A DNA stretch of 64,000 nucleotides from Burkholderiales bacterium. GTDB lineage: Bacteria > Pseudomonadota > Gammaproteobacteria > Burkholderiales > SG8-39. The position numbers and the translations under genes are program-made. This document shows positions 1 through 64,000 of this stretch, one piece after another (positions within the stretch are counted from its first letter, which is position 1; each line of letters opens with the position of its first letter). A model generated the notes under the pieces. That model searched no databases. It was not told the DNA's origin and worked only from the letters and a program-made list of their open reading frames with translations. The DNA lies in contig DASSQD010000069.1 in NCBI GenBank assembly GCA_035702665.1, positions 14,201-78,200 on the forward strand, given 5' to 3'.

Positions 1-2
1 CC

Positions 3-1502
3 GCGATGCTCGCCGCGGCCAGCATCGGCGCCGCCTTCTCGACCTGCTCGCCCGATTTCGGAGTCCGGGGCGTGCTCGATCGCTTCGGGCAGATTTCGCC
101 CAAGGTGCTGTTCGCCGCGGACGGCTACTTCTACAACGGCAAGGAGATCGACTCGCTCGGAAGGGTGGGCGAGATCGCCGCAGGCCTTGCCAGCCTGAAA
201 CGCGTCGTGATCGTGCCCTACGTGGGCGACCGGCCGGACGCGAACCGGGTTCCCGGCGGACAGCGGTTCGACGATTTCATCGCCCCCAAGAAGGGCGGCG
301 ACATCCGCTTCGAGCAACTTCCTTTCGACCATCCCCTGTACATCCTCTTCTCCTCCGGCACTACGGGCGTACCGAAGTGCATCGTGCACGGAGCTGGGGG
401 GGCGCTCCTCAAGCATCTGTGCGAGCAGCAGCTGCACTGCGACATCAAGCCCGGGGATCGGTTGTTCTACTTCACGACGCTCGGCTGGATGATGTGGAAC
501 TGGCTGGCCTCCGGCCTCGCCTCGGGCGCGACGCTGCTCCTCTACGACGGCTCCCCCTTCGTCGCGGAGGGCCGGATTCTCTTCGACTACGCGGACGCTG
601 AGGGGGCGACGCACTTCGGCACTTCCGCCAAGTTTCTCGACGCCGCCGCGAAGGCGGGCGTCGATCCGGCGAGAACGCACAGGCTGGAGCCCCTGCGCAC
701 GGTGCTCTCGACGGGATCGCCGCTCGCGCCCGAGGGGTTCGACTTCGTGTACCGGTCGATCAAGCGCGACGTGTGCCTGTCCTCGATCTCCGGGGGGACC
801 GACATCTGCGGCTGCTTCGTGCTCGGTAATCCGATCCTTCCGGTATGGCGGGGCGAGATTCAGTGCCGCGCCCTCGGGCTCAAGGTAGAGGTCTTCGACG
901 AGGGCGGGCGCCCGGTCGAGGGTGAGAAGGGCGAGCTCGTCTGCACCAGGCCGTTCCCCTCGATGCCCTTGGGGTTCTGGAACGATCCCGGCGGGGAGAA
1001 ATACCGCGCCGCGTATTTCGAGAGGTTTCCGGGCGTGTGGACCCACGGCGACTGGTGCGAGCTCACCGTGCACGGCGGGATGATCATCTACGGCCGCTCG
1101 GATGCGGTGCTTAACCCGGGTGGCGTGCGCATCGGAACGGCCGAGATCTATCGCCAGGTCGAGCAGCTGGACGAGGTGGTCGAGTCGATCGTGATCGGCC
1201 AGACCTGGCCGCCGGGAGAGATCGGCGACGTGCGGGTGGTGCTGTTCGTCAAGCTCCGCCAGGGCTGCGAGCTCGACGACGCGCTGATCGCCAGGATCAA
1301 GTCGAAGATACGCGAGAACACGACGCCGCGGCACGTGCCGGCGAAAGTTCTCCAGGTGCGGGACATTCCGCGCACCAAGTCGAACAAGATCGTCGAGCTG
1401 GCGGTGCGCGAGGTGGTGCACGGCCGGCCGGTGAAGAACGTCGAGGCCCTCGCCAATCCCGAGGCGCTGGAGTATTTCCGGAACCGGCCCGAGCTGGCCT
1501 AG
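3..1502 (+). CDS. acetoacetyl-CoA synthetase (ANL-family ligase), 5' end cut by window edge
   Basis: Frame is open to the window start. Carries the AMP-binding motif [17 protein letters not shown], then [20 protein letters not shown] and a C-terminal [10 protein letters not shown], typical of acetoacetate-CoA ligases. Confidence 0.8.
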
Positions 1503-5678
<4,176 letters not shown>

Positions 5679-5706
5679 AGCGGTCAGTCTATAATCCGAC
5701 CCATCC

Positions 5707-6549
5707 ATGAAACTCAGCCGGGAGCAGATCCAGCGCTTTGAGCAAGACGGATTTCTTTTCTTTCCGAGCCTCTTCCGACCCGAGGAAGTGAAGGTGCTCA
5801 CCGACGAGGTTCCGCGGCTCTACGCCCAGCGTCGGCCGGAGAACGTCCGCGAAAAGGGCGGCGACGCCGTACGGACGAATTTCGCGGCGCACTTGTACAG
5901 CCTCCCTTTCGCCAAGCTCGCGCGTCACCCGCGCATGGTCGAGCCGATCGTCCAGATCTTCGGCGAGGACGTGTACATGCACCAGTTCAAGATCAACGGC
6001 AAGATGGCGTTCGACGGTGACGTATGGCAGTGGCACCAGGACTACGGCACCTGGAAGAACGACGACTGGATGCCCGAAGCCCGCGCCATGAACATCGCGA
6101 TATTCCTCGACGAGGTCACCGAATTCAACGGACCTCTGATGTTCATCCCGGGAAGCCACGCGCGCGGCGTGCTAGACGCCCGGCACGATACTTCCACGAC
6201 CAGCTATCCCCTGTGGACGATCGACCACCGCACGATCGCGAAGCTCGTGGAGCGCGGCAGCATAGTCGCGCCGAAGGGGCCGGCCGGCTCGATGATCTTG
6301 TTCCACTCATGCCTGGTCCACGCTTCGACATCGAATCTTTCTCCCTGGAACCGTGTGAGCGTGTACTTGAGCCTGTGCGCGGTGTCGAACCATATCCGGC
6401 GCTTCAAACGTCCCGAGTACATCGCGCATCGGGACTTCGCCCCCATTCAGTGTCTGCCGGACGATTGCCTGCTGAAGGATTATCCGGTTCCGCTCCCCTG
6501 GAAAGACGGTACGCCCGCCGAAGCGCTTCAGCCTTCCGTCGCGGCGTAG
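5707..6549 (+). CDS. Fe(II)/2-oxoglutarate dioxygenase, PhyH family, ectoine-hydroxylase-related
   Basis: WQWHQDYGTWKNDDWMP resembles the EctD signature WHSDFETWHxEDG[ML]P. Has an HxD plus distal His (LVHAS) facial triad. Confidence 0.7.
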   Translation: MKLSREQIQRFEQDGFLFFPSLFRPEEVKVLTDEVPRLYAQRRPENVREKGGDAVRTNFAAHLYSLPFAKLARHPRMVEPIVQIFGEDVYMHQFKINGKMAFDGDVWQWHQDYGTWKNDDWMPEARAMNIAIFLDEVTEFNGPLMFIPGSHARGVLDARHDTSTTSYPLWTIDHRTIAKLVERGSIVAPKGPAGSMILFHSCLVHASTSNLSPWNRVSVYLSLCAVSNHIRRFKRPEYIAHRDFAPIQCLPDDCLLKDYPVPLPWKDGTPAEALQPSVAA

Positions 6550-6552
6550 TCC

Positions 6553-7926
6553 GTGAACCTGCACGCTAAACTGCAGGAGCGCGAAGCGCAGGGGAGACCA
6601 CTGCGCGTCGGGGTCATCGGGGCGGGCAAATTCGCGGCGATGTATCTCGCGCAGACGCCCCGCACCCCGGGCGTGCACGTTGCCGGCATCGCCGACCTCT
6701 CGCCCGCGGGGGTGCGTACCAACCTCGCCCGCGTGGGATGGAGGCCGGAGAGCTGGGCTGCCGCGTCTCTGGACGCTGCGCTGAAGGAGCGGCGCACGCA
6801 TGTGTCGGACGACTGGGAAGCGCTGGTCTCCCATCCTCACATCGACATCGTGATCGAGGCGACCGGGAATCCGGTGGCGGCCGTCAGGCATGCGCTTGCG
6901 GCTTTTCGTAACCGCAAGCACGTCATCATGGTCACCGTGGAGGCCGACGCAGTCTGCGGTCCGCTGCTTGCCCGAAGAGCGCGCGACGCCGGAGTGGTGT
7001 ACAGCCTCGCGTATGGTGATCAGCCGGCGATCATCTGCGATCTGGTCGATTGGGCGCGCGCCGCCGGTTTTCCCGTCGTCGCCGCAGGGCGTGGCCACAA
7101 GTGGCTTCCTCATTTCGCGCAATCGACGCCCGAGACAGTGTGGCAGCACTACGGGTTGACGCCGGAGCAGGCGCGTATCGGCGGCCTGAATCCGAAAATG
7201 TTCAACTCGTTCCTGGACGGCTCGAAACCCGCGATCGAATGCACCGCGGTATGCAATGCGACCGGGCTGACGCCGGCCCCGGAAGGCCTGACGTACCCGA
7301 GCGCGTCGATCGACGGGCTTCCCGGCCTCATGCGGCCGCGATCGGAGGGAGGGTGCCTGCACCACAAGGGCCAGGTCGAGGTGGTGTCCTCGTTGGAGCG
7401 CGACGGAGGGGCGATCGCCTACGACATTCGCTTCGGCGTTTGGGTAGTATTCGAGGGAGAATCGGACTATATCCGCCGCTGCTTCACGGAATATGGTGTT
7501 CGCACCGACCCCTCCGGCCGCTATGCGTGCATGTACAAGCGTTGGCATCTTATCGGCCTGGAAGTCGGAGTTTCCGTGGCCTCCGTGGGGGTGAGGGGGG
7601 AGGCCACTGGCTGCCCGACCGGCTTTCGCGCAGACGCCGTGGCAAGCGCCAAGCGTGACCTCGTGGCAGGGGAATTGCTTGACGGTGAAGGGGGTTACAC
7701 GGTGGTCGGGAGGCTGATGCCGGCGCCTGATTCGCTCCGCCTGGGGGCCCTGCCCCTGGGCCTTGCGCACCAAGCTAGGCTGGTGAATCCCGTGAGGGCC
7801 GGCGCGCCGGTGCTATGGAGCGACGTGGCAATCGACGCATCCAGCGACGCCGTCAGGTTACGGCGCGAAATGGAGGTCGCGTTCGCGGCACCGCGGAAAA
7901 ATCCCGCGCATGACAGCGTGGTATGA
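6553..7926 (+). CDS. NAD(P)-binding oxidoreductase with C-terminal SAF domain (COG4091-like, homoserine-dehydrogenase-like)
   Basis: Rossmann N-terminus LRVGVIGAGKFAAMY, 457 aa. GTG start lies 3 nt after the dioxygenase stop. Confidence 0.55.
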   Translation: MNLHAKLQEREAQGRPLRVGVIGAGKFAAMYLAQTPRTPGVHVAGIADLSPAGVRTNLARVGWRPESWAAASLDAALKERRTHVSDDWEALVSHPHIDIVIEATGNPVAAVRHALAAFRNRKHVIMVTVEADAVCGPLLARRARDAGVVYSLAYGDQPAIICDLVDWARAAGFPVVAAGRGHKWLPHFAQSTPETVWQHYGLTPEQARIGGLNPKMFNSFLDGSKPAIECTAVCNATGLTPAPEGLTYPSASIDGLPGLMRPRSEGGCLHHKGQVEVVSSLERDGGAIAYDIRFGVWVVFEGESDYIRRCFTEYGVRTDPSGRYACMYKRWHLIGLEVGVSVASVGVRGEATGCPTGFRADAVASAKRDLVAGELLDGEGGYTVVGRLMPAPDSLRLGALPLGLAHQARLVNPVRAGAPVLWSDVAIDASSDAVRLRREMEVAFAAPRKNPAHDSVV

Positions 7927-8042
7927 CGGAAACATAACGATTTGGAATTCCTCGCCATTTCGAAGCAAATATAGTGTAATGCGAAGTTCGGGGAGGGGAG
8001 CTGGCCGGAGGTCGCCGGCTCCAGTTCCGGGGCAGGGAAATC

Positions 8043-9152
8043 ATGAAAACCACCACATCCAGACCGCTGACGCTTGTCCACGATTCGGTCGAGGCCAAAC
8101 TTGCGCCTCTAAAGATCCTGGTCATTGACGACCAGTCGACCGGGCGCATCGTCCTCAGCGAGATCATGCGGGGCTTGGACGCGAGTCTCGAGGTCACCAC
8201 GTTCGCCGATCCGCTCGAGGCCATCGAGTTCGCGCGCAGGCATCCGGTGGACATGGTGCTCACCGACTACAAGATGCCCAGCCTGGACGGAATCGAGGTG
8301 ATCCGCCGGCTGCGCCGCATTTTCGGCTATGAAGACGTTCCCATCGTCTGTATCACGGTCGTCAACGATCGCGAGGTCAGGTATCGTGCCCTGGAAGCCG
8401 GAGCGACCGATTTCCTCATTCGGCCCATCGATCGGCTGGAATGCGGCGCGCGCTGCCGCAATCTCCTGAGCCTGCGCCGCCACGAGATCCTGAAGAAGAA
8501 CCGCACCCGTATTCTCGAGCAGAAGATCGACGAGGCGACCCGCGAGTTGCGCCGGCGCGAAGTCGAGACCTTGTTCCGGCTCGCCAAGGCGGCCGAGCAG
8601 CGCGACAAGGTGACCGGGATGCACTTGGTGCGCATGGCCAAGTATTCGGCTCTCATCGCCAAGGGCGTAGGTCTGTCGGCGGCCGAGCAGGACGCGATCG
8701 AGCTCGCAGCGCCGATGCACGACATCGGCAAAATCGGGATTCCCGACCGCATCCTCCAGAATCCGGGTAGGCTCGACGGTCACGATCTGCGGGTCATGCA
8801 ATCGCACGCGCGCATCGGCTATGACATGCTCAAGGACAGCTCGTCGGGCTATCTGCAAATGGCCGCCGTGATCGCGCTCGGTCATCACGAGAAGTACGAC
8901 GGCAGCGGCTATCCGACCGGTCTCAGAGGCGAGCATATCCCGCTGGAGGCGCGAATCGTCGCGATCGCGGATGTCTATGATGCCCTGACCTCGGTGCGCC
9001 CCTACAAGCCGGCGTGGCCGGTCGAGGAGGCGCTCGCGTACATGGACGAGCACGCCGGTCGCCACTTCGATCCGAAGCTCGTCGAGATTCTCGCGCGCGA
9101 ACGCGAGGAGGTTCTTTCCATCGGCGAGCGATTCGCCGACCAGGTCGAATAG
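8043..9152 (+). CDS. rpfG: response regulator with HD-GYP c-di-GMP phosphodiesterase domain (RpfG-type)
   Basis: REC domain (ILVIDDQ..DMVLTDYKMPSLDG) followed by HD-GYP (MHDIGKIGIPD..HHEKYDGSGYPTGL). Confidence 0.85.
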   Translation: MKTTTSRPLTLVHDSVEAKLAPLKILVIDDQSTGRIVLSEIMRGLDASLEVTTFADPLEAIEFARRHPVDMVLTDYKMPSLDGIEVIRRLRRIFGYEDVPIVCITVVNDREVRYRALEAGATDFLIRPIDRLECGARCRNLLSLRRHEILKKNRTRILEQKIDEATRELRRREVETLFRLAKAAEQRDKVTGMHLVRMAKYSALIAKGVGLSAAEQDAIELAAPMHDIGKIGIPDRILQNPGRLDGHDLRVMQSHARIGYDMLKDSSSGYLQMAAVIALGHHEKYDGSGYPTGLRGEHIPLEARIVAIADVYDALTSVRPYKPAWPVEEALAYMDEHAGRHFDPKLVEILAREREEVLSIGERFADQVE

Positions 9153-9166
9153 CCGGGAACCGGCCC

Positions 9167-11674
9167 ATGGCGGAATCGCTCTTCGCGCGTCTGCGGAGCC
9201 GCTTCATCAGCCAGAGTGACACCGAACTCGAGCAGGCGAAGCTGCGCCTGGGCGTCGGGCTGGTGCTCTTCCTCTACCTGCTGCCGCACGTTCTGGACGA
9301 GCGTGGGCCGAACTTGCTGCTTTTCACGGCGATGGCCTGCTACCTCGCGCTGTGCGTGACGGTCTTCGCCTGGATCTACGCCTCGCCCGCGGCTTCTGCA
9401 GCGCGTCGCGTCTTCGCAGCGTTCGTGGACATCGGCTCGACGTCGGCGTTCATGTATTACCTGGGCGAATCCGGGGCGGTCCTGTACACCTTCTACCTGT
9501 TGATCATGTTCGGCCACGGCTTCCGCTACGGAAAGCCCTATCTGTACAACGCCCTGGGACTGAGTCTCCTCGGCTTCGGACTGGTCCTCTATTACAGTGC
9601 GTATTGGATCGAGAATCGCACGCTGGGGCTCGGTCTTCTCCTCGGCATGATCCTGCTGGCGCTGTGGGTGGGAAAGATGGTGACCCAGTTGTTCGATTCG
9701 CTGCGGCGGGAGGAGGCCGCGAACCAGGCGAAACGCAGATTCCTGTCGACCGTCAGCCACGAGATGCGCACGCCGCTGAACGCGATCATCGGCATGAACG
9801 ATCTGCTGCGCGACACGCCCCTGAATGCGGAGCAGACGGAGATGGTCAAGGCGATGCACGAGGCATCGCACTCCATGTTGAAGCTGATCGAGGACGTCCT
9901 AGACATCTCGAAGATCGAGGCCGGCAAGGTCAACATCGAGGAGACCGACTTCGATCTTCACAGCCTCATCAACGGCACCGCGGTGGTGCTCGGTCCGCAA
10001 GCCGAGATCCGCGGCTTGCAGTTTCGGGCGCACGTGATGCCGGAGGTCCCGCATGCCTTACGAGGCGATCCCTACCATCTGCGCCAGGTGCTCTACAACC
10101 TGATCGGCAACGGCATCAAGTTCACCCAAGCGGGCAGTGTCACGCTTACGGTCTCGAGCCTGGGTGAGAGCGAGCACGCGGTCCGCCTGAGATTCGCCAT
10201 CGAAGACACGGGCATCGGCATCGCCCCCGACGCGCAGGACCGGATCTTCGAGAGCTTTACGCAGGCGGACGAATCGACCACGCGCCGCTACGGCGGCACT
10301 GGACTCGGAACCACGATCTCGAAGCAGCTGGTCGAGATGATGGGCGGCCAGATAGGATTGCAGAGCACGTTGGGCAAGGGCAGCACGTTCTGGTTCGAGC
10401 TTCAGCTCAAGAAGCAGGTCGTGGGTCAGGTTCCGGAGGCCACCTTCCGGCTGAACGACATTCGCATCATGCTCCTTGGCTTCGCCGAAACCGAGTTGCG
10501 GGTACTGGAGCACGACCTCGCGACTTGGGGAGCGCGTACCGGGCGCGAGGCGGGACTGGAGGCGGCCGGGGCGCGGCTCGCTGAAGCGCAGTCGCTCGGG
10601 CATCCCTACCACCTCGTCCTGGTTCGCGAAGCCGAGGAAATCGATCCGGCACGGATCGTCGCCCGGCTGCAGAGCGTGCGGGGACAGAAGCATCCGCCGC
10701 TCGTGCTCTGCACGCGCGGAGTGTCCCCCGATCGCAGCAGCGAAGCCCTGGCCGGCGGCTTCGTGGCGGTGCTCGAGATGCCGTTCAAGAAGCGGCTCCT
10801 GTTCAACGTCATCCACTCCGCCACGGCCATTCAGGAGAGCCAGGAAGGCGTCATCTCGCTCAGCGACTACTACGCTGCGCGCGACGCCAACAAGCGCCGC
10901 TACCAGATACTGGTGGCGGAGGACAATGCGGTCAATCAGCGCGTCATCCTGGGGATACTCGAGCGCGCCGGGCACCGCGTCAAGGTCGTGGGGGACGGGG
11001 AGCAGGCATTGGATGTGCTGGAGAACGAACGCTTCGATGTGGTCATCATGGATCTGAACATGCCGGAGCTCGGCGGACTGGACGCCGCCCGGGCCTACCG
11101 CTTCATGGATCCGGAGGCCGTGCACGTTCCTATCATCATGCTGTCCGCGGACGTCACGGCGGAGGCGCGAAAGGAATGCGAGGAAGCCGGGATCGACGCG
11201 TTCCTGTCCAAGCCGGTGGAGGCTCGCCGGCTGCTCGACACCATCGCCAGCCTGATCGCCAAGCGCGCAAGCGATCGGGAGGCCGCGGCCGACAGCGCCG
11301 GGGAAGTCGAGGCGATGGTCGTGAACCCGGCGGCGTTGACCGAGCTCGAGCTGATCGGTTCCGGCAGCACCTTCATGCCGGAGCTGGTCAACGGATTCAT
11401 CCAGGACGGCGAGGCGCTGCTCAGGCAGATGGAAGCGGCTATCGCCGCGAAGCAGTACGACACGCTCAAGGACCTGGTGCACGCGATGAAGGGCTCGGCA
11501 GTGACCCTGGGCGCCGATCAGCTGTGCAAGACCTGCGTTGGAATCAACGCGCAGACGAGCGCCGAGTTGGAGGCGAACGGACCCAGGGTGCTGAAGCTCG
11601 TACGCGAGCATTTCCTGCAGGCGCGCACTTCGCTCCTGGAGTATCTCAAGCAAAGCCAAAGCGCGGCGCGCTAG
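9167..11674 (+). CDS. rpfC: hybrid sensor histidine kinase RpfC-type (multi-TM input, HisKA, HATPase, REC, HPt)
   Basis: TM input region with FYLLIMFGHGFRYGKPYLY (RpfC-like motif). H-box STVSHEMRTPLN, REC DVVIMDLNMPELGG, HPt HAMKGSAVTLGA. ATG 9167 chosen; the 9014 extension overlaps rpfG. Confidence 0.85.
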   Translation: MAESLFARLRSRFISQSDTELEQAKLRLGVGLVLFLYLLPHVLDERGPNLLLFTAMACYLALCVTVFAWIYASPAASAARRVFAAFVDIGSTSAFMYYLGESGAVLYTFYLLIMFGHGFRYGKPYLYNALGLSLLGFGLVLYYSAYWIENRTLGLGLLLGMILLALWVGKMVTQLFDSLRREEAANQAKRRFLSTVSHEMRTPLNAIIGMNDLLRDTPLNAEQTEMVKAMHEASHSMLKLIEDVLDISKIEAGKVNIEETDFDLHSLINGTAVVLGPQAEIRGLQFRAHVMPEVPHALRGDPYHLRQVLYNLIGNGIKFTQAGSVTLTVSSLGESEHAVRLRFAIEDTGIGIAPDAQDRIFESFTQADESTTRRYGGTGLGTTISKQLVEMMGGQIGLQSTLGKGSTFWFELQLKKQVVGQVPEATFRLNDIRIMLLGFAETELRVLEHDLATWGARTGREAGLEAAGARLAEAQSLGHPYHLVLVREAEEIDPARIVARLQSVRGQKHPPLVLCTRGVSPDRSSEALAGGFVAVLEMPFKKRLLFNVIHSATAIQESQEGVISLSDYYAARDANKRRYQILVAEDNAVNQRVILGILERAGHRVKVVGDGEQALDVLENERFDVVIMDLNMPELGGLDAARAYRFMDPEAVHVPIIMLSADVTAEARKECEEAGIDAFLSKPVEARRLLDTIASLIAKRASDREAAADSAGEVEAMVVNPAALTELELIGSGSTFMPELVNGFIQDGEALLRQMEAAIAAKQYDTLKDLVHAMKGSAVTLGADQLCKTCVGINAQTSAELEANGPRVLKLVREHFLQARTSLLEYLKQSQSAAR

Positions 11675-11696
11675 CGCGCGCAAGGCCCGTCAGTTA

Positions 11697-11960
11697 ATGA
11701 TCGATCCAGCGCTGCGCGACCAGGTAATCCGCCGCCTCCTTGCCGCGTCCGATGCCAAAGTCGCCGCTAAGGACGTCGCCGACGCGACCTCGCTCCGCGA
11801 CGACCTCGACATCAGCTCCTTGATTCTCATCACCCTGGCCTCCGAGTTGGAGGACGCCTTGCGCATCGACTTCGAGGACGAGGAGCTCAGTCGCATCCGG
11901 ACGATAGGCGATCTGTTCGAGGCGATCGAGAACAGCCAGCGGCGGTCACGGTCGGCGTAA
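11697..11960 (+). CDS. acyl carrier protein, divergent (locus-specific)
   Basis: 87 aa and acidic. The Ser-containing helix-II motif is DDLDISSLILITLASELEDAL, where canonical ACPs have DSL. Second ACP in the window. Confidence 0.7.
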   Translation: MIDPALRDQVIRRLLAASDAKVAAKDVADATSLRDDLDISSLILITLASELEDALRIDFEDEELSRIRTIGDLFEAIENSQRRSRSA

Positions 11961-11974
11961 CGCGGTTCGAATCG

Positions 11975-13225
11975 ATGGCATCTCGGCGCGTGGCGATCAC
12001 CGGAGTGGGCATGATTTCGTGCCTCGGGCACGAATACGCCCAGGTCGTGAACGCCCTGCAAAGGGGCGCGAGCGGCGTCCGCGCCATGCCGGAATGGGGA
12101 CGCCTGGGCCTGAAGAGCTTGGTGGCGGGCGCGATCTCGGATGTCGACTCAAAGCTGGAACGCACGCCGATTCCCAAGAAGCTGCTTCCCGTGATGTCGG
12201 AAGCGTCCAAGTACTGCTGCATTGCGTCCCTGGACGCGGTCAGGGACTCCGGCCTTTCCGAATCCGACGTTCAATCCGACCGGACCGCGTGCATCGTCGG
12301 CACGGGAATCGGAAGCGTCGAGTCGATCTACGCTGGAGGGCGGCACGTGTATTCCGGCGAGATCGGCAAGGTCAGCCCCTTCGTCGTCCTGAGGGGCATG
12401 GCGAGCTCGTCGAGCGCGGCGGTCGCGAACCTGCTCAAGGTCCACGGACGCAGCTACTCGATCAGTTCGGCGTGCTCGACTTCCTCCCACAGCATCGGTA
12501 CGGCGTACGAGCTCATCCGCCACGGTCTCGTCGACCGCGCCGTGGCGGGCGGGGGAGAGGAAGTGCACCCGCTCATCAGCGCGGGCTTCCAGGCGCTGCG
12601 GTTCGCCCTGTCATCCAAGTACAACGACGAACCGCAGCGGGCGTCGCGCCCGTACGATCGCGACCGCGACGGGTTCGTTATAGGCGGCGGCGCAGGGATC
12701 GTCGTTCTGGAAGCGCTGGATCTCGCTCTTGCCAGAGGCGCGCGTCCGCGCGCCGAGATCATCGGATTCGGCACCAGCTCGGACGGCTTCGACATGGTGA
12801 TGCCGGAGCCGACGGGCACTCACGCCGCGAAATGCATGTTGAACGCCATCCAGGACGGCGGTATCGGTCCGGGGGAAGTCGGCGCCGTCAAGACCCACGG
12901 TACGTCGACGACGAAGGGCGACCTCGCAGAAGTGATCGCGATGAAAGCGGTGTTCGACGGACGGCTGCCCCCGTTCTCGTCGACAAAATCCATGACCGGC
13001 CATCCGCTGGGGGCGGCCGGCGCGCTCGAGACGATTTTCTGCGTGGCCATGCTGGAGAACGGATTCATCGCGCCGTCGATCAACATCGAAAACCTCGATC
13101 CCGACTTTGAGGGACTGCCTATCGTGAGCGCGGCCAGAGGGGTCGAGTTGAACACTATTCTTTCGAACAGTTTCGGCTTCGGCGGGACCAACGCCAGCCT
13201 TCTGCTGAAGGCGTTTCCAGGTTGA
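11975..13225 (+). CDS. beta-ketoacyl-ACP synthase I/II family (Cys-His-His)
   Basis: SSACSTSSHSIG (Cys), KTHGTSTTKGD (His), SMTGHPLGAAG (His), C-terminal [14 protein letters not shown]. Paralog of fabF at 39232. Confidence 0.88.
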   Translation: MASRRVAITGVGMISCLGHEYAQVVNALQRGASGVRAMPEWGRLGLKSLVAGAISDVDSKLERTPIPKKLLPVMSEASKYCCIASLDAVRDSGLSESDVQSDRTACIVGTGIGSVESIYAGGRHVYSGEIGKVSPFVVLRGMASSSSAAVANLLKVHGRSYSISSACSTSSHSIGTAYELIRHGLVDRAVAGGGEEVHPLISAGFQALRFALSSKYNDEPQRASRPYDRDRDGFVIGGGAGIVVLEALDLALARGARPRAEIIGFGTSSDGFDMVMPEPTGTHAAKCMLNAIQDGGIGPGEVGAVKTHGTSTTKGDLAEVIAMKAVFDGRLPPFSSTKSMTGHPLGAAGALETIFCVAMLENGFIAPSINIENLDPDFEGLPIVSAARGVELNTILSNSFGFGGTNASLLLKAFPG

Positions 13226-13348
13226 GGTGCGAACTCGCAGGGCCGGGCCCGGATCCGACCATGGGAGAAAGTGCTGCCGGGGCGCATCTGAACGCACCGG
13301 TCAAGACGGACCAGATCCGCCCCGGCAGGCCGCGGAATCGCGGCGAAG

Positions 13349-13383
13349 GCCGGTCCCCCTCGACGATCGGTCGGGGGACCGGC
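13349..13383. terminator. GC-rich stem-loop between convergent KAS and rpfF genes (possible bidirectional terminator)
   Basis: Perfect 11-bp inverted repeat GCCGGTCCCCC (13349-13359) / GGGGGACCGGC (13373-13383) with a 13-nt loop. No U-tract on either strand. Confidence 0.45.
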
Positions 13384-13395
13384 TCAAGGTCGTGC

Positions 13396-14319
13396 TTAGG
13401 CCATTGCGAAGCGAAGCTCGCCCGCCCGTTCGTCGAGAGCAGGGCTTTCGGTGCGCCGGATTTGCGAGCGCCCGAGGCGGCTCATCAGCTTAAGGTCCTT
13501 CTCCTCGACACGCAGCGCCGCGTCAACCCAGACGTTGGCGATGTTGCGCAGCTCGTCGTAGGTGATTGGGTTGAGGTGTCGCCGGCATTCGAGCATCGCC
13601 TGCACGCCGTTGCGCCGCCGCTCGTTGTTGCGGATGTAAGACCGCACCGCGGACTCTCCGTCGCCGTCTTCGGCGATGACGTCCACGACGCCCATCTCGT
13701 GGAGCTGGGCGGCCGAGTAGACGCGCCCGGACAGGATCATCTCCTCGGCGCGCTTCGTCCCGACGCGCCGCGCGAGCAGGCTGTAGGCGCCGTTGCCGGG
13801 AAACAGGTTGAAGAGGATTTCCGGCAGCCCCATCTGCGAGCGGCGCTCGGCGATGATCACGCTCGAGGCGAGCGCGGTTTCAAAGCCGCCGCCCAGTGCT
13901 TCTCCCTGCACCAGCGAAATCGTAGTGATAGGGCTGTTGTAGTTGCAGAGCCTGGGGTACATGTTGTCCACGCACAGCTTGGCGTAACGCGCAAGAGTGT
14001 CGCGATCTCCCGACCTGATGAGCTGCACCAGGCTCGAGAGATTTCCGCCGAGACTGAAAATGCCTTCGACCCTGGACGCGCCCACGTAGTAGTGGATCTG
14101 GCGCAATTCCCCCTGGTGCAGCACGCGGCCTCCCGAGGACTCGATCGCGCTGTCGTGGGCGCGCAGCTCTTCGAGCATGGCCAGGTTGAAGCACGGCGCG
14201 CCGAGAGGCTTCATGTACGTCCAGGTGGCCGCGAGCTCGGGATCGAAGCGGACCTCGATCTGCCGGTATTGCCTTTGAAACATCCCCTCTATAGCTCCAA
14301 AATCGACCGGTGCGTTCAT
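13396..14319 (-). CDS. rpfF: DSF synthase-like enoyl-CoA hydratase/crotonase (RpfF family)
   Basis: Aligns from memory with Xanthomonas RpfF at LGGNLSSLVQLIRSGDR, VQGEALGGGFETAL, MGLPEILFNLFPGNGAYS and WVDAALRVEEKDLKLMSRLGRSQ. AAGGGA Shine-Dalgarno lies before ATG 14319. Confidence 0.85.
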   Translation of the reverse strand: MNAPVDFGAIEGMFQRQYRQIEVRFDPELAATWTYMKPLGAPCFNLAMLEELRAHDSAIESSGGRVLHQGELRQIHYYVGASRVEGIFSLGGNLSSLVQLIRSGDRDTLARYAKLCVDNMYPRLCNYNSPITTISLVQGEALGGGFETALASSVIIAERRSQMGLPEILFNLFPGNGAYSLLARRVGTKRAEEMILSGRVYSAAQLHEMGVVDVIAEDGDGESAVRSYIRNNERRRNGVQAMLECRRHLNPITYDELRNIANVWVDAALRVEEKDLKLMSRLGRSQIRRTESPALDERAGELRFAMA

Positions 14320-14416
14320 CGTTTTCCCTTTCGTTGGTGTGTTGAAGATACTGATTGTGGAAGAAAAGCTGTTTTGCGCAGACTATACTCCCAATCGAAT
14401 GCTGACAAGGGAGGCG

Positions 14417-14441
14417 TATTCCATTGTCCTATTCCACTGTC
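14417..14441. repeat. tandem direct repeat TATTCCAYTGTC x2 in the rpfF/cyclase divergent intergenic region (possible regulator site)
   Basis: TATTCCATTGTC at 14417-14428 and TATTCCACTGTC at 14430-14441, a 13-bp register. Confidence 0.4.
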
Positions 14442-14546
14442 ATGGCGACCGGCGCACAGCCATAGCCCCGGTGAACGCGTGAAAATTTGGCACCCCGTCA
14501 GGGCGGGGCGGGTCCCGCTCGAGGGCGATGCAGAGACGTTCGCACG

Positions 14547-16190
14547 ATGACGAACCTGAAGACGCGCGCCCGCATACTCGCCCTCGTCGTCCTCGCGGCG
14601 CTGCCAGCACTGGTTCTGACCGTCTACAGCGCGCTCGAGCGTCGTGAGACGGAAGAAAGGCAGGCACGCGCCGAGCTCGTGCGCCTGGTAAGGCTGGCTG
14701 CGATGCAGCAATGGCAGGTCGTGGAGAGCGCCCGGCAGATGATGGCCGCATCGCTGCCTATCCTCGTCACGCTGGTGGACGACGGGCGGCGCTGCACGGA
14801 GTACTTCGGGAACTTGCTCGCGCAGAACCGTGACAACTATCACGCGATGGGCCTGTTCGATGCGAGCGGCAACCTGCTCTGCAACGCGAAGACTTGGCGG
14901 GCAAAGGTGTACAGCGGCGACCGTCTCTACTTCAGGCTGGCCAAGGAAACGGGTCGATTCGCCGTCGGCGAATATCAGATCGGTCGCGTGACGGGCCAAG
15001 CGGGGATCAATTTCGGCTACCCGGTCAAGGACGCCGGCAGCAAGGTCCGCGCCGTAGCCTTCGCCGGGCTCGACCTCAAGGACCTCGCGCGAATGGCCGA
15101 GGCGACGCCGCTGCCGCCCGACGGCATCCTGAGCGTGATCGACGTGAAGGGGACGATCCTCTCGCGCAAGCCCGCCCTGAACGAGCGCATCGGCGAGAAG
15201 CTGTGGAATCCCCAGGTGATCGAGTCGATACTCGCCGGGAGCGAGGGCGTGCTCGAAGTCAAGGGCGAGGACGGCGTCAACTGGCTGCTCGCCCACCAGG
15301 TCATCTATAAGAACCCCGACGGCGCCTTTCCGCTGCGAGTCCTGATCACGGTGCCGCTGAGCCAGGTTTTCGCCGAGGCGAATCGGGCGCTGGTTCGCGA
15401 CCTGCTCGGGATCTTGCTGGCTACTCTGTTCCTTCTCGTCGCCGCCTGGTTCGGCGCCGAGCTGTTCATGCTGCGGAAGTTCAGGGCCCTGCTCGGCGCG
15501 GCAGAACGCATGCGCGGCGGCGACCTGAATGCGCGCACCGGCATCGAGTACGGAAAGGAAGAGCTCGGCCAGCTCGCGCACGCCTTCGACGACATGGCGG
15601 GAGCACTCCAGCTGCGCGAGCAGAGGCTTCAGGAGCAGGCGATATCGGACCCGCTCACCGGTCTGTACAACCGCCGCTACCTCAACGAGTTCCTCCCGCG
15701 CGAACTGGCGCGGTCGGGCCGCAACAAGACGCCTGTCGCGGTGATACTGCTCGACTTGGACAGGTTCAAAGGGGTGAACGATTCGTTCGGGCACGAGGCG
15801 GGCGACCTCGTCCTGAGCGCCGTCGCGAACCTGCTGAAAGGGAAAGTACGGGGCAGCGACATCGCCTGCCGCTACGGCGGCGAGGAATTCGCCCTGGTGC
15901 TGCCCGAGACCGGCCTCGAGCCGGCAGCGAGACGCGCCGAGGACATACGCGTCGCCATCTCCGCGCTCGATCTCAAGTATGCGGGAAGATACTTCGGCAG
16001 GATGACGGCGTCGATCGGGATCGCTCTGTTCCCGGATCACTCGCGGGACGCCGACGGCCTGTTGCGCGTCGCCGACATCGCGCTCTATGCCGCCAAAGGC
16101 GCAGGCCGCGACCGGGTTGTCGTAGCACACGGGGCCGGGTCCGATGCTGCAGAGCGAGTCGATTCAGGCTCGGCCGGCGCGCGACGATGA
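14547..16190 (+). CDS. sensor diguanylate cyclase (TM, Cache-like periplasmic domain, HAMP, GGDEF)
   Basis: N-terminal TM ILALVVLAALPALVLTVY and a second TM before the HAMP domain. Active-site GGEEF, with an RGSD (RxxD I-site) 5 residues upstream. ATG 14547 chosen. Confidence 0.88.
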   Translation: MTNLKTRARILALVVLAALPALVLTVYSALERRETEERQARAELVRLVRLAAMQQWQVVESARQMMAASLPILVTLVDDGRRCTEYFGNLLAQNRDNYHAMGLFDASGNLLCNAKTWRAKVYSGDRLYFRLAKETGRFAVGEYQIGRVTGQAGINFGYPVKDAGSKVRAVAFAGLDLKDLARMAEATPLPPDGILSVIDVKGTILSRKPALNERIGEKLWNPQVIESILAGSEGVLEVKGEDGVNWLLAHQVIYKNPDGAFPLRVLITVPLSQVFAEANRALVRDLLGILLATLFLLVAAWFGAELFMLRKFRALLGAAERMRGGDLNARTGIEYGKEELGQLAHAFDDMAGALQLREQRLQEQAISDPLTGLYNRRYLNEFLPRELARSGRNKTPVAVILLDLDRFKGVNDSFGHEAGDLVLSAVANLLKGKVRGSDIACRYGGEEFALVLPETGLEPAARRAEDIRVAISALDLKYAGRYFGRMTASIGIALFPDHSRDADGLLRVADIALYAAKGAGRDRVVVAHGAGSDAAERVDSGSAGARR

Positions 16191-16195
16191 AGAAG

Positions 16196-16271
16196 TGGCT
16201 CCCCGACCAGGGCTCGAACCTGGGACCTGCGGATTAACAGTCCGTCGCTCTACCAGCTGAGCTATCGGGGA
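16196..16271 (-). tRNA. tRNA-Asn (GTT)
   Basis: Reverse complement is TCCCCGATAGCTCAGCTGGTAGAGCGACGGACTGTTAATCCGCAGGTCCCAGGTTCGAGCCCTGGTCGGGGAGCCA. Cloverleaf is consistent, anticodon loop is CTGTTAA, CCA is encoded. Confidence 0.95.
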
Positions 16272-16418
16272 TTGGGGTTCCGACCGAGCGGCGGGTCGGA
16301 GCATCGGGAGGCGCGTATTCTAATTCTCGCGCAGGGGGCCGGTCAACGCGAGTAGCGCGGGCGTCGCTCGCAGTTCGTATAATTGGTCTCCGAGACTCGC
16401 GCGCCAGAGGAGTATCCC

Positions 16419-17396
16419 TTGTTTCAGCTGACCCGATGGACCGTTGCCGCCTTCGCCGCGACGTTCTTCGCTCCCGCCTTGTGCATCGCGCAGGACGGCG
16501 ACTGGCCGAACCGCACGATCCAGATCGTCGTTCCGTATACGCCGGGCACCGGCGGCGACATCCTTGCGCGGGTCTTCGGTCCCAAGCTCGCAGAACGCTG
16601 GAAGGTGGCCGTGGTCGTCGACAACCGGGCCGGAGCCTCGGGCAACATCGGGACCGATTTCGTGGCCAAGGCCGCGCCCGACGGCTATACGTTGCTCTGC
16701 ACCGCGACGTCCTTCGGCACCAATCCTGCGGTGAACCGGAACCTGCCGTTCGATCCGGTCAAGAGCTTTGTCCCGGTGATACAGCTTGCGAGCAGCTCGG
16801 TCTCGGTGATCGTCACCCCGAGCCTGCCCGCCAGATCGATGCGCGAGTTTCTCGAGCTGGCGCGCCGCGAGCCGGGGAAGCTCTACTACGCGTCTCCGGG
16901 CAACGGTGGTCCCCAGCATCTCGCCATGGAGCTGCTAAAGCAGGAGGCGCATATCAATCTCGTTCACGTGCCCTACAAGGGCTCGGGAGGCGCGTTGACC
17001 GATCTGGTCGGCGGTCACGTGCAGGCGATGATTGTGTCGCTGCAGACGGCCGCCCCCTATGTCCAGAGCGGGAAGCTGCGTATGCTGGCCGTGATGAGCG
17101 GCGAACGGCCGGAGGCTTTCCCCGACGTTCCGACGCTCAAGGAGCTCGGCTTGGGCGACCTTGAAGTCGATACTTGGTACGGGGTCTTCGCTCCTGCCGG
17201 AACGAACGCGGCCGTCGTCGCGAAGGTGAATGCGGAATTGAACGCCTTGCTCAAGCAGCCCGAGGTTCGCTCCTTCCTCGCGAAGCAGGGGATGAGCCCC
17301 GTCGGCGGAAGCTCCGAGCGCTTCGCCGAGCTGGTGCGCAAGGAGCTGGCGCGGTGGTCGCGCGTGGTCGCGGCCGCCGGGATCAAGGCCGACTAG
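16419..17396 (+). CDS. Bug-family tripartite tricarboxylate transporter substrate-binding protein (TctC-like)
   Basis: Signal peptide FQLTRWTVAAFAATFFAPALCIAQ, then WPNRTIQIVVPYTPGTGGD and GYTLL. TTG 16419 follows a GAGGAG SD; the track start 16383 is also possible. Confidence 0.85.
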   Translation: MFQLTRWTVAAFAATFFAPALCIAQDGDWPNRTIQIVVPYTPGTGGDILARVFGPKLAERWKVAVVVDNRAGASGNIGTDFVAKAAPDGYTLLCTATSFGTNPAVNRNLPFDPVKSFVPVIQLASSSVSVIVTPSLPARSMREFLELARREPGKLYYASPGNGGPQHLAMELLKQEAHINLVHVPYKGSGGALTDLVGGHVQAMIVSLQTAAPYVQSGKLRMLAVMSGERPEAFPDVPTLKELGLGDLEVDTWYGVFAPAGTNAAVVAKVNAELNALLKQPEVRSFLAKQGMSPVGGSSERFAELVRKELARWSRVVAAAGIKAD

Positions 17397-17415
17397 GAAC
17401 TCGCGAGGGGAACCG

Positions 17416-18120
17416 ATGGACCCGATTGAAGATCTCGTCGCGGCAAACCGGATTCTCGCCGAGCACGGCGTCATCGACGCCTACGGCCACGTGAGCGTGC
17501 GCTCGGCGAGCGACCCGAAACGCTACCTGCTGTCCCGCTCGATCGCGCCCGAGCTGGTGACGCGCGGCGACATCATCGAATACGACCTGGACAGCAACGC
17601 GATCGACGCCCGGGGGCGAGAGTCGGTGCGCGAGCGGTTCATCCACGGCGAGATCTACAAGGCGCGACCCGACGTGAACGCGGTCGTCCACAATCATTCT
17701 CCGTCGGTCGTGCCCTTCAGCGTCACAACGGTCCCCATGCGGCCGCTGTTCCACATGGCTGCCTTCGTCGGCGACGGCGTCCCGAATTTCGAGATCCGCG
17801 ACGCCGAGAAGGGCACCGATCTCCTGGTGAAGACCCCGTACCTGGGCCAGGCCCTGGCGAAGACGCTCGGCAAGAGCCCGGCGGCGCTCATGCGCGGGCA
17901 CGGCTCGGTGACCGTCGGCGAGACCCTTCCCCGCGCGGTAGGGCGCAGCATCTATCTCGAGCAGAGCGCCCGCATGCAGCTGCAGGCGCTCGCGATCGCG
18001 GGGCCCGGAGGCAGGATCGTCTATCTCGACGACAGCGAAGTCCGCGCTTCGGTCCCCGGGCAGGACTACAACCGTGCCTGGCCGATGTGGCGGGCCAAGG
18101 CGCTCGCCGGCCTCAAGTGA
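17416..18120 (+). CDS. class II aldolase/adducin-domain protein
   Basis: 234 aa, with GHVSVR..HGEIY..VVHNHSP..LMRGHGSVTVG as in the class II aldolase fold. Confidence 0.75.
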   Translation: MDPIEDLVAANRILAEHGVIDAYGHVSVRSASDPKRYLLSRSIAPELVTRGDIIEYDLDSNAIDARGRESVRERFIHGEIYKARPDVNAVVHNHSPSVVPFSVTTVPMRPLFHMAAFVGDGVPNFEIRDAEKGTDLLVKTPYLGQALAKTLGKSPAALMRGHGSVTVGETLPRAVGRSIYLEQSARMQLQALAIAGPGGRIVYLDDSEVRASVPGQDYNRAWPMWRAKALAGLK

Positions 18121-19292
18121 TCTTCCAGCGCCTTGCCGACGGCCTCGCCGCCCTGCGCGGCGCGGGCCTCATGCGGCATCGCTTGGTCCGTGAAAGCGCG
18201 CAGGGGCCGCGCGTCCGCGTGGGCGGGCGCGAATATCTCGCCTTCTGCAGCAACGACTATCTCGGCCTCGCGAACCATCCGCGCGTCGTGGAGGCGGCGG
18301 TCGATGCGGTCTTGCGCCACGGGGTCGGCCAAGGCGCCTCGCATCTGCTCGGTGGTCACAGCGCTCTGCACGAGCGGCTCGAGTCGGCGCTCGCGGAATT
18401 CGTGCAGATGCCGCGAGCGCTGCTCTTCTCCAGCGGATACCAGGCGAACATCGGCGCCGTCACGGCTCTCGCGGGTCCTGAGGACGCGGTGTTCTCGGAT
18501 GCGCTCAACCACGCTTCGCTGATCGACGGCGTGCGCTTGTCGCGTGCCCGGGTCGTGCGCTATCCCCACCGCGACGTCGCGTTCCTCGAGGAGGCGCTCG
18601 CCTCGTCCGCGGGCGGGACCAAGCTGATCGTCACCGATGCCGTGTTCAGCATGGACGGGGATATCGCGCCCATTCCGGCGCTGCTCGATCTGTGCGAGCG
18701 CCACGACGCGCTGCTGCTCGTCGACGATGCGCACGGCTTCGGAGTGCTGGGTCCCGAGGGGCGCGGCTCGCTGGCCCACTTCGCGGTGCGCTCGCCGCGT
18801 GTCGCCTACGTCGGGACCCTGGGCAAGGCGGCGGGTGTGTCGGGCGCGTTCGTCGCCGGCGCCGCCGACATCGTGGAGACCGTGCTGCAGCGGGCGCGAA
18901 CCTACGTCTACACCACGGCCTCGCCGGCGATGCTCGCCGCCGCGGTCGAGGCGAGCCTGCAGCTGATCCGCAAGGAGGAATGGCGGCGCGAACGCCTGCG
19001 GGCTCTCACCGCGTCGCTGAAGCAGGCACTTCGGGACAGCGACGCCGCACCGACTCCCTCCGAAACCCCGATCCAGCCCCTAATCCTGGGAACGAACGCC
19101 AGGGCGCTGGGCGCGAGCGCGGTGCTGCGCGAGCGCGGCATCCTCGTGCCGGCGATTCGCCCGCCGACGGTGCCCGAGGGCACGGCGCGCCTCCGGATCT
19201 CGCTGTCCGCGGCGCACAGCGAGCAGGATGTTGCGGACCTCGTGGCCGCCTTGCGCGAGGCGTGCCCGAGCGGCGCCGAGGCGCACGCCTAG
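18117..19292 (+). CDS. bioF: 8-amino-7-oxononanoate synthase
   Basis: YLAFCSNDYLGLANHP..VDDAHGFGVLG..GTLGKA (PLP lysine). GTG 18117 overlaps the aldolase TGA. Confidence 0.9.
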   Translation: MIFQRLADGLAALRGAGLMRHRLVRESAQGPRVRVGGREYLAFCSNDYLGLANHPRVVEAAVDAVLRHGVGQGASHLLGGHSALHERLESALAEFVQMPRALLFSSGYQANIGAVTALAGPEDAVFSDALNHASLIDGVRLSRARVVRYPHRDVAFLEEALASSAGGTKLIVTDAVFSMDGDIAPIPALLDLCERHDALLLVDDAHGFGVLGPEGRGSLAHFAVRSPRVAYVGTLGKAAGVSGAFVAGAADIVETVLQRARTYVYTTASPAMLAAAVEASLQLIRKEEWRRERLRALTASLKQALRDSDAAPTPSETPIQPLILGTNARALGASAVLRERGILVPAIRPPTVPEGTARLRISLSAAHSEQDVADLVAALREACPSGAEAHA

Positions 19293-19302
19293 ATCGGGCG
19301 AC

Positions 19303-19980
19303 GTGGGTCAGGGCTTCTTCGTTACCGGAACCGACACCGGCGTCGGCAAGACGCTGGTCAGCTGCGCGCTGCTGCGCGCGTTCACCGTCAGCGGAAGATC
19401 GACGGTCGGCATGAAGCCCGTCGCCGCGGGAAGCGAGGGCGGGCGCTGGCCGGACGTGGACGCGCTGGTCTCGGCGAGCTCGGTCCGCGCTCCGGCGAAG
19501 CTGGTCAACCCCTACGCCTTCGAGCCGGCGCTTGCGCCCCACATCGCCGCGGAGCTCGTTGGCGCGAGGATCGAAATCGATGTGATCGCGCGAGCGTACC
19601 GCGAGCTGGCCCGATACGCGGAGGTGGCGATCGTCGAAGGGGTGGGGGGGTTTCTCGTCCCGTTGAACACGCATGACACCACCGCCGATCTGGCGAGGCG
19701 CCTCCGCTTGCCGGTCGTGCTGGTCGTCGGCATGCGGCTCGGCTGCCTCAACCACGCGCTCCTCACGAGGGCGCAGATTGACGCCTGCGGCCTGCGCTGC
19801 GCGGGCTGGGTCGCCAACGGCATTGCTTCCGATATGCCGCAGCTCGACGCGAACATCCACGCCCTCGAGGACAGGCTCGACTGTCCGCTTCTCGGCTCCG
19901 TGCCGTTTCAGCGCCGTCCCGAGCCCGAAGGCGTTTCGCATCTGCTGCGCCTGGAGAACCTGATCGAGGCGACGGCGTGA
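19303..19980 (+). CDS. bioD: dethiobiotin synthase
   Basis: GFFVTGTDTGVGKT P-loop. GTG 19303 chosen; the upstream part of the track ORF overlaps bioF. Confidence 0.88.
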   Translation: MGQGFFVTGTDTGVGKTLVSCALLRAFTVSGRSTVGMKPVAAGSEGGRWPDVDALVSASSVRAPAKLVNPYAFEPALAPHIAAELVGARIEIDVIARAYRELARYAEVAIVEGVGGFLVPLNTHDTTADLARRLRLPVVLVVGMRLGCLNHALLTRAQIDACGLRCAGWVANGIASDMPQLDANIHALEDRLDCPLLGSVPFQRRPEPEGVSHLLRLENLIEATA

Positions 19981-21290
19981 GCGCGAACGCCAAGCTCGCC
20001 GAACGCAGCCTGCGCGCGGTGTGGCACCCTTGCACCCAGATGAAGCACCACGAGGCGTTCCCGCCGGTTCCGATCAGCCGCGCGCAGGGCGTCTGGCTGT
20101 TCGACGCCGACGGCCGTCGCATTCTCGATGCGATCAGCTCGTGGTGGGTGAACCTGCTCGGGCACGGTCACCCGCGCGTCAACGCGGCGCTGGGCGCACA
20201 GATCGATTCGCTCGATCACATCATGCTCGCCGGACTCACCCACGAGCCCGTTGTTGCGCTCGCCGAGCGCCTGGCACGGCTCGCCCCGCGCGGCCTGGGC
20301 CACTGCTGCTTCGGGTCCGACGGGGCATCCGCGATCGAGATGGCGCTGAAGATGAGCCATCAGTACTGGAGGAACGTCGGCAAGCCGGAGAAGGCGGAGT
20401 TCGTGGCCCTCGTAAACGGTTACCATGGGGAGACGCTCGGCGCGCTGTCGGTGACCGACATCCCGCTGTTCCGCGAGAGCTACGCGCCCCTGCTCCAGAG
20501 GAGCGCGAGGGTCCCGTCGCCCGACTGGAGGCTGGCCCGGCATGCCGAGAGTCCGAGTGACTACGCTGCCCGCTGTTCCCTCGCGCTCGAGGCGCATCTC
20601 GAGAGCCATGCGCGCCGTACCGCGGCGCTCGTCGTCGAGCCGCTGGTGCAATGCGCCGGCGGCATGGCGATGCACGACCCGGAGTATCTGCGGCGAGCGC
20701 GGGCGATCTGCGACCGCTTCGAGGTCCTCCTCATCGCCGACGAGATCGCCGTAGGCTTCGGGCGCACGGGAACCCTCTTCGCCTGCGAGCAGGCGGGGAT
20801 CGCTCCCGACCTGCTGTGCCTGTCCAAGGGGATCACGGGGGGCTACCTGCCGCTTTCGGTCGTGATGGCGACCGATCGGATCTACGCGGCCTTCTACGAC
20901 GACCGCCTCGAGCGCGGATTCCTGCATTCGCACTCCTACAGCGGCAACCCGCTCGCCTGCCGCGCCGCGCTCGCGGTGCTCGACATCATCGAGGACGAGC
21001 GGATCCTGGAGAGCAATCGGGATACCGCGGCTTACGTCAACCGGCGCGCCGCGCCGATCCGTTCGCATCCCTGCGTGGAGCATTTCCGCAACACCGGGAT
21101 GATCTGGGCGTTCGACGCGAAGGGCGCCGGGCCGGGGTTCGCCAAGGACTTTTCGCGGCGGGCCCTCGAGGCGGGGGTGCTGCTCAGGCCGATCGGCTCC
21201 ACCGTATACTGGATGCCGCCCTACGGCATCGGGACGGCCGAAGTCGACTTCCTACTCGACGCCGTCGCGCGACTTCTCGAATCGACATGA
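19977..21290 (+). CDS. bioA: adenosylmethionine-8-amino-7-oxononanoate aminotransferase
   Basis: [37 protein letters not shown] overlaps the bioD TGA. Confidence 0.92.
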
Positions 21291-23338
21291 CGCTCACGTT
21301 CCGCGACAGCCCGTTCCGGCTCGCCCAGACCTTCCCTCCGGCGGGCGATCAGCCCGAGGCCATCGACCGGCTGGTCGAGGGCATTCGGGACGGGCTCTCG
21401 TACCAGACACTGCTCGGCGTCACCGGATCGGGAAAGACCTTCACCATGGCGAACGTCATCGCGCGGCTCGGGCGCCCGGCGCTGATCCTCGCGCCGAACA
21501 AGACCCTCGCGGCACAGCTCTACGCCGAGATGCGCGAATTCTTTCCCGAGAACGCGATCGAGTACTTCGTCTCGTACTACGACTACTACCAGCCCGAGGC
21601 CTACGTGCCCTCGCGCGACCTTTACATCGAGAAGGATTCGAGCATCAACGAGCACATCGAGCAGATGCGCCTGTCGGCAACCAAATCCCTGCTCGAGCGC
21701 GAGGACGCGGTGATCGTCGCCACCGTCTCCTGCATCTACGGCATCGGCGATCCGGTCGACTACCACGGCATGATCCTCCACGTCCGAGAGAAGGAGGAGC
21801 TGTCGCAGCGCGACATCATCGCGCGGCTGGTCGCAATGCAGTACGAGCGGAACGAGCTCGAGTTCAAGCGCGGGGCGTTTCGCGTGCGCGGCGACGTGCT
21901 CGACGTGTTTCCCGCGGAGCATTCCGAGACGGCCCTGCGGATTGCGCTCGACGGCGACGAGGTCGAGAGCCTGACGCTGTTCGATCCGCTCACCGGCCAC
22001 GCCAGCCAGCGTGTTCCGCGCTTCACCGTCTACCCCTCGAGCCACTACGTGACGCCGCGCGCGACGACGCTGCGGGCGATAGAGGCGATCAAGGTCGAGC
22101 TCGCGCAGCGCATCGACTACTTCCAGAAGGCGGGCAAGCTCCTGGAGGCGCAGCGGATCGAGCAGCGCACGCGCTTCGATCTGGAGATGCTCAACGAGCT
22201 GGGCTTCTGCAAGGGGATCGAGAACTACTCGCGGCACCTGTCGGGCAGGAAGGAAGGGGAGCCTCCGCCGACGCTGATCGACTACCTTCCCCCGAACGCG
22301 CTCATGTTCATCGACGAGTCGCACGTCACGATCGGCCAGCTCGGCGGCATGTACCGCGGGGACCGCTCGCGCAAGGAGAACCTCGTCGCCTACGGCTTCC
22401 GCTTGCCGTCGGCCCTCGACAACCGCCCGCTCAAGTTCGAGGAATTCGAGCGCGTGATGCGCCAGACGGTGTTCGTGTCGGCGACGCCCGCGGAGTACGA
22501 GCGCGAGCGCTCGGGCCAGGTCGTCGAGCAGGTGGTGAGACCGACGGGTCTGGTCGACCCGGCGCTCGAGGTGCGTCCGGCGGCGACCCAGGTCGACGAC
22601 CTGCTCGGCGAGATCCGGCTGCGCGTCGAGCGGCGGGAGCGGGTGCTGGTGACGACGCTCACCAAGCGCATGGCCGAGGAGCTCACCGACTATCTCGGCG
22701 AGCACGGCGTCAAGGTGCGCTATCTGCACTCGGAGGTCGAGACTGTCGAGCGCGTCGAGATCATCCGGGACCTGCGCCTGGGAGAGTTCGACGTGCTGGT
22801 CGGCATCAACCTCCTGCGCGAGGGCCTCGACCTGCCCGAGGTGTCGCTGGTCACCATCCTCGACGCCGACAAGGAAGGCTTCCTCCGCTCCGAGCGCTCG
22901 CTCATCCAGACGATAGGCCGCGCCGCCCGCCACCTGAACGGGATGGCGATTCTCTACGCCGACAGGGTCACCGATTCGATGAAGCGGGCGATCGAGGAGA
23001 CCGACCGGCGCCGCGCCAAGCAGATCGAATTCAACGCGAAACGTGGCATCACTCCGATCGGCATCTCCAAGCAGGTGCGCGACATGATCGAGGGCGCGCG
23101 CGAGATCGAGGACCTCGGGATGCAACTGAAGGCCGCTCAGGAGCAGGCGCGCTACGAGTCGATGTCCGAGAAACAGCTCGCGCGCGAGATCAAGAAACTC
23201 GAGAAGCAGATGCTCGAGCACGCGCGCAATCTCGAGTTCGAGAAGGCCGCCGAGGCGCGCGACCGCCTGGCCGAGCTCCGGCGCGGTTTCTTCGGCGCTT
23301 CGCCCGAGGACGAAGAGCCGGCAAGCGCTCCGGGCTAG
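21287..23338 (+). CDS. uvrB: excinuclease ABC subunit B
   Basis: [17 protein letters not shown], helicase motifs, C-terminal UVR domain ([15 protein letters not shown]). ATG 21287 overlaps the bioA TGA. Confidence 0.97.
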
Positions 23339-24399
23339 GCGAGCAACCGACCCGGTCCGTCGCCTCCCACGACCACCGGTCCGCCGCTCAGCCAGGGACC
23401 GTCTTGAAGCTGCAGCTGAATCGAATAGCAGGCCAGGGTCCCAGCGGAAACCGTCCCGCGAGGGCCGATCGCGCTTCCCACGACCGAGAAGGGCTGGCTG
23501 CCAACGCACGCCTCGAGCGTCCAGAAGGCGATAGCGCCGGGCGGCGCCCCGCCTGCAACGCCCGTGATTCCCGTGGCCCATTGCGAGGTCCACGCCTGCG
23601 CCCGCCGCCACGATTGCGGCGCGTTCGCGGACAGGGAGCGCACGACGCGGGCCCAAGCCGCCTTGTAGGCGATCGAAAGCTCCAGCGCGTAGCGGGCGCC
23701 GAGCGGCATGTCGCCTTCGATCCGGCGCAGCGCCGTCCCGGTCCCCAGATCCGGCGCGAGCCGCGCCAGCACTTCCTCGGCCCCGTCGAGGCGTGCGGAG
23801 GCCTCTACAGCGGCGAGCACCTGCGACGTCCGCGTCGCCTCGATTGGAATCGAGCCGAGCGCCCGCGCAGCGATGTCGGCCGCGCGCTGGGCGAGCCGGA
23901 TCTCCGTCTCGTCCGCGGGTTGCCGCACCGAGGCGAAAAGGGCGCTCGCGTCGGTCAGGACCCGGCGCCCTGAGTCCAGCAAGGGCTCGGCGACTGGCCA
24001 TGGCAGGGTATCAAGCTCCAGGACGCCGATGCGCGGCGCGCCCGGGAGACGCCCGACGAGATCCGCGGCCTCCCGGCCGAGGTTCGACACCGACCGCACT
24101 TCGCCCACGTGGCTGACGCTGCGGATCCAACCGTGCATCCGCTTGGAGAACGCCGCAAGCAGCGTGGGCGCGCCGGTCGGCAGAACGGCGAGCAACCCCT
24201 CGTTCCAGTACGGGACGAAATGCGTGAGCCAAGCCACGGCGCTCGGCCGCGCGAAAGATGTATACAGCAGCATTGCGCCCAGGTCCTCCTCGCGCATCCT
24301 TGCCTGCAGGGCTGCAAGGCGCGATTCCAGCACCGACACCGGAACCTCGTCGCGCGACCAGCTGATCAGTCCGCGCCGCACGGCTTCATCCGGCCGCAA
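23335..24399 (-). CDS. creatinase/M24-peptidase-like protein, divergent (function unknown)
   Basis: 354 aa with an N-terminal creatinase-N-like layout. I could not identify metal-ligand motifs. Overlaps the upstream M24 gene by 14 nt. Confidence 0.4.
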
Positions 24400-25495
24400 C
24401 GGAAAACAGCCGCCTCGGGGTCCGGGTCAGGACCTCGCATCCCTCGTTCGTAACCCGGACAGAATCGCCGTGGACGAAGTAGCCGACCTCGGGGTGATAG
24501 GTATTTGGATGCACGATGAGCGTCATCCCCGCCTCGAGAACCAGGCCGACATCCTCGAGCAACGCCGGCCGCCCGTCCACGTACAGCCCGAGACCATGGC
24601 CGCGGACGCGCGTGTACTCCGATGTCACGTACTCGCCCAGCCCGTGGCGGCGAAAGACCTCGTTTTGGGCGCGCGCCACCTCGCCGGCAGTCGCCCCCGG
24701 GCGCACCGCGGCGATTCCGGCGGCCAGCGCTTCGTCGTATACAGAGAAGGCACGCCGTTGCGGCTCGCTCGGCGTCCCGATGACCAGCGTGCGGCAGATC
24801 TGCGCGTAGTAGCCGTCGACGCACGGCGTCAGCTCGGTCGTCACCAGATCGCCGGGCGCGAGGCGCCTCTCGGTCGGCGGATGCATGCCGCGGACCTCCC
24901 GGCCGCCGGACCCGAGGATCTGGAAATTCTCCGGACAGCCTCGCGAGCGGAAGAACGCCTCGACGTCCGCGACCAGGGCGTACTCGGGGCGGCCGACTCT
25001 CGCCGCGTCGCAAAAGACCGCATAGCCCTCGTCCGCGAGAGCCGCGGCGCGCCGGAACGCGGCGATCTCCAGAGGCGACTTGCGGAGCATCAGCCGGTCG
25101 AGCAGGGCGGTTGCGGCGGCCATGGTCGAGCGCAGGGGACCGGTCGCAAGCCGCTGCGGGACGGCAGCGAGCGGCGCGAGCGCCACGCACTCGCCGTCGA
25201 GCGAGCGTAGCGCGGCCTCGGCCTCTTCGGTGGGCGAAGTCGACCAGGTCACCTGCAGGTCGCCCTGTTCGGCGCGGAAGCGCGCTGCCTCCGCCGGGAA
25301 CTCCGCGATGACCCGCGTCGGCCCCTCGCGCCGCACGAAAGCGAACACCTGGCCCTCGACGGGAGTGAGGTCGACCGCGAAGCGCAGATAGTCGCTGCGC
25401 CAGGGGTTGCCAGCGACGACGAGCAGGTTGATCCCCTCCGCTGCCATCGCCGCGGCGAGACGCGCGCGCCGTTCCGCGCGAAGGCGCTCCGGCAT
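24386..25495 (-). CDS. M24-family Xaa-Pro peptidase/creatinase-like hydrolase
   Basis: MPERLRAERRARLAAAMAAEGINLLVV..PGDLVTTELTPCVDGYYAQICRT..RGHGLGL..LEAGMTLIVHP. ATG 25495; the longer track ORF is a frame run-on. Confidence 0.75.
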   Translation of the reverse strand: MPERLRAERRARLAAAMAAEGINLLVVAGNPWRSDYLRFAVDLTPVEGQVFAFVRREGPTRVIAEFPAEAARFRAEQGDLQVTWSTSPTEEAEAALRSLDGECVALAPLAAVPQRLATGPLRSTMAAATALLDRLMLRKSPLEIAAFRRAAALADEGYAVFCDAARVGRPEYALVADVEAFFRSRGCPENFQILGSGGREVRGMHPPTERRLAPGDLVTTELTPCVDGYYAQICRTLVIGTPSEPQRRAFSVYDEALAAGIAAVRPGATAGEVARAQNEVFRRHGLGEYVTSEYTRVRGHGLGLYVDGRPALLEDVGLVLEAGMTLIVHPNTYHPEVGYFVHGDSVRVTNEGCEVLTRTPRRLFSVAAG

Positions 25496-25500
25496 AGCAT

Positions 25501-26466
25501 TCACTCCGCCTTGATCCCGCCCCTCTCGACGATGGACTTGTAGCGCGCCGACTCCGACTTGAGGAACGTCGCGGTCTCGGCCGGCGGAAGCCCGATCGGG
25601 ACATGGCCAAGCTCGCCGATGCGCTTGCGTACGGCGCCGTCCGCGAGGACCGTGCGGAAATCGGCGGCGAGGCGCTCGACGATGCGCGGATTCGTGCCGT
25701 GCGGTGCGGCGAGCGCCCACCAGTTCCCGCCGACCAGTTGCGGGAAGCCGGCTTCGACCGTGGTCGGAACGTCGGGCAGCTCGGCCAAGCGCTCGCGCGC
25801 CATCACCGCGAGCACCCGCAGCTTGCCGGCTCTCACCGGGCCGATGATCCCGGTCCAGGTGGGGAAGGCCATCTGAATGTCGCCGGCGAGCAGCCCCTGC
25901 ACCATGGGCGGCGTTCCTTTGTACGGCACGTAGACCACGGCGTTTCCGGCCTGCTGCGAGAACGCGGCGCCGGTGAGGTGGGCGGGGGAACCCGAGCCGG
26001 GCGAACCGTAGTTGTATTTTCCGGGACTCGCGCGCACGTAGCGCGCGAGCTCCCCGAGCGAGCGGGCGGGGACATCGGCTCCGACCACCGCGAGCAGCGG
26101 CGCGTCGGCGAGCAGCGAGATCGGGTCGAGCGCGGCGAGCGGGTCGAAGCCCAGATTCGGGAACATGTGCTGGATAACCGCGAACACCGCCGTCGGCCCG
26201 AGCAGCAGGGTGTAGCCGTCCGGCGCGGCGCGCACGACCTCGCCCATGCCGATGGCGCCGTCGGCGCCCGGCTTGCTCTCGACGACGAAGCGCTGCCCCA
26301 GTTCCGCCTCGACTCCGGGCGCCATCGTGCGGAAGATCGCTTCGGCAACGCTGCCCGCGGCGAACGGAATCACGACGCGTACCGGCCGGGTGGGCCAGTC
26401 TTGCGAAACGCCAATCGACGGAGCGAGCGCCGCGGCGGCGATCGCCAGGATGTGTCTCAGGCTCAT
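25501..26466 (-). CDS. Bug-family tripartite tricarboxylate transporter substrate-binding protein
   Basis: Signal peptide MSLRHILAIAAAALAPSIGVSQ, then WPTRPVRVVIPFAAGS..DGYTLLL. Second Bug paralog in the window. Confidence 0.85.
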   Translation of the reverse strand: MSLRHILAIAAAALAPSIGVSQDWPTRPVRVVIPFAAGSVAEAIFRTMAPGVEAELGQRFVVESKPGADGAIGMGEVVRAAPDGYTLLLGPTAVFAVIQHMFPNLGFDPLAALDPISLLADAPLLAVVGADVPARSLGELARYVRASPGKYNYGSPGSGSPAHLTGAAFSQQAGNAVVYVPYKGTPPMVQGLLAGDIQMAFPTWTGIIGPVRAGKLRVLAVMARERLAELPDVPTTVEAGFPQLVGGNWWALAAPHGTNPRIVERLAADFRTVLADGAVRKRIGELGHVPIGLPPAETATFLKSESARYKSIVERGGIKAE

Positions 26467-26522
26467 GTCCCCTCGCAGCCGTTATAGTTGTCCTTCGCGA
26501 TTCTATAAGGTTGGAATGAACG

Positions 26523-27011
26523 ATGCGCAACAACCGGCTCCGCGTTCTCTTCGTGTGCACCGGCAACATCTGCCGCTCGCCCACCGCGGAGGGCGTATTC
26601 CGCAAGCTCATCGCCGACGCGGGGATGTCGGAAGCGATCGTCGCGGATTCGGCCGGCACGCATGCCTACCACGTCGGCGAGCCGCCCGATCCTCGCGCAC
26701 AAAGCGCGGCCGCGCGCCGGGGGTACGACCTGACCGGCCTGCGCGCGCGCAAAGTCGAACGCGCGGATTTCGAGCGCTTCGACCTGATCGTCGCGATGGA
26801 TCTCGAGCATTTCGAGATCCTCTCGCGCATCGCCGACCCCGCATCCTCCCGCAAATTGAGGATGATGATGTCCTTCGGGAAGCGCTTCAGGGAGAAGGAC
26901 GTGCCCGATCCGTATTACGGCGGCCCGCAGGATTTCGAGCGAGTGCTCGACATGCTGGAGGACGCGGCGCGCGGCCTGCTCGACGTCCTGCGCAGGCCGG
27001 CGCGGCAGTAG
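26523..27011 (+). CDS. low-molecular-weight protein-tyrosine phosphatase
   Basis: VLFVCTGNICRSPTAEG (the CX5R(S/T) loop) and a C-terminal DPYYG. Confidence 0.9.
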   Translation: MRNNRLRVLFVCTGNICRSPTAEGVFRKLIADAGMSEAIVADSAGTHAYHVGEPPDPRAQSAAARRGYDLTGLRARKVERADFERFDLIVAMDLEHFEILSRIADPASSRKLRMMMSFGKRFREKDVPDPYYGGPQDFERVLDMLEDAARGLLDVLRRPARQ

Positions 27012-27014
27012 CGG

Positions 27015-29612
27015 CTAGGGCTTCGACTCCGGCGGAGGGGTCGTTCCCACCTGGACCAGCGGTTCGTTGATGTCGGGCGGGGGCGGACGCCGTTCGCGCT
27101 TCGCCGGAACGAACTCGGCGTCCGGCGGAAGCTCGATGGGGCCCGATGTGCGCGTCTGAACCATCTCCAGGCCGCTGTCACGCAGCGCGCGCTCGATCTC
27201 GGCGGGATCCGGCTCGCGCAGCTCCGGCGGTTCACGCCTCGCGGGAGCAGGTGCAGCCGATGGCGCGTGCGTCTCGACCGGTACCTGCACCGGCTCGTGC
27301 GCCGCAACGGGTGCCTGCACCGGCTCCTGCGTCGCAGCTTCGAGCGAACGCAGCTCGTCGGGCGTAGGTGCGACCGGAGAACGAGAGTCGGGACGAGGTT
27401 GCCGTTGACGCTGCTCGTCGTTGCGATTGGACGAGCCCTGACCCGGGATGTCTCGGCGCTCGCCTCGATCTCCGCGGTCCCGGCCGCCGCGGCGTCTGCG
27501 CCGGCCTCCATGCTCGCCTTCCCTGCGCTCGTTGCCCTGCTGTGGCGGACGTTCGGGTTGGCCCTGCTGTTCGTGAGGGCGCTCCTGGCGTTGCGGCTGG
27601 CGGTCGCCGTGCTGCTGGTCCCGCTGCTGCCGGTCTCCCCGGTCCTGTCGCTGGGGACGATCGCCGCGGCCTTCGCGCCGATCTCCCCCCCGCTGCTCGC
27701 CGCGGCCCTCGCCGCGCTGGCGGAAGCGATCGCGATCTCCACGATCGCGATCTCCACGATCACGACGAGGTTCTTGCCGCTCGGGGCGCGTCTCGCGCCG
27801 CGGGGGCTGGGCCGGCGCGGCTTGCGCCTGCGCTCGGGGTGGGGCTTCGCCAGCGAGCCAGCTGAAGAATTTGCCGAGGAATCCCTGCTGCGGCGCGCCG
27901 GCCGGCCGCGGCTCGGCGCGCACCGCCTGCGACTCGGGCCGCAGGGGCTGCAGGGCCGGCGCTCCCATGGGCGCGGGCCGCTCCGGGATGACACCCCGCA
28001 CAGCTGGTTGCAGTCGCGGCGGACGCGCGTCCTCGGACGCCTGCTCCTTCGCCTGTTCCTCCGCGGGCGCGCTCACCATGTTGTAGCTGGCGGGTAGGGC
28101 GTCGGACTGATTCAGATCGTCGTGACGAAGGCGATCGACCTTGTAGTTCGGCGTTTCCAGGTGCGTGTTCGGGATCAGCACGACGTTCACCTTGAGGCGC
28201 GCCTCGATCGAATGGATGTCGGCTCGCTTCTCGTTCAGCAGGAAAGTTGCGACGTCCACCGGGACCTGGGCGTGCACGGCGGCGCTGTTTTCCTTCATCG
28301 CCTCCTCCTGGATGATGCGCAGGATGTGCAGAGCCGTGGATTCGGTGCCGCGAATGTGCCCGGTACCGTTGCATCGCGGGCAGGTGATGTTGCTGCCCTC
28401 GCCGAGCGAGGGCCGCAGCCGCTGGCGCGACAGCTCCATCAGGCCGAAGCGCGAGATCTTGCCCATCTGGACGCGCGCGCGGTCGTAGCGCAGCGCATCG
28501 CGCAGCCGGTTCTCGACTTCGCGCTGGTTGCGCTGGTTCTCCATATCGATGAAGTCGATGACGATCAGGCCGCCCAGGTCGCGCAGCCGCAGCTGGCGCG
28601 CGATCTCTTCGGCGGCCTCGAGATTGGTGTTGAACGCCGTCTGCTCGATGTCGTGCCCGCGCGTGGCGCGCGCCGAGTTGACGTCGATGGATACCAGCGC
28701 CTCGGTGTGGTCGATCACGACCGCGCCGCCCGCGGGCAGCGAGACCTGGCGCGAATACGCCGTCTCGATCTGGTGCTCGATCTGGAAACGCGAGAACAGC
28801 GGTACGTCGTCGTGATAGCGTTTCACGCGCCCGACGTTGTCGGGCATGACGTTGCTCATGAAGGCCAGCGTCTGCTCGTAGATCGGGTCGGTATCGATCA
28901 GGATTTCGCCGATGTCGGGCTGGAAGTAGTCGCGCACCGCGCGGATCACGAGGCTGCCTTCCTGGTAGATCAGGAAGGGCGCGGGGTTGAGCAGCTTGCC
29001 GTCGGGATCGCGCGCGGGCTGGGTCGCCTCGACGATCTTTCCCCAGAGCTTGAGGAGATAGCTGAGGTCCCACTGCAGCTCTTCGTAGGAGCGCCCGATG
29101 CCGGCGGTGCGGCCGATAAGGCTCATCCCCGGGGGCGTTTCCAGCTTGTCCATGATCTCGCGCAGCTCGTCGCGGTCCTCGCCCTCGACACGGCGCGAGA
29201 CGCCGCCGCCGCGCGGATTGTTCGGCATGAGCACGAGGTAGCGGCCCGCGAGGCTGATGAAGGTCGTGAGGGCAGCGCCCTTGTTGCCGCGCTCGTCCTT
29301 CTCGACCTGGACGATCAGCTCGTCGCCTTCGGAGATCGCGTCCTGGATGCGGGCGCGTCCGACGTCGATCCCGGGCTTGAAGTACTGGCGGGCGACTTCC
29401 TTGAACGGAAGGAACCCGTGGCGCTCGGTGCCGTAGTCGACGAACGCGGCTTCGAGGCTGGGCTCTACGCGGGTGATGACACCCTTGTAGATATTGCTCT
29501 TCCGCTGCTCTTTTGCGGCCGATTCAATGTCGAGGTCTATCAGTTTCTGGCCATCGACAATCGCGACACGGAGTTCTTCGGCCTGTGTCGCATTAAAAAG
29601 CATGCGCTTCAT
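27015..29612 (-). CDS. rne: ribonuclease E
   Basis: [30 protein letters not shown], then the S1 and catalytic core, then an Arg/Asp/Gly/Pro-rich low-complexity C-terminal half. Divergent from rluC as in E. coli. Confidence 0.95.
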
Positions 29613-29983
29613 TCGTTTTTCTCCCGCGCGCACGGGCAGGACAAACCAAGGCCTGTTGTGAAGGCTAGCTTCGCATCGGTGATCGCTGGATCATGGAACG
29701 CGTTGTTGGTCTGTCGTCCCGGACTCTGCATTGCAGAACCCGTGGAATCTGCCGATATGCTGTCGGCGCGCTGTTCTATTACTATCTAGTTAATTTTCAC
29801 TGGTTGGATAACCAACCGCCTTTGCGGCTTCGGGTTCCTGCGCGGAGCGATGGACCTTGCGCCATCGGCGGCATTGGAACCGGGGACAGGGTAGCCAGTC
29901 TTGTCTGGGGGCGAGAAAATCCGCACCTTCGCATGTACAAGCAGCCGTCCCGCAACGGAAGCAGCGCGCAGATCATAAACAAA
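29613..29983 (-). promoter_or_regulatory. 371-bp rne/rluC divergent region; candidate long structured rne 5' leader
   Basis: Noncoding, with lower GC than the flanks. Contains hairpins such as GGTTGG-ATAA-CCAACC at 29802-29817. E. coli rne has a ~360-nt autoregulatory leader in the same position. Confidence 0.4.
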
Positions 29984-30913
29984 ATGAAGGATTTAAGCAA
30001 CGTCGCTTCGGTCGAGGTCGATTCCGCAAGCGAAGGCCAGCGCGTTGACAACTTCCTGATGCGCGTATGCAAGGGCGTGCCGCGCAGCCATATCTATAGG
30101 GTCCTGCGCACCGGGGAGGTGAGGGTCAACAGCCGGCGGGTCGACGCGACCTACAGGCTGCGGCCGGGCGACAGGGTGCGCATTCCGCCGCTGCGCAGGG
30201 CCGATCGGCCCGCCAAGGCGGCACCGCCCGTTTCGTCGCTGCCCCCGGTCGTCCACGAGGACGATGCGTTGCTTGTCGTCGACAAGCCTGCCGGGCTCGC
30301 AGTCCACGGCGGGAGCGGAGTCAGCTTCGGCGTGATCGAGCAGTTCCGCGCGGCGAGGCCCGAGCTGAAATTCCTGGAGCTTGTGCATCGTCTCGACCGG
30401 GACACGTCGGGCCTGCTCATCCTGGCCAAGAAGCGCTCGGCGCTCACGGCGCTCCACGCGGCGCTCCGCGAGGGGAGGATGCACAAGCGCTATCTCGCGC
30501 TGGTCCTGGGGAAATGGCGGGAAGAGGAGCGCCGCATCGACCTGCCGTTGCGGAAGTACGTGACGAAATCGGGGGAACGCCGGGTGAGCGTGCACCGCGA
30601 AGGGCGCGAGTCGCAGACGCTGTTTCGCCGCGAGCGATCGCTGCGCGACTTCACCCTGCTTTCGGCGGACCTCCTTACCGGGCGCACTCACCAGATCCGC
30701 GTCCACCTCGCCCACCTCGGCTTTCCGGTCGCAGGCGACGAGAAGTACGGCGATTTCGAGCGCAACCGCGCGCTCGCGAAGCAGGGCCTGCCGCGTCTGT
30801 TCCTCCACGCCTCCGACCTGGAATTCCTGCATCCGGCAAGCGGGGAGCCGATAAGGCTCCATTCGCCGCTGCCGGCGCCTCTCCTGCGCTTTCTGGACAC
30901 CCTCGAGGCGTGA
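29984..30913 (+). CDS. rluC: 23S rRNA pseudouridine synthase RluC-type
   Basis: S4 domain (QRVDNFLMRVCKGVPRSHIYRVLRTGEVRVN) and catalytic HRLDRDTSGLL. ATG 29984 chosen. Confidence 0.88.
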   Translation: MKDLSNVASVEVDSASEGQRVDNFLMRVCKGVPRSHIYRVLRTGEVRVNSRRVDATYRLRPGDRVRIPPLRRADRPAKAAPPVSSLPPVVHEDDALLVVDKPAGLAVHGGSGVSFGVIEQFRAARPELKFLELVHRLDRDTSGLLILAKKRSALTALHAALREGRMHKRYLALVLGKWREEERRIDLPLRKYVTKSGERRVSVHREGRESQTLFRRERSLRDFTLLSADLLTGRTHQIRVHLAHLGFPVAGDEKYGDFERNRALAKQGLPRLFLHASDLEFLHPASGEPIRLHSPLPAPLLRFLDTLEA

Positions 30914-31563
30914 TGCGCTACGCGCTGCTGGTATTCGACTGGGACGGCACGCTGATCGACTCGGCCGCAGCGATTGTCCACAGCATCCAGTCGGCTTGCC
31001 GCGACCTCGGACTGCCCGTGCCCGACGACGCGCGCGCCAGCCATGTGATCGGTCTCGGGCTGCAGGACGCGCTCGCCTACGCCGTGCCGGGGCTCCCCGA
31101 GGCGGACTACGGCAGAATGGTCGAGCGTTACCGCCTGCATTTCCTCGCCCGGGACGCGGCGATCCCGCTGTTCCCGGGCGCGGCAGCTTTGCTTTCGGCG
31201 CTTCGCGATAGCGGACATGTTCTCGCCGTCGCCACCGGAAAGAGCCGCAAGGGCCTCGCGCGGGCGCTGGACAATACCGGCCTGCGGCCGCTGTTCGCCG
31301 CGTCGCGCTGCGCCGACGAGTGCTCACCCAAGCCGGCACCCGACATGCTGCTCGAGCTGATGAACGAGCTCGGCACCAGCGAAGCGAACACGCTCATGAT
31401 CGGCGATACGGTGCACGACCTGCAGATGGCGGCGCGCGCCGGCGTGCCCGCCGTCGCGGTGAGCTACGGCGCGCACGCCAGGGCCGATCTCGAGGCGCTG
31501 GCGCCGCTTGCCTGCGTCGACAGCATCGAGGAGCTGACCCTATGGCTGCGGCGGAACGCGTGA
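30913..31563 (+). CDS. HAD-superfamily hydrolase (phosphoglycolate phosphatase-like)
   Basis: LLVFDWDGTLIDS (DxDxT) and MIGDTVHDLQMA. ATG shares its A with the rluC TGA. Confidence 0.8.
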   Translation: MRYALLVFDWDGTLIDSAAAIVHSIQSACRDLGLPVPDDARASHVIGLGLQDALAYAVPGLPEADYGRMVERYRLHFLARDAAIPLFPGAAALLSALRDSGHVLAVATGKSRKGLARALDNTGLRPLFAASRCADECSPKPAPDMLLELMNELGTSEANTLMIGDTVHDLQMAARAGVPAVAVSYGAHARADLEALAPLACVDSIEELTLWLRRNA

Positions 31564-31904
31564 TCTGCGCGAGCGCCGACCTCGCCGACGGCGGGGATGG
31601 CGTACGCTTCGAGGTCGACGTCGACGGGAAACCCGAGCCGGCATTCGCCGTGCGCTACGCCGGGCGTGTCTATGCGTACCTCAACCGTTGTGCGCACATG
31701 CCCATGGAGCTGGACTGGAAGGCCGGCAAGTTCTTTGATGCTTGGGGCCTGCATTTGATATGCTCGACGCACGGCGCCACTTACGCGCCGGACACGGGCC
31801 GATGCGTTCGCGGGCCCTGCTTCGAGGAAGGGCTCGTATCCATTCCCGTCGAGGAGCGCGACGGCCGGGTCTTCGTGAAAGGCAATCCTTATGGCCGAGG
31901 CTGA
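31542..31904 (+). CDS. Rieske [2Fe-2S] domain protein
   Basis: CAHMPMELD...CSTHGATY (the CxH...CxxH pattern). 120 aa. Confidence 0.8.
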   Translation: MAAAERVICASADLADGGDGVRFEVDVDGKPEPAFAVRYAGRVYAYLNRCAHMPMELDWKAGKFFDAWGLHLICSTHGATYAPDTGRCVRGPCFEEGLVSIPVEERDGRVFVKGNPYGRG

Positions 31905-32832
31905 CTGGGAAAGAGGACTGATAGAGAAACTGGCGGGTGCCGCCCTCAAGGAGCAGCGGCGCGCCCGCCGCTGGGGCATATTCTTCAAGCTCCTCACCTT
32001 CGCCTATCTCACGGTGATCATTCTGCTGGTGCTCGATTGGCGCGCGCCGGATTCGCTCGCCGGGGGCAGGCACACGGCGCTGGTGGACGTGGTCGGCGTG
32101 ATCGACGCGAGGGGCGACTCGAGCGCCGACCGCGTGACCGAGGCGCTGCAGAGCGCGTTCAAGAACAAGAACACGGCGGGCGTGATCCTGCGCATCAACT
32201 CGCCCGGCGGCAGCCCGGTCCAGGCGGGGATCATCTACGACGAGATTCGCAGGCTGCGCGGGCTCTATCCGAACATTCCGATGTATGCGGTCGTCGAGGA
32301 CATCTGCGCCTCGGGCGGCTACTACATCGCCTCGGCGGCGGACAAGATCTACGTCGACAAGGCGAGCATCATCGGGTCGATCGGCGTGATCATGGACGGC
32401 TGGGGCTTCACCGGAACCATGGAAAAGCTCGGCGTCGAGCGCCGCGCGCTGGTGTCTGGCGAGAACAAGGCGTTTCTCGACCCGTTCGCGCCGGTGGACG
32501 AGAAGCAGAAGCGTCACGCCCAGTCGATGCTGGACGACATCCACAAGCAGTTCATCGACGTCGTCAGGAAGGGACGCGGCAAGCGGCTGAAGGAAACGCC
32601 GGATGTCTTCTCGGGCCTGATGTGGACCGGGGACCGCAGCATCGAACTCGGCCTCGCCGACGGCTTCGGCAGCGTGGATTACGTGGCGCGCGAGGTGATC
32701 AAGGCCGAGGACGTCCTCGATTTCACGAGGAAGCAGGACTTCACCGAGCGCTTCGCGAGGCGCTTCGGCGCAACCTTGGCCGGAGCCCTGTCGAAGGTGC
32801 TGTCGCAGCAGGGGGCGCCGAGCCTGCGTTAG
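31891..32832 (+). CDS. sppA: signal peptide peptidase SppA, 36K type (S49)
   Basis: GVILRINSPGGSPVQ..ASGGYYIASAADKIY..GENK pattern after an N-terminal TM segment. Confidence 0.85.
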   Translation: MAEADWERGLIEKLAGAALKEQRRARRWGIFFKLLTFAYLTVIILLVLDWRAPDSLAGGRHTALVDVVGVIDARGDSSADRVTEALQSAFKNKNTAGVILRINSPGGSPVQAGIIYDEIRRLRGLYPNIPMYAVVEDICASGGYYIASAADKIYVDKASIIGSIGVIMDGWGFTGTMEKLGVERRALVSGENKAFLDPFAPVDEKQKRHAQSMLDDIHKQFIDVVRKGRGKRLKETPDVFSGLMWTGDRSIELGLADGFGSVDYVAREVIKAEDVLDFTRKQDFTERFARRFGATLAGALSKVLSQQGAPSLR

Positions 32833-33548
32833 CCGCGCGACAGCACCAGGAAGACCGTCGGCCGACCCTTGAGCCTGGGCGCGTCGCGGCGCCAGGCCGC
32901 CGCCGGCCGTGTTTTTACCATTTCCGATTCCAGGGTCAGGTCGGCGGCGACGCACACGAGCGTGTCGTCGCGCAGGGCGCGGAGCATCGCGGCGAGCGTC
33001 GCGTCGTTACGGTAGGGCGTCTCGATGAATATCTGGGTCTGGTCCAGGCGGGCCGACTGGCGCTCGAGGTCTTTCAGGGTTGCGGCGAGGTCGTGCGGCT
33101 TCACCGGCAGATAACCGTGAAAGACGAAGCGCTGCCCCTCCAGGCCCGACGCGGCGAGGGCGAGCATCAGCGAGGAGGGGCCGCTCAGCGGGACGACGCG
33201 CACGCCCTTGTCGTGCGCCATCTTCACCAGCGCCGCCCCGGGATCCGCGACCGCGGGCAGGCCGGCTTCGGAGAGCAGGCCGGCGTCGCGGCCGTCGAGC
33301 ACGGGCGCGAGCAGCAGCGCGATCTCGCCGGCGGGCGTGTTGTGGTCGAGGCGTTCGATACGCACTTCCTGCAGCGCGCGCGGGAGTCCGATCCGCTTCA
33401 GGAGGGCGCGGGCCGACTTGGGGTGCTCGGCGATGAAGTAGTCGAGGGTTCGCGCCCGGTCGAGCGCGCCCGCGGGAATGACGGCTTCGGCCGCGGTCTC
33501 GCCCAGAGTATTCGGCAGCAGGTAGAGCGCTCCCGGGTCAGACGACAT
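32829..33548 (-). CDS. SAM-dependent methyltransferase, tetrapyrrole-methylase fold (RsmI-like)
   Basis: LYLLPNTLGE..AGLLSEAGLPAVADPGAALV..PLSGPSSLMLALAASGL. 239 aa. Confidence 0.55.
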   Translation of the reverse strand: MSSDPGALYLLPNTLGETAAEAVIPAGALDRARTLDYFIAEHPKSARALLKRIGLPRALQEVRIERLDHNTPAGEIALLLAPVLDGRDAGLLSEAGLPAVADPGAALVKMAHDKGVRVVPLSGPSSLMLALAASGLEGQRFVFHGYLPVKPHDLAATLKDLERQSARLDQTQIFIETPYRNDATLAAMLRALRDDTLVCVAADLTLESEMVKTRPAAAWRRDAPRLKGRPTVFLVLSRG

Positions 33549-34128
33549 CGAATCCCTGCGCGCGCAGCAGGTCGACGAGGGCGATCAGCGGCAGGCCGAT
33601 AAGCGCGGTCGGATCCTCGCTCTCCATCTTCGCGATGAGCGCGATGCCCAAGCCCTCCGACTTGGCGCTGCCGGCGCAATCATACGGTTCTTCCCTCGTG
33701 AGATAGCGCTCGATCGTTGCGTCGTCCATCGTGCGGAAGGTCACACGGCAACGCACGACCCGCGCTTCCGTCGCCCCGGTACGAGTGTTGTGGACGCACA
33801 CCGCGGTGTGAAAGAGCGCTTCACGGCCGGACAGAGCGCGCAGCTGGCGAGCGGCATTCTCGCGGGTCACGGGCTTGCCGAAGATCTCGCCGTCGCACAC
33901 GGCGACTTGGTCGCTGCCGATGACGAGGCTGTCGGGGAAGTTGGCGGAGACGGCCGTCGCTTTTAATTCGGCGAGGCGGCAGGCCATGACCTCGGGCGCT
34001 TCGGCGGGCCGGCGCTCCTCGGGCACCTGCGGACTCGCGACGGAGAACGAGACGCCGAGCCGCTCGAGCAGCGCGCGACGGTAAGGCGAGGTGGATGCTA
34101 GGACGAGCCGGGTTATCGCCCTTTGCAT
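33538..34128 (-). CDS. maf: Maf-family nucleoside triphosphate pyrophosphatase (YceF-like)
   Basis: LVLASTSPYRRALLERLG..IGSDQV..GKP..AGSAKSEG. ATG 34128 chosen. Divergent from yceD as in E. coli. Confidence 0.88.
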   Translation of the reverse strand: MQRAITRLVLASTSPYRRALLERLGVSFSVASPQVPEERRPAEAPEVMACRLAELKATAVSANFPDSLVIGSDQVAVCDGEIFGKPVTRENAARQLRALSGREALFHTAVCVHNTRTGATEARVVRCRVTFRTMDDATIERYLTREEPYDCAGSAKSEGLGIALIAKMESEDPTALIGLPLIALVDLLRAQGFDVV

Positions 34129-34571
34129 TGCTCGGCGACGAGTTTTTCCTGCCGGGCGACGGCGTCGGCGGTCTCGGCTTGCACGCGACCGTCCCTCTGC
34201 CGATTCTCCAGCAGGCGGGTGAGGAGTTCCTTCTGCGTCTCGCATTGATCCGACGGCCTAGCCTCCACGGTCTTTTCCTCCTTGACCGGCGCCGAACTCG
34301 CACCGCTTGCCGGAGGGCTTGCTATCGCCGGGGCTGCGTTCGAGCTCGTCTTGGGGGGCGCTGCTGCGGGAGAGCCAAGTCTGTCCGGGACCTCGCTCGC
34401 CTTCGCGCCTTGGGGAGGTCGCTCCCCGTAATGCGTGACGCCCCGCTCATCGACCCATTTGTACACTTGAGCGGATACGGGCAGGGCGAACGCCCCAAGA
34501 AGCAGAAAGTGCAGTAACGCCCTGAACAATCTGAAGTTTCTTTTGACACTCACGGGCAAACATAATATCAT
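34113..34571 (-). CDS. DUF4124-domain secreted protein
   Basis: Signal peptide ending ALPVSAQ, then VYKWVDERGVTHYGERPP, a Pro/Ala/Ser linker and a C-terminal helical part. ATG 34571. Confidence 0.6.
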   Translation of the reverse strand: MILCLPVSVKRNFRLFRALLHFLLLGAFALPVSAQVYKWVDERGVTHYGERPPQGAKASEVPDRLGSPAAAPPKTSSNAAPAIASPPASGASSAPVKEEKTVEARPSDQCETQKELLTRLLENRQRDGRVQAETADAVARQEKLVAEQCKGR

Positions 34572-34580
34572 GCGCGCTCT

Positions 34581-35006
34581 ATGTCGCAAGCGGAGGTGAT
34601 CGATGGCCTCCAGTTCGCCCGTGCCGCCCTAGAGCGGCGAGGCGTCGTGGGCATGGAGCGGTTGCCGCGCCTTGCGCAGTTGCAGTGCTCGACCGAAGGG
34701 CTGCAGTACCACTTGCGCGGGGGAAGGGTGGATAACGGCAAGCCGTGTTTGCGGCTTTCTGTAAGAGGATCGGTCAAAGCGCTGTGCCAGCGCTGCCTCG
34801 ATCCGGTCCAGATTCCCATTGCGATTGACGCCGAGCTGCAGCTCGCGGAGAACGTGCGCGAGATCTCGGAAGCCGACGACGAGATCGATCGCGTGCTTGC
34901 GTCCCGGAACATGGACGTTGCCGGGCTCGTCGAGGACGAGGTGATCCTCGAGTTGCCCATGGCTGCGCGGCATGAAGAGTGTTTATCGTACGGCAACTCG
35001 AATTGA
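34581..35006 (+). CDS. yceD: YceD/DUF177 large-subunit rRNA accumulation protein
   Basis: CQRCLDPV...[10 protein letters not shown]. Sits immediately upstream of rpmF. Confidence 0.85.
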
Positions 35007-35017
35007 AGGAGTCTCAC

Positions 35018-35197
35018 ATGGCAGTCCAGCAGAACAAGAAATCTCCCTCCAAGCGCGGCATGCACCGCGCCCATGACTTCCTGACCAACCCGCCGCTCGC
35101 GGTCGAGCCGACCACGGGCGAGGTGCACCTGCGCCACCACATCAGCCCGAGCGGCTATTATCGCGGCAAGAAAGTCGTCAAGACCAAGGGCGAGTAA
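35018..35197 (+). CDS. rpmF: 50S ribosomal protein L32
   Basis: [20 protein letters not shown]. Confidence 0.97.
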
Positions 35198-35229
35198 GCT
35201 CGACCGGCAGGCGCGCTGCGCCTCCGCGC

Positions 35230-36255
35230 ATGAAGACCACCGTAGCCATAGATTGCATGGGCGGCGATCACGGCCCGCACGTCACGGTGCCGGCGGCGCT
35301 CAATTTCCTCAAGTCCAGTCCCGACGTGGACATCGTGCTGGTGGGATTGCGCGACGCCGTCGAAGCCGAGCTCAAGGCGCGCGGCGCGAAAGCCGGCACG
35401 CGCCTGCGGGTTCGCCACGCGAGCGAGGTCGTCGCCATGGATGAATCTCCCGCGCTCGCGCTGCGCAGCAAGAAGGACTCCTCGATCCGCGTCGCGGTCG
35501 ACCTCGTCAAGAGCGGCGAGGCGCACGCCTGCGTCAGCGCGGGCAATACCGGCGCGTTGATGGCGATTTCGCGCTTCGTGCTCAAGACGCTGCCTGGCAT
35601 CGACCGTCCAGCGATCATCTCTGCTCTGCCCAATCTTCGGGGAAGCACCTACGTGCTCGACCTCGGCGCGAACGTCGATTGCGCGCCCGAGCACCTGCTT
35701 CAGTTCGCCATCATGGGGGCGACGCTGGTCCAGGCGGTCGAACACAAGGAGCGACCCAGCGTCGGCCTGCTCAACATCGGCGAGGAGGACATCAAGGGCA
35801 ACGAAGTGGTGAAGCGGGCGGGCGAGCTGCTGCGCGACAGCGGGCTCAACTTCATCGGCAATATCGAGGGAGACGGCATCTACAAGGGCGAAGCCGACGT
35901 GGTCGTGTGCGACGGCTTCGTCGGCAACGTCATGCTCAAGGCGTCCGAGGGCATCGCGCAGATGGTGCGCAGCTTCCTCCGCGAGGAGTTCATGCGCAGC
36001 CCGCTCACGAAGCTCGCAGGCGTCGTGGTGATGCCGGTGCTGTTCGCATTTCGCAAGCGCCTCGATCCGCGGCGCTTCAACGGAGCGACGCTCCTGGGGT
36101 TGCGGGGGATCGTGGTGAAGAGCCACGGTTCGGCCGACGTGCTCGGATTCGGCCGCGCGATCGAGCGCGCCGCGGAGGAAGTGCGGAACGAGGTTCTGCA
36201 TCGGCTGATGCTCCGCTTTGGATCGCCCGAGACGGCCGAGGCGGCGAGCTCGTGA
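35230..36255 (+). CDS. plsX: phosphate acyltransferase PlsX
   Basis: [31 protein letters not shown]. Confidence 0.96.
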
Positions 36256-37211
36256 TCTGGTCGCGCATCGTCGGAACGGGAAGCTATCTGCCGCCCAAGG
36301 TCGTCACCAACGACGACCTCGCCGCGCGCATGGACACCTCCGACGAGTGGATCCGCACGCGCACCGGCATCCGGCAGCGTCATATAGCCGACCCTTCGCA
36401 AGCGTCGAGCGACCTCGCCACCGAGGCGAGCCGCGCGGCGCTCGCCGCTGCCGGCGTTCCCGTCGGGGAGATCGACCTCATCATCGTCGCCACCGCGACG
36501 CCCGACTACATCTTTCCGAGCACGGCCTGTCTCGTCCAGGCGAAGCTCGGCGCCGCGGGCTGCGCGGCGTTCGACATCCAGGCCGTGTGCAGCGGCTTCG
36601 TCTACGCGCTCGTCATCGCCGACAAGCTCGTCCGTTCAGGGCAGCATCGCTGCGCGCTCGTGATCGGCAGCGAGGTGTATTCGCGCATTCTCGACTGGAA
36701 CGACCGCGGCACGGCGGTGCTGTTCGGCGACGGCGCGGGCGCCGTCGTCCTGAAGGCGGATGCGAAGCCCGGAATACTCGGAAGCGTGCTGCACGCCGAC
36801 GGCTCCTACGCGAACATCCTTTCCGTGCCGGGCAACGTGTGCGGCGGCAAGATCGTGGGATCGCCGTTCCTGCAGATGGACGGACAGGCGGTCTTCAAGT
36901 TCGCCGTGAAGGTTCTCGACGAGGCGGCCCGTGAGACGCTGGCGCTGTGCGGGCTTACCGTGGCGGATGTCGACTGGCTCATTCCGCACCAGGCCAACGT
37001 GCGCATCCTGGAGGCGACCGCGAAGAGGCTCGGCCTGGACCGCTCCAAGCTCGTCGTCACGGTGGACCGGCACGCCAACACTTCGGCCGCATCGGTGCCG
37101 CTCGCGCTGGACCTGGCGATTCGGGACGGACGCATCAAGCCGGGACACAGGGTGATGCTCCAGGGCGTCGGCGGGGGATTCACCTGGGGCGCCGCGCTGG
37201 TGGAGATGTGA
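36252..37211 (+). CDS. fabH: beta-ketoacyl-ACP synthase III
   Basis: [49 protein letters not shown] 36252 overlaps the plsX TGA. Confidence 0.95.
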
Positions 37212-38146
37212 TGAAGCTCGCGATGGTTTTTCCCGGGCAAGGATCGCAATCGGTGGGCATGCTCGCCGGCTACGGCGACGCGCCCGCGATCCGCGAAACG
37301 CTCGCCGAGGCGTCGGACATCCTGAGGCAGGACGTCGGCAAGCTCATGGCCGAAGGTCCAGCCGAAGATCTCAACAGCACCGTCAACACCCAGCCTGTAA
37401 TGGTGATTGCGGGCATCTGCGCGTGGCGGCTGTGGCGCGAGCTCGGCGGCGCGGAGCCCGCGATGGCCGCGGGTCACAGCCTCGGCGAGTACACCGCACT
37501 GGTCGCGGCGGGCGCGATCTCGTTCTCCGACGCGCTGCCCCTGGTGCGCCTGCGCGCGCAGGCGATGCAGGAGGCGGTTCCGCACGGCGTGGGGGCGATG
37601 GCGGCCATCCTGGGACTGAAAGACGATGACGTGCGTGCCGCATGCGATGATTCTGCTCTGGGGCAGATTTGCGAACCGGTGAACTGGAACGCTCCCGCCC
37701 AGGTAGTCATCGCGGGGCACGCCGACGCGGTAAGGCGTGCGATGGACGCCTCAAAGGCTCTCGGCGCGAAGCGGGCGATCCCGCTTCCGGTAAGCGCACC
37801 GTTTCACTCATCACTCATGAAGCCGGCTGCGGCACAGCTGCGGGAGGCTCTCTCCAAGATAACCGTCAAGCCTCCGCGCATTCCCGTCATACACAATGTC
37901 GATGCGAAGAGCCGCACCGATCCGGAGAGCATACGAGAGGCCCTGGTGACCCAGGCGGATCACCCCGTGCTCTGGGTGGAATGCGTGAAAGAGATGGCGG
38001 CGAGGGGCGCAACCCACGTGTTCGAGTGCGGGCCCGGAAAGGTGCTCGCGCCGCTCACCAAGCGCATCGCCGACGGGCTCGCCGGCCTCGCGCTCTCGGA
38101 CCGAGCGAGCGTGGAGTCGGGCGTGCAACTCTCCAAGGGGGCGTGA
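37211..38146 (+). CDS. fabD: malonyl-CoA-ACP transacylase
   Basis: FPGQGSQSVGM..GHSLGEYTALV..SAPFHS. Confidence 0.96.
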   Translation: MKLAMVFPGQGSQSVGMLAGYGDAPAIRETLAEASDILRQDVGKLMAEGPAEDLNSTVNTQPVMVIAGICAWRLWRELGGAEPAMAAGHSLGEYTALVAAGAISFSDALPLVRLRAQAMQEAVPHGVGAMAAILGLKDDDVRAACDDSALGQICEPVNWNAPAQVVIAGHADAVRRAMDASKALGAKRAIPLPVSAPFHSSLMKPAAAQLREALSKITVKPPRIPVIHNVDAKSRTDPESIREALVTQADHPVLWVECVKEMAARGATHVFECGPGKVLAPLTKRIADGLAGLALSDRASVESGVQLSKGA

Positions 38147-38889
38147 TGGATCTTCAAGGCCAGCGCGCTCTGGTGACCGGCGCCTCGCGCGGGATCGGCA
38201 AGGCCGTCGCGCTGATGCTGGGCGGACGCGGCGCGACCGTGGTCGGCTCCGCGACCAGCGCGGCGGGCGCGCAGTCGATCACCGACTATCTTCGCGCGGC
38301 GGGGGCGCAGGGCCGAGGCGTCCAGCTCGACGTCAGGGTCGAGGCGAACGTGGAGTCGGTAGTGGCCGAGTTCGAAAAGGAGTACGGCGCAGTGTCGATC
38401 CTCGTCAACAACGCCGGCATCACGCAGGACAACCTCGCGATGCGCATGAAGGAAGCCGAGTGGGACGCGGTGATCGATACCAACCTGAAGTCGGTGTTTC
38501 GCCTGAGCAAGGCCGTGCTGCGCGGCATGCTCAAGGCGCGCGCGGGAAGGATCATCAACATCACGTCGGTGGTCGGTTCGAGCGGCAACGCCGGCCAGAT
38601 CAACTACGCCGCGGCGAAGGCCGGCATCGGCGGGATGACGCGCTCGCTGGCCCGCGAGATCGGCAGCCGCGGCGTCACGGTCAACTGCGTCGCGCCGGGT
38701 TTCATCGACACGGACATGACGCGGGCCCTGTCGGACGAGCAGCGGGCGGCGCTGCTGCTGCAGATTCCACTCGGCCGCCTCGGAAATCCGGAGGACGTGG
38801 CGGCGGTCGTGGCCTTCCTCGCCTCGCCCCAGGCCGCCTACATCACGGGCGCGACGCTGCATGTCAACGGCGGCATGTACATGGGTTGA
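38146..38889 (+). CDS. fabG: 3-oxoacyl-ACP reductase
   Basis: ALVTGASRGIGKA..NNAG..YAAAKAG..HVNGGMYM. Confidence 0.96.
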   Translation: MDLQGQRALVTGASRGIGKAVALMLGGRGATVVGSATSAAGAQSITDYLRAAGAQGRGVQLDVRVEANVESVVAEFEKEYGAVSILVNNAGITQDNLAMRMKEAEWDAVIDTNLKSVFRLSKAVLRGMLKARAGRIINITSVVGSSGNAGQINYAAAKAGIGGMTRSLAREIGSRGVTVNCVAPGFIDTDMTRALSDEQRAALLLQIPLGRLGNPEDVAAVVAFLASPQAAYITGATLHVNGGMYMG

Positions 38890-38965
38890 AAAATGACAAT
38901 GCGATTCTGCTACAATGCGCACCTTCGAATTTCGAGCGCATCCAACAAGGGGGAAGGAGCCCGCA

Positions 38966-39208
38966 ATGGAAAACGTTGAACAGCGCGTGAAGAAAATCGT
39001 CGCGGAACAGCTCGGCGTCAACGAGGCGGAGATCAAGAACGAATCCTCGTTTGTCGATGACCTCGGTGCGGATTCCCTCGACACGGTGGAGCTGGTGATG
39101 GCCCTCGAGGAGGAGTTCGAGACCGAGATTCCGGACGAGGAGGCCGAGAAGATCACGACGGTCCAGCAGGCCATCGCGTACGTTTCCGCGCACTCCAAGA
39201 AGACCTGA
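38966..39208 (+). CDS. acpP: acyl carrier protein (housekeeping)
   Basis: [38 protein letters not shown]. Confidence 0.97.
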
Positions 39209-39231
39209 TTTTTCGCACGGCCGGAGTCCAT

Positions 39232-40470
39232 TTGAGCCGCCGTCGTGTCGTCGTCACCGGATTAGGAATCATCTGCCCGATCGGCAACACCGTTGCCGAA
39301 GCCTGGTCGAACATACTCGCCGGCAAGTCCGGAATAGCGCGCATCGCCGCGTTCGATCCGAGTTCCGTCTCCAGCCAGATCGCCGGCGAAGTGAAGAACT
39401 TCGACGTGAGCGCCTATCTCACGCCGAAGGAAGCGCGCCGCATGGACCGCTTCATCCACTTCGGTATCGCCGCGGGCACACAGGCGCTGAAAGATTCGGG
39501 ACTCGAGGTCACGGAAGCCAGCGCTCCGCGCATCGGCGTGAACATCGGCTCTGGAATCGGCGGGTTGCCGGGCATCGAGGAAACGCACAACGACCTGCTC
39601 AAGGGCGGCCCGCGCAAGATCTCACCGTTCTTCATCCCGAGCACCATCATCAACATGATCTCGGGGAACTTCTCGATCATGCACGGCTTGAAGGGGCCCA
39701 ACCTCGCCATGGTCACGGCGTGCACGACCTCGGCGCACTGCATCGGCGAGTCTGGGCGCCTGATCGAGTACGGCGATTGCGACGTGATGGTCGCCGGGGG
39801 CGCCGAGGCGGCGATCACCGAGCTCACCGTCGGCGGGTTCTCGTCCGCGCGGGCGCTCTCGACGCGGAACGACGATCCCGCGACCGCGAGCCGGCCCTGG
39901 GACAGGGACCGCGACGGCTTCGTCCTGGCTGAGGGCGCGGGCGTGCTCGTCCTCGAAGAGCTCGAGCACGCGAAGAAGCGCGGCGCCAAGATCTACGCGG
40001 AGCTCGCGGGTTACGGAATGAGCGGCGACGCCTACCACATGACCGCGCCCCAGGAGAGCGGCGAGGGCGCGGCGCGCTGCATGGAAAACGCGCTGCGCAA
40101 CGCCGGCCTCAATCGCGAGGACATCGATTACATCAACGCCCACGGGACTTCGACACCGCTCGGGGATATCGCCGAGACCGTAGCGGTCAAGCGCTGCTTC
40201 GGGGAACGCGCGAAGAAGCTCGCCGTGAGCTCGACCAAGTCGATGACCGGGCATCTGCTCGGCGCGGCCGGAGGGGTCGAGGCCCTCTTCTCGGTGCTCG
40301 CCATACGCGATCAGGTCGCCCCGCCCACGGCCAACCTGGTCAACCAGGATCCCGCGTGCGACCTCGACTACGTGCCGAATTCCGCGCGCTCCATGCCCGT
40401 GCGGACGGCCCTGTCGAACTCGTTCGGGTTCGGCGGCACCAACGGAACCCTGATCTTCAGGCGCGTCTGA
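39232..40470 (+). CDS. fabF: beta-ketoacyl-ACP synthase II
   Basis: [42 protein letters not shown] start. Confidence 0.96.
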
Positions 40471-40488
40471 TTTCGGGGACGGTGGCCC

Positions 40489-40935
40489 GTGCCGGCTGCA
40501 CCCCCGCTGCGCCTGGATGTGAGACCCTCGCGCCGCCTCGTTGCGGCCCTCGCGGTAGTCCACGGCCTGGCGCTCGCTGCGGCGTGGATCGGGTTGGGAG
40601 GATGGGGGCGTTATCCGGCCGGCGCGCTCGTCCTCGTTTCGCTGGGAGCGGCCGTCGCCCGGGCGCTTCTGCGGATTCCGGATCAGGCGATATCCCTGGA
40701 ATTGCACGAGGATGGACGCGCTTCCTGGAGAAACAGGGCGGGAATTTGGCACGAAGGGAAGCTCGGCCGGAGTCAATTCGTCTCGGCGATGGTCGCGCTC
40801 GTCGAGCTGGAAGCCGCGCGAGGTCGAAGGAAAAGGGTCGTTCTGATGCCCGATTCGGTCTCTCCGGAGGATTTTCGGCGTCTCCGGGTATGGCTGCGGT
40901 GGCGGCGAGACCCGCCCCGGCCGGATTCGGAATAA
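40489..40935 (+). CDS. YgfX/CptA-like inner-membrane protein (DUF1434-like)
   Basis: Same layout as E. coli YgfX as I recall it: two TM helices, then a ..DG...W......W.. core, then DS..P.DFRRLRVWLR. Confidence 0.45.
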   Translation: MPAAPPLRLDVRPSRRLVAALAVVHGLALAAAWIGLGGWGRYPAGALVLVSLGAAVARALLRIPDQAISLELHEDGRASWRNRAGIWHEGKLGRSQFVSAMVALVELEAARGRRKRVVLMPDSVSPEDFRRLRVWLRWRRDPPRPDSE

Positions 40936-40949
40936 CCTTACGGGAAACT

Positions 40950-40977
40950 GAACTATCGCCTCACGGGCCGGTCTGTA
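40950..40977 (+). promoter_or_regulatory. candidate sigma-E(AlgU)-dependent promoter of rpoE operon
   Basis: GAACTA (40950-40955), a 16-nt spacer, then TCTGTA (40972-40977). Consensus is GAACTT-N16/17-TCTGA. Lies ~105 nt upstream of rpoE. Confidence 0.5.
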
Positions 40978-41081
40978 GCAGCACAGGCGCCGAGGCCACG
41001 AAATCACTACGGTATACTGGCCGCCGCCTGTGGACAACTTCGAACAGAAGCGCAGCACCGCTTCGTCAGGGATGGCGGCGG

Positions 41082-41681
41082 ATGGATGAGAGGGAACTCG
41101 ACCGACAGCTGGTCGAGCGGGCCCAGCGAGGCGACAAGCATGCTTTCGAGCTGCTGGTGTCGAAGTACCAACGCAAACTGGCGCGGCTGTTGTCCCGGTT
41201 CATCCGGGACCCGGTCGAAGTAGAGGACGTGGCACAGGAAGCATTCATCAAGGCGTATCGGGCGCTCCCTTCGTTCCGGGGAGACAGCGCCTTCTATACG
41301 TGGCTCTACCGCATCGGCATCAATACCGCGAAGAACTACCTGGTCGCGATGGGCAGGCGCGCCCCGACCACGACCGAGTTCGACAGCGAGGACGCCGAAG
41401 GCTTCGAGGACGGCGAGCAGCTGCGCGACATCAATACCCCCGAGAGCATGATGATGTCGGCGGAGATCGCCCGCACCGTCAACGATACCCTGGAGCACCT
41501 GCCCGAGGAGCTGCGCAGCGCCATCACGCTGCGCGAGCTCGAAGGGCTGAGCTACGAGGACATCGCGGCGATCATGAATTGCCCGATCGGAACCGTCCGG
41601 TCGAGGATATTCCGCGCGCGCGAAGCGATCGCGGAGCGGCTCCGGCCATTGCTCGATACGCGCAAGGACAAGAGGTGGTAG
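41082..41681 (+). CDS. rpoE: ECF sigma factor sigma-E (RpoE/AlgU)
   Basis: ELDRQLVERAQRGDKHAFELLVSKYQRKL..DVAQEAFIKAYRAL..LEGLSYEDIAAIMNCPIGTVRSRIFRAREA. Confidence 0.95.
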   Translation: MDERELDRQLVERAQRGDKHAFELLVSKYQRKLARLLSRFIRDPVEVEDVAQEAFIKAYRALPSFRGDSAFYTWLYRIGINTAKNYLVAMGRRAPTTTEFDSEDAEGFEDGEQLRDINTPESMMMSAEIARTVNDTLEHLPEELRSAITLRELEGLSYEDIAAIMNCPIGTVRSRIFRAREAIAERLRPLLDTRKDKRW

Positions 41682-41683
41682 CC

Positions 41684-42199
41684 ATGAAAGAGAAGCTCTC
41701 AGCGATCATCGACGGCGAATTCGAGGACGAAATCCACGTGCACATCACGCGCCTTCGCTCGGACCCCGAGCTTCGCGCCGCCTGGGACACGTATCATCTG
41801 ATCGGCGACGCGTTGCGAGGTCACATGTGCCGGGAGATCGCGCCCCGGGTAGTCTCCCGCTTGCGCGAGGAGCCGACGGTCCTCGCTCCGCGGCCTCGGG
41901 CCGGGAGCACGGCCCGGCGCATCGGGTGGTACGGGATGTACGCCGCCGCGAGCGCGGCCGCGGTGGCGGTCGTGGCGTGGACCGCGTTCCCGGGTTGGCA
42001 CACCGATCCTCAGCTCGCCGCCGGCGCGGTCGCGACCACGGCGGAGATTCCGGCCGAGAGCGTGGCGATCACCCTGCCCGCAGCGGAGGTCGAGGACTAC
42101 CTGCTCGCGCACCAGCCTTATTCCCACGTGAGCGCCATGCAGGGCGTCGCGCCCTACGTGCGCAGCGTCTCCGAAGAACGCGTGGCGGCGTCGAAATGA
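41684..42199 (+). CDS. rseA: anti-sigma-E factor RseA/MucA
   Basis: MKEKLSAIIDGEFED...WDTYHLIGDALRG and a central TM segment. Sits directly after rpoE. Confidence 0.85.
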   Translation: MKEKLSAIIDGEFEDEIHVHITRLRSDPELRAAWDTYHLIGDALRGHMCREIAPRVVSRLREEPTVLAPRPRAGSTARRIGWYGMYAAASAAAVAVVAWTAFPGWHTDPQLAAGAVATTAEIPAESVAITLPAAEVEDYLLAHQPYSHVSAMQGVAPYVRSVSEERVAASK

Positions 42200-43179
42200 C
42201 GGCGGACCTGGCGTTGCGGATGTGGCATCCGGTCAAGGTATTGCCGTTCCTGCTGCCGATGTCGGCGGCGATCGCCCAGACCGACATCTCGGGCCTGCAG
42301 TGGCTCCAGCGCATTTACGCCGCATCCGAGAAGCTCAGCTACACCGGCACCTTCGTCTACCAGCAAGGCCAGCGTAGCGAGACCTCGAGCATCGTCCACG
42401 TCGCCGACTCCGCCGGCCCGCGCGAGCGGCTCGAGACGCTCAACGGGGTTCCACGCGAAATCGTGCGCACCGGCGATGAGGTCGTCTGCTATCTCCCGGC
42501 GAGCAACACGCTGAAAATCGACAAGCAACCGGGCCGCCGGCCGTTCCCGGCGATCCTGTCCGAGCAGCTGAAGGATGTCTCGGACAACTACACGATCAAG
42601 AAAGGCAATGTCGAGCGAGTCGTGGGATACGAGTGCCAAGTGCTCGCCCTGGAGCCGAACGACCGCATGCGATACGGGCACCGCCTCTGGGCGGACCTCA
42701 AGACCGGCATGCTGCTCCAGGCGAAGACCTACAACGAGAAGCACGAGATGCTGGAGCAGTTCTTCTTCACCCAGATCAAGATCGGCGCCGTCGACCGCGA
42801 CCAGCTCAGGCCGCGCTACTCCCGCAAGAGCCGGGAGTGGCACATCGAGGACTCGGGCGCGACGAGCGCGAATCTTGCCGAGTCGGGATGGACGCTGCGC
42901 TCGAGGCCGCCGGGGTTCCGCACCGTGGCGGAACTGATCCGCACGGTCGGGGCCACGGGGGGCGTCGGGCACATCGTTCTCTCCGACGGGCTCGCGGCGA
43001 TCTCCGTGTTCATCGAGCCGGCGTCCGGCAAGCGGCCCGCGCCGCAGGCCGGGCTCGTGCGTGAGGGAGCGATCAACGTCTATACGCGTCCGCTGGGCAA
43101 CTACTGGGTCACGGTAGTCGGCGAGGCGCCGGCGGAGAGCGTAAAATACGTCGCTAACGCGGTGGAGTACCACAAGTAG
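42196..43179 (+). CDS. rseB: sigma-E regulatory protein RseB/MucB
   Basis: Signal peptide, then WLQRIYAASEKLSYTGTFVYQQG. ATG overlaps the rseA TGA. Confidence 0.88.
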   Translation: MTADLALRMWHPVKVLPFLLPMSAAIAQTDISGLQWLQRIYAASEKLSYTGTFVYQQGQRSETSSIVHVADSAGPRERLETLNGVPREIVRTGDEVVCYLPASNTLKIDKQPGRRPFPAILSEQLKDVSDNYTIKKGNVERVVGYECQVLALEPNDRMRYGHRLWADLKTGMLLQAKTYNEKHEMLEQFFFTQIKIGAVDRDQLRPRYSRKSREWHIEDSGATSANLAESGWTLRSRPPGFRTVAELIRTVGATGGVGHIVLSDGLAAISVFIEPASGKRPAPQAGLVREGAINVYTRPLGNYWVTVVGEAPAESVKYVANAVEYHK

Positions 43180-43225
43180 AGCCAGGTCCGGCGCTTCCGC
43201 CCGCGGAACAACCGAGGATTTCGCG

Positions 43226-44650
43226 ATGGCGAGAGTACTGCTGGTTTGGCTCCTCCTGTGGGTGCCTTGTGCACTGCACGCACAGGGTCGAGAGCTTCCC
43301 GATTTCACGGAGCTCGCGGAGAAGCAGGGTCCCACCGTCGTCAACATCAGCACCACCCAGACGCGCGAGCGCCGCGCCTCGCCCCAGGTTCCGAACCTGG
43401 ACGAGGACGACCCGCTGTACGACTTCTTCCGCCGCTTCGTCCCGCGGCCGCCCGGCCCGGGCGGGCAGGGACCGCGCGACTTCGAGACCCGCTCGCTCGG
43501 CTCGGGCTTCATCATCAGCGCCGACGGCTACGTTCTCACCAACGCGCACGTCGTCGACGCCGCCGACGAGATCACCGTGTCGCTGACGGACAAGCGCGAG
43601 TTCAAGGCGCGCGTCATCGGCGCCGACAAGCGCACCGATCTCGCGCTGTTGAAGATCGACGCGACGGGCTTGCCTGCCGTGCGCATGGGCGACCCGACCC
43701 GCCTCAAGGTCGGCGAATGGGTCGTGGCGATCGGCTCGCCCTTCGGCTTCGCGAGCACCGTGACCGCGGGCATCGTGAGCGCCAAGGGACGCAGCCTTCC
43801 CCAGGAGAATTTCGTACCGTTCATCCAGACCGACGTCGCCATCAACCCGGGCAATTCCGGAGGCCCGCTGTTCAACATGCGCGGCGAGGTCGTCGGGATC
43901 AACTCCCAGATCTACAGCCGCACCGGCGGCTTCATGGGCCTGTCGTTCGCCATCCCCATCGACGTCGCGATGGAGGTGCAGGGACAGTTGCGGCAGTTCG
44001 GCCGCGTGAGCCGCGGGAGGATCGGGGTGGTGATCCAGGAAGTCTCGAAAGAGCTGGCGGAGTCGTTCGGGCTGTCCAAGCCCGCCGGCGCTCTGGTCAA
44101 CGCGGTGGAGAAGGGCGGACCCGCGGAGAAGGCCGGCGTCGAGGCGGGCGACATCATCATGAAGTTCGACAGCAAGCCGGTGGCCAGCTCGAACGAGCTG
44201 CCGCGCATCGTCGGCGGCACGAAGCCGGGAAGCAAGGCGAGCATCGAGCTGTGGCGCAAGGGCGCAACGCGTGAGGTCACGGTCACCGTCGGCGAGCTGC
44301 CCGAGGAAAAGGTCGCGACCCGCAGCGAGCGCAAGGGCAAGCCGCCCGAGATCGCCGCCAACCGCCTCGGATTCGTGGTGACCGACCTCAGCGCCGAGCA
44401 GAAGCGCGACCTCAAGGTCGGGGGCGGGGTGGTCGTGGAGGAGGTCCGCAACAACCGGCGCGCCGACGTGCGCACGGGCGACGTGATCACCGCGGTCACC
44501 AGCCGGGGGCAGACCACGGATGTGAAATCGACCGAGCAGTTCAACAAGGTGCTCGCCCAGCTGGATCCGGGCATGACGCTCACGCTTCACGTGCGACGGG
44601 GAGAGAGCAACCTGTTCGTCACGGTGAAGGGCGAAGTGGCGCCCGGGTAG
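43226..44650 (+). CDS. degP: periplasmic serine endoprotease DegP/MucD (two PDZ domains)
   Basis: Catalytic TNAHVV, DLALLKI and GNSGGPLFN, followed by two PDZ-like segments. Confidence 0.93.
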   Translation: MARVLLVWLLLWVPCALHAQGRELPDFTELAEKQGPTVVNISTTQTRERRASPQVPNLDEDDPLYDFFRRFVPRPPGPGGQGPRDFETRSLGSGFIISADGYVLTNAHVVDAADEITVSLTDKREFKARVIGADKRTDLALLKIDATGLPAVRMGDPTRLKVGEWVVAIGSPFGFASTVTAGIVSAKGRSLPQENFVPFIQTDVAINPGNSGGPLFNMRGEVVGINSQIYSRTGGFMGLSFAIPIDVAMEVQGQLRQFGRVSRGRIGVVIQEVSKELAESFGLSKPAGALVNAVEKGGPAEKAGVEAGDIIMKFDSKPVASSNELPRIVGGTKPGSKASIELWRKGATREVTVTVGELPEEKVATRSERKGKPPEIAANRLGFVVTDLSAEQKRDLKVGGGVVVEEVRNNRRADVRTGDVITAVTSRGQTTDVKSTEQFNKVLAQLDPGMTLTLHVRRGESNLFVTVKGEVAPG

Positions 44651-44701
44651 CCCATATCTCGCTTCGATACGCTAGAATTCAAGGTCTTGCAGCAGGCAGC
44701 G

Positions 44702-44727
44702 AAGGTGCCGAGCGGCACCTTTTTTTG
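44702..44727 (+). terminator. rho-independent terminator after degP
   Basis: AAGGTGCC-GAGC-GGCACCTT hairpin followed by a T-run (ttttttt). Confidence 0.8.
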
Positions 44728-44736
44728 TAGGCCGGG

Positions 44737-46530
44737 ATGCAGCACATCCGCAATTTTTCGATCATCGCGCACATCGACCACGGCAAGTCGACGCTCGCCG
44801 ACCGCTTCATCCAGCGCTGCGGCGGGCTGAGCGACCGCGAGATGTCCGAACAGGTCCTCGACACGATGGATCTGGAGCGCGAGCGCGGCATCACCATCAA
44901 GGCGCAGACCGCCGCCCTGCGATACGCCGCGAGCGACGGCCGCACCTACAACCTCAACCTCATCGACACGCCCGGTCACGTCGATTTCTCCTACGAGGTG
45001 TCGCGGTCGCTGGCCGCGTGCGAGGGCGCGCTGCTGGTGGTCGACGCGAGCCAGGGCGTGGAGGCGCAGACGGTGGCGAACTGCTACACCGCGATCGAGC
45101 AGGGCGTCGAGGTCGTCCCCGTGCTCAACAAGATCGATCTTCCCTCGGCCAACCCGGAGCGCGCCATCCAGGAGATCGAGGACGTCATCGGCATCGCGGC
45201 CAAGGACGCGGTCCGGGCGAGCGCCAAGACCGGCGAAGGGGTCGACGACATCCTCGAGGCCGTCATCCGCCGTATACCGGCGCCGAAGGGCGATCCGGAA
45301 GCGCCGCTCAAGGCGCTGATCATCGATTCGTGGTTCGACAACTACGTCGGCGTGATCATGCTCGTGCGCTTGGTCGACGGCGTTATCCGCCCGAAGGACA
45401 AGCTGCTGCTCATGTCGACGCAGGCGATCCACCTGTGCGAGCAGGTCGGCGTGTTCACACCCAAGTCGCAAAGCCGCGACCTGCTGTCGGCCGGCGAGGT
45501 GGGATTCGTCACGGCCGGGGTGAGGGAACTCCAGCACGCGCGCGTCGGCGACACCATCACCACGGCGAACCGGCCCGCGGCGGCGCCGCTGCCGGGATTC
45601 AAGGAGATCAAGCCGCAGGTGTTCGCCGGGCTCTATCCGGTGGAAGCGAGCGAATACGAATCCCTCCGCGACGCACTGGAGAAGCTCAAGCTGAACGACG
45701 CGTCGCTGCACTACGAGCCGGAAACCTCACAGGCCCTCGGCTTCGGATTCCGCTGCGGCTTTCTGGGCCTGCTGCACATGGACATCGTGCAGGAGCGCCT
45801 CGAGCGCGAATACGACATGGCGCTGGTGACCACCGCGCCCACCGTCGTGTACGAGATTCAGCTGCGCGACGGTACCGTCGCGCGCATCGAGAACCCGGCG
45901 AAGATGCCCGACCCTTCCAGGATCGAGGAGATCCGCGAGCCGATCATCGAAACGATCATTTTCGTGCCGCAGGAGTACGTTGGGGCGATTATCACGCTGT
46001 GCACGCAGAAGCGCGGAGTTCAGAAGAACATGCAATATCACGGACGCCAGGTGATGCTGACCTACGAGATGCCGCTCAACGAAGTGGTGATGGATTTCTT
46101 CGACAAACTCAAGTCCGCAAGCAGGGGCTATGCGTCGCTCGACTACGAGTTCAAGGAGTACCGGGCCGCGGACATGGTGAAGCTCGACATTCTCATCAAC
46201 GGGGACCGCGTCGACGCCTTGTCGCTCATGGTGCACCGGGAGAACGCGACCTACCGCGGCCGCGATCTGGTCTCGCGGATGCGCGAGCTGATTCCCCGGC
46301 AGATGTTCGACGTGGCGGTGCAGGCGGCGATAGGCTCGCACATCATCGCGCGGGAAACCGTCAAGGCGCTGCGCAAGAACGTGCTGGCGAAGTGCTACGG
46401 CGGCGACGTGAGCCGCAAGAGAAAATTGCTGGAAAAGCAGAAGGCAGGGAAGAAACGCATGAAACAGGTCGGTACGGTCGAAATACCCCAAGAGGCGTTT
46501 CTCGCCATACTGCAGGTGGAAAGCAAATGA
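44737..46530 (+). CDS. lepA: elongation factor 4
   Basis: [32 protein letters not shown]. Confidence 0.98.
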
Positions 46531-47315
46531 ATTTCGCGCTGATACTATTCGTGCTGCTGGTGGTCACCGGCGCCTTCGCCCTGGCCGACGCGGTGTATTT
46601 CAGGAAGCAGCGTCGCAAGGACGACAAGGAGCCGTGGTGGATCGAATACCCGAAGAGCTTCTTCCCGGTCATTCTCATCGTGTTCCTGCTGCGCTCGTTC
46701 CTGGTCGAGCCCTTCAAGATCCCGACCGGGTCGATGGTGCCCACGCTGCTGGTCGGCGACTTCATCCTGGTCAGCAAGTTCGCGTACGGCATCCGGCTTC
46801 CGCTGATCAACAGGAAGATCGTCGCCATCGGCGAACCCCACCGGGGGGACGTCATGGTATTCCGCTACCCGGTGGACCCTTCGGTCGACTACATCAAGCG
46901 GGTCGTCGGCCTGCCCGGAGACAAGGTCTCGTACGAGAACAAGGTGCTCTCGATCAACGGCGTCGTGCAGCCGCGCAAGCAGGTGTCCGACTACCTCAAC
47001 CGCGAGCGCGTCCACTACTCGGCGCGGTTCGAGGAAGCGCTAAGCGGGGTCCAGCACGCCATCATCCAGGAAAGCGACGCGTCGGCCGCGGTCCCCTTCA
47101 GCCAGCCGTTTCCGTACCGGGAGAATTGCAACTACAATGCCGAGGGCGTAACGTGCACCGTGCCTCCGGGACACTATTTCGTCATGGGCGACAACCGCGA
47201 CAATTCGGCCGACAGCCGGGTGTGGGGGTTCGTTCCGGACGAGAACATCGTGGGAAAGGCGTTCTTCATATGGTTCAATTTCAGCGACCTGGGCCGCGTC
47301 GGGAGATTTCAGTGA
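46527..47315 (+). CDS. lepB: signal peptidase I
   Basis: [14 protein letters not shown] (Ser), [11 protein letters not shown] (Lys), [14 protein letters not shown] overlaps the lepA TGA. Confidence 0.95.
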
Positions 47316-47326
47316 GAGGGCTTTCC

Positions 47327-47677
47327 ATGAAGAATCAGCGGGGTCTTACCCTGATCGGCATGATCGTCGCCTGCATCGTGATCGTCGTCGTCGCCGTCGG
47401 CGGCCTCAAGATCGCGCCCGCCTACATCGAGTACTTCACGATCAAGAAGGCGATCGTCGCGATCGCGCAGAACAACCGGGGCGGCACGGTTCAGGACGTG
47501 CGCCGCGCGTTCGAGCTGCGCCAGGCCATCGACAACATCGAGGCGATCAGCCCGAAGGACCTGGACGTCACCAAGGAAGGCAACGAGGTCGTCATCTCGT
47601 TCGCCTATCCGAAGCGCATCCCCCTGTTCGCAAACGTCAACGTCGTGATCGACTTTGCCGCGAGCAGCAACCAATGA
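47327..47677 (+). CDS. DUF4845-domain membrane protein
   Basis: [24 protein letters not shown] is a pilin-like N-terminal TM segment. Conserved lepB-rnc interposed position. Confidence 0.6.
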
Positions 47678-47726
47678 CCTCGCGGCCCGCCTCGCGCCTA
47701 CGCTGAACGACCTCGCAACGGAGTCC

Positions 47727-48395
47727 GTGAGCCAGGAGCGCCTCCAGCAGCGCGTCGGATACCGATTTTCCCGGCCCGAGCTGCTGGCCCAGGCTCTCAC
47801 CCACCGCAGCCACGGCGCGCCCCACAACGAGCGCCTGGAGTTCCTCGGCGACAGCGTTCTCAACTGCCTCGTGGCGGCGGAACTGTTCGAGCGCTTCCGC
47901 GACCAGTCCGAAGGGGATCTGTCGCGCCTCCGCGCCCGCCTGGTGCGCCAGGAGGCCCTGCACCAGCTGGCGCAGGATCTCGCGCTGGGAGAGCAGCTGC
48001 GCCTCGGGGAGGGCGAGCTGAAAAGCGGGGGATCCGCGCGTCCCTCGATCCTCGCCGATGCGTTCGAAGCGCTGGTCGGCGCGATTTTCCTCGACGGCGG
48101 CTTCGCCGCGGCCCGCGAGGCGGTGCGGCGGCTGTACGAGCCGCTGCTGGCGGGGCTCGATCCGCACGACCCCGGCAAGGACCCGAAGACGCTGCTCCAG
48201 GAGCTGCTCCAGGCGAGGCGCATCGCCCTCCCGCAGTACACCGTGCTCACGACCCGCGGCGCGGCGCACAACCAGAATTTCGAGGTGGAGTGCGCGATTC
48301 CCCAGTTGTCGGTGCGTACGACGGGCAGCGGCAGCAGCCGCCGGACCGCCGAACAGGAAGCGGCCATGCGCGCGTTCGAGCAGATCCGCGGCTGA
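47727..48395 (+). CDS. rnc: ribonuclease III
   Basis: [32 protein letters not shown] and a dsRBD. GTG 47727 after GGAG avoids overlap with the upstream gene; the start could be as early as TTG 47655. Confidence 0.92.
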
Positions 48396-48407
48396 AGGTC
48401 GCGCGCG

Positions 48408-49295
48408 ATGGAGCAGGTGCCGTTTCGCTGCGGTGCGATCGCCCTGATCGGGCGGCCCAACGTGGGCAAGTCCACCCTCCAGAACGCCTTGCTCGGCCAG
48501 AAACTCAGCATCACGTCGCGCAAACCGCAGACCACCCGGCTCTCGCTGCGCGGCATCCTCACCACCGAGACCGCGCAGTTCATCCTGGTCGACACGCCCG
48601 GATTCCAGACCCGGCACCGGGGCGGGCTCAACCGGGCCATGAATCGCTCGGTGCGTTCGGTGCTGGAGAGCGTCGACGTGGTGGCGCTGGTGGTGGAGGC
48701 CGGGCGCTTCGCCGCGGAAGACCGCGCGGTGCTGAAGCTCGCGCCGCCCGCGCATGCGCTCTTCCTGGTGGTCAACAAGATCGACGCGGTGGAGCCGTCG
48801 CAGCTGCCGCCTTTCCTGCAGCGGGCCGCGGCCGCAGCGGAGTTCGACGAGGTCGTCCCGGTGAGCGCGCGGCGCCGCAGAGGACTGGCCGAGCTGCTGC
48901 GCACGCTGGAGCGCTACCTGCCCGAGCAGCCGGCGATCTACGCGGCGGACGAGATCACCGACCGGAACGAGCGCTTTCTCGCGGCGGAATTGGTGCGCGA
49001 GAAGCTGTTCCGCCATCTCGGCGAGGAGCTTCCCTACCGCGCCCACGTCGAGATCGAGCGCTTCGAGGAGCAGCGCGGCGTGCGGCGCATCCATGCTTCC
49101 GTCGTCGTGGAGAAGGAGGGGCACAAGGCGATCGTCATCGGGGCGGGCGGGAGCAAGCTGAAGACCATCGCCTCCGAGGCGCGTCAGGACATGGAGAAGC
49201 TGTTCGGCGGCAAGGTCTACCTGGAGGTCTGGGTGCGGGTGCGCGGCGGCTGGACCGACGACGAAGCCGCGCTGAGGCGCATGGGCTATGACTGA
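48408..49295 (+). CDS. era: GTPase Era
   Basis: GAIALIGRPNVGKSTL..DTPG..NKID and a C-terminal KH domain. Confidence 0.96.
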   Translation: MEQVPFRCGAIALIGRPNVGKSTLQNALLGQKLSITSRKPQTTRLSLRGILTTETAQFILVDTPGFQTRHRGGLNRAMNRSVRSVLESVDVVALVVEAGRFAAEDRAVLKLAPPAHALFLVVNKIDAVEPSQLPPFLQRAAAAAEFDEVVPVSARRRRGLAELLRTLERYLPEQPAIYAADEITDRNERFLAAELVREKLFRHLGEELPYRAHVEIERFEEQRGVRRIHASVVVEKEGHKAIVIGAGGSKLKTIASEARQDMEKLFGGKVYLEVWVRVRGGWTDDEAALRRMGYD

Positions 49296-50007
49296 GCGCT
49301 CGAGACAGGAGAGCCGCGAGGCCTTCATCCTGCACAGCTATCCCTACCGGGAGACGAGCCTGCTGCTCGACGTTTTCGCTAAAGGCTTCGGGCGCGTGTC
49401 GATGGTGGCCCGCGCGGCGCGCAGCCCGCGCTCGGCGCTGCGCGGAGTGCTCCTCGGCTTCCAGCCGCTCGCGCTGTCGTGGTTCGGCAGGGGAGAGGTC
49501 CGGACCCTGGCGCGCGCCGAATGGATCGGCGGAGCTCCGAGGCTGCGGGGCGAGGCGTTGATGTGCGGCTTCTACGTGAACGAGCTGCTGCTGCGCCTGC
49601 TGCCGCGCGAAGATCCCCACGACGCGCTGTTCACTCGCTATCGGGACGCGCTCCTGCAGCTCGCCTCTCCCGGAGACTCCGCCTCCGCGCTGCGCTCGTT
49701 CGAGCGGGCGCTGCTGAGGGAGCTGGGCTATGCGATGTCGCTCGAGCGCGACAGCGCGAGCGGCGGTGCGATCGATCCGGCCAAGAACTACCGCTACGAT
49801 CCCGAGCGCGGGCCGGTCGAGGCCAACGGCGCCGCCTCCGACGCCGTGGTGTCGGGCCGGACGCTGCTCGACATGGCGCGCGACGACTACGCGGATCCGC
49901 AGACGCAGCAGCAGGCCAAGCTCCTGATGCGCGCGCTCCTCAGCCATCGCCTGGACTATCAGCCGCTGAAGAGCCGCCGCATATTCCGGGATCTCCTGGG
50001 GCTCTGA
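49288..50007 (+). CDS. recO: DNA repair protein RecO
   Basis: AFILHSYPYRETSLLLDVF..FERALLRELGY. Confidence 0.9.
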   Translation: MTERSRQESREAFILHSYPYRETSLLLDVFAKGFGRVSMVARAARSPRSALRGVLLGFQPLALSWFGRGEVRTLARAEWIGGAPRLRGEALMCGFYVNELLLRLLPREDPHDALFTRYRDALLQLASPGDSASALRSFERALLRELGYAMSLERDSASGGAIDPAKNYRYDPERGPVEANGAASDAVVSGRTLLDMARDDYADPQTQQQAKLLMRALLSHRLDYQPLKSRRIFRDLLGL

Positions 50008-50012
50008 CGCCC

Positions 50013-50753
50013 ATGGCGACGCTCCTCAGCGCGAACATCAACAAGGTCGCCCTGCTGCGCAACACGCGCACGATCGGCATTCCCGACGTCGTCCGCGCGG
50101 CGCGCATCGCCCTGGACGCCGGCGCGCACGGCATCACGGTCCATCCGCGCCCCGACGGGCGCCATGTGCGCGCGCACGACGTGCGGAATCTCGCGAGCGT
50201 GGTGCGGGAGCACCCGGGCGCGGAGTTCAACATCGAGGGCAATCCTTTCCACGGCCTGCTCGAGTTCGTGCGCGAGGTGCGGCCGGCGCAGTGCACGCTC
50301 GTTCCCGACGAGACCGGCGCGTTCACGTCCGACCACGGCTGGGACCTGGCCAGGGATGCGCGCAAGCTCGAACCGGTGCTGGCCGAGCTCAAGGGCCTCA
50401 AGGTGCGCGTGAGCCTCTTTATGGATCCGGTCCCGGACGCGATGGCCGCTGCCGCAGGGCTGGGCGCCGACCGCGTGGAGCTGTACACGGAACCGTACGC
50501 GCGGGCGTTCGCCGGCGCGGATCGCGGCGCGGTGCTCGCGCGCTATGCCGGGGCGGCGCGCGCGGCCCAGGCGCAGGGCTTGGGCGTCAACGCGGGCCAC
50601 GATCTGAACCTCGACAACCTGGCGCCTTTCCTCCGGGTGGTTCCCGGGGTGCTGGAAGTCTCGATCGGGCACGCTCTCATCGCGGACGCGCTGGAGCTCG
50701 GTCTCGCGGAGGCCGTGAGCCGCTATCTCGACGCCATCCGGCAGGGCGCATGA
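50013..50753 (+). CDS. pdxJ: pyridoxine 5'-phosphate synthase
   Basis: LSANINKVALLRNTR..HGITVHPRPDGRH..EVSIGHALI. Confidence 0.94.
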   Translation: MATLLSANINKVALLRNTRTIGIPDVVRAARIALDAGAHGITVHPRPDGRHVRAHDVRNLASVVREHPGAEFNIEGNPFHGLLEFVREVRPAQCTLVPDETGAFTSDHGWDLARDARKLEPVLAELKGLKVRVSLFMDPVPDAMAAAAGLGADRVELYTEPYARAFAGADRGAVLARYAGAARAAQAQGLGVNAGHDLNLDNLAPFLRVVPGVLEVSIGHALIADALELGLAEAVSRYLDAIRQGA

Positions 50754-51154
50754 TTCTCGGCATCGGCACCGATCTGTGCGAGGTGAGCCGCGTCGAGCGC
50801 GCGCTCGAGCGCTTCGGCGAGCGCTTCGCCGCGAGGATCCTGGTGGCGTCCGAGCTCGAGGTGTTCCGCAGGCGCAAGATGCGCGCGGGCTATCTCGCCA
50901 AGCGCTTCGCGGCGAAGGAGGCGTTCTCCAAAGCGCTGGGGGTAGGCATCCGCTACCCGGTCAACTGGCACAACGTGTGGGTCGTCAACGAGCGCTCCGG
51001 AAAGCCCGTGTTCCGGTTCTCCGAGGCGCTGGGCGCGCTTCTCGAGCGCCGCGGCGTCGAAAGCGTCCACCTTTCTCTGACCGACGAGATCGGGATGGCG
51101 TGCGCCTTCGTGGTCATCGAGGGCGCGCGCCGCAAGGGACGATCGAAGGAATGA
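50750..51154 (+). CDS. acpS: holo-ACP synthase
   Basis: MILGIGTDLCEVSRV..FAAKEAFSKALG. ATG overlaps the pdxJ TGA. Confidence 0.92.
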   Translation: MILGIGTDLCEVSRVERALERFGERFAARILVASELEVFRRRKMRAGYLAKRFAAKEAFSKALGVGIRYPVNWHNVWVVNERSGKPVFRFSEALGALLERRGVESVHLSLTDEIGMACAFVVIEGARRKGRSKE

Positions 51155-52149
51155 AAGCCGGCGCGGTGATGCTCGACGTCGCCGGCCTCGAGCTCGGCGC
51201 CGAGGACCGGGAGCGCCTGCGCCACCCGTCGACGGGCGGCGTGATCCTTTTCGCGCGCAACTTCGAGTCGCCCCGGCAGCTGCTCGCGCTTACGAAGGCG
51301 ATCAGGGGGGAGCGGCCGGAGCTGCTGATCGCCGTCGACCACGAGGGCGGGAGGGTGCAGCGCTTCAAGGAAGGCTTTACGCGCATTCCGCCGATGCGCC
51401 TGCTCGGCGAGCGCTGGGAGGTGGACGCGGGCGCGGCGAGGGCGCTGGCGGAATCGGTCGGCTACGTGATCGCGGTCGAGCTGCGCGGTCACGGCGTCGA
51501 TTTCAGCTTCGCGCCGGTCCTCGACGTCGATTTCGGGTCGAGCGGCGTGATCGGGGACCGCGCGTTCTCCGACGAGCCCACGGTGATCGCCGCGCTCGCC
51601 GCCGCGTTCGCGGCGGGCCTCGCCGCCGGGGGCGCCGCTTCGGTCGGCAAGCATTTTCCCGGCCACGGCTACGCCGAAGCCGATTCGCACATCGCAGTCC
51701 CCGTCGACGAGCGCGGCTTCGACGACATCGACGCGACCGATCTGCACCCCTACCGCGAGCTGATCGCGCGCGGGCTCGGCGGCGTGATGCCGGCGCACGT
51801 GATCTATCCCCGCGTGGACGACCGCCCGGCCGGCTACTCACGGATCTGGCTGCAGGACATCCTGCGCGGTCACCTCGGGTTCGACGGAATGATCTTCAGC
51901 GACGACCTGTCGATGGAGGGCGCGCGCGTCGCGGGCGGACCGGCGGAACGGGCGCTCGCCGCGATCGAGGCGGGCTGCGACATGGTGCTGCTGTGCAACG
52001 CGCCCGAGGCCGTCCCCGGGGTCCTCGAGGCGCTGAAAGGCCGCTCCCCCGACCCCAGGCGCCTCGCGCTCATGCGCGGGCGCGGCTCGACCGCGCCGGA
52101 AGGACGCTACGCGGAGGCGGTCGCGGCCGTGCGTGGCGCGGTGGCCTGA
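51151..52149 (+). CDS. nagZ: beta-N-acetylhexosaminidase
   Basis: GGVILFARNF..IAVDHEGGRVQRF..KHFPGHG..FSDDLSM. Confidence 0.93.
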   Translation: MKAGAVMLDVAGLELGAEDRERLRHPSTGGVILFARNFESPRQLLALTKAIRGERPELLIAVDHEGGRVQRFKEGFTRIPPMRLLGERWEVDAGAARALAESVGYVIAVELRGHGVDFSFAPVLDVDFGSSGVIGDRAFSDEPTVIAALAAAFAAGLAAGGAASVGKHFPGHGYAEADSHIAVPVDERGFDDIDATDLHPYRELIARGLGGVMPAHVIYPRVDDRPAGYSRIWLQDILRGHLGFDGMIFSDDLSMEGARVAGGPAERALAAIEAGCDMVLLCNAPEAVPGVLEALKGRSPDPRRLALMRGRGSTAPEGRYAEAVAAVRGAVA

Positions 52150-52164
52150 GGCACACTAGAGCCG

Positions 52165-53103
52165 ATGGCACACGAGCATCATCACCACGACCATGACCAT
52201 CACGGCCATGATCACGGCCACCATCACCACGCGCCGCGCGACTTCGGCGTCGCCTTCGCGATAGGCATCGGCCTCAATTTCATTTTCGTCGTGGTCGAAG
52301 CGGTGTACGGCGTGCTCGCGCACTCGATGGCGCTGCTCGCCGACGCGGGGCACAATCTCTCCGACGTGCTCGCGCTCGCGCTCGCGTGGGGCGCGAGCCG
52401 GCTCGCGCGCCGGGAGCCCTCCGCGCGCTTCACCTACGGGCTGCGCAGCACCTCGATCCTGGCGGCGCTGGTCAACGCCGCGCTGCTGTTCCTGGTCACC
52501 GGCGGCATCGCCTGGGAGTCGATGCAGCGTCTCGTCGAGCCGGAGCCGGTCGCGAGCAAGACCGTGATCTGGGTCGCTCTCCTCGGGATCGTCGTGAACG
52601 CGACGAGCGCCGTCCCGTTCGCGAAGAGCGGCGGCGACCTCAATGTCCGTGCCGCCTTCCTGCACCTCGCGGCCGACGCTGCGGTCTCGCTCGGCGTCGT
52701 GGTCGCGGCGCTCGTGACCCTTTCGACCGGCTGGCTGTGGCTCGACCCGGTGATGGGGCTCGCGATCGCGCTGGTCATCATCGTCGGCACCTGGGGGCTG
52801 CTCAAGGACTCGGTGACCTTGGCCCTCAACGCCGTGCCCGCGCACATCGATCCGGACAAGGTGCGGGCTTACCTCGCGACGCTGTCAGGCGTCTCGGAAG
52901 TCCACGACCTGCACATCTGGGCCATGAGCACCACCGAGACCGCGCTCACCGTGCACCTCGTCATGCCCAAGGGACACCCGGGCGACGCCTTCACCGCGGA
53001 AATCTGCAAGGAGCTGCGCGAGCGCCACCACGTGCACCACGCGACCGTGCAGATCGAGACCGGCGCGCAGCCCTGCGAGCTCGCGCCGGATCACGTGGTG
53101 TAG
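52165..53103 (+). CDS. cation diffusion facilitator (CzcD/ZitB-type Zn/Co/Cd efflux)
   Basis: His-rich N-terminus MAHEHHHHDHDHHGHDHGHHHH. TM core HSMALLADAGHNLSDV..FLHLAADA. C-terminal VHDLHIW. Confidence 0.9.
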   Translation: MAHEHHHHDHDHHGHDHGHHHHAPRDFGVAFAIGIGLNFIFVVVEAVYGVLAHSMALLADAGHNLSDVLALALAWGASRLARREPSARFTYGLRSTSILAALVNAALLFLVTGGIAWESMQRLVEPEPVASKTVIWVALLGIVVNATSAVPFAKSGGDLNVRAAFLHLAADAAVSLGVVVAALVTLSTGWLWLDPVMGLAIALVIIVGTWGLLKDSVTLALNAVPAHIDPDKVRAYLATLSGVSEVHDLHIWAMSTTETALTVHLVMPKGHPGDAFTAEICKELRERHHVHHATVQIETGAQPCELAPDHVV

Positions 53104-53202
53104 TAGTTGAATACATACGGAAATTCCGCGCACGAGGCGCCTATCCTGTGATAGTAAGCACGAAACCGAGCTGCAACATGCAAGTTACACGGCAAGAGAC
53201 AG

Positions 53203-53294
53203 AGTCAACGACTTGAATTCTTTGCCAGATCAGATTTCAGTCGGGGGCTAGCGTCTAGATAGAGGACATTTCGGAAGTTCACTATACGTTAGGC
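53203..53294 (+). repeat. attC-like site 1
   Basis: Inverse-core-like AGTCAAC (53203-53209) and core GTTAGGC (53288-53294). Inner arms cTTGAAttc / gaagTTCAc pair with one extra base. Confidence 0.5.
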
Positions 53295-53302
53295 TGCGAC
53301 AA

Positions 53303-53626
53303 ATGCCCCGTCCTCCGAAACGCTTTCTGATATCAATGCTTCTCGGGTTTGGGTCGGCGATTATCTTGATTGTGGTCACGTTCTTTAGTGCTCTAGAGTT
53401 TCGCGATTTCGCAGCATTCGTTTGGGCTCCGGGCGAGTTTCTTGTTCGCAGCTCTAACGCCATTTGTCCACCGTTCGGGGTCGAGTGTTTCCTCGGCTCG
53501 CGCCGGCAAGGTGCGCATCACCTTTGGCTCTTGATTTGCTTGCTTATTTCTTGGGGCTTCATGCTGTCGGTCGTCTGGTGGTGCGGTCTCAGCCTAACCG
53601 CGCGTTCGAGAGCGGACGCGCTGTGA
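53303..53626 (+). CDS. cassette ORF 1: small hydrophobic protein, unknown function
   Basis: 107 aa with three hydrophobic stretches (LISMLLGFGSAIILIVVTFF; HLWLLICLLISWGFMLSVVWW). ATG lies 8 nt after the core. The stop lies inside attC 2. Confidence 0.5.
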   Translation: MPRPPKRFLISMLLGFGSAIILIVVTFFSALEFRDFAAFVWAPGEFLVRSSNAICPPFGVECFLGSRRQGAHHLWLLICLLISWGFMLSVVWWCGLSLTARSRADAL

Positions 53627-53684
53627 AGCGGCGCGTCCTTGCGTCGTGTTTCCCGCGGCGCGCCGCTCAACGCGAACGTTAGGG
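53592..53684 (+). repeat. attC site 2 (canonical architecture)
   Basis: GCCTAAC-CGCGC-GTTCGAG ... CTCAAC-GCGAAC-GTTAGGG, 93 bp. The left inner repeat carries an unpaired G. Confidence 0.75.
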
Positions 53685-53689
53685 CGCCA

Positions 53690-54247
53690 ATGCGAATTGC
53701 CACGTCAGTCATGCTGTGTTCGCTTGCAAGTTTGCTCGCCTGCCAATCCACGACGACGGAAGCACCTTTCGCATCGCCTCCTTCGATTGCGTTGCCACCA
53801 GAGGGTGAGTCTTTGCTGTATCTCTTTCGACCCACGCTCGACCGGGTCGGCAAGTCCGAGAAACCAACTCTTACCGTCGATGACCAACTGGTTGGCGCGG
53901 TAAGCCACTCAACCTACACGTTCGTCTCGCTCAAACCAGGACGCCACCGCTTGAAGTTGATTCCGGGGCCAGGCGAGTCGTCCGGGTGGAACACCGAGGT
54001 CGGGTTTGAAGTTACGTCGGGTGAGACCTATTTCGTTGCCATCTGGAATCAAGATCAACGAGATACCCGACGTGCGATCCTGCCCATACCAGTCCCGGGG
54101 TCGCTGTACTTCGTTTCCATCGGCGGCCCATTCGGTCCGGAACCGAGGGTTCGGTTTGAGCCAGTTGATAGAGACGTCGGAGTTACCGCGCTTGTTGGCC
54201 TACGCTTCTTTGAGGCGCAGGCCAGTCACTTGACCGCGCAGCCATGA
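53690..54247 (+). CDS. cassette ORF 2: lipoprotein, DUF2846-like
   Basis: MRIATSVMLCSLASLLAC has a lipobox. LLYLFRP..TVDDQLVG..YTFVSLKPGRHRL..GETYFV is DUF2846-like. ATG lies 5 nt after the core. Confidence 0.6.
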   Translation: MRIATSVMLCSLASLLACQSTTTEAPFASPPSIALPPEGESLLYLFRPTLDRVGKSEKPTLTVDDQLVGAVSHSTYTFVSLKPGRHRLKLIPGPGESSGWNTEVGFEVTSGETYFVAIWNQDQRDTRRAILPIPVPGSLYFVSIGGPFGPEPRVRFEPVDRDVGVTALVGLRFFEAQASHLTAQP

Positions 54248-54251
54248 CCAC

Positions 54252-54344
54252 ACCTCTCAAGTGCCGCGCTAACATTTCGCTGCATCCGACGGTCTTGTCG
54301 CCCCTGCGCGGTGCCAAGACCGCGGCTGAGTTCGGCCGTTAGAG
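54252..54344 (+). repeat. attC-like site 3 (degenerate left end)
   Basis: Core GTTAGAG (54338-54344). The left end is either CCTCTCAAG (54252) or GCTAAC (54268-54273). Central palindrome CCGACGGTCTTG / CAAGACCGCGG. Confidence 0.5.
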
Positions 54345-54349
54345 GGCAT

Positions 54350-54883
54350 GTGCGCAGCTTGCTTATTACGGTCGTCGTAGCGTTGGCCGCAGCTTGCTCA
54401 CCATCTGAGTATGGTTTGAGCAGTAAGGATCCGGTGCATATGGCGATGCTGACAACTCAGATGCGAGATGCGGGGATCCCGTTCCGGACAAGTGCAGATG
54501 GAATGCTTTTGTACAAGCCTGAATACCGCGCGCAAGTAGAAGCAATCGATTCACGGCTGAATCGCCCTTATGTGGACGCCATCTTCGAGCGCGACGACTA
54601 CGCCAAGATTTATTTGGCTCAGCTCCTCGCGATGAATCGTAGCTACCACCTTTACACCACAGCCGGGAAGCAAGCCGTGCGATGGTGGCCTGAAAGCCCT
54701 GACGAGCCAATAATACTCAATGACCAAGTGGCGGTCGCTTGGCAGAAAGCTCAACCGACTGTCGTCGCCAAACCATGCGATCGGCAAGCGAAGCCCTCTA
54801 ACCGCGCACCCCAACCGGACGCGCGCACAAGCGCTTCGCCGTGCAGGGGTTATCGGCCGCGCCCCGGTGAGCGCGAACGTTAG
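54350..54883 (+). CDS. cassette ORF 3: lipoprotein, unknown function
   Basis: GTG start lies 5 nt after the core. (M)RSLLITVVVALAAAC has a lipobox. The TAG stop lies inside the core of attC 4. Confidence 0.55.
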   Translation: MRSLLITVVVALAAACSPSEYGLSSKDPVHMAMLTTQMRDAGIPFRTSADGMLLYKPEYRAQVEAIDSRLNRPYVDAIFERDDYAKIYLAQLLAMNRSYHLYTTAGKQAVRWWPESPDEPIILNDQVAVAWQKAQPTVVAKPCDRQAKPSNRAPQPDARTSASPCRGYRPRPGERER

Positions 54884-54885
54884 GC
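54796..54885 (+). repeat. attC site 4
   Basis: CTCTAAC-CGCGC... ...GAGCGCGAAC-GTTAGGC, 90 bp. Shares AACCGCGC and GCGAACGTTAGG with attC 2. Confidence 0.65.
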
Positions 54886-54964
54886 CTCAGATGACGCGAC
54901 AAAGCAAACGTCAACGCTGGATTGGGCCGCCCTACCGACCAATAGCGATCAACGAGGAGTTGCG

Positions 54965-55402
54965 ATGATGACCAATTCACAAACCCCCGCGTGGGCAACC
55001 GCAGCCGTGCTCATAGGACGCTTTGTTTTCGCCGCAGTTTTCCTCATGGCACTGATATTCAAGGTGATGGATATCGATGGCACGGCGGCTTATATCGCGG
55101 CGGCCGGCTTCCCTGTTCCGAAGGTTCTTGCCTGGTTGGCGGCGCTGTTCGAGCTGGCGCTGACCGGTTGCCTCCTGACCGGAGCTTTCTTCGCTGAAGC
55201 CGCATTGCTTGCGGCGGCTTACGTGCTCTTCCTCGCTTTTGCGTTTCACGGTCCGTCGCATTGGAGCGGAAGTCAGACGGAGTTCGGCTTCTTCGTCGAT
55301 CACTTCACGTTCATAGCGGGCCTTCTGTTTGCGGCCGTGCATGGACCCGGTACACGGCTGGCGATCACTCTCCGCTTCCTCAGGACGCCCGCGAAAACGT
55401 GA
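54965..55402 (+). CDS. cassette ORF 4: DoxX-family membrane protein
   Basis: Four hydrophobic helices in a DoxX-like layout (GRFVFAAVFLMALIFKV..AAYIAAAGFP..ELALTGCLL). GAGGAG SD at 54954-54959. Confidence 0.7.
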   Translation: MMTNSQTPAWATAAVLIGRFVFAAVFLMALIFKVMDIDGTAAYIAAAGFPVPKVLAWLAALFELALTGCLLTGAFFAEAALLAAAYVLFLAFAFHGPSHWSGSQTEFGFFVDHFTFIAGLLFAAVHGPGTRLAITLRFLRTPAKT

Positions 55403-55459
55403 ACAACTCCACGTTAGCTGACCACCAGGTAGTTCCGCTCCGAGCTTAGGTCAGCCATC

Positions 55460-56104
55460 GTGTCCAAGGTTCGCGTTCTCAGCTTCGCAGTTTCGGTCGA
55501 CGGCTTCGGCGCCGGTCCGCTCCAGGACATGCAGAACCCGATCGGGGTGCGCGGCATGGAGCTCATGGAATGGTTCTTCCACACCCGCGCGTGGCGAAGC
55601 ATGCACGGCCAATCGGACGGGGAGACGGGCGTCGACAACGGCATGGCCGAGCGCGGCTTTGCCGGCATCGGGGCGTGGGTCCTCGGGCGCAACATGTTCG
55701 GGCCGGTGCGCGGCCCCTGGCCGGACGAATCCTGGCGCGGCTGGTGGGGCGAGGAGCCGCCGTATCACGTGCCGGTCTTCGTGCTGACCCGCCATCGCCG
55801 CGCGCCGCTCCGGATGGCCGGGGGCACGGAGTTCCGTTTCGTGACGGAAGGGATCGAGGCGGCGCTTGCGCAGGCGAAGGAAGCGGCCGGCGTCGGGGAC
55901 GTGCGCATCGGCGGCGGCGTCGCGACGGTCCGCCAGTATCTTCAGGCGCGGCTGATCGACGAGCTGCATCTCGCGATCCGGCCGGTCCTCATGGGCGCGG
56001 GCGAACGCCTGTGGGAGGGGCTGGACCTCGCGTCGCTGGGATACGAATGCTCCGAGGCGGTCGCCGGGGAGCGCGCCTATCACGTGTTCCTGAGGCGCCG
56101 CTAG
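55460..56104 (+). CDS. dihydrofolate-reductase-family protein (RibD C-terminal domain type)
   Basis: VRVLSFAVSVDGF..WVLGRNMF..PVFVLTRH..VRIGGGVATVRQYL..DELHLAIRPVLMGAGERL. Confidence 0.75.
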   Translation: MSKVRVLSFAVSVDGFGAGPLQDMQNPIGVRGMELMEWFFHTRAWRSMHGQSDGETGVDNGMAERGFAGIGAWVLGRNMFGPVRGPWPDESWRGWWGEEPPYHVPVFVLTRHRRAPLRMAGGTEFRFVTEGIEAALAQAKEAAGVGDVRIGGGVATVRQYLQARLIDELHLAIRPVLMGAGERLWEGLDLASLGYECSEAVAGERAYHVFLRRR

Positions 56105-56110
56105 CCGGAG

Positions 56111-56827
56111 CTACCAGGGAATCGGCTTCAGGGCCCGGAAGAATCCGCCCGTCGGACCGTCGTCGGGCAGGGTGGCCGCCCACACGATCGTCTTCACGCC
56201 TTCCTCGGGCTCGAGCTTCGCCTGCGGCCCGCCCATGTCGGTCTTCACCCATCCGGGGCACACCGAGTTGACGAGCACGCCCGTGCCGCCCAGCTCCGCG
56301 GAAAAAATGCGCGTCAGCGCGTTGAGCGCCGTCTTCGAGATACGGTAGGCGGGATAGCCGCCGCCCATGTCGTTGAGCTGCCCGAGTCCGGAGGAGACGT
56401 TGACGATGCGTCCGTAGCGGCGCTCGCGCATGCCCGGCGCGAGCGCCTGGATGACGCGATAGGCACCGAGCACATTCGTCTCGAAGGTCTCGCGAAGCAG
56501 GTCCGGCGGGATGTCGAGCGCGCTTTCGCTCAGGAGGCCCGCGGCGAGCGGGTTCTCGTCGCTCTCGAGCATCACGCCCGCGTTGTTGACGAGCGCATCG
56601 ATCGCGCCGATCTCCTCCAGCCGCGCGCAGCTCGCGTCGCTCGCGACGTCGAGCTCGACAGGACGGACGTCGAGCTTCTCGCCGCGGAGGAGTTTCGCGG
56701 CGGCTTCGGCATTGCGGAGGTCTCGCGAGGCGAGAAGGACGCGGTAGCCGGCGCGCGCCAGCTGGCGCGAGGTCTCGAGACCCAGGCCGCGGTTCGCTCC
56801 GGTGACGAGCGCGGTGCGCGCGGCCAT
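56111..56827 (-). CDS. classical SDR oxidoreductase (carbonyl-reductase-like)
   Basis: ALVTGANRGLG, NNAG, S...YRISK. ATG 56827 shares one base with the efp TGA. The 411-aa track ORF is a run-on into efp antisense frames. Confidence 0.85.
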   Translation of the reverse strand: MAARTALVTGANRGLGLETSRQLARAGYRVLLASRDLRNAEAAAKLLRGEKLDVRPVELDVASDASCARLEEIGAIDALVNNAGVMLESDENPLAAGLLSESALDIPPDLLRETFETNVLGAYRVIQALAPGMRERRYGRIVNVSSGLGQLNDMGGGYPAYRISKTALNALTRIFSAELGGTGVLVNSVCPGWVKTDMGGPQAKLEPEEGVKTIVWAATLPDDGPTGGFFRALKPIPW

Positions 56828-57393
56828 CAGGCGCGCTCGATGTACGCGCCGTCGTCGGTGTTGATCTTGATCTTCTCGCCGGTGCCGATGAAGGGCGGCA
56901 CCTGGACGACGAGCCCGGTCTCGGTCTTCGCGGGCTTGAACGACGTGGTGACGGTCGCGTTCTTGATCTCCGGGTCGGTCTCGGTGACGGTGAGCACGAC
57001 CGAGGGAGGGAGCTCCAGGCCGATCGGCTTCTCGTTGTAGAAGGTCACTTTCACGTCGGTGTTGGGCAGGAGGTAGCCGCTCTGTCCCTCGAGCATGTCT
57101 TCCGAGAGCGTGAGCTGCTCGTAGTTCTCCTTGTCCATGAACACGAAGCCGGTGCCGTCGTGGTAGAGGTACTGCATCTCGCGCGGCTCGACGAAGGCGC
57201 GCTCGACCTTGTCCTCCGTGCGGATGCGCTGGTTGGTCTTCGTGCCGCTGTCGATGTCCTTCATCTCGACCTGCATGAAGGCGCCGCCGCGTCCGCCGAC
57301 GTGCACGTGATAGCATTTGATGACGCGCCAGATCCGCTTTTCCCACTCGATGAGGTGGCCGATGCGGATATCGACTGCCAGGATCTTAGCCAT
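56827..57393 (-). CDS. efp: elongation factor P (Arg at loop tip)
   Basis: MAKILAVDIRIGHLI..HVHVGGRGGAFMQVEMKDI..VERAFVE..FMDKENYEQ..KPAKTETGLVVQVPPFI. ATG 57393 preferred over TTG 57408. Confidence 0.9.
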   Translation of the reverse strand: MAKILAVDIRIGHLIEWEKRIWRVIKCYHVHVGGRGGAFMQVEMKDIDSGTKTNQRIRTEDKVERAFVEPREMQYLYHDGTGFVFMDKENYEQLTLSEDMLEGQSGYLLPNTDVKVTFYNEKPIGLELPPSVVLTVTETDPEIKNATVTTSFKPAKTETGLVVQVPPFIGTGEKIKINTDDGAYIERA

Positions 57394-57448
57394 GGTTGTT
57401 CGCAACAAAAGGGCGGCATTTTATAACACCGGCGCAGCGAAGTCATCG

Positions 57449-58075
57449 ATGTTCGATCCCGGCTGCCGCGATTGTCCGCGCCTCGCGGACCACCTCGATC
57501 GAGTGCGCAGGGACCATCCCGGCTACCATGCCCGGCCGGTCGCGCCTTTCGGGCCCGCGCGCGCGGAGCTTCTCGTCGTCGGCCTCGCGCCCGGCTTGCA
57601 CGGGGCGAACCGCACCGGCCGGCCGTTCACCGGGGATCACGCCGGCATTCTCCTGTACCAGGTTCTCCACCGTCGGGGATTCGCGAACCACGAGGGCTCG
57701 GCCGAGCCGGACGACGGCCTCGAGCTGAAGGGATGCCGCGTCACCAACGCGGTGAAATGCCTGCCGCCGCAGAACAAGCCGCAGCCCGACGAAGTCAGGC
57801 GCTGCAACCGTTACCTCGCGGCGGAGATCGCCGCCGTGGGGCCCCGGGCGATTCTCGCCCTGGGCGCGATCGCCCACCGCGCGGTGCTGATGGCGCTGGG
57901 CCTGGCGCCGGGCCAATGGCGCTTCGCGCACCATGCCGTCCACGAGCTGCCGTCGCTGCGGCTTTTCGATAGCTACCACTGCAGCCGCTATAATACCCAG
58001 ACCAAGCGGCTCACCGCCGCCATGTTCGAGGCGGTGATCCGCGACATCGCGACCTTTCTCCGCGGCAGTCGATGA
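57449..58075 (+). CDS. uracil-DNA glycosylase superfamily protein (family 4/5 type)
   Basis: CRDCPRL..LLVVGLAPGLHGANRTGRPFTGD..VTNAVKC..DSYHCSRYN. Confidence 0.8.
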   Translation: MFDPGCRDCPRLADHLDRVRRDHPGYHARPVAPFGPARAELLVVGLAPGLHGANRTGRPFTGDHAGILLYQVLHRRGFANHEGSAEPDDGLELKGCRVTNAVKCLPPQNKPQPDEVRRCNRYLAAEIAAVGPRAILALGAIAHRAVLMALGLAPGQWRFAHHAVHELPSLRLFDSYHCSRYNTQTKRLTAAMFEAVIRDIATFLRGSR

Positions 58076-59931
58076 TTCTCCAACGCAAGGCGCTCCCTCC
58101 GCAGGGACGCGCGGGCGCAACGCCCGTCGTGCCCTTCGACCCGCGGGCGCTGCTCGCTTCGCTCCCGGGGCTGCCGGGTGTGTATCGCATGTTCGGGGCA
58201 GAAGGCGAGCCGCTCTACGTCGGCAAGGCCGGAGACCTGAAGAAGCGAGTCTCCTCCTACTTCCAGAAATCCGACCACGGTCCGCGCATAGAGATGATGC
58301 TCAGCCAGGTGACCGGCGTGGAGATCACCGTGACGCGCTCGGAAGCCGAGGCGTTGATCCTCGAGAACAACCTGATCAAGTCGCTCGCGCCCCGCTACAA
58401 CATCCTTTTCCGCGACGACAAGTCCTACCCCTATCTCATGGTGAGCGGGGAGGAGTTTCCGCGCCTCGGCTTCCATCGCGGGCCGATGGACAAGGCGCAC
58501 CGCTACTTCGGCCCGTTTCCGCACGCGGGGGCCGTGCGCGAGAGCATTCAGCTGCTGCAGCGCGTGTTCCGCCTGCGCACCTGCGAGAACTCGGTGTTCC
58601 AGAACCGCTCGCGGCCGTGCCTGCTCTATCAGATCAGGCGCTGCACCGCGCCCTGCGTCGGCCAGATCTCTCCCTCGGCGTACGCCGAGGACGTCAAGGG
58701 CGCGCAGCTCTATCTCGAGGGCCGCAGCGACGCCGCCCTCAAGCGCCTCGAGGAGAGGATGCAGCGCGCCTCCGACGAGCGGCGCTACGAAGAAGCCGCC
58801 GTCTACCGCGATCAGATCCAGTCGCTCGTGAAGGTCAGCCAGCGCCAGTACGCCGATACGGGCGACGACGTCGACGTCGACGTGATCGCCGTCGTCATGG
58901 ACGAGGGCCTCGTCTGCGTCAACCTGATGATGGTGCGCGGCGGCCTGCAGCTCGGCGATCGCAGCCTCTTCCCGCAGAACGCCGAGGAGCGCGACGCCGG
59001 GGAGGTGCTTTCGGCGTTCATCGCGCAGCACTATCTCGAGCGGCCGGTTCCGCCGCTCATCGTCGCGAGCGAGGAGATCGATGCGCAGGAGCTCGAGGCG
59101 ACGCTGACCGAGCACGCCAAGCGGGGCGTGCGCATCGTGACGCGTCCGACGGCCGAGCGCCGCGCCTGGCTCGAGATGGCGCGGGAGAACGCGCTCCAGG
59201 CGCTCAAGGCGCGGCTCGCCGAGCGGAGCACGCAAGGAAGCCGCCTCGCAGCGCTGCGCGAAGCGCTGGGCCTGCCCGACACCGCGCAGCGCATCGAATG
59301 CTTCGACATCAGCCACACCATGGGCGAGGCGACGGTCGCCGCCTGCGTGGTGTACGATCGAAGCGACATGCGCCGGGGCGAATACCGCCGCTACAACATC
59401 GAGGGGTTGACGCCCGGAGACGACTACGCGGCGCTCAACCAGGCCCTCGCGCGCCGCTACGGCCGGATCGCGAGCGGGGAGGGCGTGGCCCCGGACGCGA
59501 TCTTCATCGACGGCGGCAAGGGGCAGGTCGGCGCCGCGTGGGAAGCGCTGGCCGAAGTGGGACTCTCCGATATCACGCTCGTCGGCATCGCCAAGGGAGC
59601 CGAGCGCAAGCCCGGGCTCGAGGAGCTGTGGATCGGCGAGCGCGCGGTGAGGCTCGCGCCCGATCATCCCGGGCTGCACCTGATCCAGCACATCCGCGAC
59701 GAGGCGCACCGCTTCGCGATCGCCGGACACCGCGCGCGGCGCTCCAAGCGCCGCACGACATCCTCGCTCGAGGGCATTGCAGGGGTGGGCGCCAAGCGCC
59801 GCAGGCAGCTCCTGACCCGGTTCGGCGGGCTCAAGGGGGTCATGGGAGCGAGCGTGGAGGACCTGACCCAGGTCGAGGGCATCAGCCGCAAGCTGGCGGA
59901 GAAGATCTACCGGGAGCTCCATGCCGCTTAA
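58072..59931 (+). CDS. uvrC: excinuclease ABC subunit C
   Basis: GIY-YIG (PGVYRMF..LYVGKA), a UVR domain, an endonuclease domain and a C-terminal HhH (GIAGVGAKRRRQLL). Confidence 0.96.
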   Translation: MILQRKALPPQGRAGATPVVPFDPRALLASLPGLPGVYRMFGAEGEPLYVGKAGDLKKRVSSYFQKSDHGPRIEMMLSQVTGVEITVTRSEAEALILENNLIKSLAPRYNILFRDDKSYPYLMVSGEEFPRLGFHRGPMDKAHRYFGPFPHAGAVRESIQLLQRVFRLRTCENSVFQNRSRPCLLYQIRRCTAPCVGQISPSAYAEDVKGAQLYLEGRSDAALKRLEERMQRASDERRYEEAAVYRDQIQSLVKVSQRQYADTGDDVDVDVIAVVMDEGLVCVNLMMVRGGLQLGDRSLFPQNAEERDAGEVLSAFIAQHYLERPVPPLIVASEEIDAQELEATLTEHAKRGVRIVTRPTAERRAWLEMARENALQALKARLAERSTQGSRLAALREALGLPDTAQRIECFDISHTMGEATVAACVVYDRSDMRRGEYRRYNIEGLTPGDDYAALNQALARRYGRIASGEGVAPDAIFIDGGKGQVGAAWEALAEVGLSDITLVGIAKGAERKPGLEELWIGERAVRLAPDHPGLHLIQHIRDEAHRFAIAGHRARRSKRRTTSSLEGIAGVGAKRRRQLLTRFGGLKGVMGASVEDLTQVEGISRKLAEKIYRELHAA

Positions 59932-60523
59932 CGTTCCCAACCTGCTGACGTGGCTGCGCATCATCATGATTCCGCTCGTGATCGGGGTGTTCTACGCGCC
60001 GCCGTCGTGGCTCTCGGCGTGGCAGCAGAACCTGATCGCGACGGTGCTGTTCATCGGCGCCGCGATCACCGACTGGCTGGACGGTTATCTCGCGCGGCGG
60101 CTGAACCAGCAATCGGCCTTCGGCGCCTTTCTCGATCCGGTGGCCGACAAGCTCATGATCGCCGCCGCGCTCATCGTGCTCGTCCAGCTCCAGCGCGCCG
60201 ACGCCATCATCGCCGTCGTCATCATCGGCCGGGAGATCGCGATCTCGGCGATGCGCGAATGGATGGCGAAGATCGGCCAGTCGAAGAGCGTAGCGGTAAA
60301 TTTCCTGGGGAAGGTCAAGACCATATCGCAGATGATCGCGGTGCCGATGCTGCTGTACCACGACCCGATCGGCCCGCTCGACACGCAGCGCATCGGCACC
60401 TGGCTGATCTACCTCGCCGCGATCCTCACGCTGGTATCGATGTTCAATTATCTGCAGCGGGCGCTCGCGCCGCGGCCGCCGTGGGACCGCCGGCGTATTG
60501 ACCGGAGGGGGACAGCTCCTTAA
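59921..60523 (+). CDS. pgsA: CDP-diacylglycerol--glycerol-3-phosphate 3-phosphatidyltransferase
   Basis: NLLTWLRI..DWLDGYLARRLNQQSAFGAFLDPVADK (CDP-alcohol phosphatidyltransferase motif). Confidence 0.93.
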   Translation: MPLNVPNLLTWLRIIMIPLVIGVFYAPPSWLSAWQQNLIATVLFIGAAITDWLDGYLARRLNQQSAFGAFLDPVADKLMIAAALIVLVQLQRADAIIAVVIIGREIAISAMREWMAKIGQSKSVAVNFLGKVKTISQMIAVPMLLYHDPIGPLDTQRIGTWLIYLAAILTLVSMFNYLQRALAPRPPWDRRRIDRRGTAP

Positions 60524-60526
60524 AAT
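60498..60526 (+). promoter_or_regulatory. sigma-70-type promoter for the tRNA Gly-Cys-Leu operon
   Basis: TTGACC (60498-60503), a 17-nt spacer, TAAAAT (60521-60526). The -10 contains the pgsA TAA stop. tRNA-Gly starts at 60540. Confidence 0.6.
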
Positions 60527-60539
60527 TCGCTTTAATTCC

Positions 60540-60615
60540 GCGGGAATAGCTCAGTTGGTAGAGCGCAACCTTGCCAAGGTTGAGGTCGCGAGTTCGAGAC
60601 TCGTTTCCCGCTCCA
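60540..60615 (+). tRNA. tRNA-Gly (GCC)
   Basis: GCGGGAATAGCTCAGTTGGTAGAGCGCAACCTTGCCAAGGTTGAGGTCGCGAGTTCGAGACTCGTTTCCCGCTCCA, near-identical in pattern to E. coli glyW. Confidence 0.95.
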
Positions 60616-60660
60616 GGATTTCCGGAACAGCTCGCGTCGCTGTTCCTGTTCAAGGCACAC

Positions 60661-60734
60661 GGCGGGATGGCAGAGTGGTCATGCAGCGGCCTGCAAAGCC
60701 GTGGACGCCGGTTCGATTCCGACTCCCGCCTCCA
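60661..60734 (+). tRNA. tRNA-Cys (GCA)
   Basis: Acceptor GGCGGGA/TCCCGCC, anticodon loop CTGCAAA, T-arm GGTTCGATTCC, CCA end. Confidence 0.92.
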
Positions 60735-60753
60735 AAACCATCACTGCGATCCG

Positions 60754-60840
60754 GCCCGGGTGGTGAAACTGGTAGACACAAGGGACTTAAAATCCCTAGG
60801 CCGCAAGGCCATGCAGGTTCGACCCCTGCCCCGGGCACCA
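60754..60840 (+). tRNA. tRNA-Leu (TAA)
   Basis: Acceptor GCCCGGG/CCCGGGC, anticodon loop CTTAAAA, long variable arm, CCA end. 87 nt. Confidence 0.92.
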
Positions 60841-60901
60841 GCGCAAGGCCTGGATCGTTTGTGCTAGATTTGCCGTGCCGTTCGCCACGAAGAGGTGCTC
60901 G

Positions 60902-61192
60902 ATGATCAACCGCCGCAGTTTTTCCTTCGAACCGGTGCTCATGCGTACGACCGCGAACGAGATCGAGAGGCTGAGTCCGTACGCGATCGACCTGGCGCGG
61001 CGCTGGGTGAAGGAATGGCCGGAGAAGGCGCGCCAGCTCGAGGCTTCGGGGAAGCTGATCAACGCGCTGAAGGTGCACGCCGAGGACGAATCGCTGCGGC
61101 AATGGCGCACGCAAATCCGCAGCCTCAAGCTGGGCGAACTCGGCAGCGGTGCACGCGCTCGAGTGGACTGCCCGAGCCCGCCCGCGCCGTAG
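60902..61192 (+). CDS. hypothetical protein
   Basis: ORF with a GAGG ~8 nt before ATG 60902 (track start GTG 60875 also possible). No motif recognised. Confidence 0.35.
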   Translation: MINRRSFSFEPVLMRTTANEIERLSPYAIDLARRWVKEWPEKARQLEASGKLINALKVHAEDESLRQWRTQIRSLKLGELGSGARARVDCPSPPAP

Positions 61193-61207
61193 TCGCGGAC
61201 GTTCCAA

Positions 61208-61777
61208 GTGATCGAGAATCCGGTCGACTTCATCCTGAACGTCGCCGCGGGAGCGGTTGCGCTCTTCTGCCTCTTCGACGGGGTGCGGCGGCTGGGCGCC
61301 CACGGCATCCATCGGAGAGCCGTGCTGCTCGTGCTGGTGTCGGGTGTCGCGTGCGCGCTCTACGGGTTCTTTGCGTACCAGCGGTACGCCGATCTGAAAG
61401 GGATCGTCGCCGAGAGTCAGGCGAAAGTCGGCGCTCCCGCCAAGGCCGCATGGACCCGGGTCGCTTCGCCGGAGAAGCGGGAGATGCTCAGCCAGGGGCT
61501 CGCGCGCCGGAATTTCAGGGCGTCGGGAACGCTGGGGCCTTACGTCGATCGCAACGGCGAGACCAGGACGTTCGCTCCGACGCAGGAGGATCTGCTCGCG
61601 CGCGACCGCGTCGTCGCCAGCAACTTGCGCGCCGAATTCGCCGCGCGCTCGAGCCTCGCCGAGGCGCTGTTGTGGCTGATCGCCGGCATCGTCGCCGTGG
61701 TTCTCGGCCTCGCGATGTCGCTCGACAATCCGCCGGCGGCGCAGAGCGCTGCGGGCGAGACCCGGGAAAGCGCTTGA
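61208..61777 (+). CDS. hypothetical membrane protein (3 predicted TM)
   Basis: Hydrophobic helices FILNVAAGAVALFCLF, AVLLVLVSGVACALYGFF and LLWLIAGIVAVVLGLAM. No motif recognised. Confidence 0.4.
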   Translation: MIENPVDFILNVAAGAVALFCLFDGVRRLGAHGIHRRAVLLVLVSGVACALYGFFAYQRYADLKGIVAESQAKVGAPAKAAWTRVASPEKREMLSQGLARRNFRASGTLGPYVDRNGETRTFAPTQEDLLARDRVVASNLRAEFAARSSLAEALLWLIAGIVAVVLGLAMSLDNPPAAQSAAGETRESA

Positions 61778-61840
61778 AACGGCAGCCGCTCGCGCAGATA
61801 GTGCCTTGACGCCATACGGGCGTTCGAGGACACTGCGAGC

Positions 61841-62266
61841 GTGATCGTTTTCGAGCTCGTCTGCAGGCATCGCCACCGCTTCGAGGGCTGGTTCGCCTCG
61901 GCGGAAGACTTCGACGGTCAGAAGCGCCGCGGGCTGCTGTCGTGCCCGGTGTGCTCCGACTCCGAGATCGAGAAGCTGCTGACCGCGAAGATCGGCCGTC
62001 CCGAGAGCGAGGCGCCGGCGGCCGTGCAGCCGCCCGCGGCGAAGCCTGCGCCGGCGCGAAACGTGCAGGAGATGATCGACGCGATCCTGCTCAACACCGA
62101 GAACGTCGGCAAGGATTTTCCCTCCGAGGCGCGGCGCATCCACCGCAAGGAAGCGCGCGAGCGCAGCATCCGCGGAGTCGCGACCGGAGAGGAGACGCGC
62201 GATCTCCTCGAGGAGGGCATCGCCGTGATGCCGCTTCCCATCCCGCCCCGCGAAGACTGGCACTGA
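61841..62266 (+). CDS. DUF1178-family zinc-ribbon protein
   Basis: MIVFELVCRHRHRFEGWF..SCPVCSD is a CxxH/CPxC ribbon at the N-terminus. Confidence 0.6.
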   Translation: MIVFELVCRHRHRFEGWFASAEDFDGQKRRGLLSCPVCSDSEIEKLLTAKIGRPESEAPAAVQPPAAKPAPARNVQEMIDAILLNTENVGKDFPSEARRIHRKEARERSIRGVATGEETRDLLEEGIAVMPLPIPPREDWH

Positions 62267-64000
62267 TCAGACCGGCTGCCTCTGCTTGCGCAGCTCCGGC
62301 ATGCAGCGCCGGATCCACTGCGAAGTGATCTTCTCCTGCAGCGAGTTCTGCTTGAGGCGCTCCGACAGCGCGCCGAAATCGACGCTGTCCAGGTCCTGGT
62401 CCTGGTTGAAGCACGAGAATACGTAGGTCTTCTTGCCCGTTCGCGGATCGCGGTGCGGCTGCAGGCACTGCGCGCAGATTTCCTTCAGCATGCACTGCAT
62501 CGGCGAGTTGATCGATCCGATGGCGAAGTGCTCCGGCTTGAGATGGTCCTTCAGCGCGTCGTGCCGCGCGCGCGCGACGGCCGCCATCATCCGGTCCGAT
62601 CCGATCGCGATCAGCCGGCCGGCATCCTGCATGCGGATCGGCTGCGGCCCGAGGCTCCCGCGGGCGTAGGCGTCCATGGCCTGCACGATGTTCCCCACGA
62701 AGGTGCGATCCTGCGGGCGGGCCGGCTCGAACCCGGGCTCCTCGTCGCAGCACCACACGACGGCGTCCGCGGCGGCCTCGATTTCCGCGACCTTGTAGCG
62801 GTCCGCGACCTTCTTGTAGCCGGCGAAGTAGAGCACCGTCGACCCCCGCTCGCGAAACGCGGCGCCGATCGAGAAGAGCACGGCGTTGCCCAGTCCTCCT
62901 CCGGCGAGGATCACCGTTTCGCCGGAGGCGATGTGCGTGGGGCTGCCCGTCGGGCCCATGAGGATCACCGGCTCGCCGGCTTTCAGCATCGCGCACAGGT
63001 CGGAGGAGCCGCCCATCTCGAGCACAATGGTCGAGACGAGGCCGCGCTCGCGGTCGACCCAGGCGCCCGTCATCGCGAGGCCCTCCATCTGCAGCCGGGT
63101 CGACTGCCCGGCGGCGCCGACGACCGGAGAGAGCGTCTCGAAGTTCTGCAGGCGGTAGAACTGCCCCGGACGGAAGTTGCGTGCGGCGAGCGGCGCCCTG
63201 ACGACGACCTCGACGATCGTCGGCGTGAGCCGCTCGACCCTGTGGACGGCGGCGAGCAGCTGAGCGCCGAGCGAGTCGAAGAATTCCCCGGGCGCCTGAG
63301 ACGACTGCGGTGGCCTTCTCGCCAGCGCTCGCGAAATGACCGGGTAGCCCTGGCGCGCCGAGCCCAGCGCTTTCACGACGTTGCCGAAGTAGGAGGGATG
63401 CAGGTCGCCGAAGAAGCTCACGAAGCGGCCGTCGGCGAGGCGCGACAGGAGCACGTCGGCGCGCTCGGGCTTGGAGATCGCGCGCTGCGGCTTGATCGGT
63501 CGGCCTTCCTCGTCGCAGGCCTGGAAGTACTTCCCGTCGAGCGAGAAGCCCGCGTGCTCGCGGGAGAGCACGGTGTTCGGCTGGGTTCCCGCGGCGACGA
63601 ACACGGTGTGCGCGGGGAGCCAGTGCTCCGCCGACTCGAGGCCGCTCGGGCGCGTGAAGCGGATGCCGCGCACCGCGCCGTAGTTGTCGACATCGACGGC
63701 GACCGGCGTGAGATTCTCCGAGAAGCCGATGCCTTCCTCGAGCGCCTTCTCGACCTCCTCGTGGTTGAGGGTATACGACGGGCTGTCGATGAGGCGCCGG
63801 CGGTAGGCGATGGTGACGCCGCCCCAGTGCCGCAGCAGCTCGATGACGCGCGCCGGCCGGCCTTCGCGCTCGGCCGCCGAGCGCTCGCTCCTCACCGCGC
63901 GGGCGTGCGCGAGAAACTCCTCGGCGATCTCGCGCTCCTGATCGTCCCACTTCGCGCGCACCGCGTCCTCGCCGCTCTCGGCGGCGAGCGCCTCGAAGCG
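62267..64000 (-). CDS. FAD/NAD(P)-dependent oxidoreductase: glutamate-synthase-small-subunit-like domain fused to PyrK/FNR-like domain; 5' end beyond window
   Basis: Frame stays open past GTG 63961 to the window end. The C-terminal half has an FNR-like RPGQFYRL..ILAGGGLGNA pattern and a Cys cluster CMLKEICAQC. Confidence 0.6.
   Translation of the reverse strand, partial: RFEALAAESGEDAVRAKWDDQEREIAEEFLAHARAVRSERSAAEREGRPARVIELLRHWGGVTIAYRRRLIDSPSYTLNHEEVEKALEEGIGFSENLTPVAVDVDNYGAVRGIRFTRPSGLESAEHWLPAHTVFVAAGTQPNTVLSREHAGFSLDGKYFQACDEEGRPIKPQRAISKPERADVLLSRLADGRFVSFFGDLHPSYFGNVVKALGSARQGYPVISRALARRPPQSSQAPGEFFDSLGAQLLAAVHRVERLTPTIVEVVVRAPLAARNFRPGQFYRLQNFETLSPVVGAAGQSTRLQMEGLAMTGAWVDRERGLVSTIVLEMGGSSDLCAMLKAGEPVILMGPTGSPTHIASGETVILAGGGLGNAVLFSIGAAFRERGSTVLYFAGYKKVADRYKVAEIEAAADAVVWCCDEEPGFEPARPQDRTFVGNIVQAMDAYARGSLGPQPIRMQDAGRLIAIGSDRMMAAVARARHDALKDHLKPEHFAIGSINSPMQCMLKEICAQCLQPHRDPRTGKKTYVFSCFNQDQDLDSVDFGALSERLKQNSLQEKITSQWIRRCMPELRKQRQPV

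Follow-up and report, generated by a model that had tools for sequence, protein, structure and literature searches.

The segment at positions 8043–14319 of the 64-kb window (the whole stretch of DNA analysed here) is, on the evidence of its sequence, an Rpf/DSF-type locus of an uncultured soil Burkholderiales bacterium, comprising RpfG, an RpfC-type kinase, an acyl carrier protein (ACP), a β-ketoacyl-ACP synthase (KAS) and a convergent RpfF. The adjacency of the ACP–KAS pair to the rpf genes is not due to chance: rpfF adjoins the KAS gene in 32 of the 36 loci of the KAS clade that show enough sequence. We regard it as an even call whether the pair builds a 3-oxoacyl-ACP on a private carrier, which FabG would reduce and RpfF would turn into a cis-2-enoic acid signal. 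A supply of RpfF by the pair, or a signal of a different kind, is suggested by the linkage of the genes; the gene identities come from sequence, and we infer the chemistry.

The locus opens on the + strand with an rpfG-type response regulator gene (8043–9152). Its product is a predicted REC + HD-GYP c-di-GMP phosphodiesterase (Pfam Response_reg 5.8e-22, HD_5 1.3e-36, HD 7.7e-21), contains the motifs MHDIGK and HHEKYDGSGYP, and is 95–98% identical among relatives (dN/dS 0.014 versus L001). Fourteen nucleotides downstream begins the gene for the rpfC-type hybrid sensor kinase (9167–11674, +), followed after 22 nt by that of the 87-aa ACP (11697–11960, +; Pfam PP-binding 8.4e-8) and, after a further 14 nt, by that of the 416-aa FabB-like KAS (11975–13225, +). 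The 22-nt and 14-nt gaps on either side of the ACP gene are operon-like. The rpfF-family crotonase gene (13396–14319, −) faces this array. A GC-rich inverted repeat (13350–13382) sits between the stop codons of the convergent KAS and rpfF genes and is a candidate bidirectional terminator. The + strand of 13335–13395 folds at −39.2 kcal/mol (z −4.2, 0 of 200 shuffles as good) and the − strand at −30.6 kcal/mol (z −2.6); as the repeat carries no U tract, termination is a presumed function.

The sequence-only reading had placed all five genes at these coordinates and on these strands, and every string that it quoted from the window is present in the sequence. Its calls of a REC + HD-GYP protein and a hybrid kinase agree with the Pfam domains, and the 87-aa ACP and 416-aa KAS that it described between rpfGC and rpfF, co-oriented with rpfGC, were likewise confirmed by Pfam. 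The convergent topology that it reported is real and common to more than 60 related loci, in which the kinase gene adjoins rpfG and faces rpfF. Its statement that an rpfB/FadD ligase is missing also stands: the ORFs from 5.7 to 19.3 kb are all assigned to other families, and all frames of the 64-kb window are free of adenylate-forming signatures.

The range covered by that reading also takes in a gene that it left undescribed, encoding a dCache-HAMP-GGDEF diguanylate cyclase (14487–16190, +; likely start ATG 14547; Pfam GGDEF 1.6e-47, HAMP 7.9e-9, dCache_1 4e-8) with two TM segments. This gene is divergent from rpfF and is often, but not always, its neighbour: it lies beside rpfF in, for example, L001–L006, L011, L012, L091, L093–94 and L100–102, and is absent there in L007, L008 and L103. 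A tRNA-Asn(GUU) gene (16196–16271, −; ARAGORN; Rfam tRNA 66.9 bits) lies at the right edge of the locus.

In the kinase, four cytoplasmic domains exceed Pfam cut-offs (HisKA 1.7e-22, HATPase_c 2.6e-29, Response_reg 3.3e-25, Hpt 8.5e-10). The N-terminal 175 aa are hydrophobic, and a crude hydropathy scan resolves three strong segments and weaker ones, which points to a multi-TM input region. In RpfC of Xanthomonas campestris (Xcc), the DSF-contact residues R15, D17, S18, E19 and Q22 precede about five TM helices; D17-S18-E19..Q22 are essential for DSF binding, and an S18T variant is functional (PMC5391125). When aligned by the residue numbers printed there, and not by the Xcc sequence itself, D18-T19-E20-L21-E22-Q23 of the window kinase fits D17-S18-E19-x-A21-Q22 of Xcc, with Arg15 unmatched. 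This residue-number alignment is consistent with the kinase keeping most of the DSF-contact motif (D/T/E/Q).

The crotonase has the fold of its superfamily (Pfam ECH_1 1.4e-22, ECH_2 1.6e-10) and can be assigned to the RpfF family as a putative DSF synthase (3-hydroxyacyl-ACP dehydratase/thioesterase). It matches the PDB RpfFs 7zq7, 3m6m, 6dgn and 5fus at E values of 3e-51 to 7e-49, and the next crotonase follows at 1.8e-14. The RpfF assignment of the sequence-only reading is thus upheld (about 1e-50 for PDB RpfFs versus 1e-14 for other crotonases), and the Xanthomonas RpfF strings that it quoted (LGGDLALFCQLIREGDR, VQGNALGGGFEAAL and MGLPEVLFDLFPGMGAYS) were found in the 3m6m alignment. Identity to Xcc RpfF is 39.6%. 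In the same alignment, E147 and E167 correspond to the catalytic E141 and E161 of Xcc, and both are invariant in all 102 family members collected. The pan-RpfF model NF006452 (NCBIfam) gives the crotonase 351 bits against a cut-off of 177; 6dgn scores 385, Xcc (3m6m) 396 and Leptospirillum 378, and these together with Thiobacillus span 374–396. The equivalog NF053515 gives it 206 bits, under the 550 cut-off, and gives 6dgn, a bona fide RpfF, just 182; since this model is Xanthomonad-specific, failing it rules out Xanthomonad orthology and not DSF-synthase function. Close homologues carry the JGI name 'DSF synthase'. Both the action of RpfF on 3-hydroxyacyl-ACP and what RpfB does are described in published work (PMC4504480, PMC4542539).

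We assign the rpf-linked ACP and KAS as additional, specialised paralogues, with the genuine acpP and fabF located at 35–40 kb of the same window. There, a housekeeping plsX-(fabH)-fabD-fabG-acpP-fabF cluster (35230–40470, +) yields NCBIfam scores that all exceed their cut-offs (plsX 357, fabD 336, fabG 407, acpP 149.5 and fabF 681 bits), and its acpP (38966–39208) encodes a protein 74% identical to E. coli AcpP. The rpf-linked ACP is 27% identical to this AcpP, finds AcpM and other ACPs as its best PDB matches (E 6e-7) and lies under every NCBIfam ACP cut-off (best 38.7 versus 71). Its Ser41, the carrier serine, is invariant in 47 of 47 relatives; the protein is thus an ACP but not AcpP. Helix II reads SSLILITLA, the AcpP counterpart being DSLDTVELV. 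Two acidic helix-II residues of AcpP are gone, which makes recognition of this carrier by FabD and FabG an assumption.

The KAS contains both ketoacyl-synt domains (N 1.9e-38, C 1.7e-29) and resembles PDB FabB enzymes (1e-103 to 1e-95) more closely than FabF (about 1e-82). Its identity is 48.5% with Yersinia FabB and 37% with the fabF product of the window, and its NCBIfam FabB score of 430 falls under the cut-off of 630. C167, H308, K338 and H343, which include the Cys-His-His triad C167/H308/H343, are invariant in 45 of 45 relatives. With active sites invariant in 45–47 relatives and dN/dS values of 0.15 for the ACP and 0.09 for the KAS, both proteins are probably functional.

An ACP, a ketosynthase and an enoyl-CoA hydratase homologue are also parts of polyketide β-branching cassettes, a match that is superficial here. 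In the β-branching cassettes of trans-AT PKSs, the KS cysteine is replaced by serine, and an HMG-CoA synthase and an ECH1/ECH2 pair are present. The KS of the window retains its catalytic Cys167, an HMG-CoA synthase and a second ECH are absent among the ORFs, PKS genes are absent nearby, and the crotonase falls in the RpfF family with 35 orders of magnitude to spare. A β-branching cassette unrelated to DSF is effectively refuted.

A survey of gene neighbourhoods, as the sequence-only reading had proposed, finds 32 loci on contigs of uncultured soil bacteria of Burkholderiales type in which ACP–KAS separates an RpfC-like kinase gene from a convergently oriented rpfF (10 genome loci, L089 among them, and 22 metagenome loci); these conserved loci are orthologous, so the count does not represent 32 independent events. 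The linkage survives the swap of the kinase/regulator pair for a second type (L091–94, L097–98). Not every locus has this arrangement. In the close relatives L010, L011, L013, L016 and L017, five in all, an intact rpfG–rpfC/rpfF stands in the same chromosomal context, cleanly without ACP–KAS; a working Rpf system can thus do without the pair, and the RpfF of this clade is presumably able to use bulk acyl-ACP. About 50 more distant rpf loci also lack the pair. In four kinase–ACP–KAS cassettes (L087, L088, L106 and L115), rpfF is not adjacent. These form basal branches in the KAS tree, which makes the RpfC-like kinase, not RpfF, the oldest visible partner of the pair; L088 and L115 adjoin type IV secretion (T4SS) genes. 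Full-text literature searches returned no paper that describes an ACP or a KAS at an rpf locus.

That the rpfF-linked carriers are all orthologous loci of one lineage, that the pair has been cleanly lost several times and that it also occurs with no rpfF beside it would fit a vertically inherited passenger, lodged between convergent genes and serving an unrelated pathway. We consider such a lack of functional link quite improbable, given the tight, operon-like spacing to rpfC and the RpfC-like kinase gene that always precedes the pair, even where it is T4SS-linked or the kinase type has been exchanged. Purifying selection on the pair is similar to that on rpfF, and no other lipid-pathway genes accompany it.

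The nearest outgroup of the KAS is an acidobacterial ACP–KAS–FabA/ApeI-like dehydratase operon, and the next group is canonical fabA–fabB. FabB enzymes specialise in elongating cis-3-enoyl-ACP. A KAS of FabB rather than FabF type with these relatives would fit a role in tailoring, not supply, in which KAS and ACP would change which signal is made: RpfF would, for example, turn a 3-hydroxy-cis-5-enoyl thioester into an acid that is 2,5-dienoic (CDSF-like) or chain-extended. On this view, enzymes that diversify the signal would plug into the slot after rpfC. In 23 sister-clade loci, the same slot holds oxidative lipid enzymes, namely a heme-oxygenase-like diiron protein, alone or together with a fatty-acid hydroxylase, and relatives without the pair keep the full Rpf core, as expected of an output modifier. 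CDSF, a 2,5-dienoic DSF, is itself a natural signal (PMC4542539). However, the motif of a FabA-type isomerase was found neither in the window nor in the rpf-linked loci, and sequence does not reveal the substrate specificity of the KAS; the motif lies about 320 bp upstream in 33 of 44 loci with an ordinary FabB (45–48% identity). On balance, we find tailoring rather doubtful.

In L012, L091, L092, L097, L098 and L101, rpfF is directly followed on its own strand by a PlsC-type acyltransferase gene (PF01553, 4.7e-23). This raises the alternative that ACP, KAS and crotonase produce an unusual unsaturated acyl chain for membrane or other lipids, with the Rpf two-component genes merely regulating this module or sitting alongside. 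The reported effect of Xanthomonas oryzae RpfF on membrane integrity (PMC8659556) would agree with this. The window itself lacks an acyltransferase, however, and characterised RpfF-family enzymes release free acids. Moreover, what accompanies the module throughout is a DSF-type sensor kinase, with DSF-contact residues apparently kept in the residue-number alignment, and a c-di-GMP regulator. A lipid-building module is therefore unlikely.

Compared with the rpf locus of Xanthomonas, the window shares an RpfF-family crotonase with both catalytic glutamates, a REC + HD-GYP regulator, a hybrid kinase whose domains follow one another in the same order, with a predicted multi-TM input and, by the residue-number alignment, probably most DSF-contact residues, and a sensor operon convergent with rpfF. 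In contrast, it lacks the rpfB ligase and rpfH, has the gene order rpfG–rpfC, adds an ACP and a FabB-like KAS to the sensor operon and places a GGDEF cyclase beside rpfF. Xanthomonas draws its precursors from the bulk FAS cycle, and FabG2, the sole auxiliary enzyme known there, is not linked to the locus (PMC4542539, PMC5941067). The nearest named relatives are the rpfF–rpfC–rpfG clusters of Thiobacillus, Methylobacillus and Leptospirillum (PMC4504480), the last of which has been shown to make DSF-family compounds (PMC8357829). They have the same three-gene core (RpfF 49–50%, RpfC-like kinase 39–41% and RpfG 50–55% identical to the window) but no ACP–KAS between rpfF and rpfC, and the Leptospirillum cluster is unidirectional. 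The RpfF–RpfR system of Burkholderia and Cronobacter (BDSF; PDB 5fus, 6dgn) employs a synthase of the same family (37.5% identity, NF006452) without ACP or KAS, and its receptor is the cytoplasmic PAS-GGDEF-EAL protein RpfR, whereas the window has a membrane kinase and an HD-GYP regulator.

Canonical fabA–fabB, which serves anaerobic unsaturated fatty-acid synthesis, likewise pairs a FabB-type KAS (45–48% identity, Cys-His-His triad) with a 3-hydroxyacyl-ACP dehydratase. In the window, however, a crotonase, RpfF, takes the place of the hot-dog-fold dehydratase FabA, there is a private ACP in addition, and the KAS falls under the FabB equivalog cut-off and is embedded in a signalling operon. 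The closest non-rpf relatives are found in an uncharacterised ACP–KAS–FabA/ApeI-like–metallophosphoesterase operon of Acidobacteriota (Thermoanaerobaculia; L081–L086). It shows the same ACP-then-KAS order and lengths (KAS 61–64%, ACP 41–42% identical), but has a hot-dog-fold dehydratase and lacks kinase, RpfG and RpfF.

Under the supply mechanism, which we prefer, the sensor operon rpfG–rpfC would have been extended by a private ACP and a FabB-derived condensing enzyme. The ACP would be phosphopantetheinylated at Ser41, and the housekeeping FabD would charge it with malonate. The KAS (Cys167/His308/His343) would draw an acyl primer of medium chain length from the bulk pool and condense it with malonyl-ACP*, and the resulting 3-oxoacyl-ACP* would be reduced to 3-hydroxyacyl-ACP* by the housekeeping FabG. 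FabD and FabG of the housekeeping cluster are presumed to act in trans; the rpf locus has no reductase gene of its own. RpfF (Glu147/Glu167) would dehydrate 3-hydroxyacyl-ACP* to a cis-2-enoyl thioester and hydrolyse it, releasing the free acid signal. Sensing of this acid by the N-terminal region of RpfC would trigger a phosphorelay to RpfG and hydrolysis of c-di-GMP by its HD-GYP domain, with opposing activity from the neighbouring GGDEF cyclase. The private carrier would fix which chain turns into signal and would also shield bulk acyl-ACP from the promiscuous thioesterase activity of RpfF, a job done in Xanthomonas by the RpfB ligase that is absent here.

More tentatively, the slot after rpfC in uncultured soil Betaproteobacteria may be a modular plug-in for enzymes that diversify DSF-type signals, each slot type leading to a distinct signal and the kinase–ACP–KAS cassette being mobile on conjugative elements. 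One lineage would use the private ACP and FabB-derived KAS, sometimes with a PlsC-type acyltransferase, and its sister lineage a diiron oxidase resembling heme oxygenase, either alone or joined by a fatty-acid hydroxylase and a hydrolase. If so, the products might be chain-extended, dienoic or oxidised signals, for example, instead of classical cis-2 acids, and DSF signalling would possess true biosynthetic gene clusters and private dialects.

In every characterised system, a single promiscuous enzyme, RpfF, is believed to divert DSF-family signals from the pool of general fatty-acid synthesis, so that substrate supply mostly sets signal identity (PMC4504480, PMC4542539). Because acp–kas–rpfF is small (about 2.6 kb), the idea of a dedicated supply is directly testable by heterologous expression. 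If true, the locus would represent the first dedicated assembly line for this signal class, housed inside the sensor operon, and would offer a genetic handle on the choice of chain length and unsaturation. It would also hint at how cells without RpfB avoid a drain on acyl-ACP, and would draw attention to signal chemistry that is still unexplored in the abundant, uncultured Burkholderiales of soil.

Every gene that the sequence-only reading had placed in an Rpf/DSF-type signalling locus with its own ACP and ketosynthase was recovered in the ORF list and in Pfam and NCBIfam scans. On the plus strand, rpfG (8043–9152) encodes a REC and HD-GYP protein (Response_reg 5.8e-22, HD_5 1.3e-36, motif HHEKYDGSGYP), followed by rpfC (9167–11674), a hybrid kinase whose hydrophobic N-terminal input region of ~175 aa precedes HisKA, HATPase_c, REC and HPt domains. 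The ACP (87 aa, 11697–11960, plus; PP-binding 8.4e-8) and the β-ketoacyl synthase, KAS (416 aa, 11975–13225, plus), come next, at intergenic gaps of 22 nt (rpfC–ACP) and 14 nt (ACP–KAS) that look like operon spacing. The 307-aa crotonase is encoded convergently (13396–14319, minus). The range 8043–16190 proposed earlier also holds a gene that had gone unmentioned, a dCache-HAMP-GGDEF cyclase (14487–16190) divergent from the crotonase gene; a tRNA-Asn(GUU) gene (16196–16271, minus) lies immediately past it, and an Rfam scan returned tRNAs only. Among candidate regulatory signals between 7.8 and 16.4 kb, only a GC-rich hairpin separating the convergent KAS and crotonase stops stood out (−39 kcal/mol, z −4.2 by RNA folding); matches to promoter and terminator consensus sequences in this region were no commoner than in shuffles (2 versus 1.3 and 5 versus 4.7, respectively).

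The locus is set among ordinary genes: kdsA, eno, a PhyH-family dioxygenase and a DRL-type oxidoreductase upstream, and a Bug-family binding protein, a class II aldolase, bioF and further biotin-cluster-like ORFs downstream, where the domain scan extended as far as bioF. The PhyH-family Fe/2OG dioxygenase and DRL genes (5707–7926, plus) share the strand of rpfG and end 117 nt upstream of it; their synteny extends to most close relatives, with or without ACP-KAS, and L012 lacks them (handles L001–L115 denote related loci from genome and metagenome scans). Downstream, at 17416–19292 (plus), the listed aldolase ORF, which runs to 18120, overlaps the bioF ORF (GTG at 18087) by 34 nt, and bioF is 76–79% identical in relatives. 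GC content at 8–16 kb (0.63–0.65) is slightly lower than in the next 12 kb (0.66–0.71).

The crotonase belongs to the RpfF family, as had been proposed. Its four top PDB matches are all RpfF proteins (7zq7, 3m6m from Xanthomonas campestris (Xcc), 6dgn and 5fus; E-values 3e-51 to 7e-49), and the next-best crotonase follows at 1.8e-14. It is 39.6% identical to Xcc RpfF, 37.5% to 6dgn, 49% to a Leptospirillum homologue and 50% to that of Thiobacillus denitrificans. Glu147 and Glu167 align to the catalytic Glu141 and Glu161 of Xcc RpfF and are invariant in 102 of 102 collected family members. The NCBIfam equivalog model for RpfF, NF053515, gives the window crotonase 206 bits against a cut-off of 550, but this model is specific to Xanthomonads because the solved 6dgn RpfF scores only 182. 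We therefore rejected the reading that failure at this cut-off places the crotonase outside the RpfF clade: the bona fide 6dgn protein fails by more, and NF006452, which covers all these RpfFs, gives the window protein 351 bits (6dgn 385, Xcc 396, Thiobacillus 374, Leptospirillum 378).

The kinase and regulator match RpfC and RpfG in architecture and position. In Xcc, RpfC binds DSF via a 22-residue N-terminal sensor preceding five transmembrane helices, in which Arg15, Asp17, Ser18, Glu19 and Gln22 are essential and S18T is tolerated (Cai et al., PMC5391125). The window RpfC carries S15 Q16 S17 D18 T19 E20 L21 E22 Q23 A24 right before its first hydrophobic segment. At a one-residue offset, in an alignment inferred from residue numbers, the Asp, Ser (as Thr), Glu and Gln all have counterparts and the Arg has none, which is suggestive of a retained DSF-contact motif. 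Conservation is much stronger in RpfG than in the adjacent genes: it is 95–98% identical across relatives whose RpfF is 75–88% identical, and its dN/dS against the closest locus, L001, is 0.014, compared with ~0.07–0.15 for the other locus genes (RpfC 0.07, KAS 0.09, RpfF 0.095 and ACP 0.15).

The rpf-linked ACP and KAS are extra, specialised copies, predicted to be functional. A housekeeping cluster, plsX-(fabH)-fabD-fabG-acpP-fabF (35230–40470, plus), lies only ~22 kb from the rpf locus; its scanned members all exceed their NCBIfam cut-offs, and its AcpP is 74% identical to that of E. coli. The rpf-linked ACP is 27% identical to this AcpP and below every ACP cut-off, and KAS shares 37% identity with the FabF of the window. 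By its PDB matches (FabB to 1e-103, FabF 1e-82) and its 48.5% identity to Yersinia FabB, KAS is classed as FabB type, with an NCBIfam FabB score of 430 under the cut-off of 630. With acpP and fabF elsewhere in the window and both rpf-linked proteins failing the equivalog cut-offs, a housekeeping FabB/AcpP identity was rejected. Residues C167/H308/K338/H343 of KAS are invariant in 45 of 45 relatives, as is Ser41 of ACP in 47 of 47. The ACP recognition helix reads SSLILITLA, versus DSLDTVELV in AcpP; two acidic residues are lost, a change conserved within the clade. A PKS-type β-branching cassette is extremely improbable and was rejected, because there is no HMGS and the KS retains its Cys.

We mapped 80 genome loci, from a scan seeded with the crotonase, using the window proteins. 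The convergent rpfF/rpfC-rpfG core is widespread, occurring in soil Burkholderiales MAGs, Thiobacillus, Sulfuriferula, Thioalkalivibrio, a Solemya symbiont and various Alphaproteobacteria. Among the crotonase-seeded loci, ACP-KAS is restricted to the closest clade, in which RpfF identity is at least 66%. The genome carriers are L001–L004, L006–L009 and L012, plus L089, found through a contig look-up separate from the 80-locus scan. The pair is cleanly absent from L010, L011, L013, L016 and L017, where the rpfF–rpfC gap is 50–220 bp and the rpfG-rpfC/rpfF core is retained; L010, L011 and L016 also have the upstream PhyH and DRL genes. In a neighbour-joining RpfF tree (no support values), carriers span the clade base and non-carriers are interleaved, which suggests that ACP-KAS was ancestral and lost at least three times, or was gained repeatedly.

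A metagenome scan seeded with KAS added 31 loci (KAS identity 75–86%). Wherever upstream sequence was present, KAS was always preceded by an ACP gene and, before it, an RpfC-like kinase gene; a convergent rpfF followed KAS in 22 of the 31. With the 10 genome loci, this makes 32 rpfF-linked ACP-KAS loci, and on this census we rejected chance adjacency of the pair to rpf genes. That the pair has no functional link to its neighbours is quite unlikely. Below the 75–86% group there is a gap in KAS identity: the next relatives, at 59–64%, are acidobacterial and belong to an ACP-KAS-FabA/ApeI-like-metallophosphoesterase operon, and those at 45–48% are ordinary FabB, with a FabA active-site motif ~320 bp upstream in 33 of 44. 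Outside rpf loci, the window ACP and KAS have their closest relatives in this acidobacterial operon. In L081–L086 (Thermoanaerobaculia/Acidobacteriota; 7736–10664) this uncharacterised operon encodes an ACP (86 aa), a KAS (415 aa), a FabA/ApeI-like dehydratase and a metallophosphoesterase, and is flanked by aldehyde dehydrogenases.

The sensing genes beside the pair can change. In L091–L094, L097 and L098, a second RpfC-like kinase type, HK2 (32% identical to the window RpfC, with the same N-terminal motifs), and a divergent regulator without HD-GYP (REC-only) replace RpfC and RpfG, and ACP-KAS-rpfF is kept. The six loci occupy the same chromosomal site, with the GGDEF-Bug-aldolase-bioF flank in L094, and the change is an in-situ exchange of the sensing pair. 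Four HK2-ACP-KAS cassettes (L087, L088, L106 and L115) have no adjacent rpfF; for L106 and L115, none was found within the 1.1–1.4 kb of sequence covered. These cassettes comprise an XRE regulator, a REC-only regulator, HK2, ACP and KAS (L088:3975–8251; L115:5903–10215). A 209-aa ORF after KAS in L087 was set aside, as it resembles non-coding translation and has no Pfam match. L088 and L115 adjoin type IV secretion genes (TrbC/VirB3/VirB4), L087 adjoins IS605-family genes, and the rpfF-less cassettes are basal in the KAS tree (neighbour-joining, no support values); together these features suggest that the kinase-ACP-KAS unit is mobile. Given the swap loci and the rpfF-less cassettes, ACP-KAS is most constantly partnered by an RpfC-like kinase, with rpfF a usual, not universal, third member.

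Other enzymes also occur in the slot after rpfC. In 23 sister-clade loci (RpfF 51–62% identical to the window's), a heme-oxygenase-like diiron-family protein of 215–230 aa (PF14518 1.2e-18; PDB 3dde 5e-9) is encoded immediately downstream of rpfC, co-oriented with it and convergent with rpfF; it may represent another uncharacterised type of DSF-locus accessory enzyme. Sister-clade examples within L018–L049 are L021:6985–7656 (minus) and L024:9615–10553 (plus) and 10572–11483 (minus). Some of these loci have extra genes, for a membrane fatty-acid hydroxylase (PF04116) plus an alpha/beta hydrolase, a Coq4-like protein or a metal-dependent hydrolase (PF10118). In six ACP-KAS-clade loci (L012:8955–9851, L091, L092, L097, L098 and L101), a PlsC-type acyltransferase gene (PF01553, 4.7e-23) sits between rpfF and KAS, co-oriented with rpfF and immediately downstream of it; the window lacks one. 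A lipid-building role for ACP-KAS is unlikely. The slot contents are as expected if the slot carried accessory enzymes for signal chemistry.

RpfF and BCAM0581 dehydrate 3-hydroxyacyl-ACP, drawn from the FAS cycle, to cis-2-enoyl-ACP and then hydrolyse it; the RpfF thioesterase is promiscuous, and released acids are recycled by RpfB (PMC4504480, PMC4542539). The sole auxiliary FAS enzyme tied to DSF is Xcc FabG2, which is unlinked and non-essential (PMC5941067). We give about even chances to an account in which the rpf-linked KAS would join a medium-chain primer to malonyl-ACP on the rpf-linked carrier, housekeeping FabG would reduce the product, and RpfF would dehydrate and then cleave the reduced chain. 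RpfC would detect the acid and activate RpfG, lowering c-di-GMP, and the neighbouring GGDEF enzyme would oppose RpfG. A private carrier would set signal identity and could protect bulk acyl-ACP from RpfF, which fits the 64-kb window, where no adenylate-forming ligase was found. However, no reductase is linked to the rpf locus, FabD and FabG are assumed to accept a carrier whose helix II is less acidic, pair-less relatives retain the Rpf core, and rpfF-less cassettes exist. A tailoring version, in which the pair yields a dienoic or chain-extended product, is possible but doubtful. The private-carrier account remains our preferred reading.

In reviews, an rpf cluster consists of rpfF and either rpfC/rpfG or rpfR, sometimes joined by rpfB and rpfH, and neither an ACP nor a ketosynthase is mentioned; full-text searches of the openly accessible literature returned no report of either in rpf loci. 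The named DSF systems all lack the pair. The suspicion that ACP-KAS might be a common, already characterised part of rpf loci can thus be set aside: it is common in one uncultured lineage only and is uncharacterised. The novelty is so far only genomic and confined to that clade. This rpf variant would be notable to DSF specialists and is readily testable.

Follow-up and report, generated by a model that had tools for sequence, protein, structure and literature searches.

An acyl carrier protein and a FabB-like β-ketoacyl-ACP synthase are encoded side by side in an Rpf/DSF-type locus, between the gene of an RpfC-like sensor kinase and that of an RpfF-type crotonase, in a 64,000-nucleotide stretch of DNA from a Burkholderiales bacterium (the whole stretch is called the window here). 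Our preferred reading, held with a confidence that stops somewhat short of even and drawn from sequence comparison, is that the pair forms an optional accessory cassette of this locus in uncultured soil Burkholderiales, in which one round of elongation on a private carrier would yield an extra or altered signal precursor. The cassette is real and apparently undescribed. Since close relatives run the locus without the pair, a modified or additional signal is more likely than a part in making signalling possible; the role of the cassette would thus be either to introduce or alter a signal species or to increase the supply of precursor.

An additional gene pair in an Rpf/DSF-type locus

The rpfG–rpfC-type genes adjoin an RpfF-type synthase gene and converge on it, an architecture that identifies the locus as one of the Rpf/DSF type (Table 1). 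Both genes of the pair are oriented like rpfG–rpfC, with 22 bp from the rpfC stop codon to the carrier start and 14 bp from the carrier to the condensing enzyme. The space that separates the condensing-enzyme gene from the crotonase gene facing it contains two inverted repeats (arms 13274-13290/13312-13328, 17 nt and 94% complementary, and 13349-13359/13373-13383, 11 nt and 100% complementary) and no detectable T-run terminator, and a promoter and terminator scan of positions 7800-14700 returned nothing beyond shuffled expectation. As there is no promoter or terminator signal beyond these two repeats, we infer the operon structure from the spacing, which suggests that rpfG–rpfC and the pair are co-transcribed. 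The arrangement of the pair with the sensor genes, and not with the synthase gene, was counted against our preferred reading. The co-orientation and the short gaps would suit an alternative that we consider unlikely, namely that the product of the cassette is a special acyl chain destined for a lipid or some other metabolite and that cassette expression is tied to the kinase.

Table 1. Features of the window discussed in the text.
Feature	Positions	Strand	Basis and remarks
AMP-binding gene	6-1502		Acetoacetate-CoA ligase fragment, not RpfB
PhyH-type Fe/2OG dioxygenase	5707-6549	+	Pfam; variable accessory gene at the upstream edge of the locus
DRL-type NAD-binding oxidoreductase	6553-7926	+	Pfam; variable accessory gene at the upstream edge of the locus
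RpfG-like response regulator	8043-9152	+	REC and HD-GYP-type HD domain (PF00072, PF13487, PF01966)
RpfC-like hybrid sensor kinase	9167-11674	+	Multi-pass membrane N-terminus, HisKA, HATPase, REC, Hpt (Pfam); start codon checked
Specialized acyl carrier protein, 87 aa	11697-11960	+	PF00550 match, orthologue alignment, dN/dS
FabB-like β-ketoacyl-ACP synthase, 416 aa	11975-13225	+	PF00109 and PF02801, catalytic residues, tree
Two inverted repeats, possible terminator hairpins	13274-13383	.	In the 170 bp that separate the condensing-enzyme gene from the crotonase gene
RpfF-type crotonase, putative DSF-family signal synthase, 307 aa	13396-14319	-	Convergent with the condensing-enzyme gene
dCache-HAMP-GGDEF diguanylate cyclase	14487-16190	+	Pfam; divergent from the crotonase; exact start uncertain
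Housekeeping acpP	38966-39208	+	plsX-fabH-fabD-fabG-acpP-fabF operon
Housekeeping fabF	39232-40470	+	Downstream of plsX-fabH-fabD-fabG-acpP in the operon
AcpS	50750-51154		PF01648 match; sole PPTase identified in the window

RpfF enzymes act on 3-hydroxyacyl-ACPs as both dehydratase and thioesterase (PMC4504480). With 351 bits the crotonase of the window exceeds the cut-off of 177 of NF006452, a model of the broader RpfF-like family, whereas its 205.8 bits on the curated RpfF equivalog NF053515 stay below the cut-off of 550. Its best PDB matches are all RpfF (PDB entries 7ZQ7, 3M6M, 6DGN and 5FUS; 170-178 bits), it is 40% identical to Xcc RpfF and it keeps both catalytic glutamate motifs (GGGFE and LPEI, aligned to 3M6M; Glu141 and Glu161 of Xcc RpfF). 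Its orthologues bear the IMG name ‘DSF synthase’.

A free ACP, a KS and crotonase-fold enzymes are also found together in the polyketide β-branching (HMG-CoA-synthase) cassette, of which the pair and crotonase might be a remnant. We regard this as hardly credible. The resemblance in gene content (ACP, KS, ECH) is superficial: the crotonase, at 351 bits on the RpfF-like model, reaches only 57 bits on the PKS-type crotonase model, and no HMG synthase or PKS gene occurs in any of approximately 40 loci. Moreover, the KS enzymes of such cassettes are decarboxylases without an active-site cysteine, whereas the condensing enzyme here has its active-site Cys167. The retained cysteine, the missing HMGS and the RpfF-like crotonase led us to reject a β-branching cassette.

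A Pfam scan of the locus neighbours found no ketoreductase, malonyl transferase or phosphopantetheinyl transferase linked to the pair, which was likewise counted against our preferred reading. The DRL-type oxidoreductase was considered as the missing ketoreductase and rejected, because the PhyH–DRL genes and the pair vary independently: PhyH–DRL is present in pair-lacking loci (L170 and L172) and absent from a pair-bearing one (P0157). The housekeeping fab operon lies elsewhere in the window, and its FabF passes the FabF equivalog (669.8 bits against a cut-off of about 494).

The carrier and the condensing enzyme

The carrier, whose translation contains LRDDLDISSLILITLASELEDAL, passes the threshold of the Pfam PP-binding model PF00550 (32.8 bits; cut-off 20.8). 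Its predicted phosphopantetheine site is Ser41 in DLDISSL, which is the attachment serine in an alignment with AcpM (DDLDISSL against DDLDIDSL) and also matches the serine of AcpP. This residue is invariant in a 24-sequence carrier alignment, and the same serine is found in all carriers extracted from related loci. An AF2 model of moderate confidence (pLDDT 69.5) shows helices at residues 4-19, 24-30, 39-55, 61-66 and 70-86, in the expected order and with Ser41 at the start of helix 39-55; the top Foldseek matches of this model are all ACPs, at non-significant values (E > 0.1, TM ≤ 0.6).

The carrier is not a housekeeping AcpP: it is 27% identical to the AcpP of the window and reaches the cut-off of none of the AcpP equivalog models (best NCBIfam scores 38.7 against a cut-off of 71 and 25.6 against 70.45). 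Its helix II is non-acidic (SLILITLA), SSLILIT standing in place of the acidic DSLDTVE of the housekeeping protein, and its C-terminal tail is basic (QRRSRSA). The acidic helix II residues Asp35, Asp38 and Glu41 of AcpP, which the housekeeping FAS partners use, correspond to Ser40, Ile43 and Thr46 of the private carrier. The borrowing of housekeeping AcpS, FabD and FabG is therefore not a given.

The condensing enzyme has both ketoacyl-synthase domains (PF00109 and PF02801). Its residues Cys167 (SSACSTSS), His308 (THGTSTTKGD), Lys338, His343 (TGHPLGAAG) and gating Phe402 (GFGG) align with Cys163, His298, Lys328, His333 and Phe392 of Escherichia coli FabB. Judged by this complete set of Cys-His-His triad, lysine and gating phenylalanine, the enzyme is catalytically intact. 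It is nearer in sequence to FabB (KAS I) than to FabF and matches the curated cut-off of neither: it scores 430.2 bits on the FabB equivalog NF005935 (cut-off 630), 386.5 bits on the FabF equivalog TIGR03150 (493.75) and 383.9 on the FabF subfamily NF005589 (387). FabB structures are matched in the PDB at 326-349 bits, compared with at most 281 bits for FabF, and the identity is approximately 46-47% to annotated fabB genes and 38% to the FabF of the window.

We may wonder at this stage whether the enzyme is simply a housekeeping FabB for unsaturated fatty acids that lies beside the rpf genes by chance. FabB is indeed the closest characterized family, with the best structure and sequence matches, an identical Cys-His-His triad and lysine and the same GFGG loop. 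Yet, in addition to its low identity and its score of 430 bits against the 630 required, the enzyme falls in a clade apart from annotated FabB in the tree, is always coupled to a private carrier, is missing from otherwise syntenic close relatives and has no adjacent fabA. Gly107 of FabB, a pocket residue, is replaced by isoleucine in the alignment, as in FabF, and the basic ACP-docking patch is partly changed (Arg66 to Pro, Arg124 to Ile/Glu). A chance housekeeping FabB is thus very improbable, and a FabB or FabF identity was rejected on the failed curated cut-offs, the separate clade and the absence from syntenic relatives.

Neither gene is a chance open reading frame: both are under purifying selection, as indicated by dN/dS values of 0.07-0.25 for the carrier and 0.07-0.14 for the condensing enzyme, and their orthologues fall into 204 and more than 100 protein clusters, respectively. 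A search of a plasmid collection for the cassette found no copy, only FabB-type matches of less than 48% identity. In the genome collection a close orthologue is present in only six species-level genomes, all of them MAGs; one is labelled Enterobacteriaceae and another Chloroflexota, which are probably binning errors. All organisms that carry the cassette are uncultured.

A preliminary description of this DNA had reported a second, divergent ACP/KAS pair in addition to the housekeeping acpP–fabF, and the identities given above bear it out. It had also placed the serine of the carrier in LDISSLILITL rather than in DSL and credited the synthase with the elongating Cys-His-His triad, both in agreement with our alignments. 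Its statement that KR, DH, ER, AT, PPTase and acyl-CoA ligase are all missing from the locus holds in essence, the neighbours being the PhyH, DRL, RpfG-like, RpfC-like, crotonase and GGDEF sensor genes.

Neighbourhood and dispensability of the pair

We compared 31 loci with enough flanking sequence, found through the condensing enzyme, and six loci located by way of the crotonase, which is 74-79% identical to that of the window. In all 31 of the former the gene immediately upstream of the pair encodes a hybrid kinase, and in 27 a crotonase gene lies downstream. The pair is wholly missing from four of the six crotonase-anchored loci, which fits a modifier and not a core part. The trio of carrier, condensing enzyme and crotonase occurs with two types of sensor kinase, unrelated-looking at 32% identity, which speaks for a functional connection with the synthase. 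The RpfG-like regulator is 84-98% conserved across type-A loci, and the GGDEF cyclase adjoins the crotonase in most related loci, whether the pair is present or not.

These loci also bear on the possibility of a side pathway for a special acyl chain. The link of the pair to the kinase is tighter than that to the crotonase, and in five loci (L087, L088, L093, L094 and L097) the gene of a PlsC-type acyltransferase (PF01553, 89.9 bits) separates the condensing enzyme from the crotonase. However, neither the window nor most related loci have this acyltransferase, no other lipid-assembly genes are linked and the crotonase adjoins the pair across both kinase types.

On the other hand, four loci (L005, L102, L111 and L166) combine the second kinase type with the pair and have no crotonase within the available flank (0.7-8 kb; the downstream flanks are short in three of the four). 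They favour a side pathway and were counted against our preferred reading. In L005 and L166 the order is HTH, response regulator, type-B kinase, carrier and condensing enzyme, beside T4SS, TraI and IS605 genes. The carriers of these loci make up a divergent subgroup, in which the motif reads DSL, NSM or SSM. Such units could be viewed as a self-contained second signal system, in which enzyme and carrier alone would make the ligand of the type-B kinase (for example a 3-oxo acid or a derived methyl ketone), which would have spread on conjugative elements and in which the linkage to the crotonase would be secondary. The mobile surroundings and the divergent carriers agree with this idea, which we nevertheless find decidedly improbable: no thioesterase or release enzyme is evident in the crotonase-less loci, whose flanks are mostly short, and the 209-residue open reading frame that follows the enzyme in L166 has no Pfam match and overlaps a long antisense open reading frame in high-GC DNA. 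In addition, L173 and L174 have the type-B kinase next to the crotonase but lack the pair.

Outside the rpf context, the sister clade of the condensing enzyme (Thermoanaerobaculia; approximately 60-64% identity) is partnered by a FabA-like dehydratase. These uncharacterized clusters, from Thermoanaerobaculia/Acidobacteriota MAGs (ACP, KAS, FabA-like protein and metallophosphoesterase), share the gene pair and the SSL...TL signature of carrier helix II with the cassette. They differ in that the dehydratase has a hot-dog, FabA/ApeI-like fold instead of the crotonase fold, that there is no kinase or rpf gene and that the flanking genes encode aldehyde dehydrogenases and an NAD_binding_4 reductase. 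The company of such genes, and not of signalling genes, again speaks for a side pathway, and the FabA-like partner was counted against our preferred reading.

A further explanation is that the private carrier shields bulk lipid synthesis, by confining the promiscuous RpfF thioesterase and sparing the bulk acyl-ACPs, and thereby replaces repair by RpfB. RpfF enzymes are broad thioesterases that RpfB counteracts in Xanthomonas (PMC4504480). The locus has no RpfB-type ligase, the AMP-binding gene of the window encoding an acetoacetate-CoA ligase, and the strongly divergent helix II of the carrier would suit a shielding role. However, the four crotonase-anchored loci that lack the carrier keep the crotonase, also without RpfB. 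Moreover, an alignment of the crotonases of 29 pair-bearing and four pair-lacking loci contains no column that discriminates between them, a comparison of low power with only four sequences of the latter kind, and in the tree both kinds are intermingled. Nothing therefore suggests that the crotonase is specific for the private carrier, as shielding requires, and the lack of a residue co-varying with the pair was also counted against our preferred reading. Shielding, put forward in the preliminary description, thus finds no support and appears improbable. The companion suggestion, that a private carrier and condensing enzyme commit one dedicated elongation round to the signal precursor, stands in so far as an intact pair is embedded in an Rpf/DSF-type locus with recurrent synteny, and has to be tempered by the dispensability of the pair. 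On these comparisons, the cassette is proposed to be required neither for signalling nor for the protection of lipid synthesis.

Comparison with known systems and possible role

In Xanthomonas the rpfGHC genes converge on rpfF, which is accompanied by rpfB (PMC4504480). The locus of the window resembles this layout in its RpfF-type crotonase with both glutamates, its RpfC-type kinase and RpfG-type regulator and the convergence of the sensor operon on the synthase gene, the order rpfG–rpfC–acp–kas mirroring rpfGHC/rpfF. It differs in the carrier and FabB-like enzyme inserted between rpfC and rpfF, in the lack of rpfB and rpfH and in a crotonase below the RpfF equivalog cut-off (206 against 550). 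Loci of this type further differ in their constant GGDEF sensor neighbour and in being modular, since PhyH–DRL genes, a second kinase module or a PlsC-like acyltransferase may be present. X. campestris has an accessory reductase for long-chain 3-oxoacyl-ACP, FabG2 (XCC0416), which increases DSF output but is not essential for it (PMC5941067). We propose that the cassette, like FabG2, is an extra core-FAS paralogue contributing to the supply of DSF precursor; FabG2, however, performs a reduction and not a condensation, works with the housekeeping ACP and is encoded outside the rpf cluster.

In rhizobia, NodF and NodE are a specialized ACP and KAS that form the polyunsaturated acyl chain of the Nod factor and borrow the rest of the FAS. 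By gene content and general description the cassette can be likened to them: a stand-alone carrier is found beside a KAS I/II-type enzyme with no KR, DH, ER or AT of its own linked, and FAS intermediates would presumably be diverted into a signalling molecule. The differences are the rpf rather than nod context, the FabB-like enzyme in its own clade and the non-acidic helix II of the carrier. In full-text literature searches no description of an ACP/KAS pair within an rpf cluster came to light; a ‘fabB’ text match in a Leptospirillum paper proved to be the surname Fabbri and not the gene.

We infer the biochemical steps and the identity of the product from the sequences, and our preferred reading would run as follows. 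Enzymes encoded elsewhere would phosphopantetheinylate and malonylate the carrier, and the condensing enzyme would load Cys167 with an acyl primer drawn from the general pool of fatty acids and join this primer to the malonyl-carrier, giving a 3-oxoacyl thioester on the private carrier. A borrowed FabG-type reductase would then produce the 3-hydroxyacyl thioester, FabD and FabG presumably coming from the housekeeping fab operon of the window. Finally, the adjacent RpfF-type crotonase would form the cis-2-enoyl thioester by dehydration and hydrolyse it, releasing the fatty-acid signal. The primer preference of the condensing enzyme would set the chain length or unsaturation of the signal; that the cassette might fix an unusual chain length, as had been suggested at the outset, is still the most natural reading.

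A bolder version, which we think rather doubtful, is that the carrier, the FabB-like enzyme and the crotonase together constitute a three-protein synthase for a structurally new DSF-family signal, for example a chain-extended or 2,4-/2,5-dienoic acid made in FabB-like manner from an unsaturated primer. Gain and loss of the cassette, in combination with the optional second sensor kinase, would then create different signalling ‘dialects’ among closely related soil Burkholderiales, and conjugative elements would carry the kinase–carrier–enzyme unit from genome to genome.

The usual view is that DSF-family signals come straight from the general pool of 3-hydroxyacyl-ACPs, the RpfF enzyme alone choosing the chain. 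If our preferred reading is true, the condensing enzyme and private carrier would give this class of signal its first case of dedicated upstream chemistry encoded in the locus itself. It would also account, in simple genetic terms, for the way signals diversify between close relatives, since loci that are otherwise syntenic differ in having or lacking the cassette, and would provide three genes as a compact unit for the production of defined cis-2 fatty acids. Furthermore, the cassette marks out a clade related to FabB whose members are always accompanied by their own carrier and by a dehydratase of either fold, and this clade bears on how parts of type II FAS are recruited into specialized pathways.

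A DSF-type locus containing a carrier protein and a condensing enzyme

The second carrier protein of the window and the condensing enzyme next to it are embedded in a DSF-type signalling locus. The window is part of a metagenome-assembled Burkholderiales bacterium, and both proteins have 100% identical counterparts among NCBI MAG proteins. The two reading frames were recovered as claimed in the preliminary description (87 residues, containing DDLDISSLILITLASELEDAL, and 416 residues with both ketoacyl-synthase domains, respectively), as were the housekeeping plsX-fabH-fabD-fabG-acpP-fabF operon and AcpS. The short gaps between kinase and carrier (22 bp) and between carrier and enzyme (14 bp) suggest that the pair is co-transcribed with the sensor genes. 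A 170 bp gap separates the condensing enzyme from the convergent crotonase and contains two inverted repeats (positions 13274-13383; GC-rich, with 17 nt and 11 nt arms and devoid of T-runs), which are candidate bidirectional terminators.

Features of the signalling locus in the window
Feature	Position	Strand
PhyH-type dioxygenase	5707-6549	+
DRL-type oxidoreductase	6553-7926	+
RpfG-like REC-HD-GYP regulator	8043-9152	+
RpfC-like hybrid kinase	9167-11674	+
Carrier protein	11697-11960	+
Condensing enzyme	11975-13225	+
RpfF-type crotonase	13396-14319	-
dCache-HAMP-GGDEF protein, divergent from crotonase	14487-16190	+

The top PDB matches of the crotonase are RpfF structures. It shares 40% identity with Xcc RpfF, contains both catalytic Glu motifs and clears the RpfF-like family model NF006452, while failing the strict RpfF equivalog. 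Its FPGNGAYS motif has an asparagine at the Met position of FPG(M)GAYS, which we take to line the acyl pocket of RpfF; this methionine is present in Xanthomonas-type RpfF structures and in the crotonases read from L087/L088, L093, L094 and L097 (L and P numbers denote related loci or contigs from other genomes). The sensor operon converges on the RpfF-type gene as in Xanthomonas (PMC4504480); the window differs in the insertion of the pair and in lacking rpfB. At the edge of the window, the AMP-binding gene encodes an acetoacetate-CoA ligase.

The PhyH-type Fe/2OG dioxygenase, for which the nearest model is ectoine hydroxylase with a score below the cut-off, and the DRL-type, NAD-binding oxidoreductase might modify or degrade the signal. 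These two genes are still attached to the rpf locus in L001 despite a differing upstream flank, and are independent of the pair: they occur in L170 and L172, which lack it, and are missing from the P0157 locus, which has it. In most related loci the GGDEF diguanylate cyclase gene stays beside the crotonase, whether the pair is there or not, so that the locus brings an HD-GYP regulator together with a GGDEF sensor around the synthase.

The carrier protein and its condensing enzyme

The carrier protein matches Pfam PP-binding above threshold, scores under every curated AcpP model and is 27% identical to the housekeeping AcpP of the window. Alignment with this AcpP and mycobacterial AcpM predicts Ser41 as the attachment serine. 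It is invariant in a 24-sequence alignment, and all carrier proteins extracted from related loci keep it, with S, D, N or G as the preceding residue. In the AlphaFold model, which is of only moderate confidence (pLDDT 69.5), the helices follow the expected order and helix II begins at the serine; Foldseek matches of the model are almost all ACPs, none of them significant. The orthologues form 204 clusters, which come almost exclusively from soil metagenomes and from MAGs of Betaproteobacteria or Burkholderiales. Unusually for an acidic carrier protein, its C-terminal tail is basic, and this is conserved (QRRSRSA, QRRNRQA or KKRQNRQA; positions 11937-11957 in the window); the tail is shorter and less basic in a divergent type-B subgroup (L005, L011, L111 and L116, among others).

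As had been claimed, the condensing enzyme keeps its Cys-His-His triad: Cys167, His308 and His343, and likewise Lys338 and Phe402, align with the catalytic residues of Escherichia coli FabB. It is 38% identical to the housekeeping FabF, and its orthologues form more than 100 clusters at 59-95% identity. Both genes are genuine and under constraint. Over five or six orthologues, pairwise dN/dS is 0.07-0.25 in the carrier and 0.07-0.14 in the enzyme, in the same range as the 0.10-0.21 of the crotonase and the 0.08-0.20 of the kinase.

By sequence comparison the enzyme is nearer to FabB than to FabF: NCBIfam scores are 430 and 386.5 bits, respectively, both under the cut-offs, PDB matches reach 326-349 bits for FabB structures and at most 281 bits for FabF, and annotated fabB genes match it at about 46-47% identity. 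A neighbour-joining tree with the window's FabF as root groups the rpf-linked enzymes in a single clade, with a Thermoanaerobaculia/Acidobacteriota clade as its sister (60-64% identity), and the two are jointly sister to gammaproteobacterial FabB. Its identity as the housekeeping FabB was rejected. Gly107 of FabB, presumably a pocket residue, aligns with an isoleucine. Arg66 and Arg124, which we take to belong to the five basic FabB residues that dock AcpP, are replaced by Pro and by Ile/Glu, leaving two of the five non-basic; correspondingly, Ser40, Ile43 and Thr46 in helix II of the carrier replace Asp35, Asp38 and Glu41 of AcpP, Thr46 being invariant and Ile43 nearly so among orthologues.

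In the MAGs of the sister clade, genes for a FabA/ApeI-like hot-dog dehydratase and a metallophosphoesterase come after the orthologous pair in one operon (L002:7736-10664, L167, L168 and L169). The flanking genes encode two aldehyde dehydrogenases, an NAD_binding_4/epimerase-type reductase and a PilZ protein; these loci have no kinase or crotonase. The C-terminus of the Thermoanaerobaculia carriers differs from the window-type tail. What is conserved across phyla is hence the combination of a carrier and a FabB-like enzyme with a dehydratase, whichever its fold.

A NodFE-like specialized pair is the most economical reading. The enzyme would carry out a single condensation on the carrier of the pair, after which a borrowed reductase would yield the 3-hydroxyacyl thioester and the RpfF-type enzyme would convert this into the free cis-2 acid. 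A polyketide β-branching cassette was considered and rejected.

Related loci with and without the pair

We mapped by tblastn about 40 loci with condensing enzymes 71-86% identical to that of the window. A hybrid kinase lies directly upstream of the pair on the same strand wherever the flank suffices (31/31). Among the 31 loci whose downstream sequence extends to about 1 kb or more, 27 have a convergent crotonase there. The upstream module is either type A, RpfG and an RpfC 70-90% identical to that of the window, or type B, a kinase sharing only 32% identity with that of the window, together with a divergent REC-only regulator and an HTH gene (XRE-type). Type-B-linked crotonases nest among type-A-linked ones in trees, indicating that the carrier-enzyme-crotonase trio has combined with different sensors. 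The type-B module occurs in three arrangements: it replaces RpfG/RpfC upstream of the pair, it sits between RpfC and the crotonase without the pair (L173:6908-13483 and L174:3580-10369), or it adjoins T4SS, TraI and IS605 genes (L166:3873-7716 and L005:3594-7632), which suggests carriage on a conjugative element. In the type-B loci L005, L102, L111 and L166, the 0.7-8 kb of downstream sequence available contains no crotonase. A smaller possibility is an independent mobile signalling unit made up of kinase B, carrier and enzyme. L010 (CAYSFD010000047.1) and L011 (JAERMM010000363.1) are contigs with a Burkholderiales-type rpf locus; their respective labels, 'uncultured Enterobacteriaceae bacterium' and 'Chloroflexota bacterium', probably reflect errors in binning or labelling.

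In five loci (L087, L088, L093, L094 and L097) a PlsC-type acyltransferase gene separates the condensing enzyme from the crotonase, a hint that the acyl chain of the private carrier may also pass to a lipid acceptor; the window has none. This protein (L087:9290-10114, minus strand) is about 270 residues long, is encoded on the crotonase strand and shows NHxxxxD and FPEGT motifs (PF01553, 89.9 bits). The NodFE-like reading has a serious rival, in which the cassette is tied to the kinase as its output or as a side pathway; in favour are its closer linkage to the kinase than to the crotonase, the PlsC-like gene of some loci and the pair loci lacking a crotonase.

The reverse comparison, of six loci with crotonases 74-79% identical to that of the window, changes the picture drawn from the enzyme-anchored loci. 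The pair is present in two (L171 and the P0157 contig) and absent from four. In L170 and L172 PhyH-DRL-RpfG-RpfC converge directly on the crotonase across a clean gap of about 60-95 bp, with no remnant of the pair in it; in L173 and L174 RpfG, RpfC, HTH, type-B regulator and type-B kinase converge on the crotonase. Pair-lacking loci are nested among pair-bearing ones in kinase, regulator and crotonase trees (neighbour-joining, no support values), implying repeated loss, gain or recombination.

Possible role of the pair in signalling

It had been proposed that a private carrier and condensing enzyme could shield bulk lipid synthesis from the signal synthase. This needs a crotonase that prefers the private carrier, and nothing points there, in what is a weak test with four pair-lacking crotonases: no alignment column separates these from 29 pair-bearing sequences. 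Since near-identical crotonases operate in loci without it, the most likely role of the NodFE-like pair is to add or alter a signal species or to boost the supply of precursor; in Xanthomonas, FabG2 raises precursor supply although it is not required (PMC5941067). A search of the full-text literature, with incomplete coverage and thus giving absence of evidence only, found no description of such a pair in an rpf cluster, and a 2015 review of DSF systems has none among those given (PMC4504480). What would be new here is a NodFE-like cassette built into a DSF-type locus.

Follow-up and report, generated by a model that had tools for sequence, protein, structure and literature searches.

It is well documented, for instance in Xanthomonas, that integrons lose the integrase gene (intI) and that their cassette arrays freeze, an ordinary fate of such elements. 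In class 1 integrons, the terminal genes of the 3' conserved segment (qacEdelta1-sul1) became fixed after loss or truncation of an attC site. The definition that Cury et al. 2016 (PMC4889954) gave for IntegronFinder of clusters of attC sites lacking an integron integrase (CALINs) asks for two or more clustered attC sites on one strand and for no intI within 4 kb by default, or within 10 kb in a control. An intI pseudogene lay within 10 kb of only 15 of the 279 CALINs in that study; ≈ 95% were without one.

The locus described here lies in a window (the whole stretch of DNA that we analysed) comprising 64 kb of a 110.7-kb MAG contig. The original prediction was a CALIN-like array of integron type that lies between czcD and a DHFR-family gene and has no visible integrase. 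Our analysis supports this, with three attC sites rather than four, since attC covariance models matched on one strand, relatives carry other cassettes and the same attC family occurs beside integrases. The three sites are clustered on one strand within 1.3 kb, the 64-kb window has no integron integrase and, since no tyrosine recombinase was found in it, the element falls under the CALIN definition. The locus is a leftover chromosomal integron of a family common in soil Burkholderiales: it has an attI (identified by homology), three attC sites and four foreign genes, and intI is gone. Its features are as follows (positions are those of the window).

52165–53103, + strand: czcD/ZitB-like CDF transporter gene, the left flank, outside the element (Pfam Cation_efflux, 144.7 bits, and ZT_dimer; TIGR01297, 243 bits)
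53104–53134, no strand: junction of 31 nt between the czcD stop and the start of integron homology; no alignment to relatives
53135–53292, + strand: remnant of the intI–attI intergenic region, including the predicted attI (blastn to L112, L130, L198 and L155; alignment A3)
53289–53678, + strand: cassette 1; ORF 53303–53626, a 107-aa hydrophobic protein; GC 0.577
53592–53684, − strand: attC of cassette 1 (site 2)
53679–54338, + strand: cassette 2; ORF 53690–54247, DUF2846 (Pfam, 40.1 bits)
54267–54344, − strand: attC of cassette 2 (site 3)
54339–54879, + strand: cassette 3; ORF from 54350 (GTG) to 54883
54796–54885, − strand: attC of cassette 3 (site 4)
54880–55412, + strand: fourth unit; DoxX ORF 54965–55402 (Pfam DoxX, 37.6 bits); GC 0.585
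55410–55462, no strand: right edge, an imperfect palindrome with GTTAGCT at 55413–55419 (inverted repeat I17), overlapping the RibD_C start codon
55460–56104, + strand: RibD_C (DHFR-like reductase family) gene (Pfam RibD_C, 61 bits); host-like GC 0.707

The order is attI, cassette 1, attC, cassette 2, attC, cassette 3, attC, DoxX unit and RibD_C. Between czcD, which encodes a CDF-family cation efflux transporter, and the RibD_C gene lies a low-GC island (0.47–0.59 versus ≈ 0.70). In a scan along the sequence, GC fell from 0.67–0.75 to 0.51–0.62 between ≈ 53050 and 55450 and then returned to 0.69–0.73. By segment, it was 0.689 in czcD, 0.471 in 53104–53292, 0.575–0.589 in the cassettes and 0.707 in RibD_C, confirming the drop in G+C that had been seen past the czcD stop.

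attC sites have an R'' box (RYYYAAC) and an R' core (GTTRRRY) at their ends, 55–140 nt apart. Four imperfect palindromes ending in such cores (sites 1 to 4) had been proposed at this locus. All four cores are present (GTTAGGC at 53288, GTTAGGG at 53678, GTTAGAG at 54338 and GTTAGGC at 54879) and sites 2 to 4 are attC sites; site 1 has no attC-like palindrome. The same holds for the inverse cores: GCCTAAC at 53592, GCGCTAAC at 54266–54273 and CTCTAAC at 54796 are R'' boxes, and AGTCAAC at 53203 lies in a conserved block on the attI side and is not. The resulting pairs, GCCTAAC...GTTAGGG, GCGCTAAC...GTTAGAG and CTCTAAC...GTTAGGC, have the attC arrangement and, as expected for attC, the next cassette starts within R', whose final one or two bases it supplies. 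The window has eight GTTAGRS matches, of which seven fall within 53288–54885. The pattern TAAC-N55-85-GTTAG occurs at three places only in the 64 kb, namely sites 2, 3 and 4, giving six matches on both strands versus 0.58 expected; none of 100 shuffles reached six.

Covariance models R1 and R2 were built in this analysis from metagenomic sites only and differ from attc_4 of IntegronFinder. Both gave significant matches, on one strand. Site 2 scored 64.6 bits with R1 (E = 4e-17) and 75.6 bits with R2 (E = 1.9e-18), and site 4 scored 51.3 bits (E = 4e-13) and 54.0 bits (E = 1.7e-12), respectively, where ≈ 21 of the ≈ 90 positions in these two matches agree by construction because the family search pattern was derived from sites 2 and 4. 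Site 3 scored 19.7 bits with R2 and only 7.7 bits with R1; its R2 match is marginally significant (E = 0.0046, with a rough calibration). The R2 matches of sites 2, 3 and 4 were the three best in the window. Site 3 is a divergent member of the family, as is seen from its boxes; it ranks third with R2 on the strand of the other two and is placed exactly between the stop of ORF 2 and the start of ORF 3. The motif that sites 2 and 4 had been said to share, AACCGCGC...GCGAACGTTAGG, is present in both. These two sites also fit the family consensus for the L''/L' stem, and site 3 fits it with several mismatches. The model alignment of site 2 predicts unpaired positions on the R''-side arm at 53607 and at 53611–53612. 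Sites 2 and 4 look intact. Bottom-strand folds of the single sites were no better than those of shuffles (z = −0.7 to −1.1), a measure that is not diagnostic in GC-rich sequence, and an Rfam search of 50–58 kb in E-value mode returned no relevant family.

The attC family of the window was found in at least 120 metagenome contigs, mostly from soil, several of which had 2–4 co-oriented matches to the pattern. Over 135 distinct sites, 97.6% of the stem cells were paired, versus 81.0% in shuffled and 32–47% in slid alignments, and 381 cells carried double changes, versus 136 in shuffles. Seven L-stem pairs had 31–77 compensatory double changes each. In attC sites, extrahelical bases of the bottom strand set the choice of strand and the polarity; the family consensus predicts unpaired columns (85 and 89), all of them on the bottom-strand arm at the R'' side. 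Judged from these alignments, the predicted stem is conserved by structure rather than by sequence, which is attC architecture.

Site 1 (53203–53294) was rejected as an attC: it matched neither R1 nor R2, the z value of its bottom-strand fold versus shuffles was +0.24, and it is homologous to attI regions. The segment 53135–53292 is homologous to the intI–attI spacer of the intact relatives L112, L130 and L203, and the same attI region adjoins an intact intI in L203. Its last 34 nt (53259–53292), ending in GTTAG, are identical to L112, and similarity is lost directly after them; the attI crossover would lie between G53288 and T53289. Conservation extends upstream to the blocks GGCGCCTATCCTGTGATA and CAACGnnTTGA; in its left part, the region differs from that of the relatives (GCGTCTAGATAG versus GGTGTCTAATATAG). 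By homology and position, the segment is predicted to include attI, at the head of the array. It had been proposed that czcD occupies the place of both intI and attI. With site 1 identified by homology as attI, czcD takes only the place of intI, and the attI region is still present. The homology stops ≈ 12 nt short of where the intI start codon would be, which argues that intI was removed and attI kept. The 31 nt between this point and czcD do not align to the part of L112, L130 or L198 that contains the start and ribosome-binding region of intI. A search of genome contigs with czcD gave a best relative of 76% identity; none of the 80 loci listed had nagZ or RibD_C synteny, and no empty-site comparison was obtained. 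Look-ups of identical proteins for czcD, RibD_C, cassette 2 and a gene at 62–64 kb returned no record. A scan of 52.9–56.3 kb for sigma-70 promoters found none, and terminator-like sites occurred at chance level.

To look for an integrase, three IntI proteins and one other tyrosine recombinase were compared with the window by tblastn, covering 53 kb upstream and 8.5 kb downstream of the array. The best E-value was 0.047, in agreement with the original prediction that the window contains no tyrosine recombinase. Of the parts of a complete integron, the array therefore has a putative attI at its head and no intI beside it. L090, L112 and L201 encode true integron integrases (TIGR02249, 469–476 bits; cutoff 265) divergently beside arrays of this attC family, and further IntI homologues occur in L092, L158, L130, L175, L176, L203, L204 and L205. 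In two relatives, intI has been lost: L198 keeps attI and 8 intI codons, followed by a fumarase-like gene, and L083 keeps attI, the start of intI and a fragment of 31 aa. These deletions are independent and have different endpoints, so that loss of intI is common in the family.

One intact relative is L203 (metagenome contig Ga0209647_1001013), which has intI, ten attC sites, ≈ 17 ORFs and a terminal RibD_C gene; its IntI is 92% identical to that of L112. By attI type, attC family and distal RibD_C, the window array belongs to the same L203-type integrons of soil Burkholderiales, and both have an ORF without attC just before RibD_C. Unlike the window, L203 has intI, ten attC sites and the flanks lhr and dut-coaBC, and the two have no cassette in common. 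Hence, the relatives show the same platform with other cassettes, not the same genes in fixed order. The chromosomal position differs as well. L203-type integrons have lhr beside intI and dut and coaBC beyond RibD_C, whereas the window array is flanked by czcD and, on the right, by SDR-efp; homologues of lhr, FCSD, cytochrome c, dut and coaBC were all absent from the window. Since neither flank of the intact relatives is present, deletion of intI alone does not suffice to explain the locus. The array also does not resemble mobile resistance integrons, which combine an IntI of class 1–5 and resistance cassettes with a transposon or plasmid setting: it lacks intI, its cassettes match no resistance family, and its neighbours are housekeeping genes (nagZ-like GH3, efp).

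Cassettes 1 and 3 carry a cassette signature. In cassette 1, the start GTTAGGCTGCGAC is 92% complementary (inverted repeat I10) to GTCTCAGCCTAAC, located at the head of the attC of that cassette, and in cassette 3 the start GTTAGAGGGC pairs perfectly with GCCCTCTAAC at 54793 (inverted repeat I1). This signature, a start complementary to the R'' end of the cassette's own attC, is likewise found in L082. The protein of cassette 1 had no match in Pfam, NCBIfam or PADLOC. The cassette 2 protein has an N-terminus resembling a lipoprotein signal (LLAC/Q), and its homologue in L082, 56% identical, also follows an attC of this family, but the cassette upstream is a different one. The cassette 3 protein, also with a lipoprotein-like N-terminus (LAAAC/S), is an orphan whose sole match among 5.8 billion proteins was itself. 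No cassette protein scored above cutoff in PADLOC or NCBIfam, and these databases and Pfam gave no match to a resistance or defence family. A start codon had been placed shortly after each core. At cassette 3 the in-frame start at 54350 is indeed present, as GTG; an ATG lies at 54348 but not in frame. The ATG at 54891 begins only a mini-ORF of 25 codons (54891–54968), whose end overlaps the DoxX ORF at its start (54965). The TAG at 54881–54883 was correctly placed inside the core.

No attC could be found after the DoxX ORF, where there is no R'' box and no match to R1 or R2, only GTTAGCT inside a weak palindrome. Since the fourth unit has no attC, its GC content and position are what suggest that it is a cassette; in L203, too, an ORF without attC separates the last attC from RibD_C. 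The palindrome at the right edge folded no better than shuffles and matched neither covariance model; a final core site may have left it as a vestige. Over 214 aa, the RibD_C protein shares 76.6% identity with the product of the gene that ends the complete L203 integron; with that of the terminal gene of L118 it shares ≈ 65–72%, in two pieces. RibD_C is the conserved distal-end gene of the integron platform. As a demonstrable fifth cassette it was rejected, given its host-flank GC and its constant position at the array end in the window, L118 and L203, and we treat it as a conserved boundary gene. In L189, a RibD_C homologue (38% identical) is flanked by weak attC matches (16.3–16.5 bits).

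Taken together, the locus is very probably a sedentary chromosomal integron that lost its integrase gene. An IntI close to those of L112, L130 and L203 would once have been encoded divergently, to the left of attI. It would have inserted circular cassettes by recombining a folded attC bottom strand with attI, the exchange falling between G and TT of GTTAG. A deletion or rearrangement would then have removed intI, with an endpoint ≈ 12 nt before the expected intI start, and brought czcD beside the attI region. The array could now change only if another part of the genome, or an incoming element, provided IntI, and transcription of the array may come from a promoter remnant on the attI side or from read-through of the co-oriented czcD.

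Instead of losing intI, the genome could have kept it elsewhere, a rearrangement having parted attI and the array from it, so that the cassettes would be reshuffled in trans. Rearrangement is listed as a route to CALINs, about half of which are found in IntI-encoding replicons (PMC4889954); the intact look of the attC sites at 53592–53684 and 54796–54885 fits this idea, as do the two flanks, whose unlikeness to those of intact relatives indicates rearrangement. However, the window has no intI; compared with relatives that carry intI, its aligned LexA-like box region and the left part of its attI are divergent, which is what relaxed constraint predicts; and the array is short, with three attC sites versus ten in L203. 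We therefore regard such a split as unlikely.

An assembly error deserves mention because the source is a MAG. Repeated attC sites and GC-shifted islands are known trouble spots of short-read assembly, and the czcD–attI junction could be a chimera, the real locus having intI beside attI. This is very improbable, since Logan contig L001 (2960 nt), the one second assembly that supports the junction and one that may share reads with the first, is 100% identical across both junctions (52703–55662), and intI deletions with other endpoints exist in L198 and L083. Even less credence can be given to the idea that IntI acting in trans inserted the cassettes at a chance GTT downstream of czcD, where there never was a platform. 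Insertion at secondary sites is an accepted route to CALINs (PMC4889954; 10.1101/2022.09.11.507474), but it is contradicted here by the ≈ 158 nt before the first cassette, which match the intI–attI spacer and include a block that in relatives lies beside the intI ribosome-binding site, and by the same distal RibD_C at the end of the L203 and L118 arrays. Finally, generic intergenic palindromes unrelated to integrons (REP-like elements, terminators), for which the folds no better than shuffles and the lack of an Rfam match might speak, can be dismissed, as they are contradicted by a family that covaries in attC architecture and forms co-oriented arrays beside integron integrases, and by cassette ends that pair with their own R'' box.

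The loss of intI from a sedentary integron, our preferred reading, leaves the understanding of integrons unchanged. It provides a base-by-base record of one route to a CALIN, in which the integrase gene was lost and attI and the cassettes were kept, and it indicates that attI-region homology can name the integron family of origin and locate the breakpoint. Four cassette genes, the fourth putative and one an orphan, are added to the soil cassette pool. A broader reading, which we consider improbable, is that attI to RibD_C is a conserved integron chassis of a soil Burkholderiales clade, with a fixed terminal pair (attC-less ORF and RibD_C), which has repeatedly outlived the loss of intI (the window, L198 and L083) and here lies behind a metal-efflux gene, its frozen cassettes possibly recruited to a transcript that reads through from czcD. 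In that case, attI remnants would be a general way to trace the parentage of CALINs without an intI pseudogene.

Among the closest known systems are the ilvD-anchored chromosomal integrons: these, too, are sedentary and confined to one lineage, show repeated inactivation or deletion of intI followed by frozen arrays, and have homogeneous, lineage-specific attC sites. They differ in lineage, the present one consisting of soil Burkholderiales/Betaproteobacteria MAGs, and in the anchor, ilvD as opposed to lhr next to intI with RibD_C-dut at the opposite end (L203, L204, L205 and L118); in the window, czcD has replaced the flank on the intI side. The attC-less DoxX unit followed by RibD_C parallels the 3' conserved segment of class 1 integrons, an analogy that would extend to mechanism only: the two have no sequence relationship, and the window has no known resistance function and no Tn402 or Tn21 context. 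Most CALINs carry no trace of their origin (PMC4889954). The array described here has no intI pseudogene either, but its attI region survives, and it is this that allowed us to identify the type of the parent integron and to place the endpoint of the deletion.

G+C content falls from 0.67–0.75 to 0.51–0.62 at ≈ 53050–55450 and returns to 0.69–0.73 beyond (300-nt windows); the sequence following the czcD stop codon (53103) clearly forms a compositional island. By segment, the values were 0.689 for czcD, 0.471 for 53104–53292, 0.575–0.589 for the four cassette units and 0.707 for RibD_C. The locus is laid out as follows:

52165–53103, czcD, left flank, co-oriented with the array
53135–53292, site 1 (GTTAG core at 53288), in a region homologous to intI–attI spacers
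core at 53678, minus strand, site 2, attC of cassette 1
54267–54344 (core at 54338), minus strand, site 3, attC of cassette 2
core at 54879, minus strand, site 4, attC of cassette 3
from 54965, DoxX ORF
55460–56104, RibD_C gene at the array end (865–1512 in contig L203 and 354–994 in contig L118)

The original prediction placed all four GTTAG cores correctly, as well as the inverse cores belonging to sites 2 to 4. GTTAGRS matches eight times in the 64-kb window, all but one of them inside 53288–54885, and the paired motif TAAC-N55-85-GTTAG is confined to sites 2, 3 and 4 (six matches on the two strands versus 0.58 expected; equalled in 0 of 100 shuffles). The EF-P gene and its surroundings (56827–57408), outside the integron island, also have a reduced G+C content (0.61–0.65 versus ≈ 0.70 in neighbouring genes), which probably reflects the gene itself.

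The array ORFs share one orientation. Their starts follow a core by 10–15 nt; for the DoxX ORF alone the distance, to the last core, is 86 nt. A start codon had been proposed after each core. Two of these need small corrections: at 54350 the in-frame start is GTG, and the ATG at 54891 belongs to a mini-ORF of 25 codons rather than to the DoxX ORF. This mini-ORF (54891–54968; MTRQSKRQRWIGPPYRPIAINEELR) begins 12 nt past the last core, and its stop codon overlaps the DoxX start (ATGATGA), with GAGGAG just upstream; it could serve translational coupling to the DoxX gene. One cassette product is small and hydrophobic, two (the DUF2846 protein among them) begin with a signal sequence like that of lipoproteins, and the putative fourth cassette encodes the DoxX membrane protein. 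None matched a resistance or defence family in Pfam, NCBIfam or PADLOC.

Are the repeats attC sites? Rfam gave no match for them. Folding of single sequences was not decisive, as shuffles of such GC-rich sequence fold almost equally well, and we therefore turned to comparison. Cassette 1 opens with bases (GTTAGGCTGCGAC) that can pair with the R″ end of its own attC (inverted repeat I10), and the opening bases of cassette 3 (GTTAGAGGGC) are likewise complementary to the R″ end of the cassette 3 attC (inverted repeat I1). Such complementarity is a hallmark of real cassettes and is expected if each had once been a circle joined through a single attC. A search pattern derived from sites 2 and 4, CTAACMGCGC-N50-80-CGCGAACGTTAG, yielded matches in at least 120 contigs from metagenomes, most of them soil metagenomes; several of the contigs carry two to four co-oriented copies. 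When 135 distinct sites from this search were aligned as bottom strands, the consensus fold comprised an R-box helix, a small internal loop and a 12-pair stem, with unpaired columns restricted to the R″-side arm. Seven pairs of the stem had both sides changed in 31–77 sequences each, with UA, GC, CG and AU all present. Pairing was observed in 97.6% of the cells, versus 81.0% after shuffling and 32–47% with the partner column slid; double changes numbered 381, versus 136 in shuffles. The consensus has the architecture of attC: R″/R′, a central spacer, an L″/L′ stem with predicted bulged bases in one arm, and a variable loop.

A covariance model (R1) built on the 135 pattern-found sites, all from outside the window, scored site 2 at 64.6 bits (E = 4 × 10−17) and site 4 at 51.3 bits (E = 4 × 10−13), both on the minus strand, and site 3 at just 7.7 bits; it found no other credible match in the 64 kb. 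Since R1 is biased to the 21 bases fixed by the search pattern, we built a broader model (R2) on the R1 matches in 12 array-bearing loci; many of these 60 sites do not fit the pattern. The top three R2 matches in the window were site 2 (75.6 bits, E = 1.9 × 10−18), site 4 (54.0 bits, E = 1.7 × 10−12) and site 3 (19.7 bits, E = 0.0046), all on one strand. Site 3 is placed exactly between the ORF 2 stop and the ORF 3 start and is a divergent member of the family. The best match of either model outside the array (36152–36236, 16–18 bits) is a GC-rich hairpin devoid of R boxes and was judged to be noise. Downstream of the DoxX ORF neither model found an attC.

Site 1, which had also been taken for an attC, was matched by neither model. 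Instead, 53135–53292 shows homology to the spacer that separates the first cassette from the intI start codon in three intI-bearing contigs (L112, L130 and L203), and to the corresponding region of L198, L083 and L155. The last 34 nt (53259–53292, ATAGAGGACATTTCGGAAGTTCACTATACGTTAG) are identical to L112. Similarity between the loci ends directly past GTTAG, where they are unrelated because the first cassette differs per locus; this end marks the predicted attI crossover at G53288/T53289. The AGTCAAC at 53203, noted earlier as resembling an inverse core, is no R″ box; it falls in a conserved attI-region block, CAACGnnTTGA.

In L112, 12 nt separate the intI ATG from the block AGGCGCCTATCC to its right. 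Homology in the window starts exactly at this block (53135); between it and the end of czcD at 53103 are 31 nt of unrelated sequence. It thus appears that intI has been lost together with its ribosome-binding site, leaving no pseudogene, and that attI was retained. Support for the czcD–attI junction of the MAG comes from a single identical Logan contig. A LexA-box-like palindrome, TACTGAACATGCATACAGTA, is present ≈ 60–80 nt upstream of intI in L112 (1359–1378) and L203 (9800–10010, reverse strand), and with one substitution in L130. This distribution agrees with an SOS-controlled intI in the family and a box that decays once intI is lost: in the aligned window segment (≈ 53183–53205) one half is gone, likewise in L198, which also lacks intI. 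The half-lost box and the divergence of the left part of the window attI region from its relatives are consistent with relaxed constraint after intI loss.

Loss of intI with attI kept has occurred in independent events in this family. L198 (4199–5665) retains eight intI codons (MNQESRES) beside an intact attI-type region, fused to unrelated sequence; we take the next gene, of 460 aa, to be a class II fumarate hydratase by eye (GSSIMPGKVNPTQSEA motif). In L083 (1–330), intI is reduced to its start and a 31-aa fragment, next to a series of imperfect AATTGAACCGCCnAGnnGCCnAGG-type repeats.

Integrase queries matched nothing in the window (best E-value 0.047), in agreement with the reported absence of a tyrosine recombinase. 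Arrays of the same attC family adjoin a divergently oriented gene that matches the integron-integrase model TIGR02249 in L090, L112 and L201 (469–476 bits; cutoff 265), and tblastn found further IntI homologues in L092, L158, L130, L175 and L176. The L112 IntI has > 8000 homologues at E < 10−40, the best of which are 75–95% identical and named integron integrase; those that carry an organism name come from Betaproteobacteria, Burkholderiales or Pseudomonadota MAGs. The orphan protein of cassette 3 is annotated in a Burkholderiales MAG.

Comparison of relatives revealed the same platform with differing cassettes, which is the kind of cassette gain or loss that the original prediction had put forward as a check. 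The 25-kb contig L203 carries a complete integron in the order lhr, intI, an attI of the same type, 10 attC sites with ≈ 17 ORFs, an attC-less ORF, RibD_C, dut and coaBC. Its RibD_C is 76.6% identical to that of the window over all 214 residues, and in L118 the array ends in a RibD_C homologue (≈ 65–72% identical, in two pieces) followed by dut. None of the window cassette proteins was found in these loci. A single homologue of cassette 2 (56% identical) lies in L082, behind a same-family attC but a different upstream cassette; cassette 3 has none among 5.8 billion proteins. The array of the intact relative also holds an IS3-type transposase (HTH_Tnp_1 and rve) and cassettes with BrnT toxin and GGDEF domains (L203 2948–6549; L204 1609–2491). 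Recurring adjacency of intI and lhr (L203, L204 and L205) identifies the family as a sedentary chromosomal integron. The window has no homologues of lhr, dut or coaBC; thus either this organism has another gene order or both flanks were rearranged. RibD_C could be a fossil terminal cassette, and in L189 (2035–2553) a homologue (38% identical) lies between two weak attC matches (16.3–16.5 bits), or it could be a chromosomal anchor. Its G+C content is host-like (0.707 in the window; 0.636 in L203, versus 0.56 for the L203 array). We treat it as a conserved boundary gene.

In established integron biology, IntI recombines the folded bottom strand of attC with attI, cutting between G and TT; attI is thus where incoming cassettes are inserted, and a promoter on the intI/attI side drives their transcription. 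For this array, the analysis showed which sites are present, on which strand and in what order, where homology places the crossover, and that the window has no gene for the enzyme. The array would now be static unless IntI acts in trans. Its genes may be transcribed from the remaining attI-side region or by read-through from czcD, which ends 185 nt upstream; a terminator scan found no terminator-like site in between.

The element is a member of an already known kind, the CALIN (a cluster of attC sites lacking an integron integrase), as originally proposed; of a complete integron it lacks intI only. About 95% of CALINs have no intI pseudogene (Cury et al. 2016, PMC4889954). The element described here is of this class; its one useful extra is the retained attI region, from which both the breakpoint and the type of the parent integron can be recognised.
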